From Acidobacteriota bacterium (GTDB lineage Bacteria > Acidobacteriota > UBA6911), in contig JAFGAO010000027.1 in NCBI GenBank assembly GCA_016933615.1, forward strand, positions 66,862 through 130,861: DNA of 64,000 nt, in the 5' to 3' direction. The notes under the pieces were generated by a model, which was given only the letters and a program-made list of their open reading frames with translations, did not search any database and was not told the origin of the DNA. The translations under genes were made by a program, and so were the position numbers. Numbering within the stretch: the first letter of the stretch is position 1; each line of letters begins with the position of its first letter. This document shows positions 1-64,000 of this stretch, piece after piece.

Positions 1-185
1 CGCCGGTATCCAGCCCGAACTCAAAAGGCAGATGCACGGCGTCGGTGCCGATGCGCACCTGATTGATTCTCTCGATGGTCTGCATCGCATTGGGAACCGG
101 TTTCTCCTTAGGCTCGCCGCACCCGGACAGAGCCAGAACGGCTGTCAGGCAAACGATCGACAGGATGTGCTTTTTAATTTGCAAC
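1..185 (-). CDS. Partial (N-terminal) solute-binding lipoprotein, probably an amino-acid ABC transporter substrate-binding protein; the 3' end lies beyond the window
   Basis: Reverse complement of 1-185 reads (TTG)QIKKHILSIVCLTAVLALSGCGEPKEK...VRIGTDAVHLPFEF. This gives a signal peptide with lipobox LSGC and an SBP family-3-like start. GGAGGT lies 5 nt upstream of the TTG at 185. Confidence 0.45.
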
Positions 186-301
186 TTTGACCTCCTTAAG
201 GGCAAATGAGGAGCCTCACCACTTATTCAAAAGGACACGCTGTATTCTAGCCAAATACGGACGGGGACTGAAGTGTTTTTACAATTATTTTACGGCCGGA
301 A

Positions 302-766
302 TCACGCCAATTCTTTTTCCATCACCCAGGCATCCTCGACCGGATCCGTGTAGTAATGAATTCTCGTACCCGCTATGCGGAATCCGTGCCCGTAATAGAA
401 TTGAATTGCATTCTCATTGGATTTCCGGACTTCGAGGAAACAGCGGCTGCATCCCCGGCGCAATCCCTCAGAAAAAGCCGTTTCAATCAGTTGGGTTCCG
501 ACGCCGCGGCGCTGCCACTGCGGAAATACTCCCAGTTTCAGGAGTTCCAGGCTTTCGTACAAGGCACGTGCGAGGAGAAATCCTATGAGTTCGTCCCTGT
601 TCCTGCCGGTTATCCTGACCGCCTTGCAACCGAAATACTCGGGCAATTCCTCCAGAAAACGCCGGTAATTCTCCTCTCCCCAGAAAGCGAGCCGGACCAA
701 CTCTTCGAGCGGCTTCAGGCGGTCGGCATCCGCGGGAGTAAGACAGGCCAGGTAATAGTCGGACAT
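302..766 (-). CDS. rimI: GNAT family ribosomal-protein-alanine N-acetyltransferase (RimI-like)
   Basis: The 166 aa ORF has a GNAT fold signature (QWQRRGVGTQLIE...ENAIQFYYGHGF) and sits directly downstream of tsaB as in the common tsaB-rimI pair. The ATG at 766 (MSDYYL...) aligns best with RimI N-termini. The longer start at 802 would overlap tsaB by 32 nt. Confidence 0.7.
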   Translation of the reverse strand: MSDYYLACLTPADADRLKPLEELVRLAFWGEENYRRFLEELPEYFGCKAVRITGRNRDELIGFLLARALYESLELLKLGVFPQWQRRGVGTQLIETAFSEGLRRGCSRCFLEVRKSNENAIQFYYGHGFRIAGTRIHYYTDPVEDAWVMEKELA

Positions 767-770
767 CCCG

Positions 771-1481
771 TCATCGGGTTCTGGTTTTTTTTGCAATCGC
801 ATCGGGCGGCCTGATGTAAAGCGGTTCGCACTTTATGGAGTTTCCGGATTTCCATCGCCGTTTTGCGGACAGGGCCCGACGTCCTATGGAGGCCGCCAGG
901 TAAAGATCCGTTTCGGCGGCACGGGGCCAGCCGTTGTCGGCGTCTTTACCCGGTTTTACGCCGCATATTTGAGGCTCTCCGACTAAGGTCAGGCGGCGGT
1001 TTTTTAACCTGCCCTGCAGGTCGGCAAGAAACAGCAGTACCGGTTTCCGGATTTGGCGAATCCGGCCCTCCCGGTTCCCGTACTCCGCGTAATAGACCTG
1101 GGACCTCCGGGCATTCAGAACGACCCCGACGCTTTCCTCCAGGAATCTTGCCTGGAAGGCGAGCGCTTCCATCCCCGAAATCCCGGCAAAAGGAACAGAC
1201 AACGACTGGGCAAGGCCCAATCCGGTGGCAATGCCGATCCGGATGCCCGTGAACGAGCCGGGACCGGTGCCCACAGCCACCAAGTTCAGATCCTTTAAAG
1301 TCCATCCCAAACACCGCATCAGGAAATCGATGGAGCGGATCAAGCTCGCGGAATGGTTCTCGAGACGGTTCAACTTCAACTCCGCATTCAACTCGGGTCC
1401 CTCCAGCAGGGCGATGCTGCCTCTTCTGTCGGATGTGTCAAATGCCAGGACTTTCGGCTTAGCTGCAACGGGCATGTTCAT
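771..1481 (-). CDS. tsaB: tRNA threonylcarbamoyladenosine biosynthesis protein TsaB (YeaZ)
   Basis: The ORF 771-1487 translation (KVLAFDTSDRRGSIALLEG...GTGPGSFTGIRIGIATGLGLAQSL) is typical of the TsaB/Kae1 inactive paralog. The ORF finder start at 1487 is TTG. ATG 1481 or 1475 are more likely starts. Confidence 0.8.
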   Translation of the reverse strand: MNMPVAAKPKVLAFDTSDRRGSIALLEGPELNAELKLNRLENHSASLIRSIDFLMRCLGWTLKDLNLVAVGTGPGSFTGIRIGIATGLGLAQSLSVPFAGISGMEALAFQARFLEESVGVVLNARRSQVYYAEYGNREGRIRQIRKPVLLFLADLQGRLKNRRLTLVGEPQICGVKPGKDADNGWPRAAETDLYLAASIGRRALSAKRRWKSGNSIKCEPLYIRPPDAIAKKTRTR

Positions 1482-1646
1482 TGACAACCGCAGTCGGCGG
1501 AATATATACTGCGCGCTCCTTGCTCACAGGGTTCGGCATCCACCTCTAAAACCGTATTGATCGTAGAAGGGTACGGACTGAATCGTACCAAATTTATGTG
1601 GTAGCATACATAAAAACTTGAGTTCCGTCAGGAAAAGAGGAAAAGG

Positions 1647-4148
1647 ATGGAAGACCTCACGCCCATGATGAAGCAGTACCACGAGGTCAAGCAGCGCTTC
1701 CCCGGGAAAATTGTGCTTTTCCGCCTTGGGGATTTCTATGAAATGTTCTACGAGGACGCGGTTTCAGCCTCACGGGAACTCGAAATCACCCTCACATCGA
1801 GGAATAAGGACAAAAACGGCGCCCCCATCCCGATGTGCGGCGTGCCCCACCATTCCGTCGAGGGTTACATCGCCCGATTGATGAAAAAAGGATTTAAAAT
1901 AGCGATCTGTGATCAGGTTGAGGCTCCAAACGCGAATAAAAAACTGGTTCGGCGTGAAGTCACCCGGGTTCTGACGCCGGGAACCGTTCTGGAGGAAATG
2001 CTCCTGGAGCCGAAGGAAAACAATTACCTCGGGTGTCTGTACAGCACGGAAAAAGGAATCGGGTTGGCTTTCATGGATCTGACGACATCCGATTTCATGG
2101 CCACGGAGTTTACGGGAAATGGGAGCTGGCAGAGGTCCCTGGATGAATTGACACGGTTTGCGCCGAAAGAAATCGTACTTTCAGACCGGCTGCAGGGACA
2201 GATTCGGGCAAAACTGTCCCGGGAGTGGTCGGACCGGTGGGTGGCAAGCCCTGTGGAGGACTGGATTTTTAATCAGGATTACGCCCACAGGATTCTTCTC
2301 GAACACTTCGGCCTTCCCAGCCTGGAAGGATTCGGATCGTCCGGACACTCGTTGTCCCTGTGCGCCGCGGGAGCTTTGATTCACTATCTGAAAGAAATTC
2401 AATTGCCCCGGATCGGGAAGGTCGCCAACCTCCGCTTCTTTGAATCTTCGGAATTCATGAAGCTGGATGCATCGACGGTCACGAATCTCGAATTGATACA
2501 GACTCTCGACGGATCCAGGGAAGGATCCCTTTTCTCCCTCATCGACAATACCCGTACGGGTATGGGTGCGAGACTGTTGAAATCATGGCTTTTACGGCCT
2601 TTATTAAACGTGGCGGAAATCGAGTCCCGCCAGGAATCGATCGCGTCTTTCATGTCCGACATTCCATCCCTGGACGGATTAAGGAAAAAATTCTGCGAAA
2701 TCCGTGACCTGGAACGTCTTGTAAGCCGCATCATGGCCGAAGTATCGAACCCTCGCGAGATGCTTGCCCTGCGCGATTCCCTGAGCGCAATCCCTTCCGT
2801 CAGGAACATGCTGCAATCCTATTCCGCCGGGAGGCTCGTCGAAATCCTCGAACTCATCGATCCTCTGGAGGATGTCGCTACGCTGATCCAAAGATGCATT
2901 TCGGAAAACGCGCCCGCATCCTCGAGCGAACCCGGCATCGTCCGCTCCGGCTATTCAGGCGAACTCGATGAACTCCGCGAGATCCGGCACAGCGGGAAGG
3001 GATATATCGCGGCCATGGAGTCGAGGGAGAGGGAAAAAACCGGGATCCAATCTCTCAAGATCAAGTTCAACAACGTTTTCGGCTACTTCATCGAGGTAAC
3101 CAAGGCCAACCTGTCGCTTGTTCCCAACCAGTATCTGCGAAAACAGACCCTCGTGAACTGTGAACGTTTCGTTACCGAAGAGCTCCAGCAGTATGAGGAG
3201 AAAGTCCTCCGGGCCGAAGAACGCATTGCATCTCTGGAGAGGGAGATATTCATCGAGTTGAGGAAAAGAGTCGGGCGCGAGGGGGCCCGGATTCAGAAAA
3301 CGGCCCGTCTCCTGGGAGAACTGGACGTTTATGCCGCCCTGTCCGAAACCGCACTGAAAAACAGCTACAACCGCCCGGCGTTGACCGAAGGGGATGAACT
3401 GTATATCCGACAGGGGCGGCACCCCGTGGTTGAAAAGCAGAGCCTTCCTTTCATACCCAACGATCTGTATATGAACGTGGAAACGAACCGCCTGATCCTG
3501 CTGACGGGACCGAACATGGGCGGCAAGTCCACATACCTGCGGCAGGCGGCGCTGATAGTCATCCTTGCGCAAATGGGTTCCTTCGTCCCGGCCCGGGAAG
3601 CGCGCATCGGGTGCGTGGACCGCATATACACGCGAGTGGGCGCTTCGGACAATCTGGCCAAAGGCCGTTCCACATTTATGGTTGAAATGATCGAAACCGC
3701 GAATATCCTGAATACGGCCACGAGCCGGAGCCTGATTCTCCTGGACGAAGTCGGGCGAGGCACAGCTACCTTTGACGGCCTCTCCCTTGCCTGGGCGATC
3801 GCGGAGTTTCTCGTGGCCGGCCCGTGTCTGAAACCGAAAACTCTTTTCGCCACGCATTATCATGAGCTGACCAAACTGGCGGCGGTTCATTCCGCCGTGA
3901 AAAATTACTGCATGACCATTCAGGAAGCCGGTGGAGACATAATATTCCTGCGCAGGGTCATGCCGGGGGTCGCGGATAAAAGTTATGGAATCGAAGTTGC
4001 CCGCCTCGCGGGAATGCCGCAGGAGGTTCTTCGCAGGGCTTCGGAAATATTGGAACGGCTCGAGAGGAAGGAAATAGACCTGACGGGCTCTTCACGCAAA
4101 CGGGCAACGGATGCGGTGCCGGATGAAATACAAAAACCGCTCTTTTAA
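1647..4148 (+). CDS. mutS: DNA mismatch repair protein MutS
   Basis: The 833 aa protein has the N-terminal mismatch-binding motif (PMMKQY...GDFYEMFYEDA), a Walker A (GPNMGGKST) and the C-terminal MutS domain. A strong SD (AGAGGAAAAGG) precedes ATG 1647. Confidence 0.95.
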   Translation: MEDLTPMMKQYHEVKQRFPGKIVLFRLGDFYEMFYEDAVSASRELEITLTSRNKDKNGAPIPMCGVPHHSVEGYIARLMKKGFKIAICDQVEAPNANKKLVRREVTRVLTPGTVLEEMLLEPKENNYLGCLYSTEKGIGLAFMDLTTSDFMATEFTGNGSWQRSLDELTRFAPKEIVLSDRLQGQIRAKLSREWSDRWVASPVEDWIFNQDYAHRILLEHFGLPSLEGFGSSGHSLSLCAAGALIHYLKEIQLPRIGKVANLRFFESSEFMKLDASTVTNLELIQTLDGSREGSLFSLIDNTRTGMGARLLKSWLLRPLLNVAEIESRQESIASFMSDIPSLDGLRKKFCEIRDLERLVSRIMAEVSNPREMLALRDSLSAIPSVRNMLQSYSAGRLVEILELIDPLEDVATLIQRCISENAPASSSEPGIVRSGYSGELDELREIRHSGKGYIAAMESREREKTGIQSLKIKFNNVFGYFIEVTKANLSLVPNQYLRKQTLVNCERFVTEELQQYEEKVLRAEERIASLEREIFIELRKRVGREGARIQKTARLLGELDVYAALSETALKNSYNRPALTEGDELYIRQGRHPVVEKQSLPFIPNDLYMNVETNRLILLTGPNMGGKSTYLRQAALIVILAQMGSFVPAREARIGCVDRIYTRVGASDNLAKGRSTFMVEMIETANILNTATSRSLILLDEVGRGTATFDGLSLAWAIAEFLVAGPCLKPKTLFATHYHELTKLAAVHSAVKNYCMTIQEAGGDIIFLRRVMPGVADKSYGIEVARLAGMPQEVLRRASEILERLERKEIDLTGSSRKRATDAVPDEIQKPLF

Positions 4149-4152
4149 CATC

Positions 4153-5946
4153 ATGCAGACTATCGGCCTCCGTTTTTCTTCGCCCCTGGCGCACGTCCTG
4201 ATTCTGGCGGCGGTCTGCCTGCCTTACTGCCTCCGCCTGGGCGCTTCTTCCCTATGGGACGCAAGCGAATCCTACTACGCGGAAACCTCCAGGGAAATGC
4301 TGGCTTCCGGCAATTACCTCGCGCCTCATTTCAATTTCGAGCCCAGGGCTCAAAAACCCCCGCTGACGTACTGGGCGATTCTCGCTTCCTACAAGCTGTT
4401 CGGGGTCGGCGAATTTTCCGTACGGTTCCCGGGATCCGCTGCCGCGGTCATGGTCATTCTTTTTTCCTATGCGACGGCGCGCTTTCTTTTCAATTCACGG
4501 ATCGCCCTGATGGCTGCCGTGATCACGGGCACCACCGCCAGGGTACTGATTCTCGCGCGGCGCCTGCCCATCGATATGCTCCTGCTGTTTTTCCTGACGG
4601 GGGCTTTTCTATTCCTGGCAAGGGCGATACAGACACGAAGACGCGCCTACTGGGTTTTTTTCTATCTATTCGTAGGGGCGGGGTTTATGACCAAAGGCCC
4701 GGTAGCGCTGGTTATTCCCGCAGCCACGTACCTGATCTGGGCGCTCTGCAACGGAAGATTCAGTGTTAGAGGCGTGCACCCCTTCCTGGGCCTGGGCATC
4801 CTGGCGTTCGTCATTCTTCCCTGGTACGTTCTGGTCTTCCATGCATACGGCTGGACCTATATCGAAACTTTCTTTTTAAAGGACAACCTGGGGCGCTTTC
4901 TGTCCGATTCTTTCGGACCGGCCAGAGGCCCTCTGTACTATTTCCCCGTTTTTGCGGTCGACTTCTTCCCCTGGTCCTTCCCGGCGGCAGCGGCCATGTA
5001 TTTCCTTTGGCGGCACAGGGAGCAATGGCGTCCTGTGCAAAGCCTTTCCTTCGGGCTGCCGCTCCTTTGGTGTCTTTTCATATTCCTTTTTTTTTCGGTC
5101 TCGAAAAACAAGCAGGAGTATTACATCGCCCCCATGTATCCGGTGGCCGCCGTAATCCTGGCTGCGGTTCTGTATAAAAGCTTTGCCGGAATGGCCGCCG
5201 CCATCCGCAGAAAAATTTCCTCGCGGCATTTCCCGGACGCCGGTAAGGCGCCGGCTTCCAGTTTGAATTCTCCTGAAGGGCGCAAGGCACCCGAAGAGAC
5301 GAGCCCGATTTCCGGATGGAAATGGATCTGCCTGATCCTGGGCATCCTTCTTTTTGCATTTTCCATACTGTTATTTTTTATTCTACACTTCTTTATGCCG
5401 CATCTTCCCTCCGTGTTACACTATGGTCCGTCTCTGATTATTGCCGGGGCCGCCCTTTTCACCGTCGGATGCGCCTTAAGACGGAAAATGAGCCTCTGTT
5501 TTCCCGCAATAGCGGCTTCCATGTGGATTGTTTTTACGGCGGGGGTTGTTTATTATTTCCCCGCCCTGGAAAACTTCCGGCCCGTCAAAAGCTTCTGTAA
5601 ACAGATAGAGGCAAACGCGCACGGCGATTTCCAGGCGGGTTATTACGGCGTCACGGTCCCGAGCATGGTTTTCTATTTGAAAAGGCCGATCTTCGAGGAA
5701 TATGACGCGGCGTCCATGATAGGCAGATTTCAGTCCGGCAATCCCGTATTTTGTGTTTTGACCGCCCGGGATCATGCTTTCTTCACGGAAAATTTCGATC
5801 TCGATCTTCCCGTCCTGGACCGCAGCCCCAGGTTCTCCATTAAACTGAAAATGGTCCTCAACGGGGGCTATGCGCCCGGCGAGGAGCTGCTCCTGGTATC
5901 GAATCGCCCAATTTCAGCATCCGCACCCGAAATGGCGGCTCCTTAG
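4153..5946 (+). CDS. ArnT-like GT-C membrane glycosyltransferase (GT83 / PMT_2 family, 4-amino-4-deoxy-L-arabinose transferase-like)
   Basis: The N-terminal signature WDASESYYAETSREMLASGNYLAPHFNFEPRAQKPPLTYW is characteristic of ArnT/PMT_2 family enzymes and is followed by more than 10 predicted TM helices. ATG 4153 lies 5 nt after the mutS stop. An alternative start at 4123 would overlap mutS. Confidence 0.75.
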   Translation: MQTIGLRFSSPLAHVLILAAVCLPYCLRLGASSLWDASESYYAETSREMLASGNYLAPHFNFEPRAQKPPLTYWAILASYKLFGVGEFSVRFPGSAAAVMVILFSYATARFLFNSRIALMAAVITGTTARVLILARRLPIDMLLLFFLTGAFLFLARAIQTRRRAYWVFFYLFVGAGFMTKGPVALVIPAATYLIWALCNGRFSVRGVHPFLGLGILAFVILPWYVLVFHAYGWTYIETFFLKDNLGRFLSDSFGPARGPLYYFPVFAVDFFPWSFPAAAAMYFLWRHREQWRPVQSLSFGLPLLWCLFIFLFFSVSKNKQEYYIAPMYPVAAVILAAVLYKSFAGMAAAIRRKISSRHFPDAGKAPASSLNSPEGRKAPEETSPISGWKWICLILGILLFAFSILLFFILHFFMPHLPSVLHYGPSLIIAGAALFTVGCALRRKMSLCFPAIAASMWIVFTAGVVYYFPALENFRPVKSFCKQIEANAHGDFQAGYYGVTVPSMVFYLKRPIFEEYDAASMIGRFQSGNPVFCVLTARDHAFFTENFDLDLPVLDRSPRFSIKLKMVLNGGYAPGEELLLVSNRPISASAPEMAAP

Positions 5947-5947
5947 G

Positions 5948-6928
5948 ATGAAAAAGAAAGCACTGCCGTTCATTAAAATCGCGATCACGGTTCTGCTGTT
6001 CGCCTATATTTTTCAAAACGTCGATTTTGAAAATTTCGGGAGAACCCTCCGGAATGCCCGGCCCGACATGCTGATCCTGTCCTTTGCACTGATCTGGGCA
6101 GGGCACTATGTATGCATCCTGCGCTGGCGCCTTTTGATCAAGCCTCTGATGCCTGTGCCTTCATTGAACCAGCTTTTCGGCATTTACTGTATCGGCCTTT
6201 TCTTCAATCTGACTTTCCCCACCGTCATCGGAGGGGATGTCGTGAAAATCTATTACATCGGGAGGAATTCCGAATCCTACTCTCAAAGCTTTGCGTCCAC
6301 TTTCCTGGACCGGGATGCCGGTATGCTGGCGATGCTGATCATTGCCTGCGCCGCGATTGTCGTTTATCCCGTCTCCGTTCCGGGAATCGCGATATCCGTC
6401 ATTGTCTTCGGGGCGTTTGCCGCATTTTTACTGGGAAACATGTGCCTGTTCACGCCCCGATTTCACGGCATATTGAACCGCTGCATGAAACGTCTCGGTG
6501 CGGCCAGGATGGGAAGAAAAGCCGACAGGGTCGCCGAGGCGTTTCATAGGATCGGGAAGCACCGGTTTGTTCTTGCGGTTTCATTGCTGATTTCATTCGT
6601 CAACCAGCTGCTGGTCATAATTTCCGTCTGGGTCACGGCCGTCGGCCTTCGCCTTGATATACCTTTTTATTATTTCCTGGTTTTCGTACCCGTCATCACG
6701 CTCATTTCCATGATACCGGCCAGCCTGAACGGAATGGGATTGAGGGAATACGCGTTCATGGGCCTCTTCGGCGCACTCGGCGCCGAACCTTCGTCCTGCA
6801 TCGCGCTCGGATTGGTGACCTCGATTCTGATCATTCTCTCTTCACTTCCGGGCGGCATCGTTTATATTTTCTACAGAAACCGCGGCGATCGACGCCGGTT
6901 TGAGAGACTGGAAACTGAATTTTCATGA
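5948..6928 (+). CDS. UPF0104 / flippase-like (lysylphosphatidylglycerol-synthase TM-region-like) membrane protein
   Basis: MKKKALPFIKIAITVLLFAYIFQNVDFENFGRTLRNARPDML... is the typical N-terminus of the UPF0104 (PF03706) family, and the protein is polytopic. ATG 5948 lies 1 nt after the ArnT-like stop (TAGgATG). Confidence 0.65.
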   Translation: MKKKALPFIKIAITVLLFAYIFQNVDFENFGRTLRNARPDMLILSFALIWAGHYVCILRWRLLIKPLMPVPSLNQLFGIYCIGLFFNLTFPTVIGGDVVKIYYIGRNSESYSQSFASTFLDRDAGMLAMLIIACAAIVVYPVSVPGIAISVIVFGAFAAFLLGNMCLFTPRFHGILNRCMKRLGAARMGRKADRVAEAFHRIGKHRFVLAVSLLISFVNQLLVIISVWVTAVGLRLDIPFYYFLVFVPVITLISMIPASLNGMGLREYAFMGLFGALGAEPSSCIALGLVTSILIILSSLPGGIVYIFYRNRGDRRRFERLETEFS

Positions 6929-7920
6929 ACGAGAAGGTTTCAATCATAGTCCCGGTTTACAACGAGCTGGAAAACCTAGAGGCCCTGTTAAAAGCGCTTC
7001 TGGATGCGATGGAATCGACTGGAGAAGACTTCGAAGTTCTTTTTGTCGACGACGGCAGCACGGACGGAAGCAGGGATTTTCTGGAGTCGCTGCCGGAAAG
7101 GGATCCCCGCATCAGGGTTATCATATTTCGAAGAAACTTCGGCCAGACGGCGGCCATGACTGCGGGTTTCGATTATGCTTCGGGCTCCATCCTCATCCCC
7201 ATCGATGCGGATATGCAGAACGACCCGAGGGACATCCCGGCGGTATTGTCCAAGCTCAGGGAGGGATACGATGTTGTCAGCTGCTGGAGGAGGAACCGGC
7301 AGGATCCTTGGCTGAGCCGGAAAGTGCCGTCCAAGCTGGCCAACGGCCTCATATCCTTCATAAGCGGGGTCAGGCTTCATGACTACGGGTGCACCTTGAA
7401 GGGATATCGGCGCGAGGTCGTCCAGCACATCCGTTTGTACGGAGAAATGCACCGGTTCATTCCCGTGTACGCCTTCTGGGCCGGTGCGCGCGTTGCGGAA
7501 ATTCCGGTAAGCCACAATCCGAGAAAAGCCGGAGTCAGCAAATACGGCCTTGGCCGAACGTTCAAGGTTATACTGGACTTGATTACGGTCAAAATGCTCG
7601 GCAGTTATTCCACAAAACCGATGTACTTCTTCGGCGGCATTGGAATGGTCTCTTGCGGAGCCGGCATTCTATGCGCCCTGCTGACATTGCTTGAGAAATA
7701 CTCGAGCGGCGTCAAGGCGCACAACAATCCGCTGCTGCTGCTTTCCGTATTTCTTTTTATTATAGGAATTCAATTTGTATTGATGGGGCTTGTGGCGGAA
7801 CTGGTCATCCGGACCTATTTCGAATCTCAAAACAAGGTCCCCTACATAATCCGTCACATCCGGGGCCAAAATGACGGGGTGCAACCGGATCCGCCCGAAA
7901 ACGTCGGCACTCCCGGTTAA
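6925..7920 (+). CDS. GT2 family glycosyltransferase, polyprenyl-phosphate sugar synthase type (ArnC/GtrB/DPM-synthase-like) with two C-terminal TM helices
   Basis: IIVPVYNELENL...FVDDGSTDGS...DADMQNDP is the GT2 DxD catalytic core, and two C-terminal TM helices follow as in ArnC/GtrB. The start overlaps the upstream stop in an ATGA arrangement. Confidence 0.8.
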   Translation: MNEKVSIIVPVYNELENLEALLKALLDAMESTGEDFEVLFVDDGSTDGSRDFLESLPERDPRIRVIIFRRNFGQTAAMTAGFDYASGSILIPIDADMQNDPRDIPAVLSKLREGYDVVSCWRRNRQDPWLSRKVPSKLANGLISFISGVRLHDYGCTLKGYRREVVQHIRLYGEMHRFIPVYAFWAGARVAEIPVSHNPRKAGVSKYGLGRTFKVILDLITVKMLGSYSTKPMYFFGGIGMVSCGAGILCALLTLLEKYSSGVKAHNNPLLLLSVFLFIIGIQFVLMGLVAELVIRTYFESQNKVPYIIRHIRGQNDGVQPDPPENVGTPG

Positions 7921-7930
7921 GGAGCATCCA

Positions 7931-8704
7931 TTGTTCGGCAGCCACTTCGAGTTTGAACCTCATTCCCTGGTCAACTTCACGGGAGGGGGCGGCAAAACGG
8001 CCCTGATATTCCGGCTTTTGGAGGAATTTTCGGCGCAGGGTTCCGTGTTGTACACCACGACAACCAGGATTCATCCGCCGGATCCGGGAAATAATGTGGC
8101 GGTTATTAAAAGCGCCAATCTGCAACTGCTGAAATTTCTCGTCACAGAGGCGATTCGGAATTGTTCCGAAAAAAAATATAAGCTTGTCGCCACCCGGCAA
8201 TTCATGGAACCCGACCTGTTGAAAGGCGTTCCCCCCGATTTTCTTGATTCCGTGGACCGCGGCAAACTCGCGATTCTTTTGAATGAAGCGGACGGGGCCG
8301 CGAGGTTTTCATTAAAGCTGCCCCGGGATGGAGAGCCTGTGCTTATGGATCGGGCGGATTACCTTGTTGCCGTGATCGGGATCGATTGCCTGCATCAACC
8401 GCTGGGTCCCGATGTCGTGTTCCGGTTCCAGACGCTGGCGCAACGTTTTTCCCTCAAGGCCGGCGACCGGATCACACCCCGGCTGGCCGCCGGCATCCTC
8501 ATGCATCCCCGGGGCGTGTGCAAAGACTTTCGGAAAGGAACAACCCTGATCCCTTTCATCAATAAAGTCGACACCCCCGGCCAGGACGCCGATGCCAGGG
8601 CTCTTGCATCCCACATCCTTCAAAACGTGAACTTCCCCGTAAAGAAGGTTGTATGGGGCAGCGTTGTTCACGGCAGGGTCGGATCCGTATCCGCCGAATC
8701 ATAG
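7931..8704 (+). CDS. YqeC-like P-loop protein (selenium-dependent molybdenum hydroxylase accessory family, TIGR03172-like)
   Basis: It has a P-loop (FTGGGGKTALIFRL) and the motifs NEADGA and INKVD at the spacing seen in YqeC. The TTG start at 7931 is preceded by TAAGGAG, which overlaps the upstream stop. This is a family-level call from memory. Confidence 0.5.
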   Translation: MFGSHFEFEPHSLVNFTGGGGKTALIFRLLEEFSAQGSVLYTTTTRIHPPDPGNNVAVIKSANLQLLKFLVTEAIRNCSEKKYKLVATRQFMEPDLLKGVPPDFLDSVDRGKLAILLNEADGAARFSLKLPRDGEPVLMDRADYLVAVIGIDCLHQPLGPDVVFRFQTLAQRFSLKAGDRITPRLAAGILMHPRGVCKDFRKGTTLIPFINKVDTPGQDADARALASHILQNVNFPVKKVVWGSVVHGRVGSVSAES

Positions 8705-8760
8705 AAAAGGACCGTAGTAACACGAATCTTGATCCGGAACCTTGTATATCAGACTATTTT

Positions 8761-9588
8761 ATGATGCCAGGCGTCCATCGGCTGACAAGCAAAAACAACC
8801 CTCTTCTAAAGCGGATACGGCTTCTTGCGTCCGCTTCCCGCAGGGCGCCGGAAGAGGTCGTGCTGGCGGAAGGAACACGCGTTCTGGAGGAGGCTGTCCG
8901 ATCCGGATATTCTTTCGAGGCGGTTGTATCGACCGTGGAATTCGGCTCCAATTCAAGGGAGGCCGCTCTGCTGCGGAGCCTGAAATCCAGGCGGGTGCCA
9001 TTCTACCAGGTCGGGCAGGGGATTTTTCGGTCCGTTTCCTGCCTCAAATCCCCTCAGGGCGCGATCGCTCTCGTCAAGGCGCCGCGCGCCGCTCTTCCGC
9101 CCCAAAAGGACCCCGACGCTCTTGTGCTCTACGCCTGCGGCATTCAGGATCCGGGCAATCTGGGCACGCTGATCCGGACCGCCGCCGCCGCCGGAGCGTC
9201 TCTTTTCTGCACTTCGAAAGAGACGGTTTCGGCCGGCAATCCCAAGGCAATACGGTCGAGCGCCGGCGCTTTTTTCCATCTCAAACCCGTGGAACATGTG
9301 GATTTTCCAGACTTTCTGGACTACTGCGTAAACCATTCGATCCGGCTCTACCGTACCGATGCCCGCGAAGGCGTGCCGCACACGGAATCGGACCTGAAGT
9401 CCCCCTGCGCCATACTGCTCGGAAATGAAGGAAGCGGAATGAACAAGAACGACTATCCCGGCCTGCCGGCCATACGGATCCCGCTGGCCGCTGGGATTGA
9501 TTCCCTGAATGTGGCCCTCGCCGGAGCAGTCATACTTTTTGAAGCCTCCAGGCAAAGGTCCGCCTTCTCCAGGACAGCGCACGACTGA
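8761..9588 (+). CDS. TrmH/SpoU family RNA 2'-O-methyltransferase (RlmB-like)
   Basis: The SpoU methylase motifs are present (VLYACGIQDPGNLGTLIRTAAAAGA; ILLGNEGSGM; SLNVALAGAVILFEA), with an N-terminal substrate-binding domain. ATG 8761 (MMPGV) is chosen over the longer ORF that starts at 8653. Confidence 0.75.
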   Translation: MMPGVHRLTSKNNPLLKRIRLLASASRRAPEEVVLAEGTRVLEEAVRSGYSFEAVVSTVEFGSNSREAALLRSLKSRRVPFYQVGQGIFRSVSCLKSPQGAIALVKAPRAALPPQKDPDALVLYACGIQDPGNLGTLIRTAAAAGASLFCTSKETVSAGNPKAIRSSAGAFFHLKPVEHVDFPDFLDYCVNHSIRLYRTDAREGVPHTESDLKSPCAILLGNEGSGMNKNDYPGLPAIRIPLAAGIDSLNVALAGAVILFEASRQRSAFSRTAHD

Positions 9589-9594
9589 CGCATC

Positions 9595-10944
9595 ATGACA
9601 AAAAACTTATTCCCCGAATCCGAAGACACGCGATCGAATGCGGATGCGCCGCTGGCGGAGAGGCTGCGTCCTCGATCCCTGGATGAAATCGTGGGTCAGC
9701 AGCACCTCATCGGCAAAGGCAAAGTCCTGCGTATCATGGCGGAACAGGATCGTCTGGCATCCATTATCCTATGGGGCCCTCCGGGAACGGGGAAAACCAC
9801 CCTGGCGCGAATCCTGGCGAGGCAGACGCGCTCCCCCTTTGTCTCCTACAGCGCGGTTTTGTCGGGAATCAAGGAGATCAAAACGGTCATGGCGGAGGCG
9901 GAAACGCTCTTTCGCGCCTCCCGGGGGAGAACCGTTGTTTTTGTGGATGAAATCCACCGTTTCAACAAGGCCCAGCAGGATGCCTTCCTTCCCTATGTGG
10001 AATCGGGCGTGATCGCACTGATCGGCGCTACGACCGAGAATCCATCCTTCGAAGTCATCGGGCCGTTGCTGTCCCGGTGCAAGGTCTACGTGCTGAATCC
10101 TCTCAGCCCGGAAGAAACCGAGGAGATTCTGAAACGTGCCTTGACGGAACCACAACTCGGACTCGGCGCCGATGAAATTTCCAGCCCGGACGCAGTGCTG
10201 CGCCGGATCTCCCTGTACGCGAACGGAGATGCACGGGTCGCCCTCAATATTCTGGAGCTTTCCGCTTCCCTTGCCGTGCGCCGGGCGGGCAAACTTCCGG
10301 CGGTTCTCACGTCGGAGGATCTGGAGTCGGCACTGCAGCAGAAGATACCGCGGTACGACAAAGACGGGGAGGAGCATTACAATCTCATTTCCGCCCTGCA
10401 TAAATCGATGCGCAACAGCGATCCGGACGCGTCGCTCTACTGGCTCGGCCGCATGCTGGAAGCGGGGGAGGACCCTGTTTATATCGCGCGGCGGATGGTA
10501 CGTTTCGCCTCGGAGGATGTCGGACTTGCCGATGTCCGGGCTCTGAATGTCGCCCTCAACGCGGCCGATGCGGTCCGCCTGGTAGGCTTGCCGGAGTGCA
10601 AACTGGCCCTCGCGCAGGCCGCCGTCTATCTTTCGGTGGCTCCCAAATCGAATTCCCTCTATACCGCCTACGGGGCCGTGGTCTCCGATGTGGAGAACTC
10701 CTCCAATGAGCCGCCGCCCCTGCATATCCGCAACGCACCGACTTCCCTGATGAAGGATCTGGGCTACGGAAAGGATTATCAATATGCCCACAATTTGAAG
10801 GAAAAGGTGGCCGATATGCAGTGCCTGCCTGAAACTCTTAAAGGAAGGCGGTATTACCACCCGTCCGATCAGGGGATGGAGCGGCGAATCCGGGAAATTC
10901 TTGCCGAAATAAAGCAGAGGAAACAGCGCAGTTCAAAAAGATAG
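9595..10944 (+). CDS. rarA: Replication-associated recombination protein A (AAA+ ATPase RarA/MgsA)
   Basis: AAA+ motifs are present (SIILWGPPGTGKTTLAR; VVFVDEIHRFNKAQQD), followed by the MgsA C-terminal helical domain. Confidence 0.9.
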   Translation: MTKNLFPESEDTRSNADAPLAERLRPRSLDEIVGQQHLIGKGKVLRIMAEQDRLASIILWGPPGTGKTTLARILARQTRSPFVSYSAVLSGIKEIKTVMAEAETLFRASRGRTVVFVDEIHRFNKAQQDAFLPYVESGVIALIGATTENPSFEVIGPLLSRCKVYVLNPLSPEETEEILKRALTEPQLGLGADEISSPDAVLRRISLYANGDARVALNILELSASLAVRRAGKLPAVLTSEDLESALQQKIPRYDKDGEEHYNLISALHKSMRNSDPDASLYWLGRMLEAGEDPVYIARRMVRFASEDVGLADVRALNVALNAADAVRLVGLPECKLALAQAAVYLSVAPKSNSLYTAYGAVVSDVENSSNEPPPLHIRNAPTSLMKDLGYGKDYQYAHNLKEKVADMQCLPETLKGRRYYHPSDQGMERRIREILAEIKQRKQRSSKR

Positions 10945-10952
10945 ATAGCCCG

Positions 10953-11795
10953 TTAAGCCCACAAATAATAGGAAAGGACCGCCAGGGCGAGAACAATGCG
11001 GTAAACAACGAAAGGAGTGAAACTGCTTTTCCGGATATACCGCAGAAAGTAACGGATGCAGAAAAATCCGGTTGCGGCCGCGAAAAGAACTCCCGTCAAT
11101 AAAATCAACCATGGCTCTTCAACCGTTTCTAAACCCGGAGTCAGCCGGAACCTGATCAGTTTGAAACCTTCCAGCATCCCGGCGCCCACAATAACGGGTG
11201 TCGACAGAAGAAATGAGAATCTTGCAGCGCTGCTGCGGTCGCAGTCGCGGTACAACGCAGTTGTCATCGTTATGCCGCTTCTGCTAACTCCCGGAATCAA
11301 TGCAACCGCCTGGCTGATGCCGATCCATATGGAGTCGGCCCATGTGAAGGAAGTGATTGTGCGCCGCTTTTCTCCTTTTTTATCGGCGATATAGAGAAGG
11401 AGTGCAAAAATGATCAGTGTAAAAACCGTAACCAGAGGAGACCTCAGTTTGTTTTCAATATAATTTTCGAAGGTCAGCCCCGCAATCACTGCCGGGATGG
11501 TCGCAACCACCAGGAACCACGCCAGCTTCCGGTCCGGATTGCCCATGGGGCGTCGCTCCAGTAGCCCCAGGACCGCCTCCCTCGCCAGACGTATCCAGTC
11601 TTTCCTGAAAAATGCCAGCACGGACACGGCGGTTCCTACGTGAACCGCCACGTCAAAAGCGATACCCTGGGGTTCCCATCCGGTAAACCACGGAACAAGA
11701 ATGAGATGCGCGGAGCTGCTGATGGGCAGAAATTCCGTGAGCCCCTGGATGGTTCCCAGTATCGCGGCTGAAATCAACTCCATCAAACCGACCAT
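10953..11795 (-). CDS. uppP: Undecaprenyl-diphosphatase UppP (BacA)
   Basis: The conserved motifs GLTEFLPISSSAHLIL and PGVSRSG are present in an 8-TM protein. ATG 11795 is preceded by GGGGGTGG, and the ORF finder start at 11804 is GTG. The gene ends 8 bp from the rarA stop on the opposite strand. Confidence 0.9.
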   Translation of the reverse strand: MVGLMELISAAILGTIQGLTEFLPISSSAHLILVPWFTGWEPQGIAFDVAVHVGTAVSVLAFFRKDWIRLAREAVLGLLERRPMGNPDRKLAWFLVVATIPAVIAGLTFENYIENKLRSPLVTVFTLIIFALLLYIADKKGEKRRTITSFTWADSIWIGISQAVALIPGVSRSGITMTTALYRDCDRSSAARFSFLLSTPVIVGAGMLEGFKLIRFRLTPGLETVEEPWLILLTGVLFAAATGFFCIRYFLRYIRKSSFTPFVVYRIVLALAVLSYYLWA

Positions 11796-12003
11796 AAAAA
11801 CCACCCCCGCTCCGGTAAAAGTTGCGCAATCATACCAGTATTGACTGAAGATTGAAAATTGAAGATTCCGTATGAATGTTTGAACGCGTATTGAAAGCTG
11901 ACATAAAAGCCGCCGAATCGGGTGGAAATCCGGCTTTCCCGGTATTATCCTTTCGAATTCAGCATTGTTAAAGAAAACAGCCGGTCAAAAACCAGGAGTG
12001 TTC

Positions 12004-12888
12004 ATGTCAAAGCCAAAAAAAGTTCTGAAACTGGGCCTGCCCAAGGGGAGTCTTCAGGAATCGACGCTTGAGCTGTTTCGCAAGGCGGGCATTCGCGTCT
12101 TCTCCAGCGACAGATCCTACTTTCCCTACTGCGACGACGAAGAAATAGAAATCATGCTGCTACGGTCCCAGGAAATGGCCAAATATGTCGAGGACGGGCT
12201 GTTTGACGCCGGGATCACGGGCCAGGACTGGATCCTTGAAACCGGCGCCAGCGTCAAGCAGGTCTGTGAACTCATTTACGCCAAGAGCGGATTCAAACCC
12301 GTCCGGTGGGTGCTGGCCGTGCCTGAAAGCTCCAAAATACGCTCCATTGGCGACCTCGAAGGCAAAACGGTCGCCACGGAACTGGTCCATTGCGTCAAGA
12401 AATATTTTTCACAAAAAAGGGTAAAGGCAGATATCGAATATTCCTGGGGCGCGACGGAAGCGAAAGCCGGCATTCTGGTGGATGCAATTGTCGAGTTGAC
12501 CGAAACGGGTCGGTCTCTCAAGGCCAATCAGCTGCGTATCTTGGAGGATGTTCTGTCTTCGACCACCCGGTTTATCGCCAACAGGAAATCGTGGCAAAAT
12601 CCCTGGAAACGGCAAAAAATGGAGAATATTGCCATCCTGCTCCAGGGAGCTCTTGCCGCGGAGGGAATGGTCGGATTGAAGATGAACCTCAAGGAAGCCG
12701 ACCTGGATAAAATTATGAGGATCCTTCCCTCGCTCAAGCGGCCTACGATCAGCCCTCTGACTATTTCAGGGTGGATGGCACTGGAGGTTGTCGTGGATGA
12801 AAAAATCGTCAAAAAGATGATTCCGGAGCTGAAAAGAGCCGGAGCTCAGGGAATCATCGAATACCCGCTGAACAAGCTCATTGCATAA
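12004..12888 (+). CDS. hisG: ATP phosphoribosyltransferase, long form (HisG)
   Basis: [17 protein letters not shown]...[12 protein letters not shown]... is the HisG catalytic core, and a C-terminal regulatory domain follows. AGGAG lies 5 nt upstream of ATG 12004. Confidence 0.9.
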
Positions 12889-12969
12889 TGGGGGCGCTTG
12901 AAATAATCCGCCGCCTGGGATAATTTATGGACCCTACGGATTGTATCCGAACAAAGCCTGGAGCGACCC

Positions 12970-14508
12970 ATTTACCGCGAAAATATTCTAATTCTTGATT
13001 TTGGATCGCAGTACACGCAACTGATTGGGCGGCGTGTGCGCGAACTTGCCGTATACAGCGAAATCGTGCCCTACTACGATGCGCTCGAAAAGATTCGAGC
13101 CTGCAGACCCTCCGGAATTATCCTTTCCGGCGGGCCGAACTCCGTTTGCAGGGAGGGAAGCCCCTCCCTCCCCCCCGAATTTTTCGAACTGGGTATCCCG
13201 GTGCTCGGAATCTGCTACGGATTCCAGCTTCTGGCCAAGTGCCTGGGAGGGAAAACCATTCCAGGCGGCGACCGGCGGGAATTCGGAAAAGCCATGGCCG
13301 TCGTCCATGAAGCCGGCGTGCTGTTCAAGAACCTTCCCGAACAGTTTCAGGTTTGGATGAGTCACGGCGACCGGGTGGAGCGGATCCCCCCCGGATTCAA
13401 AATCCTGGCAAAATCCGGCGAACTGAATGCCGCGGCGGCGGATGAAAGCAAAAAGATATGGGGCTTGCAGTTTCACCCGGAAGTGGCGCACACGCCTCAT
13501 GGGAAAGAAATCCTCGAAAACTTCCTTACCGTCGCGTGCGGATGCAAGCAGAACTGGACCGTGACTTCGTTCATTGCATCTACCGTGGAGTCCATTAAGA
13601 CCCGGGTGGGGTCCGAAAGCGCCATCTGCGCGCTCAGCGGCGGCGTGGACTCGACCGTCGCCGCGCTGCTGGTCCACGAAGCCGTAGGCGACAGGCTGAC
13701 ATGCGTTTTCGTCAACAACGGCCTTCTGCGAAAGAATGAGTTCGATACCGTTCTCGAGAATTACCGGCAACGCCTGCACCTCAAGGTGCAGGGAGTGGAT
13801 GCCAGCGCCCGCTTCCTGGCCCTTCTCGAAGGGGTTGAAGATCCCGAAAAGAAAAGAAAAATTATTGGGAAGGAATTCATCAGGGTTTTTGAAGAAGAAG
13901 CCCGCAAGGTAGGGAATCCTCCTTTCCTGGTCCAGGGCACTCTTTACCCGGACGTGATCGAGTCGGTTTCCGTGCGAGGGCCTTCCGCCGTCATCAAATC
14001 ACATCACAATGTAGGCGGACTGCCGGAGGAGATGCATCTGAAGCTGATCGAACCCCTTCGTGAGCTTTTCAAGGACGAAGTTCGAAAGGTGGGGGAAACT
14101 CTGGGGATGGATCAAAGATTCGTGCACCGCCATCCCTTTCCGGGCCCCGGGCTTGCCGTGCGCATTCTCGGTTCCGTAACCGCGGAGCGCCTGTCCGTGC
14201 TCAGAGAAGCGGATGCCATCGTGCAGCAGGAAATCGAAAGCGCCGGGCTGCTGCAGCAGCTGTGGCAGGCGTTTGCCGTTTTGTTGCCGGTTCAGAGCGT
14301 GGGAGTTATGGGAGACGACCGCACATACGAGAATGTGGCGGCTCTGCGCATTGTGACCAGCCTGGACGGCATGACGGCCGACTGGGCAAAAATTCCCTAC
14401 AAAGTGATCGAAAGGATTGCCAACCGCATCGTGAATGAAGTGCGCGGGATAAACCGTGTCGTGTACGATGTTACCTCGAAACCTCCTGGAACCATTGAAT
14501 GGGAGTAG
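12970..14508 (+). CDS. guaA: GMP synthase (glutamine-hydrolysing) GuaA; start codon unresolved
   Basis: A class-I GATase domain ([20 protein letters not shown]...GICYGFQ) is followed by a PP-loop ATP pyrophosphatase (SGGVDSTV) and the GMP synthase C-terminal domain. The conserved ILILDFG segment lies upstream of the first canonical start (GTG 13036). There is no in-frame ATG, GTG or TTG back to the stop at 12904. ATT at 12970 is used here as a placeholder start. Confidence 0.9.
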
Positions 14509-14511
14509 CCC

Positions 14512-17500
14512 GTGCCGCAACAGCCTGTTTTCGTCCACCTGCATAATCACTCCGATTACAGCCTTCTGGACGGCGCTTCCAAGATCGAAAGCATGATCGA
14601 CGCCGCCGTCGCCATGAAAATGCCCGCGCTGGCGCTCACGGACCACGGGAACCTCTTCGGAGCCATACAGTTCTATAACGCGGCCAAAAAACAGGGCATC
14701 AAACCGATCATCGGCTGTGAAGTTTATGTCGCGAAAGAGGACCGCTTCAAAAAAACCGGCGGCGGAGACCAGTCCAATCACCTTGTTTTGCTGGCGGAAA
14801 ATCTAGAGGGGTACCACAACCTTTCCAAACTGGTTTCTTTCGGATTCCTGGAAGGGTTTTATTACAAGCCCCGGATAGACAAATCCCTGCTGTCGCAGTA
14901 CAGCAAAGGGCTTATCGCGCTTTCGGCGTGCCTGAAGGGTGCGGTTCCACAAAAACTCTACGAGGGACAGTTCGGTGCGGCGCTTCAGGAAGCGGCGGCA
15001 CTGCGCGACATCTTCGGCCCGGAGAATTTTTTTCTGGAACTTCAGGATCACAACCTCGAACCCCAGAAACAGGTGAATCCGCGCATCGTGGAGATCTCGA
15101 AAAAGACCGGCATTCCGCTTGTGTGCACAAACGATACGCATTATATCCTTCCCGGGGACAGTGTCGCGCACGACGTGCTTTTGTGCATCGGCACCGGAAA
15201 AACCGTAAACCAGCAGGATCGCATGCGCTACGAGTCCGATCAGTTCTATTTTAAATCCCCCCGGGAGATGCACGCGCTTTGGGGCCATATACCGGAGTCC
15301 CTGCAAAACACGCTCCGCATCGCGGAACGATGCGGCTTTGAAATACCGAAGGAGCAGCCCCTGCCCCCGTTTGAAGTTCCGGCAGGGTACGATGCGGACC
15401 GCTACTTCGAAAAGGTCACCCGCGACGGTTTCCGGAGCCGGCTCAGGCACCTGGAAGCGCTTTCCCAGGAAGGCGGCCTGAAATACCCCCTGCCCGCGTA
15501 CGAGGAACGTTTGTCTTTCGAAATTGAAATGATAAAGCGGATGCAGTTTTCGAGCTACTTTCTCATTGTCTGGGACTTGATGAAATACGCCCGCGACCAC
15601 GGCATACCGGTCGGGCCCGGCCGGGGCTCCGTAGTCGGCAGTTTGGTCGCCTACAGCCTGGCCATCACCGATATCGACCCGCTGCAATACGAACTGTTCT
15701 TTGAACGTTTCCTAAACCCCGAAAGGATCGCGCCTCCGGACATCGACATGGATTTCTGCATGAAGCGGCGTTCGGAAATGATCGATTACGTTTCCCGGAA
15801 ATACGGCAGGGACAACGTCTGCCAGATTATCACCTTCGGAACCATGGCGGCCAGGGGCGTGATTCGGGATGTCGGCAGGAGTCTGGACATCCCGTATTCC
15901 GAGGTCGACCGCATTGCAAAACTGATTCCCAACGAACTGAACGCGACAATCGACAAGGCCCTGGAGCAGGAGCCCCGGCTCGTCGAAGAAATGAAGAATC
16001 CGCAGATTGAAAACCTCATATCCATAGCCAAAAGGCTGGAAGGGCTTTCGAGGCACTCTTCCACACACGCCGCCGGGGTTGTCATCGCTCCCAAACCCCT
16101 GGTGGAACTGGTTCCGCTCCAGAAGACAAACAAGGATGAAATCACCTCCCAATACAGCATGAAGGACCTGGAGTCGATCGGGCTCCTGAAGATGGATTTT
16201 TTGGCGCTGACCACTCTCACGGTTATCGACAGCACCGTTTCGCGGATTCGTGAGGAAAAAGGGATTGAGCTGGACCTTGCGTCCATTCCACTGACGGACG
16301 AAAAAGTATTCGAGCTTTTTTCCCAGGGCAGAACGAACGGCATATTCCAGTTTGAAAGCGGCGGGATGAAGAGCGAGCTGCGCCGGCTGAAACCGGAACG
16401 CTTTGAGGACCTGATCGCATTGAACGCCCTGTACCGCCCCGGGCCCATGGACATGATTCCGGACTTTGTAAAACGGAAGCAGGGCGCCATCGAGGTCCGC
16501 TACCCGCACCCGGTTCTGGAGGAGATTCTGAAGGAAACTTACGGCGTCGTTGTCTATCAGGAACAGGTCATGCAGATAGCCAGCAAAATGGGGGGATTCT
16601 CCCTGGGCGAAGCCGACATTCTGCGCAAAGCCATGGGTAAAAAGAAAATCGACATCATGAACTCGATGCGGGAAACGTTTATCGAAGGCGCTCGGAAGAA
16701 GAATATTCCCCCAAAGTCTGCAGAACAGGTTTTCAGCCTTATGGAGCAGTTCGCACAGTACGGATTCAACAAATCCCACAGTACGGCTTACGCCCTGCTT
16801 GCCTACCAGACTGCATACCTGAAGGTCTACTACCCGGTCCAGTTCATGGCGGCCCTGTTGACGAGTGAAACCGGGAACACAGACAAGATAGTGATGTATA
16901 TCGCCGAATGCAAGGATATGGGCATCGCGGTCCTTCCTCCCGATATCAACGAAAGCGCCCTCGATTTTCTGTCTCTTGGGGGCAGAATACGCTTCGGCAT
17001 GCTGGCCATCAAAAATGTCGGAGAAGGTGTTATCCGGTCCATTCTGGATTATCGCGACAAAAATGGGAAATTTCGAAGCTTCTTCCGGTTTTGTGAAGAG
17101 GTCGATTCCCGCTCCCTGAACAAGAGGGTTCTGGAGAGCCTGGTTAAAAGCGGAGCTCTGGATTCGCTCGGGTGGAAACGTTCCCAGTGCATGGAAATGC
17201 TCGATACGGCCATAGAATACGGGCAAAAAGCAAGGCGCGACCGGGAAAGCGGGCAGCGGGGGCTTTTCGCAAGCGTCTCGGCTTCCGGTCAGGCGGAACT
17301 TCCCGAACCCTCCCCTCCGGATATCCCGGAATGGTCCATGGAGCAGCTCCTGGCGTACGAAAAGGAAACGCTGGGCTTTTACGTATCCGGCCACCCGATG
17401 AGCCGGTTTGCCGCTGAGGCGGCGCGCTACAGCAAAAAAAATATCGCGGAGCTCATTACCGAGGGCGCCGGAACCGAGTGCCGGGTCGCGGGCATCGTCA

Positions 17501-17976
17501 CGGATCTTCGCACCCGCCGTACCAAGAAGGGCGAACTGATGGCGGTTTTTACCCTGGAGGATCTGACCGGGGCTGTCCCGACCATAATATTCCCGAACTC
17601 CTACAGCAAGTTCGAACCCTTCATGGCGGCCGATTGCCCTCTTCTCGTTTCAGGGCGCTTCGAACCGGAAGACGAAAGAAGCTTCAAGATCATCGCTTCC
17701 GAGATAGAGCCTTTGCCCGGAATCGTGCAGCGGAACGCTAAAACCTTGAAAATAAAAGCCTGCATTTCCCTCCTGGCTCCCTCGTCCGCAATCGAACTGC
17801 ACCGCCTGCTCGACCGGAACAGGGGAGAGACCGGAGTCAATGTCGAACTGTACCACCCTTCCGAATTCCGTGTGGACATCCAATCCGCAGATTTTGTAAA
17901 GATCAAATCGAGCCCGGAGTTGATTCAGCAGATTGAAGGCATCTGCGGTCCTGGATCGGTCGAAGTCGTCAATTGA
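14512..17976 (+). CDS. dnaE: DNA polymerase III alpha subunit DnaE
   Basis: The 1154 aa protein has the PHP domain (FVHLHNHSDYSLLDG), the polymerase core, the OB fold and the C-terminal tail. A GTG start lies 3 nt after the guaA stop. Confidence 0.95.
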   Translation: MPQQPVFVHLHNHSDYSLLDGASKIESMIDAAVAMKMPALALTDHGNLFGAIQFYNAAKKQGIKPIIGCEVYVAKEDRFKKTGGGDQSNHLVLLAENLEGYHNLSKLVSFGFLEGFYYKPRIDKSLLSQYSKGLIALSACLKGAVPQKLYEGQFGAALQEAAALRDIFGPENFFLELQDHNLEPQKQVNPRIVEISKKTGIPLVCTNDTHYILPGDSVAHDVLLCIGTGKTVNQQDRMRYESDQFYFKSPREMHALWGHIPESLQNTLRIAERCGFEIPKEQPLPPFEVPAGYDADRYFEKVTRDGFRSRLRHLEALSQEGGLKYPLPAYEERLSFEIEMIKRMQFSSYFLIVWDLMKYARDHGIPVGPGRGSVVGSLVAYSLAITDIDPLQYELFFERFLNPERIAPPDIDMDFCMKRRSEMIDYVSRKYGRDNVCQIITFGTMAARGVIRDVGRSLDIPYSEVDRIAKLIPNELNATIDKALEQEPRLVEEMKNPQIENLISIAKRLEGLSRHSSTHAAGVVIAPKPLVELVPLQKTNKDEITSQYSMKDLESIGLLKMDFLALTTLTVIDSTVSRIREEKGIELDLASIPLTDEKVFELFSQGRTNGIFQFESGGMKSELRRLKPERFEDLIALNALYRPGPMDMIPDFVKRKQGAIEVRYPHPVLEEILKETYGVVVYQEQVMQIASKMGGFSLGEADILRKAMGKKKIDIMNSMRETFIEGARKKNIPPKSAEQVFSLMEQFAQYGFNKSHSTAYALLAYQTAYLKVYYPVQFMAALLTSETGNTDKIVMYIAECKDMGIAVLPPDINESALDFLSLGGRIRFGMLAIKNVGEGVIRSILDYRDKNGKFRSFFRFCEEVDSRSLNKRVLESLVKSGALDSLGWKRSQCMEMLDTAIEYGQKARRDRESGQRGLFASVSASGQAELPEPSPPDIPEWSMEQLLAYEKETLGFYVSGHPMSRFAAEAARYSKKNIAELITEGAGTECRVAGIVTDLRTRRTKKGELMAVFTLEDLTGAVPTIIFPNSYSKFEPFMAADCPLLVSGRFEPEDERSFKIIASEIEPLPGIVQRNAKTLKIKACISLLAPSSAIELHRLLDRNRGETGVNVELYHPSEFRVDIQSADFVKIKSSPELIQQIEGICGPGSVEVVN

Positions 17977-17980
17977 GCGC

Positions 17981-19837
17981 TCACGCTCTCCCGAATTTTT
18001 TTTCGATTTCACGGTTGCTGAAGCGCAGGACTATCGGCCTCCCGTGCGGACAGCTGGTGGGTATCTGCGTGCAGGCAAGTTGATCGACCAGCCACCGCAT
18101 CTTTTCCATGGACAGGGGCATATTCGCCTTGACCGCCGCACGGCATGCGGTGCTCACCGCGATGCGGTCCCGGATCCGGTCCAGATCCAGCCCCCTTTCC
18201 TCGGCCTCCAAGTTTTCCAAAATTTCTATCAGCAATTCCCTGGAATCGGCTCCCGCGGCAATTGCCGGAACGGAACGTACAATTATGGAAGCGCCGCCGA
18301 AGAATTCCACCCGGAAACCGCTTCTTTGCAGTTCCGGCATCAGTTTTTCGATCAAAGCGGCCTGTTGCGGCGTCAGTTCGATCGTGACGGGATTCAAGAG
18401 CCCCTGCTGTTTCACTTCCATGTTTTTCATCGAGCCGGCCAGCTTCTCGTACAAAATCCTCTCGTGGGCAACGTGCTGATCGATTATTAAAAGGCCCTGC
18501 CTGTCGCCGGCGATGATGTAGCTTTCCCGGTACTGCCCCAGAACCCGGACGGATTCGGCAAACAACGGTTCCCGCTCTTCCCTGCCCGAATCCAGCAGCA
18601 GTTCCGGTCGGATCCGGAGAGACGCATGATCCTCCACCGGAGCGGAAACTTCTCTCATGCCCGGCTCGATTTGGAAATGGAAGTCATCCTGTCGGAAATT
18701 TCCGGAATTTTCCGGGGAATCAGGAAAATTCAGGTGCGTATCCTCCCGAACCGCCGCAAAATTTCCTGAAAATGCCTCGGTTTTTTCCATAGCCCCGAAG
18801 GAGCGACTCCCCGGAGTCCCCGTTTCAAACTCCGGAATGCGGACATGCCGCAACAAGGCGCGTTCGATGCTTTCCCTGACGGAATTGAAGACAGCTTTCT
18901 GATTATGAAACCGGATCTCCGTTTTGGCCGGATGCGCATTGACGTCCACCTGGTCCAGGGGAAGTTCCAGAAACAGCACCACGACCGGGTATGCGGACGC
19001 GGGCATGCACCTTCGGTACGCCTGCCTTACGGCGCCCGTGATCACTTTGTCGCGCACCATCCTTCGGTTCACGAAGAAATACTGGGAGTAGGCGTTGGCT
19101 CTCTGTTCGTGGGGTTGTGAGCTGAATCCATGTACGCGGACCGGACCGTCGGAACCTTCCAGTTCGACCATGTTGTCCAGAAAACCGCTGCCGAATACCT
19201 GGTAGATCCGCTCCCGCACTGTTGAAACCGGGACCGCGTCCAGAAGAACGCGGTCTCCGCTCTGCAGAGTGAAGCGAATCTCCGGATTGCAGAGCGCGTA
19301 GTGGGTAACCAGCCTCGCAATATGCCCGGTTTCCGTATCATTTGTTTTGAGGAATTTTCTGCGGGCCGGGACATTGAAGAAGAGGTCGCGAACGGATATT
19401 TCCGTGCCCCTGTCCCAGGCGACCGGTTTTACCGAACGCAGGATCCCTCCCTGAATCTCGATCTGTGTTCCCGAAGGTATTTCCGGGTCGTCGGTCCGGG
19501 TTTTCATCGTCAGCCTGCTGACGGACGCAATCGATGGCAATGCTTCCCCTCTGAAGCCCAGCGTGGCGATCGCGCCGAGGTCCCGGGCGGTCTCGATTTT
19601 GCTGGTGGCATGATGCTCGAATGACAGGATGGCGTCGTCCTGGTTCATGCCCGTCCCGTCATCCCGCACCGTGATAAGGCGCTTCCCCCCCGAGTGAATG
19701 GTGACGGATACAAACCGGCCGGAGGCATCGATGGAATTCTCCACCAGTTCCTTGACGACCGATGCCGGCCGTTCCACAATCTCGCCGGCTGCAATTTTAT
19801 TGGCCAGGATCTCGGGCAGTACCCTGATTTTGTTCAT
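17981..19837 (-). CDS. mutL: DNA mismatch repair protein MutL
   Basis: A GHKL ATPase N-terminus (ANKIAAGEIVERPASVVKELVENSIDA...DDGTGM) precedes the MutL C-terminal dimerisation domain. The gene converges on dnaE with a 4 bp gap. Confidence 0.95.
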   Translation of the reverse strand: MNKIRVLPEILANKIAAGEIVERPASVVKELVENSIDASGRFVSVTIHSGGKRLITVRDDGTGMNQDDAILSFEHHATSKIETARDLGAIATLGFRGEALPSIASVSRLTMKTRTDDPEIPSGTQIEIQGGILRSVKPVAWDRGTEISVRDLFFNVPARRKFLKTNDTETGHIARLVTHYALCNPEIRFTLQSGDRVLLDAVPVSTVRERIYQVFGSGFLDNMVELEGSDGPVRVHGFSSQPHEQRANAYSQYFFVNRRMVRDKVITGAVRQAYRRCMPASAYPVVVLFLELPLDQVDVNAHPAKTEIRFHNQKAVFNSVRESIERALLRHVRIPEFETGTPGSRSFGAMEKTEAFSGNFAAVREDTHLNFPDSPENSGNFRQDDFHFQIEPGMREVSAPVEDHASLRIRPELLLDSGREEREPLFAESVRVLGQYRESYIIAGDRQGLLIIDQHVAHERILYEKLAGSMKNMEVKQQGLLNPVTIELTPQQAALIEKLMPELQRSGFRVEFFGGASIIVRSVPAIAAGADSRELLIEILENLEAEERGLDLDRIRDRIAVSTACRAAVKANMPLSMEKMRWLVDQLACTQIPTSCPHGRPIVLRFSNREIEKKFGRA

Positions 19838-19937
19838 GATCCCAAATTGGAAATTAAATTACAGATCGAAAATTAGAAGCATGTATTCCGTCGACTCTGC
19901 AGCTCCCGGCTCCCCTTTTGCCTGCAGGCTTCGGTTC

Positions 19938-21245
19938 TTACTCAATCCGACGCGGACCGGAGCGGGGCTGGCCTTCCCCCTGATCGGCGCAGGACGCCAG
20001 ATACTCTGTAAGTTCGGGGGGTGTCACTTCCCATTGACGGGAGTCATGCATCCTCTTCAGGGTATAGGTGTCTCGGCTCAATTCGTCATCGCCCACGATC
20101 AAAACATGCGCTGCATTGATTTTGTTCGCCAGGCGCATCTGGCTTTTCAGGCTCGCGTCTGAAAAATCCAGCATGCAAGATCGCTCCCGGCGACGAATGT
20201 CCCTTGCAAGCAGCAGCGCCCTCCGGAATGCGGCCTCCCCCTTATAGGCGATAAAAAGATCCGGCCTCCAGACACCCGACCGGCGCTTCTCCTCGGGCAG
20301 GATCATGGCCAGACGGTCCAATCCCACGGCAAATCCAATAGCCTTGACCGGAGGGCCCCCGATCACTTCCGACAGGCCGTCGTAGCGGCCGCCGCCGATT
20401 ATGGTATTTTGGGCGCCCAGTTCGCGGCTGACGATCTCAAAAGCGGTGCGGACGTAATAATCCAGTCCCCGAACCAGCCCCGGCACCGTCTCATAAGCGA
20501 CCCCGGCATCATCGAGGTGTTTCTTCACGCGGCTGAAATGTTCCGAACATTCGCTGCAGAGATTGTCCGCGATCGACGGGAGGTTTAATATAATCGGCTG
20601 GCACGTTTCGACCTTGCAGTCGAAAACCCTGAGGCTGTTTGTGTGCGCCCGTCGTCGGCAGTCTTCGCAAAGGCCTGAAATCTCCCCCTGGAGTCTCCGG
20701 CGCAAAATTTCGAGGTACGGGGGGCGGCAACGCCGGCACCCGATTGAATTGATCTGCAGGGAGGCCTCGACGCCGAGGGATTCCGTGAACCGCAACGCCA
20801 TTTCGATGACTTCGGCGTCTATCGCAGGATGATCCGGACCGAAAACTTCCACCCCCGCCTGGTAGAATTGCCGCCACCGTCCTTTCTGTTTCTTTTCGTA
20901 CCGGAACATGGGACCGAAATAGAACAGTTTGGTGATCCCGCTGCCGCGATAGAGCGCGTTCTGAATATAGGCGCGCACGACCGAAGCGGTCGCTTCCGGG
21001 CGAAGCGTCACGGAACGGTTGCCGCGATCCAAAAAGGTATACATTTCCTTGCCGACAATATCGGTATCTTCTCCGATCCCCCTTGCAAATAGCTCCGTGG
21101 GCTCGATGATCGGCGTCCGAATTTCCAGAAAACCGTATTGACGGAAGATCCTCCTGGCGCAATCTTCGACCACGTGCCATGCGACAAGTTCCTCCGGCAA
21201 CAGGTCCCGGGTGCCCGGGAGATTGTTGATCAAAGATTCCGCCAT
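19938..21245 (-). CDS. hisS: Histidine--tRNA ligase HisS
   Basis: Class II aaRS motifs and the HisRS-specific regions are present (GTRDLLPEE...RPEATASVVRAY...GGGRYDGL). Confidence 0.95.
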   Translation of the reverse strand: MAESLINNLPGTRDLLPEELVAWHVVEDCARRIFRQYGFLEIRTPIIEPTELFARGIGEDTDIVGKEMYTFLDRGNRSVTLRPEATASVVRAYIQNALYRGSGITKLFYFGPMFRYEKKQKGRWRQFYQAGVEVFGPDHPAIDAEVIEMALRFTESLGVEASLQINSIGCRRCRPPYLEILRRRLQGEISGLCEDCRRRAHTNSLRVFDCKVETCQPIILNLPSIADNLCSECSEHFSRVKKHLDDAGVAYETVPGLVRGLDYYVRTAFEIVSRELGAQNTIIGGGRYDGLSEVIGGPPVKAIGFAVGLDRLAMILPEEKRRSGVWRPDLFIAYKGEAAFRRALLLARDIRRRERSCMLDFSDASLKSQMRLANKINAAHVLIVGDDELSRDTYTLKRMHDSRQWEVTPPELTEYLASCADQGEGQPRSGPRRIE

Positions 21246-21416
21246 GCTTTCACCCCTGAGATAACAGTGACAAGGGCATATGGTAGCAGACTCCCGTCAC
21301 CCGGGTAACACTTTATTGCCGGCGACGGATTCAATTTTAACGGCGGTGCTGTATGGGGAATTCGGCGAAGGGGGGCGGATAAAGGCGGCGGTTTCGGCTT
21401 CAAGATGGATTGTATT

Positions 21417-22829
21417 TTACCGCGCACCTTCTGTCTTCTGAATCCGGATATCGTTCCGAACCATTCCTCTCTTGGAAACCTCCTGGATCAGATCCTCGAT
21501 GAAATTAATGAATTTCCGCATGCGGGCCATTATTTCGGATGAATTGTTCGAGATCGCGATTGTTTCCATAAAGGTTTCAAAACCGGCCCAATCCCGGTAC
21601 ATGAGCGAGGACAACGATTTCTCCTTAAAAGATGCCAGCCGCTCGATGATCTTGTTCGCATCCGGGACGGTTTCATTTTCAGACAGCTCGATCAGCCACT
21701 GTCTCAGGCTCCATAAGTCCTGACGGATCTGGTCGCCCATCGCGATGCGCTCCACCCTTTTCGGGAACAGCTTCTGTTCGTCGAAGTGAGGATCCACGGC
21801 ATTTACCAGGCTCAGGATGCCGCTCTGGAAGCAGTTCAGGAGCAGGCCGTGGCTGTTTTCCATCCGCGCATAAACATTGGCGGGTTCCATTTCCCGGGCA
21901 ACGAAAACAAGTTCCCTGGACATGACTTTTCGGGATTCGGTTTTGAGCGAATATGCAACCAGATCCGCGGCATTCCTCAGCTCCTGTCCCGTACCTTTAC
22001 CTTTAAGCATGCGCGCCTTGAGAAAGTTCGCTAAATTCTCCATCTCCTCATGAAGGAGCGAAAAAACAACCAGGTTGTGCTTCAAGGTTCTATCGTGCTC
22101 GAGATCGCCGGATACGAAGTTCAAATATTTAAGAAAGCGGAATATGAACAGTATCGCCAGGGCGACATTGCGCTGCAGCTGCTCGTCCCTGATGCCGCGG
22201 AGCACTTCGGTCAGGTGCTTATTCTCTATGAGGTCGTACTGCATCCGGAATCTCTGGCTCATGAGCATGTCGACATAACGGCAATTTTTCAGCTCCTGCC
22301 GGTAGCTCCTTCCCAGGGTGAGAAAAAGCTGAAAACCCGGATTCGGAAGCCGCTGGAAGGCATCGATCGAAATTCGGATATCGTTCAAGGAATCCAGAAG
22401 CTGCGCCATGCTGTCTACGGGCGAGATCTGGGCCAGAAACCTGTTTGTGTGAGAATCCAGGATTCTTTCTTTTCTTATCTTGTCCTCTATGACCTTCTCG
22501 AGTTCGAATTCCTCCGCGTGCCCGACGCTGAGCACGTCGCACGCGTAAGTTTCGCAGATCTGAACGGCGCTGCGGATGATCTTGATTTCGGAAAGGAAGC
22601 TGCGGCCCAGCAGGCTTTCCTTTTCAGAATCCGCCAGGGGAAGATGGTCCATATTCAGGAAAGACCGGATTCCCTTGAGCCATGTCTCCAGCCCGAATAG
22701 GCTGTCGATCGCTCCCCGTTCATGAACGTGTTTAATCCATGAGGAAAGATTTTCATTCCCGGCAACGATTTCGGCGCGCAATGCCTCCAGGAACGAATTG
22801 CGCGCTTTCGGGGATTTCAGTACCGGCAT
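21417..22829 (-). CDS. Hypothetical protein, about 470 aa, predicted all-alpha, no recognised domain
   Basis: This is a long ORF (21417-22898) with lower GC (about 48-50%) than its neighbours. There are no Walker or other catalytic motifs. A possible Rx4H motif occurs at ARMENSH. ATG 22829 (MPVLKSP) avoids overlap with the upstream small ORF. Confidence 0.5.
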   Translation of the reverse strand: MPVLKSPKARNSFLEALRAEIVAGNENLSSWIKHVHERGAIDSLFGLETWLKGIRSFLNMDHLPLADSEKESLLGRSFLSEIKIIRSAVQICETYACDVLSVGHAEEFELEKVIEDKIRKERILDSHTNRFLAQISPVDSMAQLLDSLNDIRISIDAFQRLPNPGFQLFLTLGRSYRQELKNCRYVDMLMSQRFRMQYDLIENKHLTEVLRGIRDEQLQRNVALAILFIFRFLKYLNFVSGDLEHDRTLKHNLVVFSLLHEEMENLANFLKARMLKGKGTGQELRNAADLVAYSLKTESRKVMSRELVFVAREMEPANVYARMENSHGLLLNCFQSGILSLVNAVDPHFDEQKLFPKRVERIAMGDQIRQDLWSLRQWLIELSENETVPDANKIIERLASFKEKSLSSLMYRDWAGFETFMETIAISNNSSEIMARMRKFINFIEDLIQEVSKRGMVRNDIRIQKTEGAR

Positions 22830-22842
22830 AAAAGACTCCAGC

Positions 22843-23178
22843 CTACAGCAGCTTTTTGTACTCCTCGGTCCGCTTCCTAAGCGCCAGCCAGTCCTCAAAG
22901 AGATCCGGAATTTCGAGCCATATCCGGAACCATTCGGCTATCTCTCTTTTCTCCAGCCTTTTCTGTGGACTTACCCTTTTGTCCTTGCTGATGTACTCGG
23001 ACCTGCGCCTTCCGATCAGAGCAATTTTCCTGCAATACTCCACTCCCTTCTTATCGCTCGCCTCCCCATATTTCCGGCATAATTTTTCGAGGGTCCGGAT
23101 TGTTTTTTCTGCCCGGGTCAAATCGGAAAAAGACAGAATCCCTTTAAAATCATCACAATAGGGCTTCTCGATATCCAT
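22843..23178 (-). CDS. Hypothetical small basic protein (111 aa), upstream partner of the 470 aa hypothetical
   Basis: It is a lysine- and arginine-rich ORF with the same orientation and the same lower GC as the downstream gene. It lies 13 nt upstream of the proposed start of that gene. I recognise no family for it. Confidence 0.4.
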   Translation of the reverse strand: MDIEKPYCDDFKGILSFSDLTRAEKTIRTLEKLCRKYGEASDKKGVEYCRKIALIGRRRSEYISKDKRVSPQKRLEKREIAEWFRIWLEIPDLFEDWLALRKRTEEYKKLL

Positions 23179-23294
23179 TTCCTGTCCGGTCCTATTCCAC
23201 GCATTTCGTAAGCGGACGGCAGCGGAACCTCCGGATGGGACGCTATCCGAAACAGCGCCGGATACAGTTGAAAATAACCGAAACCAACGGCATA

Positions 23295-24425
23295 ATGCCG
23301 CAGTCCGCCCTTTTTAAAAGGCGCGCAAAGCAATACCGGGGCGAACCGGAGAAACGATTTACTCGCCTCACCCATATAGAAGCCGGTTGCGCTTTTACGA
23401 ATGATACCATTGCGCCGGGATACGTCACATTGGAATCCTATTTCGTCTACATCCTAGCGAAAACAGCGATATTTTTCATGCGTGCTCTGCCCCGTTCCCT
23501 GGGCCTTTTTTTGACCCGGTCCATGGCGCTGGCTGCCTACTGGCTCGACCCCCGGCACCGGCACATCGCGGACGTAAATCTGAAAATAGCATTTCCCGGA
23601 CTGCCTCAATCCAGGAGATCGGAGATAGCCCGGAGAAGCTTTCAGAACACAGCGCTGAACCTGCTTGAAATCAGCCGCCTACCGCTTCTCAACCGTCGTA
23701 ATATTTCGAAACTCGTGCAGTATGATTCCGATTCCGGCCTCCGGAATTTCCACGAGGCACAGTCCAGGGAAAAGGGCATTCTTTATCTGACGGGACATTT
23801 CAGCGCTTGGGAGCTGCTGCCGGCCGCGCATGCGGTCTACGGCCATCCGCTCCGCTTCATCACGCGCCCCCTGGACAATACCCGGCTGGACCGCTATTTG
23901 CAGCGCCTGCGCGAGTGCGCGGGAAACCGGGTGATCCGCAAGAAAAACGCCGCGCGCACCGTTCTTCGAGCGCTCAAGGAAAAGGGGCACGTGGGAATAT
24001 TGATGGATCAGAACACGAGCCTCGAGGAGGGAATTTACGCAGACTTTTTCGGGCTCCCGGCGGCAACCACTACGGCCCTGGCTCTGTTGGCCCTGCGCAC
24101 GGACGCCCCTATCCTTCCGGGCTACCTGACGCCCATGCGGGGTGGACGTTACCGGATCAAATTTCTGCGCCCGATTGAAGCGGCCCGAACGGGCGACCGG
24201 AATGGGGATGTCGAGCAGCTCACCGCCAGGCTCAACCGAATTCTGGAACAAATCATACGGGAGCAGCCGGAAACCTGGCTGTGGGGGCATAAAAGGTGGA
24301 AAAACCAGCCCGCCGGTAATTCCCGGGATCTCTACAGGCTATCGGGCGAGGAACTGGATCGGTTTTTGGAATCAGCCGGGCGGGCGTCTACTCCCCGGGC
24401 CGATCCGGCTTCAGAAGACGAATGA
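23295..24425 (+). CDS. Lipid A biosynthesis lauroyl/myristoyl acyltransferase (LpxL/HtrB family)
   Basis: It has an N-terminal TM helix, an HX4(D/E) acyltransferase motif (LTGHFSAWELL), and downstream blocks that align with E. coli LpxL (ILMDQN..., WLWGHKRWK). The start is uncertain because the ORF extends back to 23235. Confidence 0.7.
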   Translation: MPQSALFKRRAKQYRGEPEKRFTRLTHIEAGCAFTNDTIAPGYVTLESYFVYILAKTAIFFMRALPRSLGLFLTRSMALAAYWLDPRHRHIADVNLKIAFPGLPQSRRSEIARRSFQNTALNLLEISRLPLLNRRNISKLVQYDSDSGLRNFHEAQSREKGILYLTGHFSAWELLPAAHAVYGHPLRFITRPLDNTRLDRYLQRLRECAGNRVIRKKNAARTVLRALKEKGHVGILMDQNTSLEEGIYADFFGLPAATTTALALLALRTDAPILPGYLTPMRGGRYRIKFLRPIEAARTGDRNGDVEQLTARLNRILEQIIREQPETWLWGHKRWKNQPAGNSRDLYRLSGEELDRFLESAGRASTPRADPASEDE

Positions 24426-25938
24426 AATCGTTTCTATAGCGCACCGCATCCAGAATGGAATGGACATTTTTCAGCTCCTCCAGCAACAGGCTGCGGTAAC
24501 GTTCCGGCTCCATTTCGACGGCCTCGGCGAATGCAGCGACAGCCTGATCCGCTTTCCCCGCCTTGGAATAGAGAATACCCAGATGGAAGTGATTCAGGGC
24601 CCGGCCGCTTCCCAGCGCGACCGCCTTCTCATGCGCATGAACGGCATCCGCATCGAGACCGAGTTTCTCGCACACAAGGGCTAAATTAATCCACGCGGAA
24701 GCGTACTTCGGATCCAGGTGCACCGCGGCCTTGAATTGCTCAAGAGCTTCGGTCAGCCGGCCCCCCTCTGCGTAAATCGTTCCCAGATTGTAGCGGGCGT
24801 CGGCCTGATCCGGTTTCAACTCCAGCGTTTTTTTGTAGGCCGCAACGGCTTCCTCCGGCCTTTTGAGTTCACTGTACAGATGCCCCAGGAGATAATGGAC
24901 GTCCGCGCTTCCGGCATCGAGTTTTGCGGACCTCTCAAGAGAGGAAACGGCGGCTTCAATCCGATTCAGATTCGCCTGGCAGAATCCCAGCTTTGCATAC
25001 AACCGGGCTTTATCCGAAGCGTTGGGAAGAGCGGACTGATAGGCGTCTGCCGCTTTTTCAAGCTCCTTCTGTTCGGAATAGACGTCTCCCAGCTTTTCCT
25101 GCACAACCGGGTCGCCGGGCCGTATACGATCGGCCGCGACAAGTTCTTCGGCTGCTTCGGGAAATTTCTTCTGCCGTATGTATGTATGTGCCAGATGGAA
25201 GCGGGCCGTAAAATTATCGGGGTCGCTATCCGTCACGATTAAATACTGTTGCGCAGCTTTGTCCGCTTCGCCGTTACTTTCGAGCAGTCTTGCAAGCTCC
25301 ATGCGCAGGGCCGGATCCTCCGGATCCGAATCGATAAGCTGCCGCAGGTTCGCCATGGCGGCGGCATCCCTGTTTGCACCAATTTGGAGCATTGCGAGGG
25401 CCCTGCGCATTTCCAGGTCTTCCGGAAAATATTGCAGCCCCCGCTCCAGTGCATGGATTGCCGCTTCCGTATTCTCCAGTTTCCTGTGAGCCGATGCCAG
25501 AAGCTGATGGACGCCTCCGAAGGCCGGATTGATTTCGATCACCTTTTCGAATTCAAGAACCGCCTCTTCAATCTTTCCCTGGTTGGCATAAATCAAACCG
25601 AGATTGTAGTGGGCCTCCGTAAAGTCCGGTTTTATCTGCGTGGCTTTCAGATACAGTCCGGCCTGCTCATCGCTGTTTTCCTTGGGCGTTCCGATCAGGG
25701 CTTCCGCTTTTTTGACCCAGCCGAAAGCCTCGTTGAAGAGTACGGCGTCCTCGACCGTCGGAACTTTGTCCCGGTTTTGCGTCTCTTCGGCTCCGAGCCG
25801 CGTTGCGGTGCAAAGAGTAAGGCACACAAAAGCGGCAACGGCATATTTTGCAGCAGCTGATATCCCATGCGGGCGGAAATTCGTCAATATCGTGCACTCC
25901 GGGTTTTGATCCCCGTCTCTTCGAATACGGACACCCAT
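24388..25938 (-). CDS. Tetratricopeptide repeat protein with N-terminal signal peptide
   Basis: There are more than 10 TPR units (AHYNLGLIYANQGKIEEAVLEFEKVIEINP and similar). A hydrophobic N-terminal segment (AAFVCLTLCTATRLGAEE) looks like a signal peptide. The 3' end overlaps the lpxL-like 3' end by 38 nt on the opposite strand. Confidence 0.7.
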   Translation of the reverse strand: MGVRIRRDGDQNPECTILTNFRPHGISAAAKYAVAAFVCLTLCTATRLGAEETQNRDKVPTVEDAVLFNEAFGWVKKAEALIGTPKENSDEQAGLYLKATQIKPDFTEAHYNLGLIYANQGKIEEAVLEFEKVIEINPAFGGVHQLLASAHRKLENTEAAIHALERGLQYFPEDLEMRRALAMLQIGANRDAAAMANLRQLIDSDPEDPALRMELARLLESNGEADKAAQQYLIVTDSDPDNFTARFHLAHTYIRQKKFPEAAEELVAADRIRPGDPVVQEKLGDVYSEQKELEKAADAYQSALPNASDKARLYAKLGFCQANLNRIEAAVSSLERSAKLDAGSADVHYLLGHLYSELKRPEEAVAAYKKTLELKPDQADARYNLGTIYAEGGRLTEALEQFKAAVHLDPKYASAWINLALVCEKLGLDADAVHAHEKAVALGSGRALNHFHLGILYSKAGKADQAVAAFAEAVEMEPERYRSLLLEELKNVHSILDAVRYRNDFIRLLKPDRPGE

Positions 25939-25951
25939 TGTGATTCGTGAT

Positions 25952-26899
25952 CTAGAAAGGAGTCAGGTCAAATTTCACGGCGTTGTTTTTATTGAAATCC
26001 TCAAAAAGGGTGATTTTGCAGAATTCCCGGTATCGCGCTTCGATTTCCGTAAAAGTGAGCTCCCCCAGCCTTTTGGCGCCGAATTCCGCCACGGTATAGG
26101 AGGCCATGACGGTACCGTATACGACGGCCTTTCGAAATGAAATCTCGTCTAGGGAAGCCGAGCTGGCTAGGTATCCTATAAGGCCGCCGGCAAAAGAATC
26201 CCCCGCACCCGTGGGATCGAAAACATTTTCAATCAAAAATGCCGGCACGCAGAACTGGGTGCGGGGTCCGAACAGGATCGCCCCGTATTCCCCCCGCTTT
26301 ATAACCAGCCTTTTGGGTCCCATCTCCATTATTTTTCTTGCCGCCTGCAGAACGTTGGGGGTGCCGGCAAGCATCCAGGCCTCCTCGTCGTTTACCACCA
26401 GCAGATCGATCCTTTCCAGCATTTTCATCAAAGAATCCCTTTTGTTCTGTATCCACATATTCATCGTGTCGCAGGCGACGAATTTCGCATCCGTCATCTG
26501 CCCGAGAACGGAGCGCTGCAGATCGGGATCGATATTGCCCAGAAAAAGATAGGGACACCGACGCTGGCCGGGCGCCAGTTCAGGATTAAAACCCGCGAAA
26601 ACATTCAACTGAGTGTCCAGCGTCGTTCGCGCATTTAGATTATCTTCGTACTTCCCTTTCCAGCGGAAAGTCCTGCCCGGCACTCTCCGGAGTCCTGCCG
26701 TGTCGATTCCCTTGATTCGCAAAAACTCCGTATGTTCCTCGGGAAAATCTTCGCCCACCACGGCTACCATGGAAACATCCGTGAAGTAGCTGGCCGCGAT
26801 GCCGGCATAGGTGGCGGAACCGCCCAGGATATCTTTTTTTGACCCGAACGGCGTTATGACCGAGTCGAGCGCGACGGAGCCGACAACCAGTACACCCAT
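25952..26899 (-). CDS. PfkB family carbohydrate/nucleoside kinase (ribokinase-like)
   Basis: The PfkB N-terminal GG motif (VVGSVALDSV...GGSATYAG) and the C-terminal anion-hole motif (DPTGAGDSFAGGLI) are present. The gene is adjacent to mtnP. Confidence 0.8.
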   Translation of the reverse strand: MGVLVVGSVALDSVITPFGSKKDILGGSATYAGIAASYFTDVSMVAVVGEDFPEEHTEFLRIKGIDTAGLRRVPGRTFRWKGKYEDNLNARTTLDTQLNVFAGFNPELAPGQRRCPYLFLGNIDPDLQRSVLGQMTDAKFVACDTMNMWIQNKRDSLMKMLERIDLLVVNDEEAWMLAGTPNVLQAARKIMEMGPKRLVIKRGEYGAILFGPRTQFCVPAFLIENVFDPTGAGDSFAGGLIGYLASSASLDEISFRKAVVYGTVMASYTVAEFGAKRLGELTFTEIEARYREFCKITLFEDFNKNNAVKFDLTPF

Positions 26900-26917
26900 A
26901 TTCTCTCCATTCTTCCT

Positions 26918-27781
26918 TCATTCTAGGTATTTGCCCACAATGCAGTCCAAGCGGGTTTTGGTCTCTTCGTCTATCAGGTTTTTATCCGTGATCAGGGCGT
27001 ATTTCAATGCTTCTCCGCACTGGCATGCTCTTTTGAGATTCATTCCCCGAACGGTCTCGGCAAGAATTTTCCGGGCGTTCCGGCTGTTTTTCTGCAGGTT
27101 TCCCAGAATCATATCGGCGCTGACGGTTTCATGGGAATCGTGCCAGCAGTCGAAATCCGTGACCAGAGCAATAGTAACGTAGCAGATTTCCGCTTCCCGG
27201 GCCAATTTCGCCTCCTGCAGGTTGGTCATCCCGATAATATCCATGCCCCACTCGCGATACAGGCGGGATTCCGCCCTGGTGGAAAACGCGGGCCCTTCCA
27301 TGCAGAGATAGGTTCCTCCTCTTTTCGTCTCGATGCCGACTTTGCGCGCCGCCGCCTGAACCTGCGCTATCAGGTCCGGGCAAACCGGGTCGCTGAACGC
27401 GATGTGAGCCACCAGACCGTTGCCGAAGAAGGTCGAGATGCGCCCTCGGGTTCTGTCCGCAAATTGATCCGGCAATACAATATCCAGCGGCGCAATCTCT
27501 TCCTTGAGGGATCCTACGGCGCTCACGGAGAGAATCCGCTCCACTCCAATTTTTTTCATCGCGTATATGTTGGCCCGAAAATTCAGTTCGGAAGGGAGAT
27601 AACGATGCCCGCGTCCGTGCCGCGAAAGGAAAACCACGCGCTTTCCAGCCAGCGTGCCCAGAATCAGACTGTCGGAAGGCCTGCCGAATGGGGTGTCCAA
27701 ATCCACTTCGCTCCGTTCCGTAAGTTCCTCCATGTCGTACAAACCGCTTCCGCCGATAATGCCAATCGCAACTTTTTCCAT
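26918..27781 (-). CDS. mtnP: S-methyl-5'-thioadenosine phosphorylase (MTAP)
   Basis: This is a PNP/MTAP family protein (IGIIGGSGLYDM...RHGRGHRYLPSELNFRANIYAMKKIGVERILSVSAVG). The sulfate/phosphate-binding residues are conserved. Confidence 0.85.
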   Translation of the reverse strand: MEKVAIGIIGGSGLYDMEELTERSEVDLDTPFGRPSDSLILGTLAGKRVVFLSRHGRGHRYLPSELNFRANIYAMKKIGVERILSVSAVGSLKEEIAPLDIVLPDQFADRTRGRISTFFGNGLVAHIAFSDPVCPDLIAQVQAAARKVGIETKRGGTYLCMEGPAFSTRAESRLYREWGMDIIGMTNLQEAKLAREAEICYVTIALVTDFDCWHDSHETVSADMILGNLQKNSRNARKILAETVRGMNLKRACQCGEALKYALITDKNLIDEETKTRLDCIVGKYLE

Positions 27782-27796
27782 AATGACCCGTCTGCC

Positions 27797-27819
27797 GCCT
27801 GCCCGCGCTGATCGCGGGC
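27797..27819. other. Perfect inverted repeat CTGCCCGCG-ctgat-CGCGGGCAG (9 bp stem, 5 nt loop) 16 nt upstream of the mtnP start codon
   Basis: The sequence was read directly. On the minus-strand mRNA it is preceded by UUUU and followed by GCGGCAGACGGGUCAUU-AUG. There is no 3' U-tract, so it is not a canonical intrinsic terminator. Confidence 0.5.
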
Positions 27820-27957
27820 AGAAAAGTTAATAATCAGTGAATTCCCGGTATCCAGCTACTTTTCAGTCGAAGCGGCCGGAATTCCTGTGGGTATTTCGGG
27901 ATCCCGGCCGCCCCTTTCGTGTTTCCGATAATCTAACATCTTAACAGCGATGAAGGG

Positions 27958-27986
27958 ATTTTAAAAGAGAGCGCCATCTTTTCAAT
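27958..27986 (-). promoter_or_regulatory. Candidate sigma70-type promoter for mtnP (minus strand: TTGAAA-16 nt-TAAAAT)
   Basis: On the minus strand, 5'-TTGAAAAGATGGCGCTCTCTTTTAAAAT-3' lies about 180 nt upstream of the mtnP ATG, inside a 465 bp gap with no coding potential. Confidence 0.3.
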
Positions 27987-28245
27987 ACCCCGACCCGGAA
28001 TCGCCGCGGAAATGCCGGCAAGGACGGCGCGCGCTGCGGGCCGCCTGCGGATCGGCGTCTTTGGCGCATTCGGCGGTAGAAATCTTTCGGGGACTCGGCG
28101 GATGAAAAATGAAGCCGTAATTCGGTCTCATCCTGTTCCAGTTTATCGTTCGAAGAGGCAGGATCCGTCGCCGGGAATTATCACCCGTCCGATTATTTCC
28201 CGCACCGCCGGCAACCCGCAGCGGAACTCCCGCGTGAAAAGCGGG

Positions 28246-29385
28246 CTAGACAAATTGCTGGAAAATCTCGTTCGACAGAAGCATGCCCTCCGGGGTAAGC
28301 CTGACGTCGGAACCTTCCCACACAACGAAGCCCTCGTCTCCTAATTCCCGCAGAAAGTTCTCGTATTCCCGCAAGCGGTCGCGGCTGTGCGCGCGCTCCA
28401 GGTCGGTCCAGCGAACCCCTTTATTGAGGCGCAATCCCAAAAACAGCTTTTCACCCAGAATTTCTTCCTCTTCCAGGGTTTTTCGCCACTGTACGGGAAG
28501 GCAGGATGCGCGAAGCGCCTGCAAATACCTTTCCATGCCGCGGAAATTCCCATGCCTGCTATGGCCGTCAAAGGAATGGCTGGCAAGTCCGAATCCGACA
28601 ACTGGCTCGCGGGTCCAGTATTTCAGATTATGCCGGCAGGCGCATCCCGGCTTCGCAAAATTGCTGATCTCGTACTGAAGGTATCCGTAAGATTCCAGGA
28701 TGCCAATGGTGTCCAGGTATAATCCTGCCACCGCGTCATCCTCGGCGACGGCGAGGGAGCCTTCGGAGATCGCTGCGGAAAGAGCGCAGGGCTCATCGAG
28801 GTCCAGCATGTAGACGGAAACGTGGGTAAATCCCGCATTGGGTATCCGCTCAAGTCCTGCCCGCCAGCTTTCGGCGGTCTGCAGCGGAATTCCAAGAAGC
28901 AAATCCAGATTGATATTCGTGAATCCGGCCGTCTTCAGCGTTTCGACGGATTCTGCGATGGAATCCATCCTGTGCGCTCGCCCCAGAGCTTCGAGTTCCC
29001 TGTCATGGAACGACTGCACGCCCAGGGAAATCCTGTTTACGCCGGAATTCCGGTACGCTGTCGTTTTATCGCACCGGAGCGTATCGGGATTGGCTTCCAG
29101 GGAAATCTCACAATCTTCCGTAACGGCAAAATGATCCCGGCAGGCATTCAATATTTCTTCGATGTCTCGGGGATCCAAAAGGCTCGGAGTTCCCCCTCCA
29201 AAATAGATGGAATCGACTTCAACCTCTTTTCCGAGGCTCTGCGCGTACAGGGCGATTTCCTTTACCAGGCTTGCCCCGTATTTTTCTATTTTTCCCTCAT
29301 CGTAGGGAACGGTAACAAAATGGCAGTATGCGCAGCTCCTACTGCAGAAAGGGATATGGATATATATGCCTGTAACCAATCGCAA
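28246..29385 (-). CDS. hemW: Radical SAM heme chaperone HemW (HemN-like, oxygen-independent coproporphyrinogen III oxidase family)
   Basis: The CxxxCxxC radical SAM motif (CSRSCAYCHF) and the HemN C-terminal domain are present, in about 380 aa. Confidence 0.85.
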   Translation of the reverse strand: MRLVTGIYIHIPFCSRSCAYCHFVTVPYDEGKIEKYGASLVKEIALYAQSLGKEVEVDSIYFGGGTPSLLDPRDIEEILNACRDHFAVTEDCEISLEANPDTLRCDKTTAYRNSGVNRISLGVQSFHDRELEALGRAHRMDSIAESVETLKTAGFTNINLDLLLGIPLQTAESWRAGLERIPNAGFTHVSVYMLDLDEPCALSAAISEGSLAVAEDDAVAGLYLDTIGILESYGYLQYEISNFAKPGCACRHNLKYWTREPVVGFGLASHSFDGHSRHGNFRGMERYLQALRASCLPVQWRKTLEEEEILGEKLFLGLRLNKGVRWTDLERAHSRDRLREYENFLRELGDEGFVVWEGSDVRLTPEGMLLSNEIFQQFV

Positions 29386-29564
29386 TGAACCGTCTTTAAA
29401 GGGCCGACCCAGTGATGTTGACTTAAGCGGGCAACCGCCTTTTCCAATGGAATATCGAAATTGAAATTCGACATTTTGCTGCAGAAATCGAATTTTGGTA
29501 AGCTTTAATCACTGCTTTGCGCTTCTCAATTATCTTATGTCAACAGCATTGTGGCCGCCCCGGA

Positions 29565-30170
29565 TCAGGAAGAGGCAGCGCCTAAAATGGCATTCAGCGT
29601 CGTAAACTCCACGCCCGCCCGGAGCAGATTGTCCAGAGCCACTTTTTCCGTCTTTGATGCAAGGGCTTTTACGGCGTCGCTGAGCAGAACCGTGTGCACC
29701 CCGTTGCGCTGGAGTCCGAGGCAGGCCGATTGTACGCAAAATTCCGTGGCGACGCCGAATACAACCGCCCGCGGAGGCAGAACCCGCAGCAGGCGCCCGG
29801 TGACGGGGTTGCTGAATACGTCAAAAGCTTGTTTTTCCACGATGATCTGCAGGTGCTTTTTCACATCCTCCGCCAGATTCCGGCCGGACGGCCGGTTTTT
29901 CAATACAAGGGGATGTGGCAGGAGGGTTTCCTCCAGCTTGCGCTGGCCCTCTGTCCCTTCTATACAATGAGGCGGGAATTGCTCGAATTCGGGATCGTCC
30001 GGAGGATGCGCATCGGCTGAAGAAAGAATATGCACGCGGTTTTTTCTGGCAAAGTCAAACAGAAGCCTCAATTTAGGAATGAGCTTCTCGGCGCCAGGGA
30101 CGTACAGGGCGCCCGCCGGGAGCATGAAATCCCTTTGGGTGTCGATATCCGCAAAAAATATCCTGTCCAT
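29565..30170 (-). CDS. Isochorismatase-family cysteine hydrolase, nicotinamidase/pyrazinamidase (PncA)-like
   Basis: FADIDTQRDFMLPAGALYVPGA...SSADAHPPDDPEF...PPHCIEGTEGQ...VVFGVATEFCVQ contains the catalytic Cys and the Asp/Lys context of PncA-like enzymes. Confidence 0.75.
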   Translation of the reverse strand: MDRIFFADIDTQRDFMLPAGALYVPGAEKLIPKLRLLFDFARKNRVHILSSADAHPPDDPEFEQFPPHCIEGTEGQRKLEETLLPHPLVLKNRPSGRNLAEDVKKHLQIIVEKQAFDVFSNPVTGRLLRVLPPRAVVFGVATEFCVQSACLGLQRNGVHTVLLSDAVKALASKTEKVALDNLLRAGVEFTTLNAILGAASS

Positions 30171-30173
30171 GAC

Positions 30174-31169
30174 TTATTTATAATAATCAACAATGCGCCC
30201 GTCTGAAAGGCCGTTTGTTTCGACACGATGCAGAATCTCGTCCAGAGGGCGTATTCCCGATTGTGCGCCCAGATAGCGGCAGCTCAATCCGGCAGCGGCG
30301 TTGGAGAATGCCATGATCCGGTTGAGGGGCCAGTTCTGCAGCAGTCCGTAGATAAATCCTCCATGGAAAACATCCCCGGCTCCCGTTGTATCCGCAGCCC
30401 GGACTTGGATGCCGGGGAAGACAAGGCTTTCGCCCGCAACGCAGGCAATCGCTCCCCCCGCACCCGCAGTCATGACCAGGAATCCTTCGAAGGAATCGAC
30501 CAGAGCTTGAAACGATCCATGAACATCCGCAATTCCCGTGTATTCGCAACAGAAATCCGAGCTGGCGACGAGAAAGTCGACATTTTTTATCAGCGCATCG
30601 CAATCCTCGCCGACCCTGTCCAGATCAATACAGACGGGTATGCCCCTGGCCCGGCATGCCGACGCGGCCGTGACCGCCGCCCGGGAATCGTATCCGTCGA
30701 GGTGCAATATTTTTCCGGAACAGATTTTCCCCAGATCCAGTTCGGCCCCTTTAAAATTCAATTTGTCATTTCTCTGCCAGAGAATGGTTCGCGACCCGCT
30801 TCGGCTGTCCACAATAATGAAGGCGGACTGTGTGGGCGTGTTTTTTTCGATCAACACAGAGGAGACATCCAGGGACTCGGATTCAAAGCTCTTCAGAAAC
30901 ATCCGGCCCTCTCCGTCATCCCCGACCTTTCCGATATAGTGCGCGCGGCAGCCCATTTTTAAAAGAAACAGAATCGCGGTAGCCACCTGCCCTCCGGGCA
31001 ACTTCTTGTATTGCAGCATTCCGGTTTTTGTATCGATTCCGGGAAAATCGGGCACAACACAGAGATGATCGACCGAATTCACTCCAAATCCGACTGCGTC
31101 GTATTTCTTCCCCTCGGGAAAAGGCACATCAAAGGTGTCCGATGGCGACTTCAGCTTTTTTAACCTCAT
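30174..31169 (-). CDS. PfkB family carbohydrate/nucleoside kinase (second copy)
   Basis: The motifs GFGVNSVDHLCVV...GGQVATAI and TTGAGDVFHGGFIYGL are present. The gene lies 3 nt downstream of the nicotinamidase-like gene. Confidence 0.8.
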   Translation of the reverse strand: MRLKKLKSPSDTFDVPFPEGKKYDAVGFGVNSVDHLCVVPDFPGIDTKTGMLQYKKLPGGQVATAILFLLKMGCRAHYIGKVGDDGEGRMFLKSFESESLDVSSVLIEKNTPTQSAFIIVDSRSGSRTILWQRNDKLNFKGAELDLGKICSGKILHLDGYDSRAAVTAASACRARGIPVCIDLDRVGEDCDALIKNVDFLVASSDFCCEYTGIADVHGSFQALVDSFEGFLVMTAGAGGAIACVAGESLVFPGIQVRAADTTGAGDVFHGGFIYGLLQNWPLNRIMAFSNAAAGLSCRYLGAQSGIRPLDEILHRVETNGLSDGRIVDYYK

Positions 31170-31268
31170 AAGGGCATATTCCCCCCTGTCCGCTGCCGAC
31201 CGGAGCCGTGGCGGAATTCGGACCTACCGCATCCTACAGCCGAAACAGGTGCAATCACAACCGCATAT

Positions 31269-31919
31269 TCACGCGCCGTTAAGCCTTCCGGCATCGGAGA
31301 AGCTGAAATAACCGCCATGTCCGAACACGATATGATCCAGCACCCTGATGCCCAGGATCTGCCCCGCACGGAAGAGGCGGTGGGTGCACTCCTCATCCTC
31401 CCGGCTGGGAGCAGGATCCCCGGAAGGATGGTTGTGGAGGAACACGAGCGCGGCGGCGCTGTCCCGAACGGCCGGAGCGAAAACTTCCCTTGGATGCACA
31501 ACCGATGCATTCAGGCTCCCTATCGATACAAGCACTTCCCGAATCAGCCTGTTTTTGGAGTTAAGCTGAAGGGAGTAAAAATGTTCCCTGCTGCAGGAAT
31601 AAAAACGGGCCCGGTATCTTTGAAAAAGATCCTGACTGTTCGAAAAACGCTCCCCGGCGCGGAAAGGCTCGGAACAAACCCTGCGGCCCAGCTTTACGGC
31701 ATAATAAAGCGATCTTGCCTGGTTGGGGGAAATCTTGCCGGCTCTGCGGATTTCCTCCACCGATGCACCCGCTATTTTCTGGGCCGATCCGAAATGTAGC
31801 AGCAGACGCCTGGAGGCCCTGTGGGCAGCTGTGGTATCGCCCCCGCGGCCAAGAAGATTGGACATCAAATCCAGGATATCCCGCCCGTTGTCCCGGGAAA
31901 GCTCTTCGCGCCTTTCCAT
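31269..31919 (-). CDS. radC: RadC-like JAB domain protein (UPF0758)
   Basis: An HhH N-terminus is followed by the JAMM motif (HNHPSGDPAPSREDEECTHRL). Confidence 0.85.
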   Translation of the reverse strand: MERREELSRDNGRDILDLMSNLLGRGGDTTAAHRASRRLLLHFGSAQKIAGASVEEIRRAGKISPNQARSLYYAVKLGRRVCSEPFRAGERFSNSQDLFQRYRARFYSCSREHFYSLQLNSKNRLIREVLVSIGSLNASVVHPREVFAPAVRDSAAALVFLHNHPSGDPAPSREDEECTHRLFRAGQILGIRVLDHIVFGHGGYFSFSDAGRLNGA

Positions 31920-32115
31920 AACCCTCCCCCAGCAACCGTTTTCCGAATTCAGCTCTTAATCCCGTTTAAATTAAAATGACCTTGAGCGGATATTCGCCAA
32001 AAAATTCGGCATGAAAATGCAGGGAATGTTTTCTGGAAACCCCGGTGGGGAAAAAAAAAGGACAAGCAGGCTGAAGCGGCGGCTTGCGCGGGAAATGTGA
32101 AAAGACCGCGATCGG

Positions 32116-32859
32116 CTATATGGCCAAACCGCCATCGGCCTGGACGACCTGGCCCGTTATGTAGCGTGCGTCGGCGGAAAGAAGAAATGCGGCTATGGAG
32201 GCGATCTCCTCAGCATTGCCGAAACGTCCCAGAGGTACCTGCCTCAAAATCTCGGATTTGTAATCCTCGGGCAAATTCCCCGTCATTTCCGTTTCGATGA
32301 ATCCCAGCGCCAGGGCGTTGACGGTGATATTGCGCCCGGCGAATTCTCTGGCCAGGGCTTTGGTCAATCCGATCAGCCCTGCCTTGGAAGCGGAATAGTT
32401 TACCTGACCGCTCATTCCATGGATTCCGCTGACCGATGTGATATTCAAAATGGATCCCGAGCGCGCCTTCAGCATGGCCGCGGCAGCGGCCTTGGATAGG
32501 TTGAACGCGCCCTTCAGGTTGATATCGATGACGTCATCCCAGTCCTGCTCTTTCATTCTCAGCAGCAGCGTATCCCGGACGATACCGGCGTTGTTGACAA
32601 GAAAATCAATGGAGCCGAACCTCTCTTTCACTTCCCGCACCATTCCGGCGACGGCCGAATGGTGCGCCACGTTCAATTCGAAAGCGAGGGCCCCGCACCC
32701 CATTTTCGAAATCTCCGAAACGAGAGACGCCGCCGAATCCCGGCTCCGGACGTAATTAAAGGCGATATTGCAGCCGCGTCGAGCCAGCTCCAGACTGATG
32801 GCGCGTCCGATGCCCCGGGTGCCTCCGGAAATTATGGCCGTGCGTCCCTGAAAACTCAT
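32116..32859 (-). CDS. fabG: 3-oxoacyl-[acyl-carrier-protein] reductase FabG (SDR family)
   Basis: The Rossmann motif GGTRGIGRAI, the NNAG motif and the catalytic YSASK are present, in 247 aa. Confidence 0.8.
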   Translation of the reverse strand: MSFQGRTAIISGGTRGIGRAISLELARRGCNIAFNYVRSRDSAASLVSEISKMGCGALAFELNVAHHSAVAGMVREVKERFGSIDFLVNNAGIVRDTLLLRMKEQDWDDVIDINLKGAFNLSKAAAAAMLKARSGSILNITSVSGIHGMSGQVNYSASKAGLIGLTKALAREFAGRNITVNALALGFIETEMTGNLPEDYKSEILRQVPLGRFGNAEEIASIAAFLLSADARYITGQVVQADGGLAI

Positions 32860-32916
32860 AGGCTTCTTTCAGTTCCCTGGCGGACGAATGCCGCGCAATC
32901 CGCCGCGGCGGTCTCC

Positions 32917-33090
32917 CTAAAACGGGAAGGGGAACATCAGCCAGCTGGCCAGTACCGACAGGACAACAAAAGCGCCCAACAACGACAAAAAATACCGGGT
33001 GCGCTCTTTCACGCTCTTTTTTGCGATGAAGGAAAGGACAAGGGATGTACAAACACTGAAAACCAGCATCAGAACAAAATGATTTTTCAT
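32917..33090 (-). CDS. Small hydrophobic protein (57 aa, 2 predicted TM helices)
   Basis: An internal Met (MKNHFVLMLVFSVCTSLVLSF...) starts a hydrophobic ORF. Its ATG overlaps the stop of the upstream membrane protein (ATGA). The longer ORF that runs back to 33432 is Arg-rich and implausible. Confidence 0.35.
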   Translation of the reverse strand: MKNHFVLMLVFSVCTSLVLSFIAKKSVKERTRYFLSLLGAFVVLSVLASWLMFPFPF

Positions 33091-33515
33091 TGCTTTCGGC
33101 CCATGGCGATGTCGAAGACATCCATAACGACCAGCATGTTCAGAAGACCCGCGACATAGAGGAACACGTTGGCGTAGTCGTATGTGTAGGAGGTTGGATT
33201 TCCCTTTCCGAGACCGCCGAGAAGGGCGATCCAGTAAAACAGGCCGGCGCCGGCGTCGGCAAAGAATTTCAGCAGCGCCGTAACGGTCTGGATTGCCGGA
33301 CTGAATAATGTGCCCTGCAGGTAGAGCCCCATCCCGAACAGGCATGCAATGCTGAACAAAAAAACCAGGGCGCGGTCCCACTTGCCCAAAATGGCGTGCC
33401 CCAGTCCGGGTATCAAGGCTCCGGCAATGCACACGCCGACGGTCCTGGGCGAAATGTCCGCAGCGCTCTCCGCCTGGTTGCGAACTTCAGCTGTCGGTTC
33501 CCGCTGCATTTTCAT
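33087..33515 (-). CDS. Membrane protein (142 aa, about 4 TM), uncharacterised
   Basis: Hydrophobic segments include IPGLGHAILGKW. The gene faces pilT across a long intergenic region. Confidence 0.5.
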   Translation of the reverse strand: MKMQREPTAEVRNQAESAADISPRTVGVCIAGALIPGLGHAILGKWDRALVFLFSIACLFGMGLYLQGTLFSPAIQTVTALLKFFADAGAGLFYWIALLGGLGKGNPTSYTYDYANVFLYVAGLLNMLVVMDVFDIAMGRKQ

Positions 33516-33909
33516 AGGGTAGGAATGTTACGGAAATGGATTTGGTCCGTCAAGGTGAAAGACTCCCGCCGGTCCGGAATACAAAATCCGGCCGGCCGGA
33601 AGTTTCAGGAGCATTTTTTGGAATCAGAGACTATCGTTTGCCTCCTTTGAAGCCGATATCTAAAGCGAGGGTGTGTTTCCACTTTTGCCCGTGAGTGGTG
33701 GCTCTATGCCGCCGAAAACCGGCTTTATCGCGCGGAGAAGAGGCCGGAGAAATTATCACGGGTTCAATCTCTATTCGGCTCCGTGGGGACTGCCTGGAGG
33801 CCCTGAAGCACGCCTGATTTTTTATGGACCGGGAGCAGGGATCCCCATGGATCGGCCCTGTCCCATCCGATGGCCTCCTTGTTCCCCGACGGCGCGACAC
33901 GGGACTCTT

Positions 33910-35028
33910 ATGAACCTCGATACACTGCTTCGCACCATGGTCAACAAGGGCGCCTCGGATATGCACCTGAAAGTGGGATGCCTTCCCCACATTCGCATAA
34001 ACGGAGAACTGGTGCCTCTCGGGGACCATGCAAAACTGGAAAAGGAAGAGTGCCTCATGATGGCATTTTCGGTCATGAACAACAGGCAGAAGGAACGCTT
34101 CCGGGACTCGAGCGAAGTGGATGTCGGCTACGGCGTGCGCGGGTTGGGCCGTTTTCGGATGAACATTTTCCAGCAGCGCGGGAACGTTTCCCTCGCCATC
34201 CGCGCCATACCCAGCAACATCATGGCATTCAGCGAGCTGTGCCTGCCGAAAGTCGTGGAAAAAATTGCGCGCGAACCCAGAGGGCTGATCCTGGTCACCG
34301 GCACGACGGGATCGGGAAAATCGACGACCATCGCCTCGATGCTGAACTATATAAACCAGAACATGATGCGGCTCATCATCACTATCGAAGACCCCATAGA
34401 ATTCCTCTATACCGATAAATTGAGCCTGATCAGCCAGAGGGAAATCAGCGTGGACGCCGTCGATTTCGCGTCTTCCCTTCGCAGCTCCCTGCGCCAGGAT
34501 CCCGACGTCATCCTGGTCGGAGAAATGCGCGACCTGGAAACAATCGAAACCGCCCTGCTTGCGGCCGAAACCGGCCACCTGGTGTTCAGCACGCTCCACA
34601 CAATGGACGCCGCAGAAACCATCAACAGAATCACGACCGTATTTCCCAACCATCAACAGCGCCAGATACGCCTTCAGCTCGCCATGGTGCTCCGGGCCGT
34701 GATCTCCATGCGTCTGATCCGGAGATCCGACGGCGCCGGGCGCATCCCGGCTATTGAAATTATGCGTGTCACGGAGTATATCCGTAACTGCATCCTGGAT
34801 CCTGAAAAAGTAAAACTGTTCCGGGAGGCGATCGCGGCCGGCACGTCCGAATACGGCATGCAGACTTTCGACCAGTCGATCTACGAGCATTACAAGGCGG
34901 AACGCATAACCCTGGAAGACGCGCTCAACTATTCGACCAATCCCGAGGAGTTCAAGCTTCGGGTCCAGGGCATATACACGACGAAGGACGCGGCGATTGA
35001 GTCGATGGAGCTGGAAATGATCAAATAG
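33910..35028 (+). CDS. pilT: Type IV pilus retraction ATPase PilT
   Basis: The Walker A (VTGTTGSGKSTT), the Asp box, Walker B (ILVGEMRD) and His box (AAETGHLVFSTLHT) are all present, and the protein resembles PilT throughout. ATG 33910 is chosen, although the ORF extends upstream to 33673. Confidence 0.85.
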   Translation: MNLDTLLRTMVNKGASDMHLKVGCLPHIRINGELVPLGDHAKLEKEECLMMAFSVMNNRQKERFRDSSEVDVGYGVRGLGRFRMNIFQQRGNVSLAIRAIPSNIMAFSELCLPKVVEKIAREPRGLILVTGTTGSGKSTTIASMLNYINQNMMRLIITIEDPIEFLYTDKLSLISQREISVDAVDFASSLRSSLRQDPDVILVGEMRDLETIETALLAAETGHLVFSTLHTMDAAETINRITTVFPNHQQRQIRLQLAMVLRAVISMRLIRRSDGAGRIPAIEIMRVTEYIRNCILDPEKVKLFREAIAAGTSEYGMQTFDQSIYEHYKAERITLEDALNYSTNPEEFKLRVQGIYTTKDAAIESMELEMIK

Positions 35029-35075
35029 CCGCCGCATGCGCCCTGCCGTTAGACGGACGTAGCAAATCAAATCGC

Positions 35076-35630
35076 ATGCCCGGATCCGAACCTGCCGCGG
35101 TCGAAGCGACAACAGTATTTTTTGAAACGCAACAGGGAATTCCGGTGGACTCGGATCTTCAAAAAAGACTGCGGAAAAAAGCCGGAATCCTTCTCGCGCG
35201 CCGCGCATACAGCAGGGGGGAAATGCGTCAAAAGCTCCTCGAAATGGCGGAGCAATCCCTGGTGGAAACCGTTCTCGACCGTCTCGAGGAGCTCGACCTT
35301 CTCAACGACCGGGATTACGCGTATAATTTTTCACTTTACCGGGTCGGCCGGGAGGGTTGGGGCCCCGGAAAAATTCGGGATGCCCTCCAGCGGCGCCATG
35401 TGTCGGACCCGGACATAGCCGCCGCGCTCGACCGGGTTCGTTCCCTGGTAGGCGATAGTTACGCCCTGGAGGAATATTTAAAGAGGCATTTTGCCAAGAG
35501 AAGCATGCCGGAGGATTCCAGGGGTGTCCGCAATCTCGTGAATCATCTGCACCGCCGGGGATATGGTCGAGACACCATCGTGGACGTTTTGAAACGGAAG
35601 CTTCCGGCGGAAATGGCGCGGCATTTATAA
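35076..35630 (+). CDS. recX: Regulatory protein RecX
   Basis: This is a 184 aa helical-repeat protein located immediately upstream of alaS, as in the conserved recA-recX-alaS arrangement. Confidence 0.8.
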   Translation: MPGSEPAAVEATTVFFETQQGIPVDSDLQKRLRKKAGILLARRAYSRGEMRQKLLEMAEQSLVETVLDRLEELDLLNDRDYAYNFSLYRVGREGWGPGKIRDALQRRHVSDPDIAAALDRVRSLVGDSYALEEYLKRHFAKRSMPEDSRGVRNLVNHLHRRGYGRDTIVDVLKRKLPAEMARHL

Positions 35631-35643
35631 ACGGGAGAGTGCA

Positions 35644-38286
35644 TTGAGCAGCAGCGATACGATACGGCGGACTTTTTTGGACTATTTCAGGCGCAACGGG
35701 CACACCATCGTACCCAGTTCGTCCCTGATTCCTTTCAGCGACCCCACGCTTCTGTTTACCAATGCCGGGATGAACCAGTTCAAGGAGATTTTTCTGGGCA
35801 ACCGTCTGCCCCCCTACCGCCGAGCCTCCACCAGCCAGAAATGCATGCGCGTCAGCGGAAAACACAACGATTTCAAGGATGTCGGGCACTCAAGCCGGCA
35901 TCATACGTTCTTCGAAATGCTGGGCAATTTTTCCTTTGGGGACTACTTCAAAAAAGACGCCATTCATTTTGCATGGGAACTGCTCACCCGGGAGTTCGGG
36001 CTGGATCCGGAGCGTTTATGGGTAACCGTCTATGAAGACGACGACGAAGCCTACACTATCTGGAATTCCCAGGAGAAAATTCCTTCGCAGAAAATCCTGC
36101 GTCTCGGCGAAGCGGACAATTTCTGGGCAATGGGAGACACCGGACCCTGCGGACCCTGCTCCGAGCTCCATTTCGACCTGGGACGAAGCCCGCAGCCGGA
36201 TCACGGGGAGTGCGACTTGACCTGTTCCTGCGGCCGATGGATCGAGGTTTGGAACCTCGTATTCATGCAGTACAACCGCGATAGCGACGGCGGGATGCAT
36301 CCCCTTCCGGCCCCCTCCATCGATACCGGAATGGGTTTTGAACGGATCGCGACCATCCTTCAGGGAAAGAATTCCAACTACGACACCGATCTTTTTGCCC
36401 CCCTGATCGACGCCGTTTCCGAAATATCCGGACTCCGCTACGGAAGCAACCCGAACGACGACGTTTCGATGAAAATCATTGCGGACCATGTCCGGGCCGC
36501 CGCTTTCGTAATCGGCGACGGCCAGTACCCCGGGAACGACAAGCGCGGGTATGTCCTGCGCAAAATCATGAGGCGGGCCATCGTGCACGGGAAGCGGCTC
36601 GGAATCCAGGACCCCTTTCTGTACCGCGTTTCCGGCGCCGTTGTCGAAAAAATGAAAGCCGCCTACCCGGAACTTGTTCAAAACAGGGACACCATCGCCC
36701 GGGTCATCAAGCAGGAAGAGGATTCTTTCGCGGGCACCCTGCAAGAGGGACTCGAGGATTTCAACGAGCGGGTGAAAGTCATCAAGGCAAGGGGATCCCG
36801 CACAATGCCGGGAAATGAGGCGTTTTTTCTATACGATACCAGGGGCCTCCCGATTGAAATCATCGAGGATCTCGCCATGGAAAACGGCCTCGTTGTCGAC
36901 GAGGCCGGGTTTGCGAGTGCGCTCGAAAAACAGCAGGAACGTTCCCGCCGGGATTACCTTGCGGGCAAGGTCAACGAACAGGTCGCCCGGTCCGTATTCG
37001 ACGGGAGAACCAGTTTTGTCGGTTACGGACTGTCCGGTCCCACAAAAGCGACCGTCCGGGCGATCCTGGTGGAAGGAAAACGCTCGGAGCGCCTCGAGGC
37101 CGGACAGAAAGGCGAGCTGGTCCTGGATGCAACGCCTTTTTATGCCGAAGGCGGGGGCCAGGTTGGAGACACCGGATATCTCTGCAAAAGCGACAACTGC
37201 GCGCGGGTCGACAACACCGTCTATCAGGGTACGGCAATCGCGCATCACGTGGAGATGGAAAAAGGAAACCTCAATACAGGGGACGAGGTGGAAGCCGCGG
37301 TGGATCTGGCTAAACGGCATCGCACCATGAAAAACCATACCGCGACCCACCTTCTCCAGTCGGCGCTGCGCCGGGTTCTGGGAGACCATGTGAAGCAGGC
37401 CGGTTCCCTGGTTTCGCCGGATCGCCTCAGGTTCGATTTTGTCCACTATGCGCCCCTGACAACGGCTGAAATCCGGAAAATCGAGGATTCCGTCAATGAA
37501 TGCATCTGGAGCAACACGGATGTCGTAACCACAGTCATGGATTTGGACGGCGCCATGAAATCGGGCGCGGTCGCCCTTTTCGGCGAAAAGTACCAGGAGA
37601 GTGTCCGTGTTGTCGAAGTGCCCGGATTCAGCAAAGAGCTCTGCGGCGGCACCCACGTGCCTGCTACGGGATCCATAGGGCTTTTTAAAATAATAAGCGA
37701 AGCGGGGATTTCAGCAGGGATTCGCCGCGTCGAGGCCCTGACAGGCCCGGCCGCATTTGAAAGGTTCCGTTGCTGCGATGAGACTCTGGAGAACCTGCAG
37801 GCGGACCATAAAGTGTCCAGAAACGAAATCGATGCCTACATCAGAAAACTTCAAAGCACCATCCGGGAATTGCAGAGACAGAATCAGAGATTGCAGGCCA
37901 AATCCGCCAGGGCCAACATCGCGGACATGCTCGCCTCCGCCAGGGAAATTCAGGGCATTAAGGTTTTATCCGCTCAGGTTCCGACCATCGACCGGGCAGG
38001 CTTGCGAAACCTCGCCGATGAATTGAAACAGAAAATAGGATCGGGAGTTGTCATCCTAGGAACCGACCAAAACGGCAACGCAGCTCTGGTCGTCATGGTA
38101 ACGGGAGACATCAGCAAGAAAGCGCCGGCGGGTCAAATCATAAAAAAAATCGCTTCCATAGTAGACGGCGGCGGCGGCGGAAAACCTGAATTAGCCGAAG
38201 CCGGGGGTAAAGATTCCGCGAAATTGGCCGATGCTATCGAATACGGCTACTCGGTTGTCGAAGAAATCATGGGTAGCGAAGTTTGA
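35644..38286 (+). CDS. alaS: Alanine--tRNA ligase AlaS
   Basis: The 880 aa protein has class II motifs (FTNAGMNQFK), an editing domain with HxxxH...CGGTH, and a C-terminal DHHA1-like domain. Confidence 0.95.
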   Translation: MSSSDTIRRTFLDYFRRNGHTIVPSSSLIPFSDPTLLFTNAGMNQFKEIFLGNRLPPYRRASTSQKCMRVSGKHNDFKDVGHSSRHHTFFEMLGNFSFGDYFKKDAIHFAWELLTREFGLDPERLWVTVYEDDDEAYTIWNSQEKIPSQKILRLGEADNFWAMGDTGPCGPCSELHFDLGRSPQPDHGECDLTCSCGRWIEVWNLVFMQYNRDSDGGMHPLPAPSIDTGMGFERIATILQGKNSNYDTDLFAPLIDAVSEISGLRYGSNPNDDVSMKIIADHVRAAAFVIGDGQYPGNDKRGYVLRKIMRRAIVHGKRLGIQDPFLYRVSGAVVEKMKAAYPELVQNRDTIARVIKQEEDSFAGTLQEGLEDFNERVKVIKARGSRTMPGNEAFFLYDTRGLPIEIIEDLAMENGLVVDEAGFASALEKQQERSRRDYLAGKVNEQVARSVFDGRTSFVGYGLSGPTKATVRAILVEGKRSERLEAGQKGELVLDATPFYAEGGGQVGDTGYLCKSDNCARVDNTVYQGTAIAHHVEMEKGNLNTGDEVEAAVDLAKRHRTMKNHTATHLLQSALRRVLGDHVKQAGSLVSPDRLRFDFVHYAPLTTAEIRKIEDSVNECIWSNTDVVTTVMDLDGAMKSGAVALFGEKYQESVRVVEVPGFSKELCGGTHVPATGSIGLFKIISEAGISAGIRRVEALTGPAAFERFRCCDETLENLQADHKVSRNEIDAYIRKLQSTIRELQRQNQRLQAKSARANIADMLASAREIQGIKVLSAQVPTIDRAGLRNLADELKQKIGSGVVILGTDQNGNAALVVMVTGDISKKAPAGQIIKKIASIVDGGGGGKPELAEAGGKDSAKLADAIEYGYSVVEEIMGSEV

Positions 38287-38399
38287 GGAACTTTACGGCT
38301 GCCTATGGCCGCGATAAAATCGCTGCAGTGCGCGATACAGGCATTTTTTTACTCAAGCCTCTCTTGCGGCCTCCGGAGGCTTTTTACCGACGGCACGCG

Positions 38400-39095
38400 A
38401 TGTTGCCCAAAATCGCCCTATCCCTGCTTTTGTTATCCTTAGCCCTTGCGTCTACGGCGGCCTTTGCAAGCGGCGAAGAATTCTTCACATACCATGACAA
38501 GAGCGGAGCGCAGGTGTTTACGAACATAGCGCCCGTATCGGCAGAAAATTCGGCGCATTATACTCCCCCGTTTGCGGACAATGAACGGATTTCGGCTCTC
38601 GGCAACGCAATCAACCGTCCCGATTCGCGGAATTTCGATCCTATAATAAAAAAATACGCCAGTTATTACGAGCTCGATCCTTCACTCATTCAATCGATAA
38701 TCGAAACGGAATCGGGCTTCAATCCCAATGCCGTTTCCTCCAAGGGCGCCCGGGGCCTAATGCAGCTGATGCCGGAAACAGCCAGGCGGTTGGGAGTGGA
38801 AAACAGCTTCGATCCGGAGCAGAACATCAAAGCCGGAGTGCGGCATTTTCGTTCCCTGATGGACATGTTCGATAACAATCTGGATTTGAGTCTCGCCGCC
38901 TACAATGCCGGCGAAAACCTGGTCCGGCGCCTGGGCCGGATTCCGGGATACGAAGAAACGATTAATTATGTCCGGTCCGTGACACGCCGATACAGAGAAA
39001 GGAGAGAAAACGTGCAGGTACAGGAAAACCGGACGTACCGTTATGTCGATGCCGCAGGAGTGCTCCATTTAACCAACATACCGCCGGCCCGCTGA
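38400..39095 (+). CDS. Soluble lytic transglycosylase-domain protein with signal peptide
   Basis: It has a signal peptide (MLPKIALSLLLLSLALASTAAFA) and the SLT catalytic motif (ESGFNPNAVSSKGARGLMQLMPETA...AYNAG). ATG 38400 is chosen over the TTG 38283 ORF start. Confidence 0.8.
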   Translation: MLPKIALSLLLLSLALASTAAFASGEEFFTYHDKSGAQVFTNIAPVSAENSAHYTPPFADNERISALGNAINRPDSRNFDPIIKKYASYYELDPSLIQSIIETESGFNPNAVSSKGARGLMQLMPETARRLGVENSFDPEQNIKAGVRHFRSLMDMFDNNLDLSLAAYNAGENLVRRLGRIPGYEETINYVRSVTRRYRERRENVQVQENRTYRYVDAAGVLHLTNIPPAR

Positions 39096-39281
39096 CCGCG
39101 GCAAAGTGCAATTCCGGGAACACGAGACGCAGCCGGATCTGGAGAGACCGTTACTTTTCGGAAAATAATGGGATCTCAAGCATCGGCAGTTCAATCCGAT
39201 CATACAATGTATGAATAAGGGGCAAACAGAAAAGATAGGCCGCAAATACCTTAATTATCAATAAGTTCTGTCAATATAACC

Positions 39282-39310
39282 TTGACTTTAAATTTCGTTA
39301 CCTTTATGAT
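39282..39310 (+). promoter_or_regulatory. Near-consensus sigma70 promoter TTGACT-17 nt-TATGAT upstream of the amidase gene
   Basis: TTGACTttaaatttcgttaccttTATGAT was read directly. The predicted transcription start (about 39317) coincides with ATG 39318, which implies a leaderless amidase mRNA. Confidence 0.35.
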
Positions 39311-39317
39311 TCGAATC

Positions 39318-41219
39318 ATGGATCAAGGCGTTTGCATCCCAAAAGGCTTTCGCGCATTGCCCTGCCTCCTCCTCCTTGCACTTTTTTCGGTCTCTACCGT
39401 TGAGGCCGGTCAATGGGATACCGCCGGAGCGGAGCTTGCGTTTGCGCAATCCGAAAAGGAGTGCGGCGAGCTCGAGCAGAAGCCGGATGCATCCGTTGAA
39501 GAGTATCTGCAATGCGCAAGATCCTTCCGAACGGTCTACACCCGGGATCCGCACTTCATCCTTGCTCCGGAAGCGGTTTATAAAGAGGGGCTCACATACC
39601 AGAAAATGGGGGATCTTTTCGCCCGGGCGGAATATTATCACCTGGCCGTGAAACGTTTCAATTTCCTGGTATCGGATTACGGCGGGAACGCGAACTGCCC
39701 GGACGCCTTAATGCGAATCTGGGACATCTCCACCGCTAAGCTGAAGGACCCGGACAAGGCGGAAGAAGCTTCCCGGATTCTTAAAGCGCATTACGGAAAT
39801 TCCGCAGTCAAATCTCCGGAAACCGCTTCCGTGTCGTCATCCCCCGGGCAATCCGAAAAGGAAACGGTTCAAAAGCCGGGCGATTCCAATCATACCGGCG
39901 GAAGAACGATGATACGCAACGTTCGCCACTGGTCTTCCAGGGATTACACGCGCCTGGTCATCGATATGGACTCCGATGCCCTATATGAAAAAGCGCTCCT
40001 CCATAATCCCGTCCGCATGTACTTCGATATTTCCGGCGCTACATTGTCCGATGGCCTGCACAACCGCACCCTCTCCATCCAGGACAGGTTCGTCAAACAG
40101 GTCCGGATAGCCCAGTACACGCCCGATACAGTCCGTATAGTGCTTGATTTTGCCCAGTTCAAGGCCTACTCGGTTTTTAAGCTCCAGAATCCCGACCGGA
40201 TCGTTATCGACCTGCACAATCTCCCCGGGGAGCAGGCAAAAGCCACAAAGCCAGAACCTGTGACTACAGGACGGTCCCCGAATACCCGGAAACCGTCCGA
40301 TATTGAGGATCCCGCCCCCGAAAGCGCGCGTTCCAGGGACTTTCCGGAGAACGACACACATTCAGGCGCCTCTGAAAATAAAGACACACGAAGCCTGGGC
40401 GGGAAAAAAGTCCTGATTTCGGACCTGGTCCTGAAAGACCTTCCCGACACGCCGAAAGAGGCGGAACCCACCGGTGCAGGAGAAAGAACCCTGACCCGCA
40501 TTCTCGGGCTGAAGATCGGGCGGATCGTGATAGATCCGGGGCACGGCGGGCACGATCTCGGGACTGTGGGTCCGGGCGGACTGCTGGAAAAAAACCTGGT
40601 TCTTTCCCTGGCTTTTAAACTGAAAAGCAAGCTGGAGCAGAGACTCGGAGCGGAAGTGATCCTGACGCGGGACAGGGATGTCTTCGTTTCCCTCGAGGAG
40701 CGCACGGAAATAGCAAATCAAGCTCGCGCGGATTTGTTCCTTTCCATCCATGCCAATTCAAGCCGGCAGCGTTCCACGAGCGGTGTAGAGACCTATTATC
40801 TTGATTTTGCCAATACCGGCCAGGAGCGGGAAGTGGCCGCCCGTGAAAATGCGGGGTCGGGAAACAGTATCCGCGACCTCGAAACCATGGTCCTTCAGAT
40901 TACCCGGGCGGACAAATCCGCCGAATCCAGAGAATTCGCCGCAGTGGTTCAGAAAAGACTCTACCGGAACGCTCGAACGATCTTTATATCCGCGCGGGAT
41001 CGCGGGGTAAGGCGGGCACCATTTGTTGTGTTAATAGGCGCCGACATGCCTTCGATCCTCACGGAAGTAGCCTTTCTCAGCAATCCGAAGGATGAAAAAG
41101 CTCTCGGAAGCGAGGAGAATCGCGAGCGGCTGGCGGAAGCGCTCTTTTCCGGCATCGAGGATTATATGAAGAAGCTGGGAAGTTACCCGATCGCCTACCG
41201 GGCCCTCCAAGATAAATGA
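39318..41219 (+). CDS. N-acetylmuramoyl-L-alanine amidase (Amidase_3, AmiC-like) with N-terminal signal peptide and AMIN-like region
   Basis: The C-terminal Amidase_3 motifs are present (IDPGHGGHDLG...LSIHANSS...VVLIGADMPSILTEVAFLSNPKDE). The start is ambiguous (TTG 39282, ATG 39306 or ATG 39318). ATG 39318 is chosen because of the overlapping promoter-like element. Confidence 0.8.
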   Translation: MDQGVCIPKGFRALPCLLLLALFSVSTVEAGQWDTAGAELAFAQSEKECGELEQKPDASVEEYLQCARSFRTVYTRDPHFILAPEAVYKEGLTYQKMGDLFARAEYYHLAVKRFNFLVSDYGGNANCPDALMRIWDISTAKLKDPDKAEEASRILKAHYGNSAVKSPETASVSSSPGQSEKETVQKPGDSNHTGGRTMIRNVRHWSSRDYTRLVIDMDSDALYEKALLHNPVRMYFDISGATLSDGLHNRTLSIQDRFVKQVRIAQYTPDTVRIVLDFAQFKAYSVFKLQNPDRIVIDLHNLPGEQAKATKPEPVTTGRSPNTRKPSDIEDPAPESARSRDFPENDTHSGASENKDTRSLGGKKVLISDLVLKDLPDTPKEAEPTGAGERTLTRILGLKIGRIVIDPGHGGHDLGTVGPGGLLEKNLVLSLAFKLKSKLEQRLGAEVILTRDRDVFVSLEERTEIANQARADLFLSIHANSSRQRSTSGVETYYLDFANTGQEREVAARENAGSGNSIRDLETMVLQITRADKSAESREFAAVVQKRLYRNARTIFISARDRGVRRAPFVVLIGADMPSILTEVAFLSNPKDEKALGSEENRERLAEALFSGIEDYMKKLGSYPIAYRALQDK

Positions 41220-42307
41220 GATCCCTTGCCCTTCTCTTCGCCATTTGCCTTGCGACCATGACCGCGATCGCGCAAATCGAGCTCGTCGCGGACAGCTATT
41301 TCCCGGCGGATCTCGAATTCGAGGAACTCCGGAAACTAACGTCTGAAGACCAGTTTTCCGATCCCTCCAAATTAACCGGTGTGGAAAACGGGGATCTGAT
41401 TGCGGATGTCGGCTTCGATACCTATGCGCAAAGGACATACAGTGCAGCCGGATCCGCAAGCCTGTCCATCGAAGTTGTGTCTCTGATAGATTCCCGGGCT
41501 GCGTTCTCCCTGCTGACTCTTCTGCGGACATCCGGGATACTGGAAGGGCCTCCCGGCGATGCCTTTGCATCCGCATCCGGCAGGCTCATTTTTTGCCGCG
41601 GGCGAAGATGGATCCGCATCCTGGGCAGCGGGATTCCCGACACGGTGCTCCTTCGCGTGGCCCGCTCGGTCAGCAACAGGATCGGCCCACCCGGGCAAGG
41701 TCTTCCCTCCCTTGTTTCACTTTTTCCCGAAAACGGCCTGGATATTTCGACGCTCCAGTATTTCCCGGGAACGAAAGCTTTCGAATCCCTTAGCGAACAA
41801 ACGACCGGCACCATTGTTTCCGTTCTTTACGACATGGAAATCGCCCGGGCCCATTATCGTGTGAATACCCAGTCGGGAATCCTGTCTCTGCTGAAATTTC
41901 CAACGCACCAGGTCGCCGAAGAGTATTTCAATGAAATTTCCCTGGCGCCCGTATACTCCGGAGCGGGCAAAAGAGCTTACTTGCGGAGAATCGGCCCCCT
42001 GATGTGCGTGCTGGAAGGCTCCTTCAGCGCCGATACCGCAGACGATATCCTCAAGCCCATTCAATACAGCTATTCCGTCAAGTGGATTTACGACAAAAGC
42101 TCCAAACCGGGCACGGTTTGGGGAATTCCGGTCAGCATTCTAGGGTCCACGGTGCTGGCATTTTTCATCGTCGTCGTGGCCTGCGTTCTTTCCATCCTGG
42201 CCGGCATGGTGCTCGCCGCCTGCAGGCTTCTGCTGCGTCGATTGTTTCCAAATAATCCTTTGGACGATCCTAAAAGAACCGAGATCACCAGGTTGAAACT
42301 GCCATGA
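41216..42307 (+). CDS. Hypothetical secreted/membrane-anchored protein (signal peptide and a C-terminal TM helix), translationally coupled to the amidase and crp
   Basis: The 363 aa protein has an N-terminal signal peptide (MRSLALLFAICLATMTAIAQ) and a C-terminal TM segment (VSILGSTVLAFFIVVVACVLSILAGMVLAA). It has ATGA overlaps with both flanking genes. I recognise no family for it. Confidence 0.5.
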   Translation: MRSLALLFAICLATMTAIAQIELVADSYFPADLEFEELRKLTSEDQFSDPSKLTGVENGDLIADVGFDTYAQRTYSAAGSASLSIEVVSLIDSRAAFSLLTLLRTSGILEGPPGDAFASASGRLIFCRGRRWIRILGSGIPDTVLLRVARSVSNRIGPPGQGLPSLVSLFPENGLDISTLQYFPGTKAFESLSEQTTGTIVSVLYDMEIARAHYRVNTQSGILSLLKFPTHQVAEEYFNEISLAPVYSGAGKRAYLRRIGPLMCVLEGSFSADTADDILKPIQYSYSVKWIYDKSSKPGTVWGIPVSILGSTVLAFFIVVVACVLSILAGMVLAACRLLLRRLFPNNPLDDPKRTEITRLKLP

Positions 42308-42972
42308 AAGTAGACCAGATTCGCAAGGTTCCCCTTTTTTCCACACTGACGGACGCGGAATTCAGTGCGTTGCAGCATATTTTCATCCTGAGGTCCTATC
42401 GCAGAAACCAGATTATCTTCCTGGAAGAAGAGACCGGGAATTACATGTATCTGGTGCTTACCGGAAAGGTAAAGGTGGCCAAGTCCAGTTCTTCGGGGCG
42501 GGAAACCATACTGGCCATTCATAAAGCCGGAGATTTTTTCGGGGAGATGTCCCTGCTGGACGGCAAAACCGCGCCGGCGACCGTTTCCGCTATGGAGGAT
42601 TCCAAGATCATTTCAGTCAGCGGCACGGATTTTCACAAATACCTGATGCACAACGAGAAGGTCCTCCTGCAGATCATCGACGTTCTGTGCGCCCGCCTAC
42701 GCCAGGTCTGGCAGACGCAGAGCCTGAGCTCGAGCAAGGCAGACGCCAAGATCCGAAGAGGGATTCATGATCTGGCGAAACGTCACGGGATCCAGGATGC
42801 ACACGGAACGATCATTGATCTGAAAATAACACACCAGGAACTTGCTGAAATGGTGGGAACTTCAAGGGAAACCGTTACCCGGGTCATCGCCCGTCTCCGG
42901 AAAGAAGGAATCCTCGAAGTGGACCACCGCCGCATGACGCTTCTGGATCCCCAGGCGCTGCTCAAAGAATAG
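42304..42972 (+). CDS. Crp/Fnr family transcriptional regulator
   Basis: A cNMP-binding domain (YMYLVLTGKVKV...GDFFGEMSLL) is followed by a C-terminal HTH (LAEMVGTSRETVTRVI). Confidence 0.8.
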   Translation: MKVDQIRKVPLFSTLTDAEFSALQHIFILRSYRRNQIIFLEEETGNYMYLVLTGKVKVAKSSSSGRETILAIHKAGDFFGEMSLLDGKTAPATVSAMEDSKIISVSGTDFHKYLMHNEKVLLQIIDVLCARLRQVWQTQSLSSSKADAKIRRGIHDLAKRHGIQDAHGTIIDLKITHQELAEMVGTSRETVTRVIARLRKEGILEVDHRRMTLLDPQALLKE

Positions 42973-43071
42973 CCCTTCGGCTCAATCCCATTTATGCATG
43001 ACTTCCTGCCGCTGCGCGGGAAGCAGAGCCGAGGGCCCGCGCCGAAATGCAAACGTATTCTTGCGCCAACC

Positions 43072-44883
43072 CTAAATGAACACGGCTTCCCGCCATCTGC
43101 GGACGGAATTGATCAGATAAATGCTCTTGAAATTTTTTCTGTCGGCAACATGCAGAACGCGTTCCCGGATTTTGCCTTGATCCAGCAGGCAGGCCCGGAA
43201 AACACCTCTCAGGAGCCCCGAGTCCGCAGGGGGCGTTACCAGTTCCCCGTCCATTTCCACTACAAGGTTCGCGACAGAGGATTCGGTGAACTCCCCTCTT
43301 TCATTCCATAACAGAACGTCGTCGCATCCGGGACATCCGAGCCGGGCGGATTCGTAGGTATCTCGGAAAGTGGTCTTATGGTAAAGGAAAATGTTATTGG
43401 AATTTACGGGCTTTGAGGCGATCCCGACTTTCATGGGCTCAGGGGAAGCCGGGGCAGGCAAGGGCGAGGACTGGATCTGAATGGAACCGTTCCGGTCCAG
43501 CAGTAGACGGACCTTCCGGTCCGCATCCGGGAAAAAGGCGGCTTTTCCGTGCAGCGCGTTTCTTATAACCCCGATACGGGCGGGATAATCGAAGTAAGCG
43601 GCCGAATCCTCCAGCCTCTTCATATGGTAATCCAGCAAAAAATATCCCTGCCCCGGCGTCCACAGCAACGTTTCCATCAGGGAGAAATCGGGCCTTTGTT
43701 CCGTCAGTATGCGCGCTTTCAATATCGCCTCGGTATATTCATCCTCGCCCTCCGAATCCCAGACAATGCCCCCTCCGGTTCCGTATTCGGCCGTCTCACG
43801 GACCCGGTCGACGACCGCGGTTCTGATGGCGACATTGAACTGAGCGCAGGGGCCCGGACCGATGTACCCGATACAGCCCGTGTATATATTTCGAGGCGAA
43901 TTTTCAAGATCCGCGATGATGCGCATGGTTTGGATTTTTGGAGCGCCCGTGATAGAGGCGGATGGAAAAAGCGCGGCCAGGATCTCGGCCAGGGGTTTTC
44001 GGGTGTCCGCCCGTATGGTCGAGGTCATCTGCCACAGTGTCGGGTGGCGCTCCACTTCAAAAAGCCTTTCCACCTCGACGCTCCCGGCCTCGGCGACGCG
44101 CCCCAGATCGTTCCGTATCATGTCCACGATCATCAGGTTTTCCGCCCGGTTTTTCTCGGAGCTTTGGAGCCATCCGGCCAGAGATTCATCTTCTCCTAGC
44201 GTTCGCCCCCGCCGGACGGTTCCCTTCATCGGCTTGCATGTCAGCCGGTTTCGCCGCAGATCGAAAAAAAGCTCCGGTGAAGCGGAACAGATCGCGTAAC
44301 GTCCGGTATCCACCCATGCGGAGTACCCCGGGTTTTGTGCCCGCACCATCGACAGAAAGAGATTCCAGGGGTCCCGCGCGAATGCAGCGCGGAGCAGAAA
44401 CGTGTAATTGACCTGATAGGTATCCCCCGCACGGATGCGCTCCTTGATTTCGGCTATCGCGCCGAAATAGTCGGGTTTGCCTATGGAAGGAGCCCATTCG
44501 CCCATGGAATACGCGCTTCTTTGGGGTGCGGGAAGGCGGATCGGTTCCGGAGGCGGATACAGCCCAAACCAGAGCAAAGGGAAATCAGCGGACCTCCCGG
44601 TGCGCATTGCCCCGTCGAAAGCGGCCGCCGCTTCATAACTGATGAATCCGGCCGCATAAATCCCCCCTTCCCTTACCTGGGTTTCGATATTTTCTAGGCA
44701 CGGCCGAACCTGTTCCACCTTTGTTGCTTCTATAATCCGGAGCGGATTTTTGAAGCAGAGCCATTGCGAAGCGGAATGGTTGTGGATAATAATTTGTTGC
44801 TGGATCTCGGCAGCGGACATACCCACCTTCCGGTCCCCTTTCTCAATACTCAATGTCGGAATCGAGGCGCAGGCAGGTTCCAT
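43072..44883 (-). CDS. Bifunctional aminodeoxychorismate synthase component I / aminodeoxychorismate lyase (PabB-PabC fusion)
   Basis: The N-terminal 400 aa is a chorismate-binding enzyme (SPELFFDLRRNRLTCKPMKGT...GAPK...GGGIV). The C-terminal 200 aa is class IV aminotransferase-like (YHKTTFRDTYE; NSVRRW). Confidence 0.8.
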   Translation of the reverse strand: MEPACASIPTLSIEKGDRKVGMSAAEIQQQIIIHNHSASQWLCFKNPLRIIEATKVEQVRPCLENIETQVREGGIYAAGFISYEAAAAFDGAMRTGRSADFPLLWFGLYPPPEPIRLPAPQRSAYSMGEWAPSIGKPDYFGAIAEIKERIRAGDTYQVNYTFLLRAAFARDPWNLFLSMVRAQNPGYSAWVDTGRYAICSASPELFFDLRRNRLTCKPMKGTVRRGRTLGEDESLAGWLQSSEKNRAENLMIVDMIRNDLGRVAEAGSVEVERLFEVERHPTLWQMTSTIRADTRKPLAEILAALFPSASITGAPKIQTMRIIADLENSPRNIYTGCIGYIGPGPCAQFNVAIRTAVVDRVRETAEYGTGGGIVWDSEGEDEYTEAILKARILTEQRPDFSLMETLLWTPGQGYFLLDYHMKRLEDSAAYFDYPARIGVIRNALHGKAAFFPDADRKVRLLLDRNGSIQIQSSPLPAPASPEPMKVGIASKPVNSNNIFLYHKTTFRDTYESARLGCPGCDDVLLWNERGEFTESSVANLVVEMDGELVTPPADSGLLRGVFRACLLDQGKIRERVLHVADRKNFKSIYLINSVRRWREAVFI

Positions 44884-44904
44884 GAAGTCGTCCCCGCTCA
44901 GCCT

Positions 44905-45888
44905 TCAGGGCAGGGGAGGCGGCTGGCTCGAAGTCTCGCTGAACAGTGAATCGATAAAAAATTCCGGGGAGAACTCCAGCAGGTCCTCGAGGGATTCCCC
45001 AACGCCCAGGTATCGGACTGGAATGCCGAGTTCCAGGCTGATTCCGAATACGATCCCGCCTTTGGCGGTTCCGTCCAGCTTGGTGACAATAAGGCCGGTA
45101 ATACCTGTAAACTTCATGAATTCGCGCGCCTGCGACAAACCGTTCTGCCCGGTCGTCGCATCGACGACCAGAAGCACTTCATGGGGGGCACCGGGGATCT
45201 TCTTTTCGGCGACGCGCCGCATTTTTTCCAGTTCCTGCATGAGATTGCCCTTGGTGTGCAGTCTGCCGGCGGTGTCGATTATCACGAAATCGCTACCTCT
45301 CGCCCTGGCGGCCGCAAGGGCGTCATGCAGCACGGCCGAGGGATCCATGCCGATTTTGCTTTTGATGAGATCCGCGCCGGAACGTTCGGCCCACACGCTC
45401 AACTGTTCAATCGCCGCGGGTCGAAAAGTGTCCGCCGCGACCACGAGCACGGTATTCCCGGCCTGGGATATCTTCGCCGCCAGCTTGCCGATCGTGGTCG
45501 TCTTGCCCGTACCGTTCACTCCGACAATCATCCATACCCGGATTCCTTCTTCTTCAGAAGGTTTCTTTGCTTCCTTGACGCTCAGAATTGCATACAGCTG
45601 GCTTCTGAGTTCGGCTTTAGCTTCCTCTGCCGTTTCTATGAGCTTCTTTTTCCGCTTTTCCCGGATTGCATGCATAATTCTTTCCGTCACGCGCACCCCG
45701 AGATCCGCCGAAAGCAGTGTTTCCTCCAGGTCGTCAAGCAACTCCTCGTCGATCGCCGGACGCGAGGAAAGGACCGATTCAATCCTGCCGACGAGATTAT
45801 CCTTGGTGGCCCCGAGAGCTTTTTTCATCCGGGCGAACAGGCCGGTTCTTTTTCCGTTCCGTTCCACGGACGATCCTTTAAAGAGCAT
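44905..45888 (-). CDS. ftsY: Signal recognition particle receptor FtsY (short form)
   Basis: It has an NG domain with GVNGTGKTTTIGKLA, DTAGR and TKLDG motifs. Confidence 0.9.
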   Translation of the reverse strand: MLFKGSSVERNGKRTGLFARMKKALGATKDNLVGRIESVLSSRPAIDEELLDDLEETLLSADLGVRVTERIMHAIREKRKKKLIETAEEAKAELRSQLYAILSVKEAKKPSEEEGIRVWMIVGVNGTGKTTTIGKLAAKISQAGNTVLVVAADTFRPAAIEQLSVWAERSGADLIKSKIGMDPSAVLHDALAAARARGSDFVIIDTAGRLHTKGNLMQELEKMRRVAEKKIPGAPHEVLLVVDATTGQNGLSQAREFMKFTGITGLIVTKLDGTAKGGIVFGISLELGIPVRYLGVGESLEDLLEFSPEFFIDSLFSETSSQPPPLP

Positions 45889-46043
45889 GGTTCTCCTTCG
45901 ATTCTGAATCCAAGGCTGAAATCTTTCCGATTGGGGAAAGCAATCCCTTCACGAATCCGCCGGGGAAATATAAGTGTTTCTCATTCCCCCGTTTCCCGTC
46001 CCTCGGCCTTCCATTCTGGAACGAGGCCCGGTTCCTGAACGCG

Positions 46044-47024
46044 CTAGGGGCGTCTGATGCGCACGTCGCCGGCAAGGATGGTTTCCAGGGAACCGTCCTC
46101 GGTCTCCACCATCAAAGCCCCGGTCTCGTTCAGGCCCCGCGTCAGCGCGCGGCGGCGTCCAGCGTTCTCCTCGATCCATACCCGCGCCCCATCCCACATT
46201 GTGGAGTGGCTTTTCCAGCGATCCAGGATTTCCGAATGTTTCCCGGTTTCAAAGGACCGGTACTCGGCCTGAAAATGACGAAGAAAAACAACAAGGATCC
46301 TGCGCCGCGGCACGGCGGTCCGCGCCGGCTCATCAATGCAGATGGCGTCATCGACCATTTCCTCCGCAACGCTTGCGCCGCGCACGTTGATGCCCACACC
46401 GACGACGACCGCAGGATTGTTGCCGCTTCCGGCTGTGGTCTCGAGCAGGATCCCGGCGCATTTTTTCCCGCAGATCAGCACGTCATTGGGCCACTTGATG
46501 TCGACATCCAGGGGATGGGGGATGACTTTTGTGTCGACAAGCTCCCGCAGGGCCTCGGCCAGCGCAACCGCCGCGGCCTGCGTCAGCAATGGCCAGTATT
46601 GACTGGATTGCCCGGGCCGGACGATCAGGGAAAAATACAGTCCGCTTCCCGCCGGCGAATACCAGCTTCGGTCCCCTCTTCCTTTTCCGGATGTCTGTTC
46701 CTCCGCGATTATCAACGTGCCGCTCGGAGCGCCCATGCGCGCCTGAAGGAGCGCTTCTTTATTGGTGGAATCCAGGCTTAAAAACCCGTTTACCCTCAAC
46801 CCGTCCCAGGCAAGATCCGGCGTTTCCCGCTGTATCCAATACGGGACGACCTGATCGTCGTCGAAGCGCAGAAATACCCTGCCGCCTTCTTCTTCAATAC
46901 GGAAGCCCCAATGACGGCAAATTTCAAGCTCCTGCGAAATAACCCGGGATCCTCCTGCGGGCAGTCCGGCCGTCCCCACGTGGGACAGGTCGGTGAGAAT
47001 ATCCGGAATTCTGATATTGGCCAT
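46044..47024 (-). CDS. birA: Biotin--[acetyl-CoA-carboxylase] ligase BirA
   Basis: The BPL catalytic motif (EEQTSGKGRGDRSWYSPAGSGLYFSL) and the C-terminal SH3-like domain are present. It starts 3 nt after the valS stop. Confidence 0.8.
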   Translation of the reverse strand: MANIRIPDILTDLSHVGTAGLPAGGSRVISQELEICRHWGFRIEEEGGRVFLRFDDDQVVPYWIQRETPDLAWDGLRVNGFLSLDSTNKEALLQARMGAPSGTLIIAEEQTSGKGRGDRSWYSPAGSGLYFSLIVRPGQSSQYWPLLTQAAAVALAEALRELVDTKVIPHPLDVDIKWPNDVLICGKKCAGILLETTAGSGNNPAVVVGVGINVRGASVAEEMVDDAICIDEPARTAVPRRRILVVFLRHFQAEYRSFETGKHSEILDRWKSHSTMWDGARVWIEENAGRRRALTRGLNETGALMVETEDGSLETILAGDVRIRRP

Positions 47025-47026
47025 AA

Positions 47027-49699
47027 TTATTCAACGGGTAATTTTTTCAAGTTGGATTGAATTCTAAGATGTCTTTCCTTCAACTCCTTGTGACGGGACT
47101 TGTTTTCCGATACGACATTTTCCGGCGCTCCTGAAAGGAATTTGCCGCTTGTCAATTTTTTCTCTATTCTCTCGATCTCTTCCTCGATGCGCGCATTCTC
47201 CTTCAGCAGCCTTTCCCTTTCCGCCGCGATATTGATTGCGCCCTGGACGTCGAGTCCGAATTCACCGACTCGCCATACGCCCCGAAGCGTCGATGCCGGC
47301 AGGGTTTTCGAGAATTGAACCGACCGGATCTTCGCCAGGGAGCGGACCTTTCCCAGGTTCCGCACCACGAGATCCCTGTCGTCTTCGGACGGAATGCAGA
47401 GGGTCGCATCCAGAAACCTTTTGGGATCTATATTCATCTCCGCGCGCAGGGACCGGATGCCGCCGACCAGTTCCATCAAATCCTGCATCTGCCGTGCTGC
47501 AACGGGATGTTCCCTGGCCTTCCCCGCGACGGGATACCGCTGTATCATGATGGAATCGCCCTTATGCGGTATCTTTTGCCAGATCTCCTCGGTCAGGAAA
47601 GGCATAAAAGGATGCAGGATCCGAAGCGCGGCATCAAGAACGTAAACAAGGATTTTTGACCGTGAAGCTCTTTCATCCTCCTGCACCCCGGAATCCGTCA
47701 GTATCGGTTTCACCAGTTCAATGTACCAGTCGCACAACTCGTGCCAGATGAACTGGTATATCAGGGCGGATGCTTCGTGGAAACGGTACTTTTCGAGAGC
47801 GTCCGATACATCCGAGGAAACATGATTCAAGCGATGCAGAATCCAGAGGTCTTCAATGGGCATGTTTCTCGGCCCGGCCCGGAGGAGGTTGTCGATTTCA
47901 TCCGCATCGACGGCAGAATCCTCTTCTTTCAGATTCATGAGAACAAAGCGCGCGGCGTTCCAGACCTTGTTGGCAAAAGCGCTGTACCCTTTCATGCGTT
48001 CTGAAGAAAACGGAATATCCGTTCCGGGAACTGCCATCGACGAAAGCGTGAAGCGCACCGCATCGGCCCCATACCGGTCGACGAGTTGCAGCGGCTCGAT
48101 GATATTGCCCTTTGTCTTGCTCATTTTTTTCCGGTTGGCGTCCCGGACAATCCCGTTTATGTGCACCTCCCGGAACGGAACCTCTCCCGTGAACTTGAGC
48201 CCCATCATGATCATGCGGGCCACCCAGAAGAAAATGATATCCGGCCCGGTAATCAGCGTATCGGTCGGATAATAAACCTTAAGGTCCCGGGTTTCTTCGG
48301 GCCAGCCCATTGTCGTGAACGGCCAGAGGGCCGAACTGAACCATGTGTCCAGGATATCGCTCTCTTCGCGCAACGCGCCCGAGCACTGGTCGCATTCTTT
48401 GGGAGCGGAGCGGGAGACAAGGACGCGGCCGCAGGCATCGCAATACCAGGCCGGAATGCGGTGGCCCCACCACAACTGGCGCGAGATGCACCAGTCATGG
48501 ATGTTGTACATCCACTCGAAATACCGCTTTTTGAAAGAATCGGGAACGAAGCGTATCCTGCCGTTTTCCACGGCCTCTATCGCCGGCTTTGCCAGGGAAT
48601 CGACTTTCAGGTACCACTGCAGGGATATTTTAGGCTCGACACTCGTGGAACAGCGATCACAATGTCCGACGTTGTGCACATAATCTTCCGTCTTCAACAG
48701 GATGTTTTCCGCCGACAGCCGATCCAGAAGTTTTTTCCGGCACGCATACCGGTCCATCCCGCTGTATATTCCCGCGGCTTCGGTCATTGCGCCGTTTTCA
48801 TCGATAACCGTTATCCTGTCAAGGCCGTGACGCCGCCCCGCTTCGTAATCATTGGGATCGTGCGCGGGCGTCACCTTAACCACGCCGGTGCCGAACTCCC
48901 GGTCGACAAAAGAATCCGCAATAACGGGAATTTCCCTGTTCATTACAGGCAGCAGCACTTTACCGCCCACCAGGTGCCGGTAGCGTTCATCATCGGGATG
49001 CACCGCGACCGCGGTGTCCCCGAGCATTGTTTCAGGCCGAGTTGTCGCGACGCTGACGTGTTCGCCGCTGCCGACGACGGGGTATTTGAGGTGGTACAAT
49101 TTCCCTTTCTCGGAATCGTAGACGACCTCCAGGTCCGAAATAGCCGTCCTGCAGCGTGGGCACCAGTTGACGATGTACTCGCCCCGGTATATCAGACCCT
49201 CTTCGTAAAGGCGTACGAAGACTTCCACAACCGCGCGCGAAAGCTGGGCATCCATCGTGAAGCGCTCGCGGCTCCAGTCGCAGGAAACGCCCATACGCCG
49301 CATCTGGTTCAGAATCGTTCCGCCGCTGGTCTTTTTCCATTCCCAGGCGAGCTTCAGGAATTCCTCCCTTCCCAGATCGAAACGGTTTTTGTTCTTTTCA
49401 GCCAGCTGCTTGTCCAGAACGTAGTGCACCGCAATGCTGGCATGGTCCGTTCCGGGCAGCCAGAGGGTGTTGTATCCGCGCATTCTTTTCCAGCGCACAA
49501 GGATGTCGTGAAGCGTGTGCTGCAATGCATGCCCCATATGAAGCGAACCTGTCACATTGGGCGGCGGGATCACGATCGAAAAACGCGGCTTCGTCTCCGT
49601 ATTGTCCGCAAAGAAATAATTTTTACCCTCCCAGAAGAGGTACCACTTTTTCTCGACCTCTGCGGGGTTGTAGGATTTGGCAAGGGGTTCGCGGGGCAT
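47027..49699 (-). CDS. valS: Valine--tRNA ligase ValS
   Basis: The 890 aa protein has HIGH (PNVTGSLHMGHAL), KMSKS (KMSKTKGN), an editing domain and a C-terminal coiled coil. SD AGAGG lies upstream of the ATG. Confidence 0.95.
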   Translation of the reverse strand: MPREPLAKSYNPAEVEKKWYLFWEGKNYFFADNTETKPRFSIVIPPPNVTGSLHMGHALQHTLHDILVRWKRMRGYNTLWLPGTDHASIAVHYVLDKQLAEKNKNRFDLGREEFLKLAWEWKKTSGGTILNQMRRMGVSCDWSRERFTMDAQLSRAVVEVFVRLYEEGLIYRGEYIVNWCPRCRTAISDLEVVYDSEKGKLYHLKYPVVGSGEHVSVATTRPETMLGDTAVAVHPDDERYRHLVGGKVLLPVMNREIPVIADSFVDREFGTGVVKVTPAHDPNDYEAGRRHGLDRITVIDENGAMTEAAGIYSGMDRYACRKKLLDRLSAENILLKTEDYVHNVGHCDRCSTSVEPKISLQWYLKVDSLAKPAIEAVENGRIRFVPDSFKKRYFEWMYNIHDWCISRQLWWGHRIPAWYCDACGRVLVSRSAPKECDQCSGALREESDILDTWFSSALWPFTTMGWPEETRDLKVYYPTDTLITGPDIIFFWVARMIMMGLKFTGEVPFREVHINGIVRDANRKKMSKTKGNIIEPLQLVDRYGADAVRFTLSSMAVPGTDIPFSSERMKGYSAFANKVWNAARFVLMNLKEEDSAVDADEIDNLLRAGPRNMPIEDLWILHRLNHVSSDVSDALEKYRFHEASALIYQFIWHELCDWYIELVKPILTDSGVQEDERASRSKILVYVLDAALRILHPFMPFLTEEIWQKIPHKGDSIMIQRYPVAGKAREHPVAARQMQDLMELVGGIRSLRAEMNIDPKRFLDATLCIPSEDDRDLVVRNLGKVRSLAKIRSVQFSKTLPASTLRGVWRVGEFGLDVQGAINIAAERERLLKENARIEEEIERIEKKLTSGKFLSGAPENVVSENKSRHKELKERHLRIQSNLKKLPVE

Positions 49700-50028
49700 T
49701 GAAAACCTCTATTTCACCAGGTCGCACCGCAGGCGCGCATTTCTACTGATGCCGGCAGCGTCTTTCGAAGCGAACGGTTGAAATCGGATAAAAGGTGGAA
49801 TTTTATTCTAATTACGGGGGGCCGTCCAGTACCCATTTCACGAGGGAAATTTCCGCGAGGAAGGGGGGGCTCCTCGCCCGCGTATCCCGCAATGTTCCTG
49901 TCAGGAAAGAACGGATTTACATCATGATGGAACCCTGGATGGGCGCGCGGCCATGGGGCCGCACCGCAAGCGGAAACGGATCTTTCCGGTTGCCGGAGGA
50001 AGGCAGAGGCGCCCGTTTCCGGTATCCG

Positions 50029-50799
50029 TCAACGGGGCCGGCTGTTTTCTTCGATCGACCGTTTTATCAGTATTTCGGACAGTTCGGGCACAACTTCCCA
50101 GGCTATTTCGCTGATGATTTCCGCGGACATTCTTTCGACGACTTTGCCCGCAATCCTGTCCAATACCTCATCGGAAAGCTGCTTCTCGGAAAAGTCCGGG
50201 CGTTCTCCCGGAAATCCGCCCGGAGCGTTCCCGCCGGGGAACGCGGGTTTTGTTTCCGGGCTGCGCTCCGCCGCCGTTATCGCGGCGGCATCGAAAAGGT
50301 CAAGAATGCGGTTGTCCCCCAGAAAGGAATTCCATGTCTTTTGGGTCACGGGAATTTTCAAGCCCAGGAATCTTCCGGCCGGAAAGGAAGAATCTTGGGT
50401 TTTGCGGGATTCCGAACCTCTTGGCGCGTTTTCGCTGCGTACATGTTCCCGGATCATGTTCACCAGTTCGGACGTGTCGAAAGGTTTTGTAAGAAATGCG
50501 GCGTATCCAACCCTGGACGCTTCCGCCTCGTCGAAAGGCTCGAATGTCCCCACCAGAAGGACAACCGGGACCGCGGCCAATTCAGGAATCTCCTTCATCC
50601 GGGAACATAATTCGTACCCGTTGACGCCCGGCAGGCAGACGTCGGCCAGTACAATGTCCGGGCTGCCGGCGCGTATGGCATCCAGTGCCGTATCGCCGCT
50701 CGAGGCGAATTCGACAACGGCATCCGTGTCCTCGAACGCCAGACGGATCACTTTATGTATTGTTTCGCTGTCGTCGGCGACGAAAATTTTCAGAGTCAT
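50029..50799 (-). CDS. Response regulator: CheY-like receiver domain plus about 130 aa uncharacterised C-terminal region
   Basis: A receiver domain (FVADDSETIHKVI...DIVLADVCLPGVNGYEL...LTKPF) is followed by a Pro/Gly-rich linker and a conserved-looking helical tail (LSDEVLDRIAGKVVERMSAEIISEIAWEVVPELSEILI). Confidence 0.75.
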   Translation of the reverse strand: MTLKIFVADDSETIHKVIRLAFEDTDAVVEFASSGDTALDAIRAGSPDIVLADVCLPGVNGYELCSRMKEIPELAAVPVVLLVGTFEPFDEAEASRVGYAAFLTKPFDTSELVNMIREHVRSENAPRGSESRKTQDSSFPAGRFLGLKIPVTQKTWNSFLGDNRILDLFDAAAITAAERSPETKPAFPGGNAPGGFPGERPDFSEKQLSDEVLDRIAGKVVERMSAEIISEIAWEVVPELSEILIKRSIEENSRPR

Positions 50800-50861
50800 A
50801 GCGGCTCACCATGTTCAGTTCCAATATAATATTCGACTGGATGCGCAGGATTCTTTAGATT

Positions 50862-51920
50862 CTACTCTTCTTCGGGCGGAGTTTCTTCGGAAACGGGCTT
50901 TCTGATCTCTTCCACAATATCGATCCCTTCCCCAGCTTCCGCTTCCCGAACAGCCGCCTGTTCGGCCTCCTTCGCGGCCTTTGCCTTTTCGGCCGCCAGG
51001 ATACCCGTAGCCTCTTCATAAACATCGGGAGGTCCGATGAAACCGAGGGCCTTGCCGAAATCCAGGAGCGGTTTTACGGGCGAAAAGCCTTGGGGCTGTC
51101 TCATTTTTGCTTCGTTTACCGCTGCGACTTCGATATTCACCTCGGGAATCGGTTTGCCCATACCGGCAAGCTGCTGTTTTGCTTCTTCGGCCAGTTCGCT
51201 GAAAGGATACTCGGAAACGAGCTTATCGAGATAAATGGCGGCTTCGTCAGGGTTGTTGCTTTCGAGCAGCGAATGCGCCATTTTGGAAAGGACCTCGGGC
51301 GTGTTGTAATAATCCGGATATTTATCCAAAGCGACCAGGTAACGGCTGACCGCGGCCCCATGATTACCGCGCCTGGCGTAGAAGTCGCCCACACCCTCCT
51401 CCTTCTGGGCGAGCTTGTCCTGAACAATGGCCAGATTCTGTTTTACAATCGGCGCGAAATCATGATCCGGGTACATTTCCAAAAAGTTGTAAATTTCCTG
51501 TTCAGCCCGCAGCGTATACTGCTGATCCCGGTCGACCGGCCCCATCATTTTCATATTGGCGGCGACGATTTTCATCTGGGCGTCCGGCGCCTTCGGGTGC
51601 GCCGGGAAGAAAATAATAAAATCCTTGTACTGTTGTTCCGCCTGGAGCCAGTTCTGCGTGCCGCCTTCTTCATAGTAGGAATCGCCTATCGCATAATAGG
51701 CATCGGCCGTCATTTCACTGTCGGGATAGGTGTTGATCATGGTCTGCAGCGCCAGTCGGGACCTGATGTACTGACCCTTTTCCAGGAATTTGGTTCCGGT
51801 CTCATAAAGAGTCTGGTCGGGAGGCACAACACTTTTCTGTAAACTGGCGCTTTTTTGCGCACACCCGAAAAATAAAAGCAGGGGAATGCCTAGAAGCCAT
51901 GTTCGTACCGTGGATTTCAT
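50862..51920 (-). CDS. bamD: Outer membrane protein assembly factor BamD-like TPR lipoprotein
   Basis: It has a lipobox (LLLFFGCAQ), a BamD-like TPR architecture (YYAIGDSYYEEG...) and an acidic C-terminal tail. Confidence 0.6.
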   Translation of the reverse strand: MKSTVRTWLLGIPLLLFFGCAQKSASLQKSVVPPDQTLYETGTKFLEKGQYIRSRLALQTMINTYPDSEMTADAYYAIGDSYYEEGGTQNWLQAEQQYKDFIIFFPAHPKAPDAQMKIVAANMKMMGPVDRDQQYTLRAEQEIYNFLEMYPDHDFAPIVKQNLAIVQDKLAQKEEGVGDFYARRGNHGAAVSRYLVALDKYPDYYNTPEVLSKMAHSLLESNNPDEAAIYLDKLVSEYPFSELAEEAKQQLAGMGKPIPEVNIEVAAVNEAKMRQPQGFSPVKPLLDFGKALGFIGPPDVYEEATGILAAEKAKAAKEAEQAAVREAEAGEGIDIVEEIRKPVSEETPPEEE

Positions 51921-51981
51921 CTCCTTGTTTCCTCAATACCAATTCGCCGCAGCGTCGGAGGGCACACCGCCGGGAAGAAAG

Positions 51982-52671
51982 CTATACCGTCTCAGGGATT
52001 TTTATATAACGGCCCGAAATTCTTTTCATCTCCAAAAGCGCCTGGGCTGCATCCTCCCGGCCGAAAATTGCGGAGCCCGCCACTATGACGTCGGCTCCGG
52101 CATCGAGAACTTTGGAAACATTTCCGGCATCGATGCCGCCGTCCACTTCGATACGCCCCCGATACGCGTCCGATTGGGCCAGCCTCTTGAGTTTCCTGAT
52201 TTTTTCCAGCGTCGAGGGGATGAACTTCTGCCCTCCGAATCCCGGATTCACGGTCATGATCAATACGAAATCAAGCAGGTGCAGCACCTCATCCAGGGAG
52301 CCCAAGGGAGTTGCCGGATTCAGGGCAACCCCGGCAAAGACCCCATTTTCTTTCAGAAAATTCAAAGTTCTATCCAGATGCCTGTCCGCTTCGACATGAA
52401 CCGATATCCAATCGGCCCCGGCCCGGATGAAATCCTCCAGGTAATATTCCGGACGCTCGATCATCAAATGCACGTCCAGCAGCAAGCGGGTGCTTTTCCG
52501 TATGGAAGCGACCACGGGCGGACCGATCGTAATGTTCGGGACGAAATGGCCGTCCATCACGTCAAGATGAAGAATATCCGCCCCGGCGTTTTCAACCTTT
52601 TTGATCTCGTCAGCCAGACGGGAAAAATCAGCCGCTAATATGGACGGCGCAATATCTATTCTGGTTCCCAA
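51982..52671 (-). CDS. rpe: Ribulose-phosphate 3-epimerase
   Basis: The TIM-barrel motifs of Rpe are present (ILHLDVMDGHFVPNITIGP...VDGGI). The start is TTG. Confidence 0.9.
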   Translation of the reverse strand: MGTRIDIAPSILAADFSRLADEIKKVENAGADILHLDVMDGHFVPNITIGPPVVASIRKSTRLLLDVHLMIERPEYYLEDFIRAGADWISVHVEADRHLDRTLNFLKENGVFAGVALNPATPLGSLDEVLHLLDFVLIMTVNPGFGGQKFIPSTLEKIRKLKRLAQSDAYRGRIEVDGGIDAGNVSKVLDAGADVIVAGSAIFGREDAAQALLEMKRISGRYIKIPETV

Positions 52672-52861
52672 TTATCTAACCCGCCTTCCGGACGCTCGTC
52701 CGCTGAAGGGTAACACAGCGTGCATTCCGATTCAAGAAGCCGCGCCCCCTAAAGTTTTGAAAGGTAATAACTTGTATTGCCTCTTCCCGGCCCTGATGCC
52801 GCGTGCCGCAACCGGATCCGTCCGGATAAAGAGTCGAAACCGTTGCGTGGCGTTTATCGCT

Positions 52862-54190
52862 TCAGCGGCAGCGAACCATGAGCGCGGCGAAAAAACCGTC
52901 CCAGAGGCGATCTCCGGGAAATGTCCGAACCATCCCGTCGCTTCCCGTCCAGGCTGCAATTCCTTTCGGGGAAACCGGAGGGACGATATGAAAGTCCGGA
53001 TTCCCGGACAGGAATCTTTCAACCACCTGCTCGTTTTCCTCCGGTTCGGTGGAACAGGTGCAGTACAGCAGCGCGCCTCCGGAACGGACATTCTCCGATA
53101 CGCAACGGAGGATATTCAATTGTTTTTCCTGGAGCAAGGGGAAATCGGCCCTTTGGAAACGCCACTTGATTTCGGGATTCCGCCTCAAGGTGCCCAGGCC
53201 CGAACAGGGCGCATCCACCATGACGGCGTCAAAGCGCCGGCGGAACGGCGCGGGGAGGCGGGCATCGGCCACGATGATCCCGGATTTCCCGGTTCTGCAC
53301 CCCAGCAGGGCGTCTCTGACTTTAAGGATTCTTTTCCCGCTACTGTCGCTCGCTACCACCATCCCCGATTCCGCGATTTTATCGCACAGGATCGCCGTCT
53401 TGCCCCCGGGCGCCGCGCAGGCATCCCAAACGGTCCATCCCCGTATGTCCCCCAGCAGATGCGGAATAAGCTGGGATGCTTCATCCTGGTAAACGACGGT
53501 AAGGGTTCGATCGTCCTTCTTTTCTTCCGGCCTGGATACCTGGACCCAGGCTCCGGGGACCAGATCCGAAGGCTGGGCCTCGAAAGGAATATTTGCGCCG
53601 CCGTCATCGAGCGCAAGGCGCAGAACATGCCGGGGGGGGGAATTCAGGGAGAGGGCGAATGCTTCCGCGGCGCTTTCGCCGTAACGATTCGCCCAGCGCT
53701 TCCAGAGCCAGCGCGGAAGCGAAACTTGAATCCATTTGGGCGCAGACTGAATGCGCGCGTGCTCTTGCCACGGGCGGGTTCGGGCCAGATGCCTCAGGAT
53801 TCCGTTCAAATAACGGTCAACACCGAGCCTCAGGTTGCGCTTTGCAAGCTCCACCGCATCGTTTACCAGGGCATGATCCGGGATCCTGTCCATGTGCCAC
53901 ATCTGGTAGAGGCTCATCCGAAGCAGGGTGCGCGCCCCCGTTTCCACCTCCGCCCATGGCCGGGAACTTGCCGCGGCGATCAAATAGTCCAGTCGGGAAC
54001 GCCACCGAAGAGTGCCGTAAACGATCTCGGTTACCAGATGACGGTCGCGGAGATCGACCGTTTCCATAATCTCCGAGTTCAGGGCATTATCGCTGAAAAT
54101 GCGTCCGTTTTCTATCTTCCCGAGAATGGCGCAGACTATCTCCCGCGCCGGTGCAATCACTGTGCCTCGTTTCCGATCCATCCTGTCCAT
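52862..54190 (-). CDS. rsmB: 16S rRNA (cytosine967-C5)-methyltransferase RsmB
   Basis: A NusB-like N-terminus is followed by the SAM MTase motifs (DACAAPGGKT) and the catalytic PCSG and TCS motifs. Confidence 0.85.
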   Translation of the reverse strand: MDRMDRKRGTVIAPAREIVCAILGKIENGRIFSDNALNSEIMETVDLRDRHLVTEIVYGTLRWRSRLDYLIAAASSRPWAEVETGARTLLRMSLYQMWHMDRIPDHALVNDAVELAKRNLRLGVDRYLNGILRHLARTRPWQEHARIQSAPKWIQVSLPRWLWKRWANRYGESAAEAFALSLNSPPRHVLRLALDDGGANIPFEAQPSDLVPGAWVQVSRPEEKKDDRTLTVVYQDEASQLIPHLLGDIRGWTVWDACAAPGGKTAILCDKIAESGMVVASDSSGKRILKVRDALLGCRTGKSGIIVADARLPAPFRRRFDAVMVDAPCSGLGTLRRNPEIKWRFQRADFPLLQEKQLNILRCVSENVRSGGALLYCTCSTEPEENEQVVERFLSGNPDFHIVPPVSPKGIAAWTGSDGMVRTFPGDRLWDGFFAALMVRCR

Positions 54191-54204
54191 CTAAGAATTG
54201 AAAA

Positions 54205-55155
54205 TTACTGCCGGTCGCAAAACAGAGGCTCATCGGGGCGCAAACGCACACCGCTGGCAAACTCTAGGCCGCTGACCCGTTTCCTGGAAGGTTTTTGAAG
54301 CTCGTTTATCCGCAGCACGCCCCCGCCGCCGCATTGGACCCGCAGGCCGCCATTCGAAATTCCCAGATAGACCCCCGGAGCGCCGCCGCAATCCGGGTTT
54401 TCCGGCTCAGGCATGCTGCTGCATAGCCGCACCGGTTCATTGCGGAAAAAAGTATAAGCGCCAGGCCATGGATTCATGGCCCGAATACGGTTGTGGATAC
54501 GCAGCGCATCTTCATTCCAGTCAATCCGGGCATTCTTTCTTGATATGGCGGGCGCCCAGGAAACCAGGCTTTTCTCCTGCTCCGACGGCTTTATGGAACC
54601 GGCCAGATATTTATCCATTGTTTCTATCAACAGCGCCGCGCCGTTTACCGAAAGCTCCTTTTCCAAATCCCCCCTGGTTGCGGTAATCGGTATCGGAACT
54701 TTCTTCTGCGCCAGAATCGGGCCCGCATCCAGCTCTTGCCGCATGATCATGATCGTAACGCCCGTAAAGGAATCCCCGTTCAGGATGGAATAGGCGACGG
54801 GAGCCGCACCCCGGTATTTCGGAAGCAAAGAAAAATGTATATTCAGAGGCGCTACGCTGGCGCTTTTCAGAAACCACAGGGGAAGAATCTGACCGTAGGC
54901 GGCTACGACGAGGAAATCGGGCCGAAGGTCTTCCAGGATCTTCCGGTTTTCTTCGCTTCCGATTCTACCCGGCTGAAAAACGGTCAGCCCCTTTTTTTCG
55001 GCCAATGATTTGACCGGGCCCGGCTGGACATGATGGCCGCGTCCTGCAGGCCGATCCGGCTGCGTAAATACCGCGCAGACATCGTACGAATGCTCGAGCA
55101 GGCTTTCGAGAGGCGGGACGGCTGTTTCCGGGGTGCCCATAAAAACGACACGCAT
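54205..55155 (-). CDS. fmt: Methionyl-tRNA formyltransferase
   Basis: MRVVFMGTPE...HFSLLPKYRGAAP is the formyltransferase core, and the Fmt C-terminal domain follows. Confidence 0.9.
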   Translation of the reverse strand: MRVVFMGTPETAVPPLESLLEHSYDVCAVFTQPDRPAGRGHHVQPGPVKSLAEKKGLTVFQPGRIGSEENRKILEDLRPDFLVVAAYGQILPLWFLKSASVAPLNIHFSLLPKYRGAAPVAYSILNGDSFTGVTIMIMRQELDAGPILAQKKVPIPITATRGDLEKELSVNGAALLIETMDKYLAGSIKPSEQEKSLVSWAPAISRKNARIDWNEDALRIHNRIRAMNPWPGAYTFFRNEPVRLCSSMPEPENPDCGGAPGVYLGISNGGLRVQCGGGGVLRINELQKPSRKRVSGLEFASGVRLRPDEPLFCDRQ

Positions 55156-55158
55156 GGC

Positions 55159-55668
55159 CTACCATTCCCCGGCTTTGGCGAGTTTCTTTATTTTATTGCG
55201 GATCAGGGTACGCTTCAGTGCACTCAAGTGATCGATAAAAAGAACCCCGTTTATGTGGTCTATTTCGTGGCAGAAGCATCGGGAAAGAATCCCTTCAGCC
55301 TCGAATCTGACGCCCTCTCCTTTGAGGTCCCTTCCTTGGACGACCATCTTCATGGGGCGTTCCACGTTTTCACTGAAATTCGGAATGCTGAGGCATCCCT
55401 CCTGGCCCGACTGCCTGCCTTCGGATGTCACTATTTCGGGATTGCAGATTACGATGGTCTTATCTTTATCCTCGCCGACGGTCGGATCGATGGTCACAAG
55501 CCGTATATTGATTCCGATCTGCGGGGCCGCCAACCCGATGCCGGAAGCCCCATACATTGTTTCAATCATGTTCCGGGCGATTTCCTCAAGTTCCCCGTTG
55601 AAATCCGTGACGGGTTCGCTGACCTTTCTGAGTTCGGAAGCCCCCAGCTTCAATATCGGCACAATCAT
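55159..55668 (-). CDS. def: Peptide deformylase
   Basis: The three Def motifs are present: GIGLAAPQIG, EGCLSIP and HEIDHINGVLF. Confidence 0.9.
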   Translation of the reverse strand: MIVPILKLGASELRKVSEPVTDFNGELEEIARNMIETMYGASGIGLAAPQIGINIRLVTIDPTVGEDKDKTIVICNPEIVTSEGRQSGQEGCLSIPNFSENVERPMKMVVQGRDLKGEGVRFEAEGILSRCFCHEIDHINGVLFIDHLSALKRTLIRNKIKKLAKAGEW

Positions 55669-55709
55669 AACTATTGAATTTTAATAATGATAGTAATGAT
55701 TGTAAAGAG

Positions 55710-56882
55710 CTAGTATTCCTCCACCAGGCGCAGGTAGTTCATGAAATTGAATTCAATTTCACGGATCGAGTCCCCGCCGAATTTTTCCAGAAACGCGTCG
55801 GCAAGGACGTATCCCAGCATGGCCTCACCCACAACTCCCGCCGCCGGCACCACGCAGCTATCGCTTCTTTCAGTAGCCGCGGCCGATTCCCGTTTTGTGG
55901 CGACATCTATGGATCTGAGGGGTTTGCGAAGGGTCGGGATCGGTTTCAGATAAAGCCGGACCCGGATGTCTTCCCCGTTGCTGATTCCCCCCTCGACGCC
56001 CCCGGCCCTGTTGGTCGGGTGGTGAAAACGTTTTTCGCGCGCATCGTAAATAATTTCGTCATGTACGGCGGATCCCGGGCTGCGGGAAGCGGCAAAAGCC
56101 CAGCCCAGCTCCAGCCCTTTAGCCGAGGGAATGCTCAACATCGCCTGGGCGATGCGTCCGTCCAGCTTGCGATCCCATTGAACGTGAGAACCAAGGCCCG
56201 CCGGAACCCCGACAGCAACGATCTCAGCCTCCCCCCCCAGAGTATCGCCCGATTCTTTCGAAGCCGCGATCGCTGAGGTCATCCGCGCGGAGGCTTCGGG
56301 ATCGGCACATCGAATGGAGGACTCCGGATCTATTTCCAGTATCTCGGATCCTTTCAATTCCTGGAATTTATCGGCAATGCGGACATTTCCTACGGCCGTC
56401 ACGTGGCTCGCGATTTGTATGCCGAAATGCATCAGCAGGATGCGGCACAAGGCGCCCACGGCGACCCGTGAAGCGGTTTCGCGGGCACTGGCGCGTTCCA
56501 GGATGTCCCGGATGTCGGCAGCCTGGTATTTCAGAGCGCCGGCCAGATCCGCATGTCCCGGACGAGGCCTCGTAACGGAACGGGTGTCGGCGCTTGCGGA
56601 CACCGGCTGCGCACTCATTGCTACCTGCCATTGCGCCCAGTCCCTGTTTTCAATCAAAAAAGACACCGGGCTGCCGAGGGTTTTTCCGTGCCGTATTCCC
56701 GACAGTATCTGAATCCGGTCCCGCTCGATTTTCATTCGCTCGCCGCGCCCGAAACCAAGCTGCCGCCGGCGGAGCTGGAAATTGATGAATTCCTCGTCGA
56801 TGGCCAGCCCGCCCGGAAGTCCTTCGACAACAGCCACAAGCGATTTGCCGTGCGATTCGCCCGCCGTCAAAAAGCGGAGCAT
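55710..56882 (-). CDS. aroC: Chorismate synthase
   Basis: FLTAGESHGKSLVAVVEGLPGGL...GRSSARETA... is present. The internal ATG 56882 (MLRF) matches the AroC N-terminus, although the ORF runs upstream to 56987. Confidence 0.9.
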   Translation of the reverse strand: MLRFLTAGESHGKSLVAVVEGLPGGLAIDEEFINFQLRRRQLGFGRGERMKIERDRIQILSGIRHGKTLGSPVSFLIENRDWAQWQVAMSAQPVSASADTRSVTRPRPGHADLAGALKYQAADIRDILERASARETASRVAVGALCRILLMHFGIQIASHVTAVGNVRIADKFQELKGSEILEIDPESSIRCADPEASARMTSAIAASKESGDTLGGEAEIVAVGVPAGLGSHVQWDRKLDGRIAQAMLSIPSAKGLELGWAFAASRSPGSAVHDEIIYDAREKRFHHPTNRAGGVEGGISNGEDIRVRLYLKPIPTLRKPLRSIDVATKRESAAATERSDSCVVPAAGVVGEAMLGYVLADAFLEKFGGDSIREIEFNFMNYLRLVEEY

Positions 56883-57063
56883 GGTATCCCCTTTCCTTTG
56901 GAAGGCCGCATAACTGCATGCTGGCGTTTCGTGGTGGATCCCTTCCCGACAACAAAATAATGAACCACACATTCTTTCCCTTTGCAAACGGCAAGTTATT
57001 CCCTATTTGCCCTTGACTTGACAAAGTTGAGCCCAATAAACTTGCCGTGGTAAGTCAACGGTT

Positions 57064-57870
57064 ATGAACAACATCCTAAAGAACCTCGCCGAAGCCCCTT
57101 TTCGCTTTGCAGCCAAGGCAACCTGGGAAATCCAGGACTTCACCCTTCTTTCCCTCCGGTCGATAGCGAATCTTTTCACGCGCCCTGTCTATTGGGGCGA
57201 GATACTCCTGCAGATGGACCGTGTGGGGATCGGATCCCTGACTATTGTGATCCTGACCGGTTTCTTTACCGGGGCCGTACTTGCGATCCAGTCCGAGGGG
57301 GTTCTCAGAACCTACGGCGCCGTAAGCATGACGGGCCAGCTGGTGTCCCTGACGCTGATCCGGGAACTGGGTCCTGTCCTTTCGGCCCTGATGCTTGCGG
57401 GAAGAATGGGTTCCGGAATCGCTTCCGAACTCGGATCCATGGTTGTTTCCGAACAGATCAGCGCAATGCGCGCCCTGGGTACGGATCCGACAAGGCGGCT
57501 GGTGACTCCTCGAATGATTTCCATGGTCCTGATGCTGCCCCTGCTCACCATTGTCTGCGATGCCGTGGGGATGTGCGGGGGATGGATCATCGCGGCCTAC
57601 AAACTGCTCATAAGCTCCAACCAGTACTGGACGGACGCAATGAACGCGATCCAGCTTTCCGATGTCGTCGGCACCCTAATCAAGCCCGTGGTGTTCGGTT
57701 TTACCATTGCCATGATCGGATGTTACATAGGCCTGCGAACGCAGGGAGGCACCGAAGGGGTCGGCAAATCCACAACCCTGGCCGTTGTCGGCAGCTCCAT
57801 TCTGGTGATCGCGGCCGACTTTTTCTTAAACAATCTCCTCATATATCTGGCGCCTTATATCAATTCATGA
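57064..57870 (+). CDS. mlaE: Phospholipid ABC transporter permease MlaE
   Basis: This is a 268 aa, 5-TM MlaE-type permease (TM motifs include LVSLTLIRELGPVLSALMLAGRMGS). It has an ATGA overlap with mlaF. Confidence 0.85.
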   Translation: MNNILKNLAEAPFRFAAKATWEIQDFTLLSLRSIANLFTRPVYWGEILLQMDRVGIGSLTIVILTGFFTGAVLAIQSEGVLRTYGAVSMTGQLVSLTLIRELGPVLSALMLAGRMGSGIASELGSMVVSEQISAMRALGTDPTRRLVTPRMISMVLMLPLLTIVCDAVGMCGGWIIAAYKLLISSNQYWTDAMNAIQLSDVVGTLIKPVVFGFTIAMIGCYIGLRTQGGTEGVGKSTTLAVVGSSILVIAADFFLNNLLIYLAPYINS

Positions 57871-58658
57871 TCGAATTTCAGGACGTGACCAAAACATTCG
57901 ACGAAGAGACCGTGCTCAGGAATGTCAGTTTCCGTGTACGGCGGGGAGAAACACTGATTATCCTGGGCGAGAGCGGTTCGGGAAAATCAACCGTTCTGAA
58001 ACTGATTCTTGGTTTGATCAAACCGGATTCAGGCAGGATTGTTATCGAAGGCCGCGACATAACGGACCTGTCCGAGCGGGAACTCGTATCGATTCGCAGA
58101 AACATCGGAATGGTTTTTCAGGAGGGAGCGCTCTTTGACTCCCTGCCCGTCAGGGACAATGTCGGCTACAGGCTTTACGAAGAGGGCGCCCTGGAGGAAG
58201 AGGAAGTCGATTCCGAGGTACTGAAGCATTTGGGATTTGTGGGACTGGAGGAAGCGGTCGACAAAATGCCCTCAGAACTTTCGGGAGGCATGAAGCGGCG
58301 GGTCGGCATCGCCCGGGCCCTTGTCGGCAATCCCGAAATTATCCTGTACGATGAACCCACGGCGGGTCTGGACCCGATAACCAAAAGGACTATCGTGGAG
58401 CTGATGATTAAACTGCGCGACATGGAAGGGGTGACTACCATCTTTGTCACCCACGATCTGCATGCCGCTTCCATGATTGCGACCGAATATGCGGCATCCA
58501 CCGGAGACGGCCACATCGACTATAAATCCGGTGTTGCGCCCGGCGCTGTCCCGTCGATTCATTTTATTATGCTTCTGGACGGCGGCATCTGTTTCCATGG
58601 CGGATACAGGGAATTGGCCGCTTCCGAAGTGCCCTACGTGCAGTCATTTGTAAAATAA
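57867..58658 (+). CDS. mlaF: Phospholipid ABC transporter ATP-binding protein MlaF
   Basis: Walker A (GESGSGKST), the signature (LSGGMKRRVGIARAL) and Walker B (ILYDEPTAGLD) are present. Confidence 0.85.
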   Translation: MIEFQDVTKTFDEETVLRNVSFRVRRGETLIILGESGSGKSTVLKLILGLIKPDSGRIVIEGRDITDLSERELVSIRRNIGMVFQEGALFDSLPVRDNVGYRLYEEGALEEEEVDSEVLKHLGFVGLEEAVDKMPSELSGGMKRRVGIARALVGNPEIILYDEPTAGLDPITKRTIVELMIKLRDMEGVTTIFVTHDLHAASMIATEYAASTGDGHIDYKSGVAPGAVPSIHFIMLLDGGICFHGGYRELAASEVPYVQSFVK

Positions 58659-58754
58659 ATTCGTTGCCCGGAAATAAGGAGGATCCTGCCGGCCGCCAGA
58701 GATGTATGATGGAAACCGGCGCCAGATCGACTCCGTGCGGCGTAAAGGAACCGT

Positions 58755-59978
58755 ATGCCTAAGAAAAAACAGGTACAACTGGCCCAGATGAAACTTGGGA
58801 TATTCGTCATCATTGCGTTTATTCTTCTGTCGCTATTGATTCTGCAGCAGAGCTGGGGAATCAACTGGTTTTCCGACTCCACCAAAATCATCACATACCT
58901 GACCGACGTCGGCGGGCTGAAGCCGGGATCCCCGGTATGGCTGGCCGGAATGGAAATAGGAAAAGTCCGCAGGATCAGCCTTATTCCCCCTGAATCCTAT
59001 CCGGAGAACACGGCGATTCTCGGCCAGATCGAGAAGATTAAGAAAAGGATTGAAGCCCTGGACGCAAAAATCCCATCCGACTTGCAGATTGCGGAAAACC
59101 TGCAGAATGACATCCGGAACCTTCAGGAGAACCTGCGGCTCGTGGAAGTCAAGATGGACATCCGCATGCAGTACCTGGACAGGATCGGCCCCGATTCCGA
59201 TGTCAGCATTGCCTCCCGCGGACTGATAGGAGACTCCTTTATCGACATTTCCCCGGGAATTTCGAAAGAGCTCCCGCCCCGCACGGGGGAATATTATTTT
59301 ATCCAGAGCATCCAGCAGCCCGGATTCCGGGAGATCATGACCGGCGCCAACGATGTGATTGCGAATTTCGGAGTGCTGTCCAAGCGGGTCCAGGATATTG
59401 CCGAAAGAATAATCCCGGAAAATATCGGAACCGACATCTCCGACACCGTTCATGCCCTGCACGAAACAATCTCCGCGGCGGAAAAAGCCTTCTCCCGGGC
59501 GACCGTTCTCATTGACGAACTGCATTCCGGCCAGGGCACATTCGGCAAAATCGTCAGCGACCCCACGGTCTACACCCGTTTGACCGAGGCATTGGAAAAA
59601 TTCAGCGCAATTGCGGAAAATATCCAGAACGGCGACGGCACCGTATCGAAACTCATCCATGATCCGGCGCTGTACGACTCGGCGCGTTCCGCCGTGGGCA
59701 AAACCGAAACAATCGTGGGCAGGATGGAGAAGGGGGAAGGGACGCTCGGGAAGCTCTCGACCGACGAGGCCCTCTATGAAAGAAGCAGGCGGGCGCTTGA
59801 AAGCTTCGCTTCCCTCGTTGAAGAGATTGAACAGGGCCAGGGAACATTGGGCAAGCTTTTAAAGGATCCCGGGCTATACAACAACCTCGAACAATCTTCC
59901 TCGGAAATCAGCAAGCTTCTCTATGATCTGCGGCAGGATCCCAGGAAATACATGACCATACGCGTACGCTTGTTTTGA
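58755..59978 (+). CDS. mlaD: MCE-family protein MlaD with extended C-terminal coiled-coil region
   Basis: It has an N-terminal TM segment, an MCE domain (TDVGGLKPGSPVWLAGMEIGKV), and about 250 aa of repeated GTLGK/GTFGK helical repeats. AAGGA lies upstream of ATG 58755. Confidence 0.8.
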   Translation: MPKKKQVQLAQMKLGIFVIIAFILLSLLILQQSWGINWFSDSTKIITYLTDVGGLKPGSPVWLAGMEIGKVRRISLIPPESYPENTAILGQIEKIKKRIEALDAKIPSDLQIAENLQNDIRNLQENLRLVEVKMDIRMQYLDRIGPDSDVSIASRGLIGDSFIDISPGISKELPPRTGEYYFIQSIQQPGFREIMTGANDVIANFGVLSKRVQDIAERIIPENIGTDISDTVHALHETISAAEKAFSRATVLIDELHSGQGTFGKIVSDPTVYTRLTEALEKFSAIAENIQNGDGTVSKLIHDPALYDSARSAVGKTETIVGRMEKGEGTLGKLSTDEALYERSRRALESFASLVEEIEQGQGTLGKLLKDPGLYNNLEQSSSEISKLLYDLRQDPRKYMTIRVRLF

Positions 59979-60015
59979 TCTTGACAAGAATTTTGAATCT
60001 GTCTAGCCTTACGCC

Positions 60016-60618
60016 ATGTTAAGCAACTGGATCGGACGCGGCGGCAAATTCATCCTGAATAAAATTGTCAGGCTCCTGACTCTTTTAAAAATAAATCCCA
60101 ACATAATCACCTTTACAGGCGTCCTGATCAGTCTCTGGGCTGCGTTTGAGTTCGGCTACGGAAGTTTGCGCAAGGGGGGGCTGATTATCATCCTTGCGGG
60201 ACTTTTCGACATGCTCGACGGGGAAGTCGCCAGGGTCAGCCGGACCGAAACGCGGTTTGGCGCGTTTTACGACTCGGTGATCGACCGTTACTCGGATATT
60301 ATCATCCTACAGGGTTTGCTGGTTTATTACGCACGGCATCAAATGCTGGGATACATCGTTCTTGTGGGCGTCGTAATCATGGGAGCGGTTTTGACCAGTT
60401 ACACCAGGGCCAGGGCCGAATCCCTGATTCTGCGCTGCAAAGTCGGATTTATGGAGCGTCCAGAAAGGATCGTACTGCTGATCATCGGCGGGCTGGCAAA
60501 CCGCATGGAAGCGGTTCTGTGGATCCTGGCGATCCTGGGAAACTGGACCGTGATAAGCCGTATTTATTATACGTGGAAAGAGCTTCCGAAACCGACCCCC
60601 CCGGCGCGCACCTCATAA
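60016..60618 (+). CDS. CDP-alcohol phosphatidyltransferase family protein
   Basis: The signature D-G-x2-A-R-x8-G-x3-D-x3-D (DMLDGEVARVSRTETRFGAFYDSVIDRYSD) is present in a 200 aa polytopic protein. Confidence 0.75.
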   Translation: MLSNWIGRGGKFILNKIVRLLTLLKINPNIITFTGVLISLWAAFEFGYGSLRKGGLIIILAGLFDMLDGEVARVSRTETRFGAFYDSVIDRYSDIIILQGLLVYYARHQMLGYIVLVGVVIMGAVLTSYTRARAESLILRCKVGFMERPERIVLLIIGGLANRMEAVLWILAILGNWTVISRIYYTWKELPKPTPPARTS

Positions 60619-60706
60619 TCTTTTCAAAAGAGCGCAATCGGGATTTCCCGGCAGAGCTCTCTTTATGGTAAGGGTGCCGGCCTCCGCATGCCGTAGGTCA
60701 TGCAGC

Positions 60707-61438
60707 CTAGTTTATCCTCAAAATATCCGTATCCCGGGGGAGCCTCTGCTCGAAAATTGAATCGTCTATTTTTTCATTCAGTTTTTCATCGGAGAAAATC
60801 ACCAGAATATAGTCTTCGAATGGCTCCACCATCCGGATCTGTTTGGAAACGCCGGTGGCTTCGTCGATCCAGACCGTGATGGAAGAAAAAATGGAAGCGA
60901 CTTGGGGATCTCTCGGCTTCAGTTCAAGAACGGAACATGCGCTGCCGTTCACGAATCCTTGCCCTTGGTAGGATATTTGAAAAGTTTTTTCGAGATCCGC
61001 AGGGGACTGGCCGATTCCAAGCGCCAGGTACTCGGCCTTGTCCTTGTGCTTTCCCAATTTGTAGGCACTCGCCGATTTAAGTTTAGGCTGGTAGACGAGC
61101 GCTTGGTCCTCCCTGACAATGGTGATTTTTTCCGCAGGATCGGTAATTTCCTCCCGAATAAGCGCGGAACCGTTCCCGGCCCGCTTGTAAAAGAATTTCC
61201 CGCTCTCCGGAGGATCGAACTCTTCGAGGACTGCCGTGTAGGTTTTTTTGACGATGTCCGCGGAGAAGCTGCGGAAATTTCCGCTGGACCGTTCCATGAG
61301 CCTCAAAACCGATTCCAGTTTTTCCGCATCCCCGTCCTGCGCACCCGGCAGCGCGGGAAGCGGCATCAGGAGCCAAAGGAAAACGGCGGCGATTCCGCAA
61401 ACGGCACCCCGCCCGGATACCCGGCTATTGGGCTTCAT
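60707..61438 (-). CDS. LolA-like outer-membrane lipoprotein-sorting family protein (periplasmic, signal peptide)
   Basis: ATG 61438 (MKPNSRVS...) starts a signal peptide that precedes a beta-rich domain. The gene lies next to the LolDE-like ABC genes. The longer ORF that runs to 61639 has an implausible Ser/Arg-rich N-terminus. This family call is tentative. Confidence 0.5.
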   Translation of the reverse strand: MKPNSRVSGRGAVCGIAAVFLWLLMPLPALPGAQDGDAEKLESVLRLMERSSGNFRSFSADIVKKTYTAVLEEFDPPESGKFFYKRAGNGSALIREEITDPAEKITIVREDQALVYQPKLKSASAYKLGKHKDKAEYLALGIGQSPADLEKTFQISYQGQGFVNGSACSVLELKPRDPQVASIFSSITVWIDEATGVSKQIRMVEPFEDYILVIFSDEKLNEKIDDSIFEQRLPRDTDILRIN

Positions 61439-61658
61439 GATATGAATTCTCCGGGTCTGGAACCGTTCCGGCCGGCGGGGAGACCTGGGAGGGCTGATTC
61501 GGGAGCTTTGTTGCGGCTGGTTGTTTTCTGTGGAAACAGCTGGAAGGAACGAAAAAAATAAAGGCCAGGATAAGGATACAGATGATGTCGTATGGGAGCG
61601 TTCCCCGCTCGTACGTCCAGATGAAAATCTTTTGTGCAATCGAACTGGATTTATTCAT
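61425..61658 (-). CDS. Possible small membrane protein (77 aa), doubtful
   Basis: The ORF has one strong TM helix ([14 protein letters not shown]). It overlaps the lolD-like stop by 8 nt and the LolA-like start by 14 nt. Confidence 0.2.
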
Positions 61659-62391
61659 GAACGCTGATAGCGGTTCTTAATTCCGATTCGTACTCGAATT
61701 TGGAAATGGGAGTATGAATCTGCCCGTCCTTCATCTCTATGACACGACTGGCGGTGGAGGCCGCCTCGGAATCGTGTGTAATCATGATAATGGTCTGTTC
61801 CAGTTTTTCATTGAGATCCCGTAGTTTCTTAAGAACCGTATGGGCGTTTTTCGAATCCAGGCTTCCGGTCGGCTCATCGGCCAGAATGATAGACGGCTGG
61901 TTGATCAGGGCGCGCGCTATCGCAACCCGCTGCTGTTCTCCTCCGGAAAGTTCGGCGGGACGGGAGTTTATCTTGCCTCTCAGCCCCAGCATCTCAACGA
62001 TCTCGCCGATACCGTTGCGGCCCAGAGAGCCGTTCCCGTGTATTTTCTTGGCGAGTTCGATATTCCCTTTTGCCGACAGCGTCGGTAAAAGATTGAACCG
62101 CTGAAAGACAAAACCGATTTTCCTCCGTCGTACGGCGGTTCTCTCCGAATCCGTGAGAGTGGAAATGTCTATTCCGTCAATCAGTATCCTTCCGCTGGTC
62201 GGCTTCATGAGCCCGCCCAGGAGGTGAAGAAGGGTCGATTTGCCGCATCCGGACGGCCCCATGATGGCGATGAACTCCCCCTTCTCGACCCTGAAGCTGA
62301 CGTTCTTCAGCGCCGGCACCTCTATATTCCCGGAGCGGTAGGTCATGCTCAGGTTTTTGGCTTCGATGGTCCTGTCTGGAAATTTTTCCAT
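61651..62391 (-). CDS. ABC transporter ATP-binding protein, LolD/MacB-type
   Basis: Walker A ([11 protein letters not shown]), the signature ([15 protein letters not shown]) and Walker B ([11 protein letters not shown]) are present. Confidence 0.8.
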
Positions 62392-62407
62392 AGTGAATAA
62401 TTATTTC

Positions 62408-63499
62408 CTACTCATAGCTTAACGCGCGCACAGGGTCCATTTTTGCCGCTTTGTAGGCAGGGTAAATGGCTCCCAGGATTCCGGCCAGCACTCCCAAAAC
62501 CAAACCGATCGTCAACTCCCTCGGTCCCATGGCTACCTGCAGGAGCGGAAATTGCTTCATGATCAACCCCCGTATAATCTCACTGATTCCGATTCCCACG
62601 ACAGCGCCCAAGCAGCATATGATAGCAGATTCTTTCATGATTATTCCAACTATAAATCCGCGCGACGCCCCGAGAGATTTTAATATCCCTATTTCCCTGG
62701 TGCGCTCGAAAATGGTCGTGTACATGGCAAGCAGAATGACCATGAAGCTGAGAAGCATGGAAATCGCCACAATCGTGATGCGGAATTCCTTCAGCCCCGG
62801 CAGGTGCATGTTCGCCAGAAGCGATTTGGGATCATCGGAGCGCATGATCGAATAACCGGGGAAAGCTTCTTCCAGCAGCGATTGAATCCGATCCAGGTCC
62901 GCTCCGGAATCCGCTTTGATGAACATCATACTTACCTTGCCCGGGGATCCGTTCAGTTCCTGCAGCGTCTCCAGAGGCAGAAAAATCCGCACGGCCGTTC
63001 CGGGCCGGCAGACGCCCGTGACGGTGAATTCATGATCGCCCTGCAGCGTGTGGGCCATGCCGGGCTTCAGCCGGTTAGCGTCGGCATAATATTTATCGAC
63101 AACGACCTCGAAACCCCGCAAGGAACCGGAGCCGTCTATGATTTTAAGTCCCCCGGGAAATTCATTGAAGCTCGCCGGATCTATTCCGAATACCACCCCC
63201 AGTTTTTCGGCCTTCGCGAGAACCGGAGACACTATCTGTACTCCGGGCACCTGCCGTATTTTCTCGGCAAGCTTGGTGTTCAGGTTTGCGGAACTGAAAG
63301 CGAACAGGGCCGTAGCGCCTTCCTTCTGCAGGATGAAATCGGATCCGATGGATATGGTGCGGTTCAGGTAATCATTCAATGTTCCCGTGGTTATCCCGCC
63401 GATGACTAAAAGAAGAACCACGCCCAGGGCGACGGCGAGAACACTGATGGCGGCGCGCGTAGGGCGGGATCTGATGTTGGACGCAATAAGGTTTTCCAT
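62408..63499 (-). CDS. ABC transporter permease, FtsX-like (LolC/LolE/MacB type)
   Basis: It has an N-terminal TM helix, a large periplasmic domain and a C-terminal 3-TM FtsX domain, in 363 aa. Confidence 0.8.
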   Translation of the reverse strand: MENLIASNIRSRPTRAAISVLAVALGVVLLLVIGGITTGTLNDYLNRTISIGSDFILQKEGATALFAFSSANLNTKLAEKIRQVPGVQIVSPVLAKAEKLGVVFGIDPASFNEFPGGLKIIDGSGSLRGFEVVVDKYYADANRLKPGMAHTLQGDHEFTVTGVCRPGTAVRIFLPLETLQELNGSPGKVSMMFIKADSGADLDRIQSLLEEAFPGYSIMRSDDPKSLLANMHLPGLKEFRITIVAISMLLSFMVILLAMYTTIFERTREIGILKSLGASRGFIVGIIMKESAIICCLGAVVGIGISEIIRGLIMKQFPLLQVAMGPRELTIGLVLGVLAGILGAIYPAYKAAKMDPVRALSYE

Positions 63500-63521
63500 C
63501 TAAGAAGACTGGCTCCATTTT

Positions 63522-64000
63522 TTATTTGAAACGTATTACCTTTACACCGGAAACGGGCTCCAGACTGAAGGTATCATCCTTGAAGTCGGGATTCACCGAC
63601 CAGTCGCTGAATTCCAGATCAAGAGTATACCCATCCTGGGGACGTTCAATATGAATTTTCTCCGGTAATGGAAATCTATCGATTTGCACCGGCTCCGTGT
63701 AAGCGATATCTCCCAGAACCCGACCCTCCTCATCAAAGGTCCTCTGGCTCGAAATCGTCAGCCCGGCCCGTTCGATTTTGAATTCCCTCAGAGGACGGAT
63801 GCGAGGGGAGGAATCAAGACGAGAAACCCTCAGAACGTAGTATTTTGCCTGCGAATCCTCTTCTTCGGTCTTTTCGAAGCGGATGGCGGGATTATCCAGA
63901 GGAATTGGTTCGGGCAGGATGGCTTCGATAATATGACCGGCGCGTATGGGAATCTCAGGGTTTTCCTCCAGTTCATCCGAAATCAATTCCTTGGAGCTGT
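63522..64000 (-). CDS. Partial (C-terminal) protein of unknown function, possibly LolA/LolB-like lipoprotein-sorting family; the 5' end lies beyond the window
   Basis: The ORF remains open to the window edge. The listed M at 63986 is an internal TTG. The protein is hydrophilic, beta-rich and acidic, and sits upstream of the LolDE-like genes. Confidence 0.4.
   Translation of the reverse strand, partial: SSKELISDELEENPEIPIRAGHIIEAILPEPIPLDNPAIRFEKTEEEDSQAKYYVLRVSRLDSSPRIRPLREFKIERAGLTISSQRTFDEEGRVLGDIAYTEPVQIDRFPLPEKIHIERPQDGYTLDLEFSDWSVNPDFKDDTFSLEPVSGVKVIRFK

Follow-up and report, generated by a model that had tools for sequence, protein, structure and literature searches.

A predicted ArnC/ArnT-type envelope glycosylation pathway within a conserved mutS-to-rarA gene string of Acidobacteriota

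In a 64,000-nt stretch of DNA (the window) from the MAG of an uncultured member of the Acidobacteriota, four co-directional genes at positions 4153-8704 belong to a longer, conserved string of genes. The first three encode an ArnT-like GT-C glycosyltransferase, a UPF0104 membrane protein and an ArnC-like GT2 glycosyltransferase. This trio is best explained, with a probability that we put at about 70%, as an envelope glycosylation pathway of the ArnC/ArnT type, distinct from the 4-amino-4-deoxy-L-arabinose (Ara4N) pathway, while the fourth gene, a relative of yqeC, would be simply a neighbour. In its overall composition the trio is a familiar kind of system.

We compared the locus with 44 related acidobacterial loci (L001-L044), all of them from MAGs. 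The comparison revealed a conserved string comprising mutS, the GT-C gene, the UPF0104 gene, the GT2 gene, yqeC, a SpoU-type RNA methyltransferase gene and rarA, followed by a convergent uppP. The first-pass annotation had described a four-gene module ending at yqeC. The junctions it gave are those read from the sequence, its four family calls agree with Pfam and NCBIfam, and the co-conservation on which its proposal depended is found in many genomes, but the comparative data delimit a tight string of seven genes from mutS to rarA. Within the window, a single base, g (5947), separates the TAG stop of the GT-C gene (5944-5946) from the UPF0104 ATG (5948), and the UPF0104 stop TGA (6926-6928) overlaps the GT2 ATG (6925-6927) as ATGA. 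The TTG start of yqeC (7931) lies 10 nt past the GT2 stop TAA (7918-7920), which is spanned by the yqeC Shine-Dalgarno (SD) site, taaggag. The tight packing of the four genes is not due to chance, since about 25 related genomes show this gene order again, with junctions that are likewise short or overlapping. Median gaps in the related loci are -4 nt for GT-C/UPF0104, -4 nt for UPF0104/GT2 and +10.5 nt for GT2/yqeC. The three genes of the trio abut or overlap one another in 24-25 loci, the UPF0104 gene doing so with both of its neighbours, and in 21 loci the trio is co-conserved with overlapping junctions, with GT-C identity down to 40%. However, UPF0104 is missing in some lineages and GT2 in others, so the trio is not strictly interdependent at this locus.

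The string begins with mutS (1647..4148, + strand), whose product has all five MutS domains and scores 1032 bits against NF003810 (cut-off 480). Its stop codon, TAA, precedes the GT-C start codon (ATG, 4153) by 4 nt. This abutment, described in the first-pass annotation as a fusion onto the 3′ end of mutS, is specific to this genome: about 100 nt separate the two genes in its closest relatives. In at least 28 related loci, mutS precedes GT-C. The public record places the GT-C start at 4123 (607 aa), overlapping mutS, while the start at 4153 is the one favoured by an alignment with L001 and L007, which are the closest relatives. Upstream, the divergent tsaB/mutS intergenic region contains a sigma-70-like promoter match (TTGACA-18-TATACT, 1481..1510, + strand) that agrees with the consensus at 11 of 12 hexamer positions and is the best site within 1400-12000. 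Though a consensus match only, it is a candidate promoter of the whole string, and we found no terminator-like intergenic sites on the + strand from mutS to rarA.

The GT2 protein (6925..7920, + strand; 331 aa) matches the Glycos_transf_2 domain (PF00535, 3.5e-37), and consists of a cytoplasmic GT-A domain and C-terminal transmembrane segments at residues 238-256 and 272-290. Its best NCBIfam model is ArnC (221 bits, under the cut-off of 529) and its second-best is PgfS (154 bits); in the PDB it matches ArnC (9hwj, 4.5e-62), GtrB (1.4e-38) and DPMS (1.3e-18). Aligned over its full length with E. coli ArnC, it shows 37% identity. When residue roles established for ArnC (PMC12690121) were mapped onto the alignment, all checked catalytic, UDP-contact and undecaprenyl-phosphate-binding residues proved to be kept: R122, R132 and R200 align to ArnC R128, R137 and R205, and a DXD motif, DADMQN, is found at 94-99. 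The enzyme is thus predicted to build an undecaprenyl-phosphate-sugar from a UDP-sugar.

The UPF0104 protein (5948..6928, + strand; 326 aa) belongs to the LPG_synthase_TM family of MprF-flippase-domain or 'PplT' membrane proteins (PF03706, 1e-41), and scores 85.8 bits against the 'flippase-like domain' model TIGR00374 (cut-off 43.2). A hydropathy count gives about eight hydrophobic segments, and a sequence search of the PDB returned no match. Proteins of this type have been proposed as the flippases of the GpgSDF (PMC12713373) and HexSDF (PMC10128005) glycolipid operons; for stand-alone UPF0104 proteins, flippase activity has been proposed but nowhere experimentally demonstrated (PMC12713373). 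The protein encoded here is likewise a predicted flippase of a lipid-linked sugar.

The GT-C protein (4153..5946, + strand; 597 aa) combines a multi-pass membrane core with a C-terminal periplasmic alpha/beta domain. Although its Pfam matches are PMT_2 (3e-26) and PMT (1e-14), its best match is ArnT: it scores 147.7 bits against the NCBIfam ArnT model (under the cut-off of 567), matches ArnT 5ezm in the PDB at 1.6e-25, and shows 29% identity to E. coli ArnT across about 320 aa. Whether the protein is a GT-C enzyme at all had been set beforehand as a test, and the AF2 model (pLDDT 77.7, pTM 0.82) bears the assignment out. Its best Foldseek match, over the full length, is ArnT 5f15 (E 1e-18, TM 0.69/0.75), followed by ALG12 and STT3 at 1e-5 and PMT at about 1e-3. 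The equivalents of ArnT K85, D158, R270 and Y345 are invariant in 18 GT-C homologues. On the other hand, in the EL1 'DE' motif only the Glu (E39) is invariant, the position of ArnT D55 being occupied by Ser in this protein and by Asn or Ser throughout the family, and the ArnT zinc ligands E84, H265 and H267 are replaced by Q, K/R and N. The GT-C class relies on donors linked to polyprenyl phosphate, and the protein is predicted to be a periplasmic transferase using a polyprenyl-phosphate-sugar donor.

These properties fit the order of events that the first-pass annotation had outlined, from GT2 through a flippase-like protein to GT-C. At the cytoplasmic face, the GT2 enzyme would transfer the sugar from a UDP-sugar to undecaprenyl phosphate, a step suggested by the ArnC residues for catalysis and for binding UDP and undecaprenyl phosphate, all of which are conserved. 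UPF0104 would then move the lipid-linked sugar to the periplasmic leaflet, as homology to the MprF flippase domain and the genomic association suggest, and the ArnT-like enzyme would place the sugar on an acceptor that faces the periplasm. The most likely acceptor is lipid A or the LPS core, since the fold resembles ArnT throughout, periplasmic domain included, and since LpxL-like, BamD and Mla genes are present in the organism (the window encodes BamD, MlaD and an LpxL-like acyltransferase).

Among known systems, the Arn pathway of E. coli and Salmonella, with structures from Cupriavidus metallidurans ArnT (5ezm/5f15), has the same succession of GT2 polyprenyl-phosphate glycosyltransferase, flippase and periplasmic GT-C transferase. 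It differs in that its flippase is the small SMR-like ArnE/F pair and in that it is a regulated resistance operon, whereas the trio lies in a housekeeping string after mutS. A conserved archaeal neighbourhood (PMC5898192; Makarova et al. 2015) unites the same three families, namely UPF0104 (arCOG00899), a PMT/STT3-like GT-C (arCOG00563) and an AglD-like GT2 (arCOG00897), AglD itself being a GT2-UPF0104 fusion (PMC5898192). The predicted roles are also the same (lipid-phosphate-sugar synthase, flippase and external transferase), but the archaeal systems use dolichol carriers and N-glycan or S-layer acceptors, while here the host is a diderm bacterium, each of the three families has a gene of its own and the GT-C resembles ArnT in particular. 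GtrA/GtrB/GtrC and CsbB/GtcA/YfhO likewise combine a C55-P-sugar synthase, a flippase and a periplasmic or extracellular GT-C, and the GtrB that the GT2 protein matches is sll0501. However, their flippases are of the GtrA family, GtrC and YfhO belong to other GT-C families, and their acceptors are O-antigen or teichoic acids.

The resemblance to Arn could further suggest that the trio is the true lipid A Ara4N pathway with UPF0104 in place of ArnE/F, for both glycosyltransferases match Arn proteins best. We consider this very improbable. Both proteins score far under the equivalog cut-offs for ArnC and ArnT, neither D55 nor the zinc-site residues of ArnT are conserved, and tblastn with E. coli ArnA, ArnB, ArnD, ArnE and ArnF found nothing in the window or the 44 loci except an Fmt gene. 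Without arnA, arnB and arnD there is no route to Ara4FN and no deformylase, and the cluster has no deacetylase either. With scores short of the curated cut-offs and no arnA/B/D/E/F, the trio is not an Arn orthologue. The Pfam matches of GT-C raise a different question, namely whether it O-glycosylates proteins in the manner of a PMT, in which case the trio would serve periplasmic protein glycosylation, as Ppm1/Pmt or PgfS/PgfM do. The PMT_2 signature had been read as a pointer in this direction, the public annotation of the protein is 'glycosyltransferase family 39', and PgfS is the runner-up model for the GT2 protein. The fold argues otherwise: in Foldseek, ArnT leads Pmt1, Pmt2 and Pmt4 (1.6e-3 or weaker) by about 15 orders of magnitude, and the PMT alignments span only about 260-445 columns. 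Moreover, the protein has no MIR domain, its periplasmic domain at the C-terminus can be aligned with the one in ArnT, and no PDB PMT sequence matched it at E<=0.01, which leaves protein O-glycosylation unlikely.

It is also conceivable that a terminal membrane glycolipid is what GT2 makes and UPF0104 flips, as in GpgSDF (Pseudomonas aeruginosa) and HexSDF (Clostridioides difficile), and that GT-C acts independently. In those operons, too, a UPF0104/COG0392 protein stands beside a glycosyltransferase and is proposed to flip its lipid-linked sugar product (the flippase role being a proposal there as well), and some acidobacterial lineages keep GT-C without GT2, or GT-C and GT2 without UPF0104. 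Yet the GT2 protein has the architecture of a polyprenyl-phosphate glycosyltransferase, with every undecaprenyl-phosphate-binding residue of ArnC, the GT-C class draws on donors of just this type, and the trio genes abut or overlap in 24-25 loci. GpgSDF and HexSDF, by contrast, glycosylate a final membrane lipid and have a deacetylase but no GT-C enzyme, and GpgS, whose substrate is phosphatidylglycerol, belongs to GT4 and is not a GT2 polyprenyl-phosphate glycosyltransferase (PMC12713373). We therefore regard this arrangement as highly improbable and favour a single ArnC/ArnT-type pathway.

The fourth gene (7931..8704, + strand; stop TAG at 8702-8704) encodes a soluble, SIMIBI/G3E-like P-loop NTPase of 257 aa, which is a divergent but genuine member of the YqeC family. 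It matches PF19842 (3.7e-31) and passes TIGR03172 (139.5 bits, cut-off 73), and its AF2 model (pLDDT 90.4) best matches IcmF/MeaB, UreG, MipZ, ParF and SRP GTPases in Foldseek (E 3e-3 to 1e-2). Similar in length to canonical YqeC of the selenium-dependent molybdenum hydroxylase trait (E. coli yqeB-yqeC-mocA-ygfK-ssnA-ygfM-xdhD), it keeps all family invariants (Walker A GxGGKT, TTTT, EADG, K129, E135-P136, R165, H192 and N211). However, it is only 22-27% identical to canonical members (27% to E. coli YqeC), and has NKVD where these have IN[RGTQ]. Whereas canonical yqeC loci carry yqeB, mocA, xdhC or Mo-hydroxylase genes as neighbours, none of these turned up in the window or, in about 25 genomes, within 10 kb of yqeC, and throughout one acidobacterial lineage the gene sits between GT2 and the RNA methyltransferase in a housekeeping string.

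This divergence and displacement might indicate that the YqeC-like NTPase was recruited from the Moco-maturation family as a true fourth component, regulating or chaperoning the GT2 or flippase step in a GTP-dependent manner. The way in which the gene is coupled to GT2 is conserved, with the stop codon of GT2 embedded in the yqeC SD site and a start codon that is TTG in 16 of 25 loci and TTG or GTG in 21. Even the canonical role is not firmly fixed, as the part played by yqeC in selenium-dependent purine catabolism is unclear and a C. difficile deletion mutant had no phenotype (PMC11448449). We nevertheless consider a fourth component distinctly unlikely. The gene persists where GT2 (L004, L015 and L028) or UPF0104 (L010) has been lost, and is absent from deeper loci that keep mutS, GT-C, GT2 and in part UPF0104 (L036-L038), as well as from L032, L034 and L044, in which both GT-C and GT2 are retained. 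Its median gap to the SpoU gene (4.5 nt) is as tight as that to GT2, and unrelated pairs in the string such as SpoU/rarA (median gap -4 nt) overlap too. For these reasons, and because the canonical invariants are all kept, we judge yqeC to be a conserved syntenic and presumably co-expressed neighbour of the trio, although the SD/stop overlap and the lack of nearby Mo-enzyme genes speak against so simple a relationship. Its product most likely still serves in cofactor maturation, for molybdenum enzymes whose genes lie elsewhere. In sister lineages, an XdhC-family Moco chaperone occupies the corresponding slot upstream of SpoU and rarA.

Beyond 8704, the string continues in the same direction with the SpoU/TrmH-family RNA 2′-O-methyltransferase gene (8761..9588, + strand), after a 56-nt gap. 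Its product has an N-terminal substrate-binding domain (MRM3-like_sub_bind, 1.9e-11) and a SpoU_methylase domain (1.9e-30), and the gene comes after yqeC in 24 loci. The last gene of the string (9595..10944, + strand), 6 nt further on, encodes, as judged from its translation, a probable RarA/MgsA-like replication-associated recombination ATPase, with 69-85% identity across the related loci. The convergent uppP/bacA gene (10953..11804, - strand; NF001393 302.7 bits, cut-off 284) occupies the same position in about 24 loci. As an undecaprenyl-diphosphate phosphatase, its product is a possible functional neighbour of the trio, as it would regenerate the lipid carrier used by GT2.

Directly downstream of mutS (1647-4148, forward strand, stop codon TAA), the window carries four forward-strand genes (4153-8704) that the first-pass annotation had interpreted as a glycosylation module ending in a YqeC-like gene. 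On reading the sequence, we found their layout and junctions to be as it described. The genes encode a GT-C glycosyltransferase (4153-5946; ATG start, 597 codons, TAG stop), a UPF0104 protein (5948-6928; ATG start, 326 codons, TGA stop), a GT2 glycosyltransferase (6925-7920; 331 codons, TAA stop) and a YqeC-like protein (7931-8704; TTG start, 257 codons); we refer to the first three as the trio. The GT-C stop and the UPF0104 ATG at 5948 are one base apart, the UPF0104 TGA (6926-6928) and the GT2 ATG (6925-6927) overlap, and a Shine-Dalgarno site lies across the GT2 stop, in ‘taaggag’, ahead of the TTG at 7931. Next on the same strand are genes for a SpoU/TrmH-type RNA methyltransferase (8761-9588) and rarA (9595-10944), and uppP (10953-11804, reverse strand), encoding undecaprenyl-diphosphate phosphatase, converges on the end of this string, a position that it keeps in about 24 related loci. 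The uppP product regenerates the carrier lipid that GT2 would use.

Public annotation places the GT-C start at 4123 (607 aa), an upstream ATG overlapping mutS by 26 nt. We dropped this start and kept 4153 because, in the homologue alignment, the two closest relatives (loci L001 and L007) begin at the equivalent codon. The spacer between mutS and GT-C is 4 nt in the window (4111-4155), compared with about 100 nt in these relatives (L007 9900-10001; L001 5175-5271). The sole good promoter-like site lies upstream of mutS, and the same scan found no intergenic terminator-like site between mutS and rarA; this is weak evidence, as acidobacterial promoters may differ from the pattern scanned. An Rfam scan of positions 1-14000 returned no RNA family.

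Checked against Pfam and NCBIfam, the first-pass family calls for all four genes proved right. Along its full length, GT2 shares 37% identity with E. coli ArnC, and among PDB structures it matches ArnC (4.5e-62), GtrB (1.4e-38) and archaeal DPMS (1.3e-18). Its N-terminal GT-A domain (Glycos_transf_2, PF00535, 3.5e-37) carries the DXD motif DADMQN at residues 94-99, and two C-terminal transmembrane helices follow (238-256 and 272-290). A 2025 structural study of ArnC named residues for catalysis and binding (PMC12690121). By the roles given there, R122 and R132 of GT2 correspond to R128 and R137, the arginines that hold undecaprenyl phosphate, and R200 to the donor-diphosphate arginine R205, while P10, Y12, E14 and D43 align to UDP contacts (PMC12690121). 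GT2 thus has the GT-A domain with DXD motif, the arginines and the helix pair of polyprenyl-phosphate glycosyltransferases of the ArnC/GtrB/DPMS type, and these conserved residues and helices mark it as such an enzyme, most likely with a UDP-sugar as donor. The same study models the ArnC sugar pocket by simulation alone and offers no specificity code from which the sugar could be read (PMC12690121).

Across the first 320 residues, the GT-C protein (PMT_2 3e-26, PMT 1e-14) shares 29% identity with E. coli ArnT, and phmmer matches it to ArnT structure 5ezm at 1.6e-25. In a Foldseek search, its AlphaFold (AF2) model (pTM 0.82) aligned over its whole length with ArnT of C. metallidurans (5f15; E 1e-18, TM 0.69/0.75, 614 columns), ahead of other GT-C enzymes (ALG12, STT3 and EmbB at 1e-5; PMT at 1e-3). 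The modelled protein has the multi-pass membrane fold with a C-terminal periplasmic domain that is characteristic of ArnT-like enzymes (CAZy GT83 type). With ArnT matched at 1e-18 and PMT at only 1e-3, the openness of the first-pass annotation to protein O-glycosylation is overdone.

In an alignment with 18 homologues, the equivalents of the lipid-phosphate-binding ArnT residues K85, R270 and Y345, and of D158, are all retained and invariant (K68, R248, Y324 and D141 in the window protein); the roles of R270 and D158 follow the ArnT structure. All three zinc ligands of ArnT are replaced: E84, H265 and H267 correspond to Q67, K243 and N245, of which Q67 and N245 are invariant and the K243 position varies among K, R, S and N. 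In the ‘D-E’ motif of the first periplasmic loop (EL1; D55/E56 in ArnT), the first Asp of which is considered universal among GT-C enzymes (PMC7801869), the HMMER alignment places S38 at the D55 position, which is N or S among the homologues, and the invariant E39 at the E56 position. Two residues upstream of S38 lies D36, which is D in 15 of the 18 homologues and N in the other 3. A one-residue loop shift in this region (residues 36-39, window 4258-4269) could bring E39 or D36 to the catalytic position.

The UPF0104 protein passes the curated cut-offs for the PplT family of MprF flippase domains (PF03706, LPG_synthase_TM, 1e-41, 143.8 bits against a cut-off of 33.4; TIGR00374, ‘flippase-like’, 85.8 against 43.2), and it has about eight hydrophobic segments and so the topology of a polytopic membrane protein. 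A PDB sequence search with it returned nothing useful. Lipid translocation by this protein is predicted, from MprF and genomic association only. Stand-alone homologues are likewise proposed, unproven flippases: this is the status of the UPF0104 protein in the GpgSDF glycolipid operon, where the flippase activity of GpgF is unverified (PMC12713373), and of that in the HexSDF glycolipid operon (PMC10128005). The same three families as in the trio also occur together in a conserved archaeal neighbourhood, where AglD is a fusion of GT2 and UPF0104 (PMC5898192).

The most economical reading of the trio remains the one proposed in the first-pass annotation, in which GT2 would be the synthase that charges the lipid, the UPF0104 protein the flippase and GT-C the periplasmic transferase. 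The resemblance of two of these proteins to ArnC and ArnT raises the question of whether the locus encodes a true Arn pathway. We rejected this idea, because both proteins miss the equivalog cut-offs by a wide margin and the other Arn proteins are absent from the window and from 44 related loci. GT2 scores 221.3 bits with the ArnC model NF007986 (cut-off 529); GT-C scores 147.7 bits with the ArnT model NF009784 (cut-off 567), the match spans residues 14-345 only, and the replaced zinc ligands are a second point against ArnT orthology. Searching both with E. coli ArnA, ArnB, ArnD, ArnE and ArnF by tblastn found none of them, and hence neither ArnA nor ArnB as a source of UDP-Ara4FN for an ArnC enzyme; the sole ArnA-like match (54205-55155, reverse strand) is fmt, the methionyl-tRNA formyltransferase gene, with def (55159-55668, reverse strand) adjoining it. 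For a synthase-flippase-transferase trio distinct from the Arn pathway, the favoured acceptor would be lipid A or LPS, because the modelled GT-C fold is ArnT-like. The source organism is a diderm and should make lipid A, since the window encodes an LpxL-like lipid A acyltransferase (23235-24425, forward strand), BamD (YfiO; 50862-51920, reverse strand) and an MlaD-domain protein (58755-59978, forward strand). The sugar, the acceptor and the flippase activity of the trio are what we infer rather than observe.

If the pathway works in this way, it would represent a conserved, probably constitutive envelope glycosylation in a widespread uncultured acidobacterial lineage, and a bacterial UPF0104 protein, rather than ArnE/F or GtrA, would flip a polyprenyl-phosphate-sugar. 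Flipping by a stand-alone UPF0104 protein is not known to have been demonstrated directly, so a clean module of three genes, suited to expression in E. coli, would offer a useful system in which to test it. This substitution of UPF0104 for ArnE/F is one of the two main leads from the locus; the other is the atypical, lineage-wide context of yqeC, discussed below. Neither these nor our other findings overturn current understanding.

The window is ordinary chromosome (rimI, tsaB, mutS, hisG, guaA, dnaE, mutL, hisS, alaS, valS, fmt, def), with gene names taken in part from Pfam/NCBIfam matches and in part from translations of open reading frames. Four open reading frames of 271-565 aa have no Pfam match at E<=1e-4 (21417-22898 and 33631-35208 on the reverse strand; 52601-54298 and 49795-50610 on the forward strand).

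We scanned the GT-C alignment against one genome per GTDB species, which yielded the 44 loci, all from Acidobacteriota MAGs, and placed the window proteins on them by tblastn. GT-C, UPF0104, GT2 and YqeC occur in the window's order in 21 of these loci, with GT-C identity as low as 40%. Wherever the contig reaches, rimI and tsaB lie divergently upstream, mutS directly upstream, and SpoU and rarA downstream, followed by the convergent uppP. Median gaps in related loci are 41.5 nt from mutS to GT-C, -4 nt from GT-C to UPF0104 and from UPF0104 to GT2, 10.5 nt from GT2 to yqeC, 4.5 nt from yqeC to SpoU and -4 nt from SpoU to rarA. Of 25 loci, 16 start yqeC with TTG and 5 with GTG, and the upstream stop codon usually falls within a GGAG or GAGG site ahead of this start. 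Since gene order, gaps and the yqeC start all recur, the four genes are co-conserved, which the first-pass annotation had proposed as a check. Its four-gene boundary did not hold: the tight conserved unit spans seven genes, from mutS to rarA, some of them without a plausible link to glycosylation. Exact-sequence look-up of the window GT-C found only one 5.7-kb Logan contig, which added no context, and look-up of the window YqeC matched no contig.

Several loci are natural knock-outs. GT2 is reduced to a 40-residue remnant in L004 (12735-12860) and absent from L015 and L028 (between about 12696 and 12800), and UPF0104 is absent from L010 (11713-11876); GT-C, yqeC, SpoU and rarA are intact in all four. 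In the deeper-branching L036 and L037 (GT-C 34-35% identical), mutS, GT-C, UPF0104 and GT2 are kept and yqeC is absent, and four further loci (L032, L034, L038 and L044) have GT-C and GT2 without UPF0104 or yqeC. Within the trio, GT2 is the best conserved (59-85% identity) and GT-C the least (29-69%). Separately, GT-C paralogues (30-46% identical) lie in unrelated contexts, without mutS, UPF0104, GT2 or yqeC, in five loci (L016, L033, L035, L041 and L043; match at 10001-11600 in each). In L033 and L041, a weak MocA-like (nucleotidyltransferase) match (E about 1e-6) lies on the opposite strand just downstream of the paralogue.

The YqeC-like protein shares 27% identity with E. coli YqeC and scores above the curated family cut-off (PF19842, YqeC, 3.7e-31; TIGR03172, 139.5 bits against 73), and it has every residue that is invariant across the YqeC proteins of E. 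coli, Morganella, Aeromonas, Serratia and Comamonadaceae. Judged by its sequence, it is a genuine but divergent member of the family. It carries a Walker A motif (GGGGKT, 18-23), the sequence NEADG (118-122; window 8282-8296), in which we recognize an ExxG Walker B motif, and NKVD (211-214; window 8561-8572). The last is of the guanine-specificity type and is found in the acidobacterial YqeC clade, whereas canonical YqeC proteins carry IN[RGTQ] at this position; together with the ExxG Walker B it recalls the G3E metallochaperone GTPases. A PDB sequence search returned nothing useful. With the AlphaFold model (pLDDT 90), the best Foldseek matches were weak (IcmF/MeaB, UreG, MipZ, ParF and SRP; E 3e-3 to 1e-2, TM about 0.4), so that, among solved structures, the protein comes nearest to SIMIBI-class NTPases, none of them a close match.

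Canonical yqeC genes have molybdenum hydroxylase genes as neighbours. In E. coli, yqeC lies in the locus yqeB-yqeC-mocA-ygfK-ssnA-ygfM-xdhD, and two other canonical yqeC genes adjoin genes for Ald_Xan_dh/MoCoBD, YgfK-like and amidohydrolase proteins. The 64-kb window has no homologue of YqeB, XdhC, MocA or XdhD, and neither do the stretches up to 10 kb from yqeC among the 44 loci, about 25 of which have yqeC. Because these neighbours are missing, unlike at the canonical loci, the genomic context of yqeC in this acidobacterial lineage is atypical. Selenium-dependent molybdenum hydroxylase maturation (SelD, YqeB and YqeC), a trait whose genes usually lie close to one for a molybdenum hydroxylase, is marked only by the pair of YqeB and YqeC (PMC5029168); at the level of the locus, yqeC here is accompanied neither by yqeB nor by a gene for an XdhD homologue. 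Deletion of yqeC in C. difficile gave no phenotype (PMC11448449). A lineage in which yqeC stands apart from yqeB and the molybdenum hydroxylase genes could help in asking whether the role of YqeC is more general, and is thus a minor but real lead.

How yqeC relates to the trio can be read in more than one way. Its conserved place behind GT2 would suit a component of the glycosylation pathway, and one could go further and propose that a YqeC-family NTPase has left molybdenum-hydroxylase maturation to work with the glycosylation module or, more broadly, in the metabolism of the envelope or the lipid carrier, with uppP nearby. Such a recruitment would be a first functional clue to the YqeC family, and we regard it as quite improbable. 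We instead read yqeC as a co-expressed neighbour of the trio, not a component of it, because it varies independently of GT2 and UPF0104. In related loci, moreover, its spacing to the RNA methyltransferase gene is as tight as that to GT2. A real functional link between yqeC and the trio accordingly seems to us unlikely.

In the yqeC-less loci L032 (7942-8820), L034 (4993-5907), L038 (14264-15103) and L044 (4325-5137), a gene for an XdhC/CoxI-family Moco chaperone follows GT2 within one or two genes. Such a gene also occurs in a metagenome locus, L050 (3645-4436); there, as in L038 and L044, it precedes SpoU and sits in the slot of yqeC in the window's lineage. rarA is likewise downstream in L038 and L050, and was not seen in L044. 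The XdhC/CoxI-family proteins of these loci are without the YqeB-specific C-terminal domain. One possible origin of this arrangement would be an ancestral, adjacent XdhC-YqeC pair upstream of SpoU, and we probed this by scanning metagenome contigs with the XdhC alignment. The idea is not directly supported, because in the resulting 80 loci the XdhC relatives are never followed by yqeC (0/80); GT2 and GT-C were also found in none. That two different molybdenum-cofactor maturation families occupy one slot fits a retained cofactor-related role for yqeC. In 34 of the 80 metagenome loci, a MocA-like gene lies directly downstream of XdhC.

Follow-up and report, generated by a model that had tools for sequence, protein, structure and literature searches.

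A probable cell-envelope operon of amidase, DUF6599 and Crp-like genes with a predicted leaderless start, conserved in Acidobacteriota

Results

Genes and features of the locus

We analysed a stretch of 64,000 nucleotides from an uncultured Acidobacteriota bacterium (contig JAFGAO010000027.1), in the following called the window. An amidase gene, a gene for a membrane protein of the DUF6599 family and a gene for a Crp/Fnr-family regulator follow each other on one strand with overlapping ends. Upstream of the amidase lies a lytic transglycosylase (SLT) gene as a conserved neighbour, with a 222-nt intergenic region between the two. The features in order are:

38400..39095, + strand: lytic transglycosylase with an SLT domain (Pfam 1.4e-31), a weak DUF4124 match and a signal peptide from ATG 38400
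39249..39268, + strand: 20-bp box CCTTAATTATCAATAAGTTC, from -69 to -50 as counted from the amidase ATG
39282..39287, + strand: -35 hexamer TTGACT
39305..39310, + strand: -10 hexamer TATGAT, separated from the -35 hexamer by 17 nt and from the ATG by 7 nt
39318..39320, + strand: amidase ATG, the predicted transcription start (leaderless)
39318..41219, + strand: AmiC-like N-acetylmuramoyl-L-alanine amidase, 633 aa (Pfam AMIN and Amidase_3)
40809..40937, + strand: regulatory insertion within the amidase (aa 498-540), from the alignment to AmiC 4BIN and AmiA 8C2O
41216..41219, + strand: ATGA in which amidase stop and DUF6599 start overlap
41216..42307, + strand: DUF6599 protein, 363 aa (Pfam PF20244, 2.8e-8, 34 bits at a cut-off of 27)
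42304..42307, + strand: ATGA in which DUF6599 stop and Crp start overlap
42304..42972, + strand: Crp/Fnr-family regulator, 222 aa (Pfam cNMP_binding 3.2e-25, HTH_Crp_2 4.9e-19)

Promoter and start of the amidase message

The near-consensus promoter that an earlier, sequence-only reading of this DNA had placed at 39282-39310 is present, and its register is conserved in relatives. It is the best consensus match within 6.5 kb (10/12). The raw number of promoter-like matches is not significant by itself (6 observed compared to 3.3 ± 1.7 in shuffled sequences), and the sequence evidence proper for a promoter is the conservation across loci rather than the count of consensus matches. For all 27 orthologous loci with sufficient upstream sequence we found the arrangement TTGAC[AT]-17(18)-TAnnnT-6/7-ATG, the ATG being in the amidase frame: TTGAC and the ATG are invariant and TAnnnT always occupies the same position. 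The exact 17/7 register occurs in 18 of 22 unique promoter sequences. When the promoters are aligned, the hexamers carry about 2 bits per position while the spacer carries about 0, and a C directly before the ATG is conserved. Even in the otherwise unrelated context of locus L096 the amidase is preceded in the same manner by TTGACA-18-TAAAAT-7-ATG.

A leaderless amidase message starting at ATG 39318, as had been proposed, is well supported by such comparisons, since the register is kept in 27/27 loci and since 8 of 23 unique loci offer no alternative start upstream. Neither of the two alternatives named at that time holds in the relatives. TTG 39282 belongs to the -35 hexamer itself, and in 9 of 23 unique loci an in-frame stop lies between it and the amidase, while ATG 39306 is found only in loci whose -10 box reads TATGAT.

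One could instead imagine that the amidase is made from a leadered transcript, which stems from read-through of the AlaRS and SLT genes or from another promoter and is translated from ATG 39306 or TTG 39282, such that the promoter-like sequence is not a functional start. On the + strand no terminator-like site was found from SLT to Crp apart from one weak candidate within the DUF6599 gene; since the 222-nt intergenic region shows none, transcripts of the SLT gene could read through. The amidase frame is moreover open from 39255 in the window, and the consensus matches alone are within chance. No Shine-Dalgarno-like motif was found upstream of 39318, the absence of which is not diagnostic because such motifs are weak genome-wide. 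However, the hexamers, their spacing and the ATG are conserved whereas the spacer sequence and the putative extra codons are not, in 8-9 of 23 unique loci the starts further upstream are eliminated by in-frame stops, and ATG 39306 is limited to loci with the TATGAT box. We thus regard a leadered transcript as very improbable.

Upstream of the promoter lies the box CCTTAATTATCAATAAGTTC, which occurs a single time in the window (0.03 expected by chance). It is found once per locus, always upstream of the amidase and with 0 mismatches in 12 loci, and its columns are conserved in the promoter alignment. The box is probably a protein-binding site; we take it to resemble the IHF core WATCAANNNNTTR.

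Gene junctions

Both ATGA overlaps that had been read at 41216 and 42304 exist, and no Shine-Dalgarno motif was found ahead of the DUF6599 and Crp cistrons. In relatives, 18 loci have an amidase-DUF6599 junction of -4 nt, another 18 have one of 0, and in 28 it measures +10 to +304 nt. Spacers at this junction tolerate insertions of repeat elements. The DUF6599-Crp junction measures -4 (31 loci), -11 (26), -1 (2), +13 (3) or +116 (1), i.e. the genes overlap in 59 of 63 loci. The range of -4 to +304 nt contradicts the earlier notion of an obligatory co-translation of amidase and DUF6599; the junction that is nearly always overlapped is that between DUF6599 and Crp.

The amidase

The amidase consists of a signal peptide (aa 1-30, seen as a hydrophobic N-terminus in hydropathy plots), a weak YbgF/BamD-like TPR region (aa ~62-163; NCBIfam YbgF 2.6e-5 and BamD 3.3e-5, both below cut-off), an AMIN domain (aa 201-300, 1.9e-16), a low-complexity linker and an Amidase_3 domain (aa 403-614, 1.9e-51). 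It matches AmiC 4BIN in the PDB at 8.5e-39. The alignment with AmiC 4BIN and AmiA 8C2O runs end to end, whereas Nostoc AmiC2 5EMI skips the regulatory segment. Within the insertion, VAARENAG aligns with the region of the blocking-helix Glu167 of AmiA, and DLETMVLQI with the hydrophobic interaction helix; the roles of both helices in segments of the AmiA/B/C type have been described (PMC10268282). Judged from this segment, the amidase probably needs an activator. In E. coli the interaction helix docks into LytM activators (PMC10268282), and its retention here suggests that a classical activator is encoded at some other locus. A scan of 45 ORFs of the window revealed no Peptidase_M23 gene.

The DUF6599 protein

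The middle gene had been described as encoding an uncharacterised 363 aa protein with a signal peptide and a C-terminal transmembrane anchor. It is not without a family, however, being a member of Pfam DUF6599, for which we found 177 homologues and which comprises 1333 representative clusters. The topology is borne out by hydropathy, with hydrophobic segments at aa 1-25 and 300-342, and by the helices in the AlphaFold2 prediction (pLDDT 83 over the whole protein and 88.8 over the periplasmic domain). A cleavable signal peptide (aa 1-19, AIA|Q) is followed by a periplasmic alpha/beta domain of ~280 aa (aa ~25-295), a WGxP motif with a membrane helix (aa ~300-342) and a conserved cytoplasmic tail ending in TEITRLKLP. 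Neither His nor Cys was found among the invariant or nearly invariant residues, and the alpha/beta domain would, from its sequence, be non-enzymatic and the protein one that binds rather than catalyses. No LytM domain was found with Pfam.

The structure search that had been suggested was run with Foldseek on the AlphaFold2 model. It returned envelope proteins at TM-scores of at most 0.3 and thus no convincing fold; a confident structural analogue of the periplasmic domain was not found, the best match being TP0453 (TM-scores 0.26-0.29). The sensor domain of PknH is also among the weak matches.

The Crp/Fnr-family regulator

The regulator comprises an effector domain (aa 30-116) with a GKT[AS]PAT pocket and a helix-turn-helix domain (aa 156-220) with the motif TSRETVTR, which we take to match RETVGR of the E. 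coli CRP recognition helix. In the PDB it comes closest to M. tuberculosis CRP and GlxR (~1e-23). The pocket and the HTH motif are kept across 46 orthologues. The only Cys is at position 129. The assignment to the Crp/Fnr family made before is hence correct, but a canonical cyclic-nucleotide type or a redox type is not, since the Arg-Ser/Thr of the cassette is replaced by T[AS]P and a single Cys is present.

Because the pocket lacks the cyclic-nucleotide Arg, the regulator needs some other input. This would suit a transmembrane signalling pair, in which DUF6599 would detect an envelope cue with its periplasmic domain and, as a membrane protein, control the regulator in the cytoplasm, the amidase being just an upstream neighbour. 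Such a pair would work much like RseB/RseA, which hold sigma-E, or like the membrane sequestration of a transcription factor. It agrees with the DUF6599-Crp junction being far tighter than that of the amidase, with the conserved cytoplasmic tail and with the weak fold matches being periplasmic sensor or lipid-binding proteins (RseB, MucB, PknH sensor domain). At locus L005, furthermore, DUF6599 and Crp form a pair in an unrelated neighbourhood that contains no amidase, and the pocket is still GKTxPAT. On the other side, the tail motif [IT]RL[KRN][LIM] is just as well conserved in loci that lack the downstream Crp (L002, L055-L070, L087-L090), Crp is missing from 7 of 8 distant contexts, the TM-scores of the fold matches do not exceed 0.3 over the whole domain, and no CRP-type site that would close a feedback loop was found near the operon. 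A signalling pair is in our judgement unlikely.

Conservation of the gene neighbourhood

Co-occurrence of the three genes was checked across genomes, and the trio turned out to be conserved over dozens of related ones. Of 73 informative loci, 64 have the amidase directly upstream of DUF6599; of 71, 63 have Crp directly downstream of it. The trio belongs to the block RecX-AlaRS-SLT-amidase-DUF6599-Crp, which converges on PabB and FtsY. Together with PabB-FtsY-BPL-ValRS it remains syntenic at 37-70% DUF6599 identity. What had appeared to be a non-standard arrangement is therefore standard for this Acidobacterial lineage and part of a wider conserved housekeeping block. Since AlaRS and FtsY are neighbours as conserved as the trio members, much of the trio conservation may be plain synteny.

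It is thus conceivable that no specific functional link exists: an ancestral housekeeping block would have been inherited with little rearrangement, DUF6599 would act independently in the envelope, and the compact overlaps would be the genome norm. The block synteny and the repeat insertions in the amidase-DUF6599 spacers agree with this, as does the fact that every junction is broken in some lineage: DUF6599 stands beside AlaRS without amidase and without Crp in 8 loci, Crp is absent in L002 and L057, and the amidase is absent in L005 and L097. However, stop/start overlaps are maintained over ~60 loci, and DUF6599-Crp recurs in the different neighbourhood of L005. In distant relatives the amidase-DUF6599 adjacency is kept in 4 of 8 contexts, compared to 1 of 8 for DUF6599-Crp. 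New contexts that retain an amidase near DUF6599 are L096, L089, L094/L095 and L098 (amidase 4.8 kb away). In L096 the order is GYD-amidase-2 nt-DUF6599-rhomboid, and AlaRS, SLT and Crp are all gone. Taking both sides together, we consider the absence of a specific link rather unlikely.

Discussion

On balance, and for the explanation as a whole, we lean towards amidase, DUF6599 and Crp forming a conserved Acidobacterial cell-envelope operon. Transcription would begin at, or within one base of, the A of ATG 39318, from a sigma-70-type promoter accompanied by the conserved upstream box, which would make the amidase mRNA leaderless. Lacking Shine-Dalgarno motifs and starting at ATGA, the DUF6599 and Crp cistrons would most likely be read by terminating and re-initiating ribosomes, which would tie their expression to that of the amidase. 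The amidase is predicted to be secreted, targeted to the septum via AMIN and to retain the autoinhibitory segment of AmiA/B/C. DUF6599 would be a type-I inner-membrane protein exposing its alpha/beta domain to the periplasm and its short tail to the cytoplasm, and the Crp-family protein a DNA-binding factor whose recognition helix is CRP-like and whose effector pocket is unable to bind cyclic nucleotide canonically. The latter is probably co-expressed rather than mechanistically coupled.

Because the arrangement of the three genes is kept in dozens of related genomes, DUF6599 is a candidate amidase partner. Tentatively, we propose that it most likely partners the amidase, perhaps also the adjoining lytic transglycosylase, in the periplasm, as a membrane-anchored protein that positions or regulates septal peptidoglycan cleavage. 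Without a LytM domain in DUF6599 we can only infer this role. The survival of the amidase-DUF6599 adjacency in other genomic contexts speaks for an amidase activator; the retained helix for docking into LytM activators, the lack of a LytM domain in DUF6599 and the occurrence of DUF6599 without a neighbouring amidase speak against it.

Comparison with known systems

A leaderless start would not be exotic, as about 13% of Acidobacterial genes are already predicted to be leaderless (13.3%, PMC3160421; 9.7-19.4% in 3/3 Acidobacteria genomes, Zheng et al.). Like its leaderless counterparts in Actinobacteria and Deinococcus, and like the ones predicted for Acidobacteria, the amidase message would have a TAnnnT box 6-7 nt before an ATG doubling as transcription start, and no Shine-Dalgarno motif. 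In contrast to these, it is deduced from conservation rather than from mapped 5' ends, and it would carry two further cistrons translated via overlap coupling.

The regulator shares its two-domain architecture with M. tuberculosis CRP (Rv3676), C. glutamicum GlxR and E. coli CRP. It differs from CRP-type proteins by an invariant T[AS]P in place of the phosphate-binding Arg-Thr/Ser of the cyclic-nucleotide cassette and reaches 95 bits against the NCBIfam CRP model (cut-off 266); unlike FNR, it has no FNR Cys cluster. The best Foldseek matches of the DUF6599 periplasmic domain, the periplasmic sensor or lipid-binding proteins TP0453 (E 5.7e-5) and RseB/MucB (RseB 8e-3), are envelope proteins as well. 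However, TM-scores are only 0.2-0.3 at an rmsd of ~16 Å, sequence similarity to them was not detected, and DUF6599 is itself membrane-anchored.

With E. coli AmiA, AmiB and AmiC, which are served by the LytM activators EnvC (on FtsEX) and NlpD, the Acidobacterial amidase shares the Amidase_3 domain with aligning His, Glu and His zinc-ligand positions (AmiC and AmiA) and the regulatory insertion with the blocking-helix Glu (REN) and hydrophobic interaction helix, and with AmiB and AmiC also the septal-targeting AMIN domain. It differs in its extra N-terminal TPR region, in a fourth zinc ligand that reads HAN instead of HAD in all orthologues, and in an NCBIfam AmiC score of 159, far under the cut-off of 700. 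Moreover, its adjoining gene encodes DUF6599 rather than a LytM protein.

Precedents for non-LytM partners are S. aureus ActH, which activates LytH (PMC9245657), and C. difficile GerS, which activates CwlD (PMC8496864). In both cases the activity of an Amidase_3 enzyme requires a membrane- or lipid-anchored protein, unrelated in fold, which binds the enzyme outside the cytoplasm. DUF6599 differs from ActH by having no TPR or rhomboid domain, and neither GerS nor ActH is among its best 50 fold matches. LytH and CwlD themselves are among the PDB sequence relatives of the Acidobacterial amidase, which in contrast to both carries the AmiA/B/C blocking-helix segment.

Conserved three-gene unit

The window belongs to a metagenome-assembled genome of an uncultured Acidobacterium. 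The amidase, the DUF6599 protein and the Crp/Fnr-family protein (here the Crp-like protein) form a conserved unit with overlapping reading frames, preceded on the same strand by AlaRS and a lytic transglycosylase (SLT) gene:

Gene layout around the three-gene unit
35644-38286, + strand: AlaRS
38400-39095, + strand: SLT-type lytic transglycosylase, with signal peptide
39096-39317: intergenic region, AT-rich, 222 nt
39318-41219, + strand: amidase with AMIN and Amidase_3 domains
41216-42307, + strand: DUF6599 protein
42304-42972, + strand: Crp/Fnr-family protein

The arrangement itself is established, and so are the families to which the three proteins belong and their topologies. Both stop/start overlaps, amidase-DUF6599 and DUF6599-Crp, are of the ATGA type that had been read from the sequence alone. 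A PabB/aminodeoxychorismate-lyase fusion and FtsY converge on the trio from the - strand. The fusion is a single ORF of 603 aa (43072-44883, - strand) with chorismate-binding (PabB-like) and aminotransferase class IV (aminodeoxychorismate lyase-like) domains, and it is also kept in related loci.

Scanning a genome collection with a single protein returned only 5 loci; a metagenome scan with an alignment was far more productive. The trio was found to co-occur widely: among informative loci, 64 of 73 have the amidase immediately 5' of DUF6599 and 63 of 71 have the Crp-like gene immediately 3' of it, counts that include some near-duplicates.

Junction spacings in nt (number of loci)
Amidase to DUF6599: -4 (18), 0 (18), +10 to +304 (28); the DUF6599 start was chosen heuristically, such that the split between -4 and 0 is approximate
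DUF6599 to Crp-like gene: -4 (31), -11 (26), -1 (2), +13 (3), +116 (1)

The spacing is tighter at the DUF6599-Crp junction. The 'obligatory co-translation' that the sequence-only reading had proposed therefore fits this pair better than the amidase-DUF6599 pair, for which it does not hold. Translation of the two downstream cistrons would proceed by coupling.

The longer amidase-DUF6599 spacers hold inserted repeats. In six related loci (L036/L048 and L037/L040/L075/L082) these are tandem copies of ttcgtgtaa (3-4 times) or a long inverted repeat (aaggggtcaaggggcagaggg ... ccctttgcccttgacccctt), which look like inserted repetitive extragenic elements. A separate promoter within the long spacers was considered and rejected, as nothing promoter-like was found in them beside these inserted repeats. 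At one related locus (L007, 951-3591) AlaRS is split into several frame-shifted pieces and the amidase stop lies 304 nt ahead of DUF6599; these anomalies are probably assembly or sequencing errors, and the junction lengths of this locus are therefore unreliable.

Conservation extends beyond the trio. The whole neighbourhood is syntenic (RecX-AlaRS-SLT-...-PabB-FtsY-BPL-ValRS), such that conservation by itself counts little towards a functional link. Rather than being a non-standard arrangement, as had been assumed, the trio is a lineage-typical operon variant that was previously undescribed. If inherited synteny is all that links the genes, this would be an ordinary conserved housekeeping operon. 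The corresponding reading, in which DUF6599 has no specific link to either the amidase or the Crp-like protein, appears somewhat doubtful to us. It can be weighed on loci where the order of genes has changed.

Rearranged and distant loci

Of 8 distant gene contexts, 4 keep the amidase link and 1 keeps the Crp link. Three of these loci (L089 and L094/L095) keep SLT-amidase-DUF6599 and carry no Crp-like gene. Another (L096, 1988-5094) has the order GYD-amidase-2 nt-DUF6599-6 nt-rhomboid, and its amidase is preceded by a promoter with the leaderless geometry seen in the window. The S. aureus amidase activator ActH likewise contains a rhomboid domain (PMC9245657), which may be a coincidence. At L098 the amidase is found 4.8 kb from DUF6599, and at L005 DUF6599 is followed by an orthologous Crp-like gene with no amidase. 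Neither partner is present in the readable flanks of L097, L087 and L090, of which L087 ends just past DUF6599 and L090 begins just ahead of it. In eight further loci on metagenomic contigs (L055, L056, L058, L061, L066, L068, L070 and L081) AlaRS is directly followed by DUF6599, without SLT, amidase or Crp-like gene. At L056, ScpB and ScpA converge from downstream of DUF6599.

Promoter and predicted leaderless start of the amidase

The amidase start is preceded by TTGACT (39282-39287), a spacer of 17 nt, TATGAT (39305-39310) and 7 nt up to the ATG at 39318. With 10 of 12 consensus positions matched this is the best match within 6.5 kb. The region contains 6 consensus matches compared to 3.3 ± 1.7 in shuffled sequences, such that the match count alone proves nothing. 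We therefore turn to the comparison between loci. From 98 collected loci, 27 included the amidase N-terminus and enough upstream DNA, and all 27 carry TTGAC[AT]-17(18)-TAnnnT-6/7-ATG in frame with the amidase, in agreement with the proposed near-consensus sigma70 promoter with the ATG at the predicted +1. The exact 17/7 register is found in 18 of 22 unique sequences. Information content reaches about 2 bits at TTGAC, TA, AT and ATG and drops to about 0 within the spacer; in the promoter alignment the C before the A of the ATG is conserved, too.

The start codon is ATG in every compared locus, 6-7 nt past the -10 box; 8 of the 23 unique loci have a stop codon in frame just upstream, which leaves no other start codon. 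Two alternative starts had been named that would contradict a leaderless message. TTG 39282 is the -35 hexamer itself, and ATG 39306 is a by-product of the sequence TATGAT of the -10 box in the window and is present only where the box has this sequence. Upstream of 39318 no SD-like motif was found. The presence of a conserved promoter at the position expected for a leaderless transcript is established. An amidase mRNA that is leaderless or nearly so is a well-supported prediction. For the phylum such a message is not surprising: in the three Acidobacteria genomes that Zheng et al. examined, the predicted share of leaderless genes was 9.7-19.4% throughout (PMC3160421). This promoter, with its strictly conserved geometry, is among the cleaner cases of a leaderless start predicted from sequence alone in the phylum and could help to calibrate gene-start prediction.

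The intergenic region yielded no significant Rfam match to a structured RNA (best E 0.94) and no inverted repeats. Elsewhere in the window a second promoter with the geometry of a leaderless start (59979-60018, TTGACA-17-TAGCCT-6-ATG) directly precedes a CDP-alcohol phosphatidyltransferase gene (60016-60618), 38 nt past a MlaD-domain gene. When the longest ORFs of the window were surveyed, only about one third of their starts had an SD-like motif upstream; this crude survey with uncurated start codons suggests generally weak SD usage in the organism.

About 60 bp before the amidase start lies a 20-bp box, CCTTAATTATCAATAAGTTC (39249-39268, -69 to -50), which is as conserved across loci as the promoter hexamers. 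It occurs once in the window, where 0.03 occurrences are expected by chance, and once per locus, in each case at the amidase promoter. Its position shifts in some loci, by 11 bp towards the promoter in L034 and by 25 bp away from it in the L037 group. The box is not part of a hairpin. A Crp/FNR palindrome was rejected, as conservation is confined to the left-central part (TTnTCAA, GTTC) and no symmetric pair of half-sites is seen; the box may resemble an IHF-like core.

Crp-like regulator

The third protein has the Crp/Fnr architecture (PF00027, 3.2e-25; PF13545, 4.9e-19; PF00325, 3.9e-10), is closest to M. tuberculosis CRP and GlxR and carries a recognition helix, TSRETVTR, which we take to be CRP-like. 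The sequence-only reading had called it a cyclic-nucleotide or redox-type regulator. The sensory residues do not agree with this. Where the cyclic phosphate would be bound by Arg-Thr/Ser, 46 orthologues have T[AS]P, as part of the motif GDFFGEMSLLDGKT[AS]PATV, which is invariant; in the alignment with M. tuberculosis CRP, 'PRTS' there stands against 'TAPA' here. The Arg-Ser/Thr of the phosphate-binding cassette that marks the cAMP-binding CRP subgroup is thus absent. So is the N-terminal Cys cluster for [4Fe-4S] of the FNR subgroup, the only Cys being at position 129. Judged by these residues, the protein is neither a canonical cAMP/cGMP sensor nor a redox sensor of the FNR type.

Between genomes whose DUF6599 proteins are about 45% identical, the Crp-like proteins share about 80% identity; we consider the protein probably a conserved global regulator. 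Autoregulation was considered and rejected: sites of the TGTGA type, as predicted by the recognition helix, number 7 in the window compared to 14.4 in shuffled sequences, none of them near the operon.

DUF6599 protein

The middle protein had been described as uncharacterised. It belongs to the Pfam family DUF6599 (PF20244), scoring 34.0 bits against a gathering threshold of 27 (E 2.8e-8), and DUF6599 is the sole Pfam family matched in 80 of 80 aligned homologues. Its sequence matches the entry 'hypothetical protein JW793_01350 [Acidobacteria bacterium]' with 100% identity, and one relative is named 'DUF6599 family protein' by NCBI. A profile search returned 1333 representative clusters, most of them alike in length and architecture; all relatives carrying taxon names are Acidobacteriota, Terriglobales included. 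The family is mentioned in none of the papers of the library searched.

The membrane topology is clear and includes the signal peptide and C-terminal TM anchor noted earlier: the signal peptide (conserved cleavage site AxA|Q) is followed by about 280 aa of periplasmic domain, the WGxP motif and then one hydrophobic helix (aa 300-342), with conserved arginines and a cytoplasmic tail that ends in ..TEITRLKL. AlphaFold2 models were confident, with a pLDDT of 83 for the full length and 88.8 for the periplasmic domain (pTM 0.85). The structure search proposed for this 363 aa protein provided no convincing match among solved structures, with full-length and domain-only models returning the same weak matches. 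TP0453 was matched with E 5.7e-5 but TM-scores of only 0.26-0.29, and RseB/MucB and the PknH sensor domain were weaker still. NCBIfam and a viral structure library gave no match, the best match of a PDB sequence-profile search had an E of 1.2, and no internal duplication between the lobes was found (hhalign probability 0.3%). The family has no invariant His or Cys, a pattern more in keeping with a binding protein than with a hydrolase.

A further reading holds that DUF6599 signals to the Crp-like protein, possibly through its conserved cytoplasmic tail. The tail is retained with or without a following Crp-like gene. The idea that it is kept only where this gene follows was thus rejected, and the tail does not argue for contact with the Crp-like protein. 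We regard such signalling as unlikely.

Comparison of the amidase with known amidase systems

The alignment of the amidase (Amidase_3, Pfam 1.9e-51; AMIN, PF11741, 1.9e-16) to E. coli AmiC (4BIN, 8.5e-39; both AMIN and catalytic domain) and to AmiA (8C2O) runs from end to end and takes in the zinc ligands (GHGG..E..SIHAN). All orthologues have an unusual Asn instead of Asp at the fourth ligand position. Orthology to E. coli AmiC is not indicated by NCBIfam NF038267 (158.8 bits, cut-off 700). Ahead of AMIN, aa 62-163 (39501-39806) show weak similarity to YbgF (CpoB)/BamD-like TPRs, a region also present in the L089 amidase as YfiO/TPR_6; this combination of TPR and AMIN is not found in E. coli AmiA, AmiB or AmiC.

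In AmiA, Glu167 on the blocking helix of the regulatory domain latches onto the zinc, and the hydrophobic interaction helix of this domain docks in the groove of the EnvC LytM domain (PMC10268282). Residues 498-540 of the window amidase fall within the AmiC/AmiA alignment, whereas Nostoc AmiC2 (5EMI) is without this segment. Here 'AARENAG' aligns with AmiA 'SERENRAD' and 'DLETMVLQI' with 'DKDHLLQQV' of the interaction helix, such that blocking-helix Glu and interaction helix of AmiA/B/C are matched at the sequence level. This correspondence makes the amidase very probably autoinhibited and activator-dependent, and the retained LytM-docking helix argues for a classical LytM activator elsewhere in the genome. 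No Peptidase_M23 domain was found in 45 ORFs of the 64-kb window scanned against Pfam.

Overall, the sequence observation, i.e. promoter, overlaps and trio, was confirmed, and its interpretation was supported in part. Within the suggested analogy of DUF6599 to EnvC, NlpD and ActS, the lack of sequence relation stands, with no Peptidase_M23 (LytM) domain in 80 of 80 members. A joint action of DUF6599 and the amidase in the periplasm is proposed tentatively. Speaking against an activator role are the LytM-docking helix of the window amidase and the many DUF6599 genes without an adjoining amidase. It is quite improbable that DUF6599 founds a class of non-LytM, membrane-anchored regulators for autoinhibited division amidases, with its tail reporting septal cleavage to the Crp-like protein. 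If this reading of DUF6599 as regulator and reporter were true, the operon would form a circuit that links cell-wall hydrolysis directly to transcription.

What is understood of peptidoglycan amidase control comes mainly from Proteobacteria, with LytM activators, and from Firmicutes, with ActH and GerS; for Acidobacteria, a dominant soil phylum, we know of nothing comparable. The presence of DUF6599 beside a probably autoinhibited AMIN-amidase in dozens of Acidobacterial loci provides a concrete, testable candidate for an amidase partner. Partners other than LytM proteins that activate Amidase_3 enzymes have precedent in ActH (PMC9245657) and GerS (PMC8496864).
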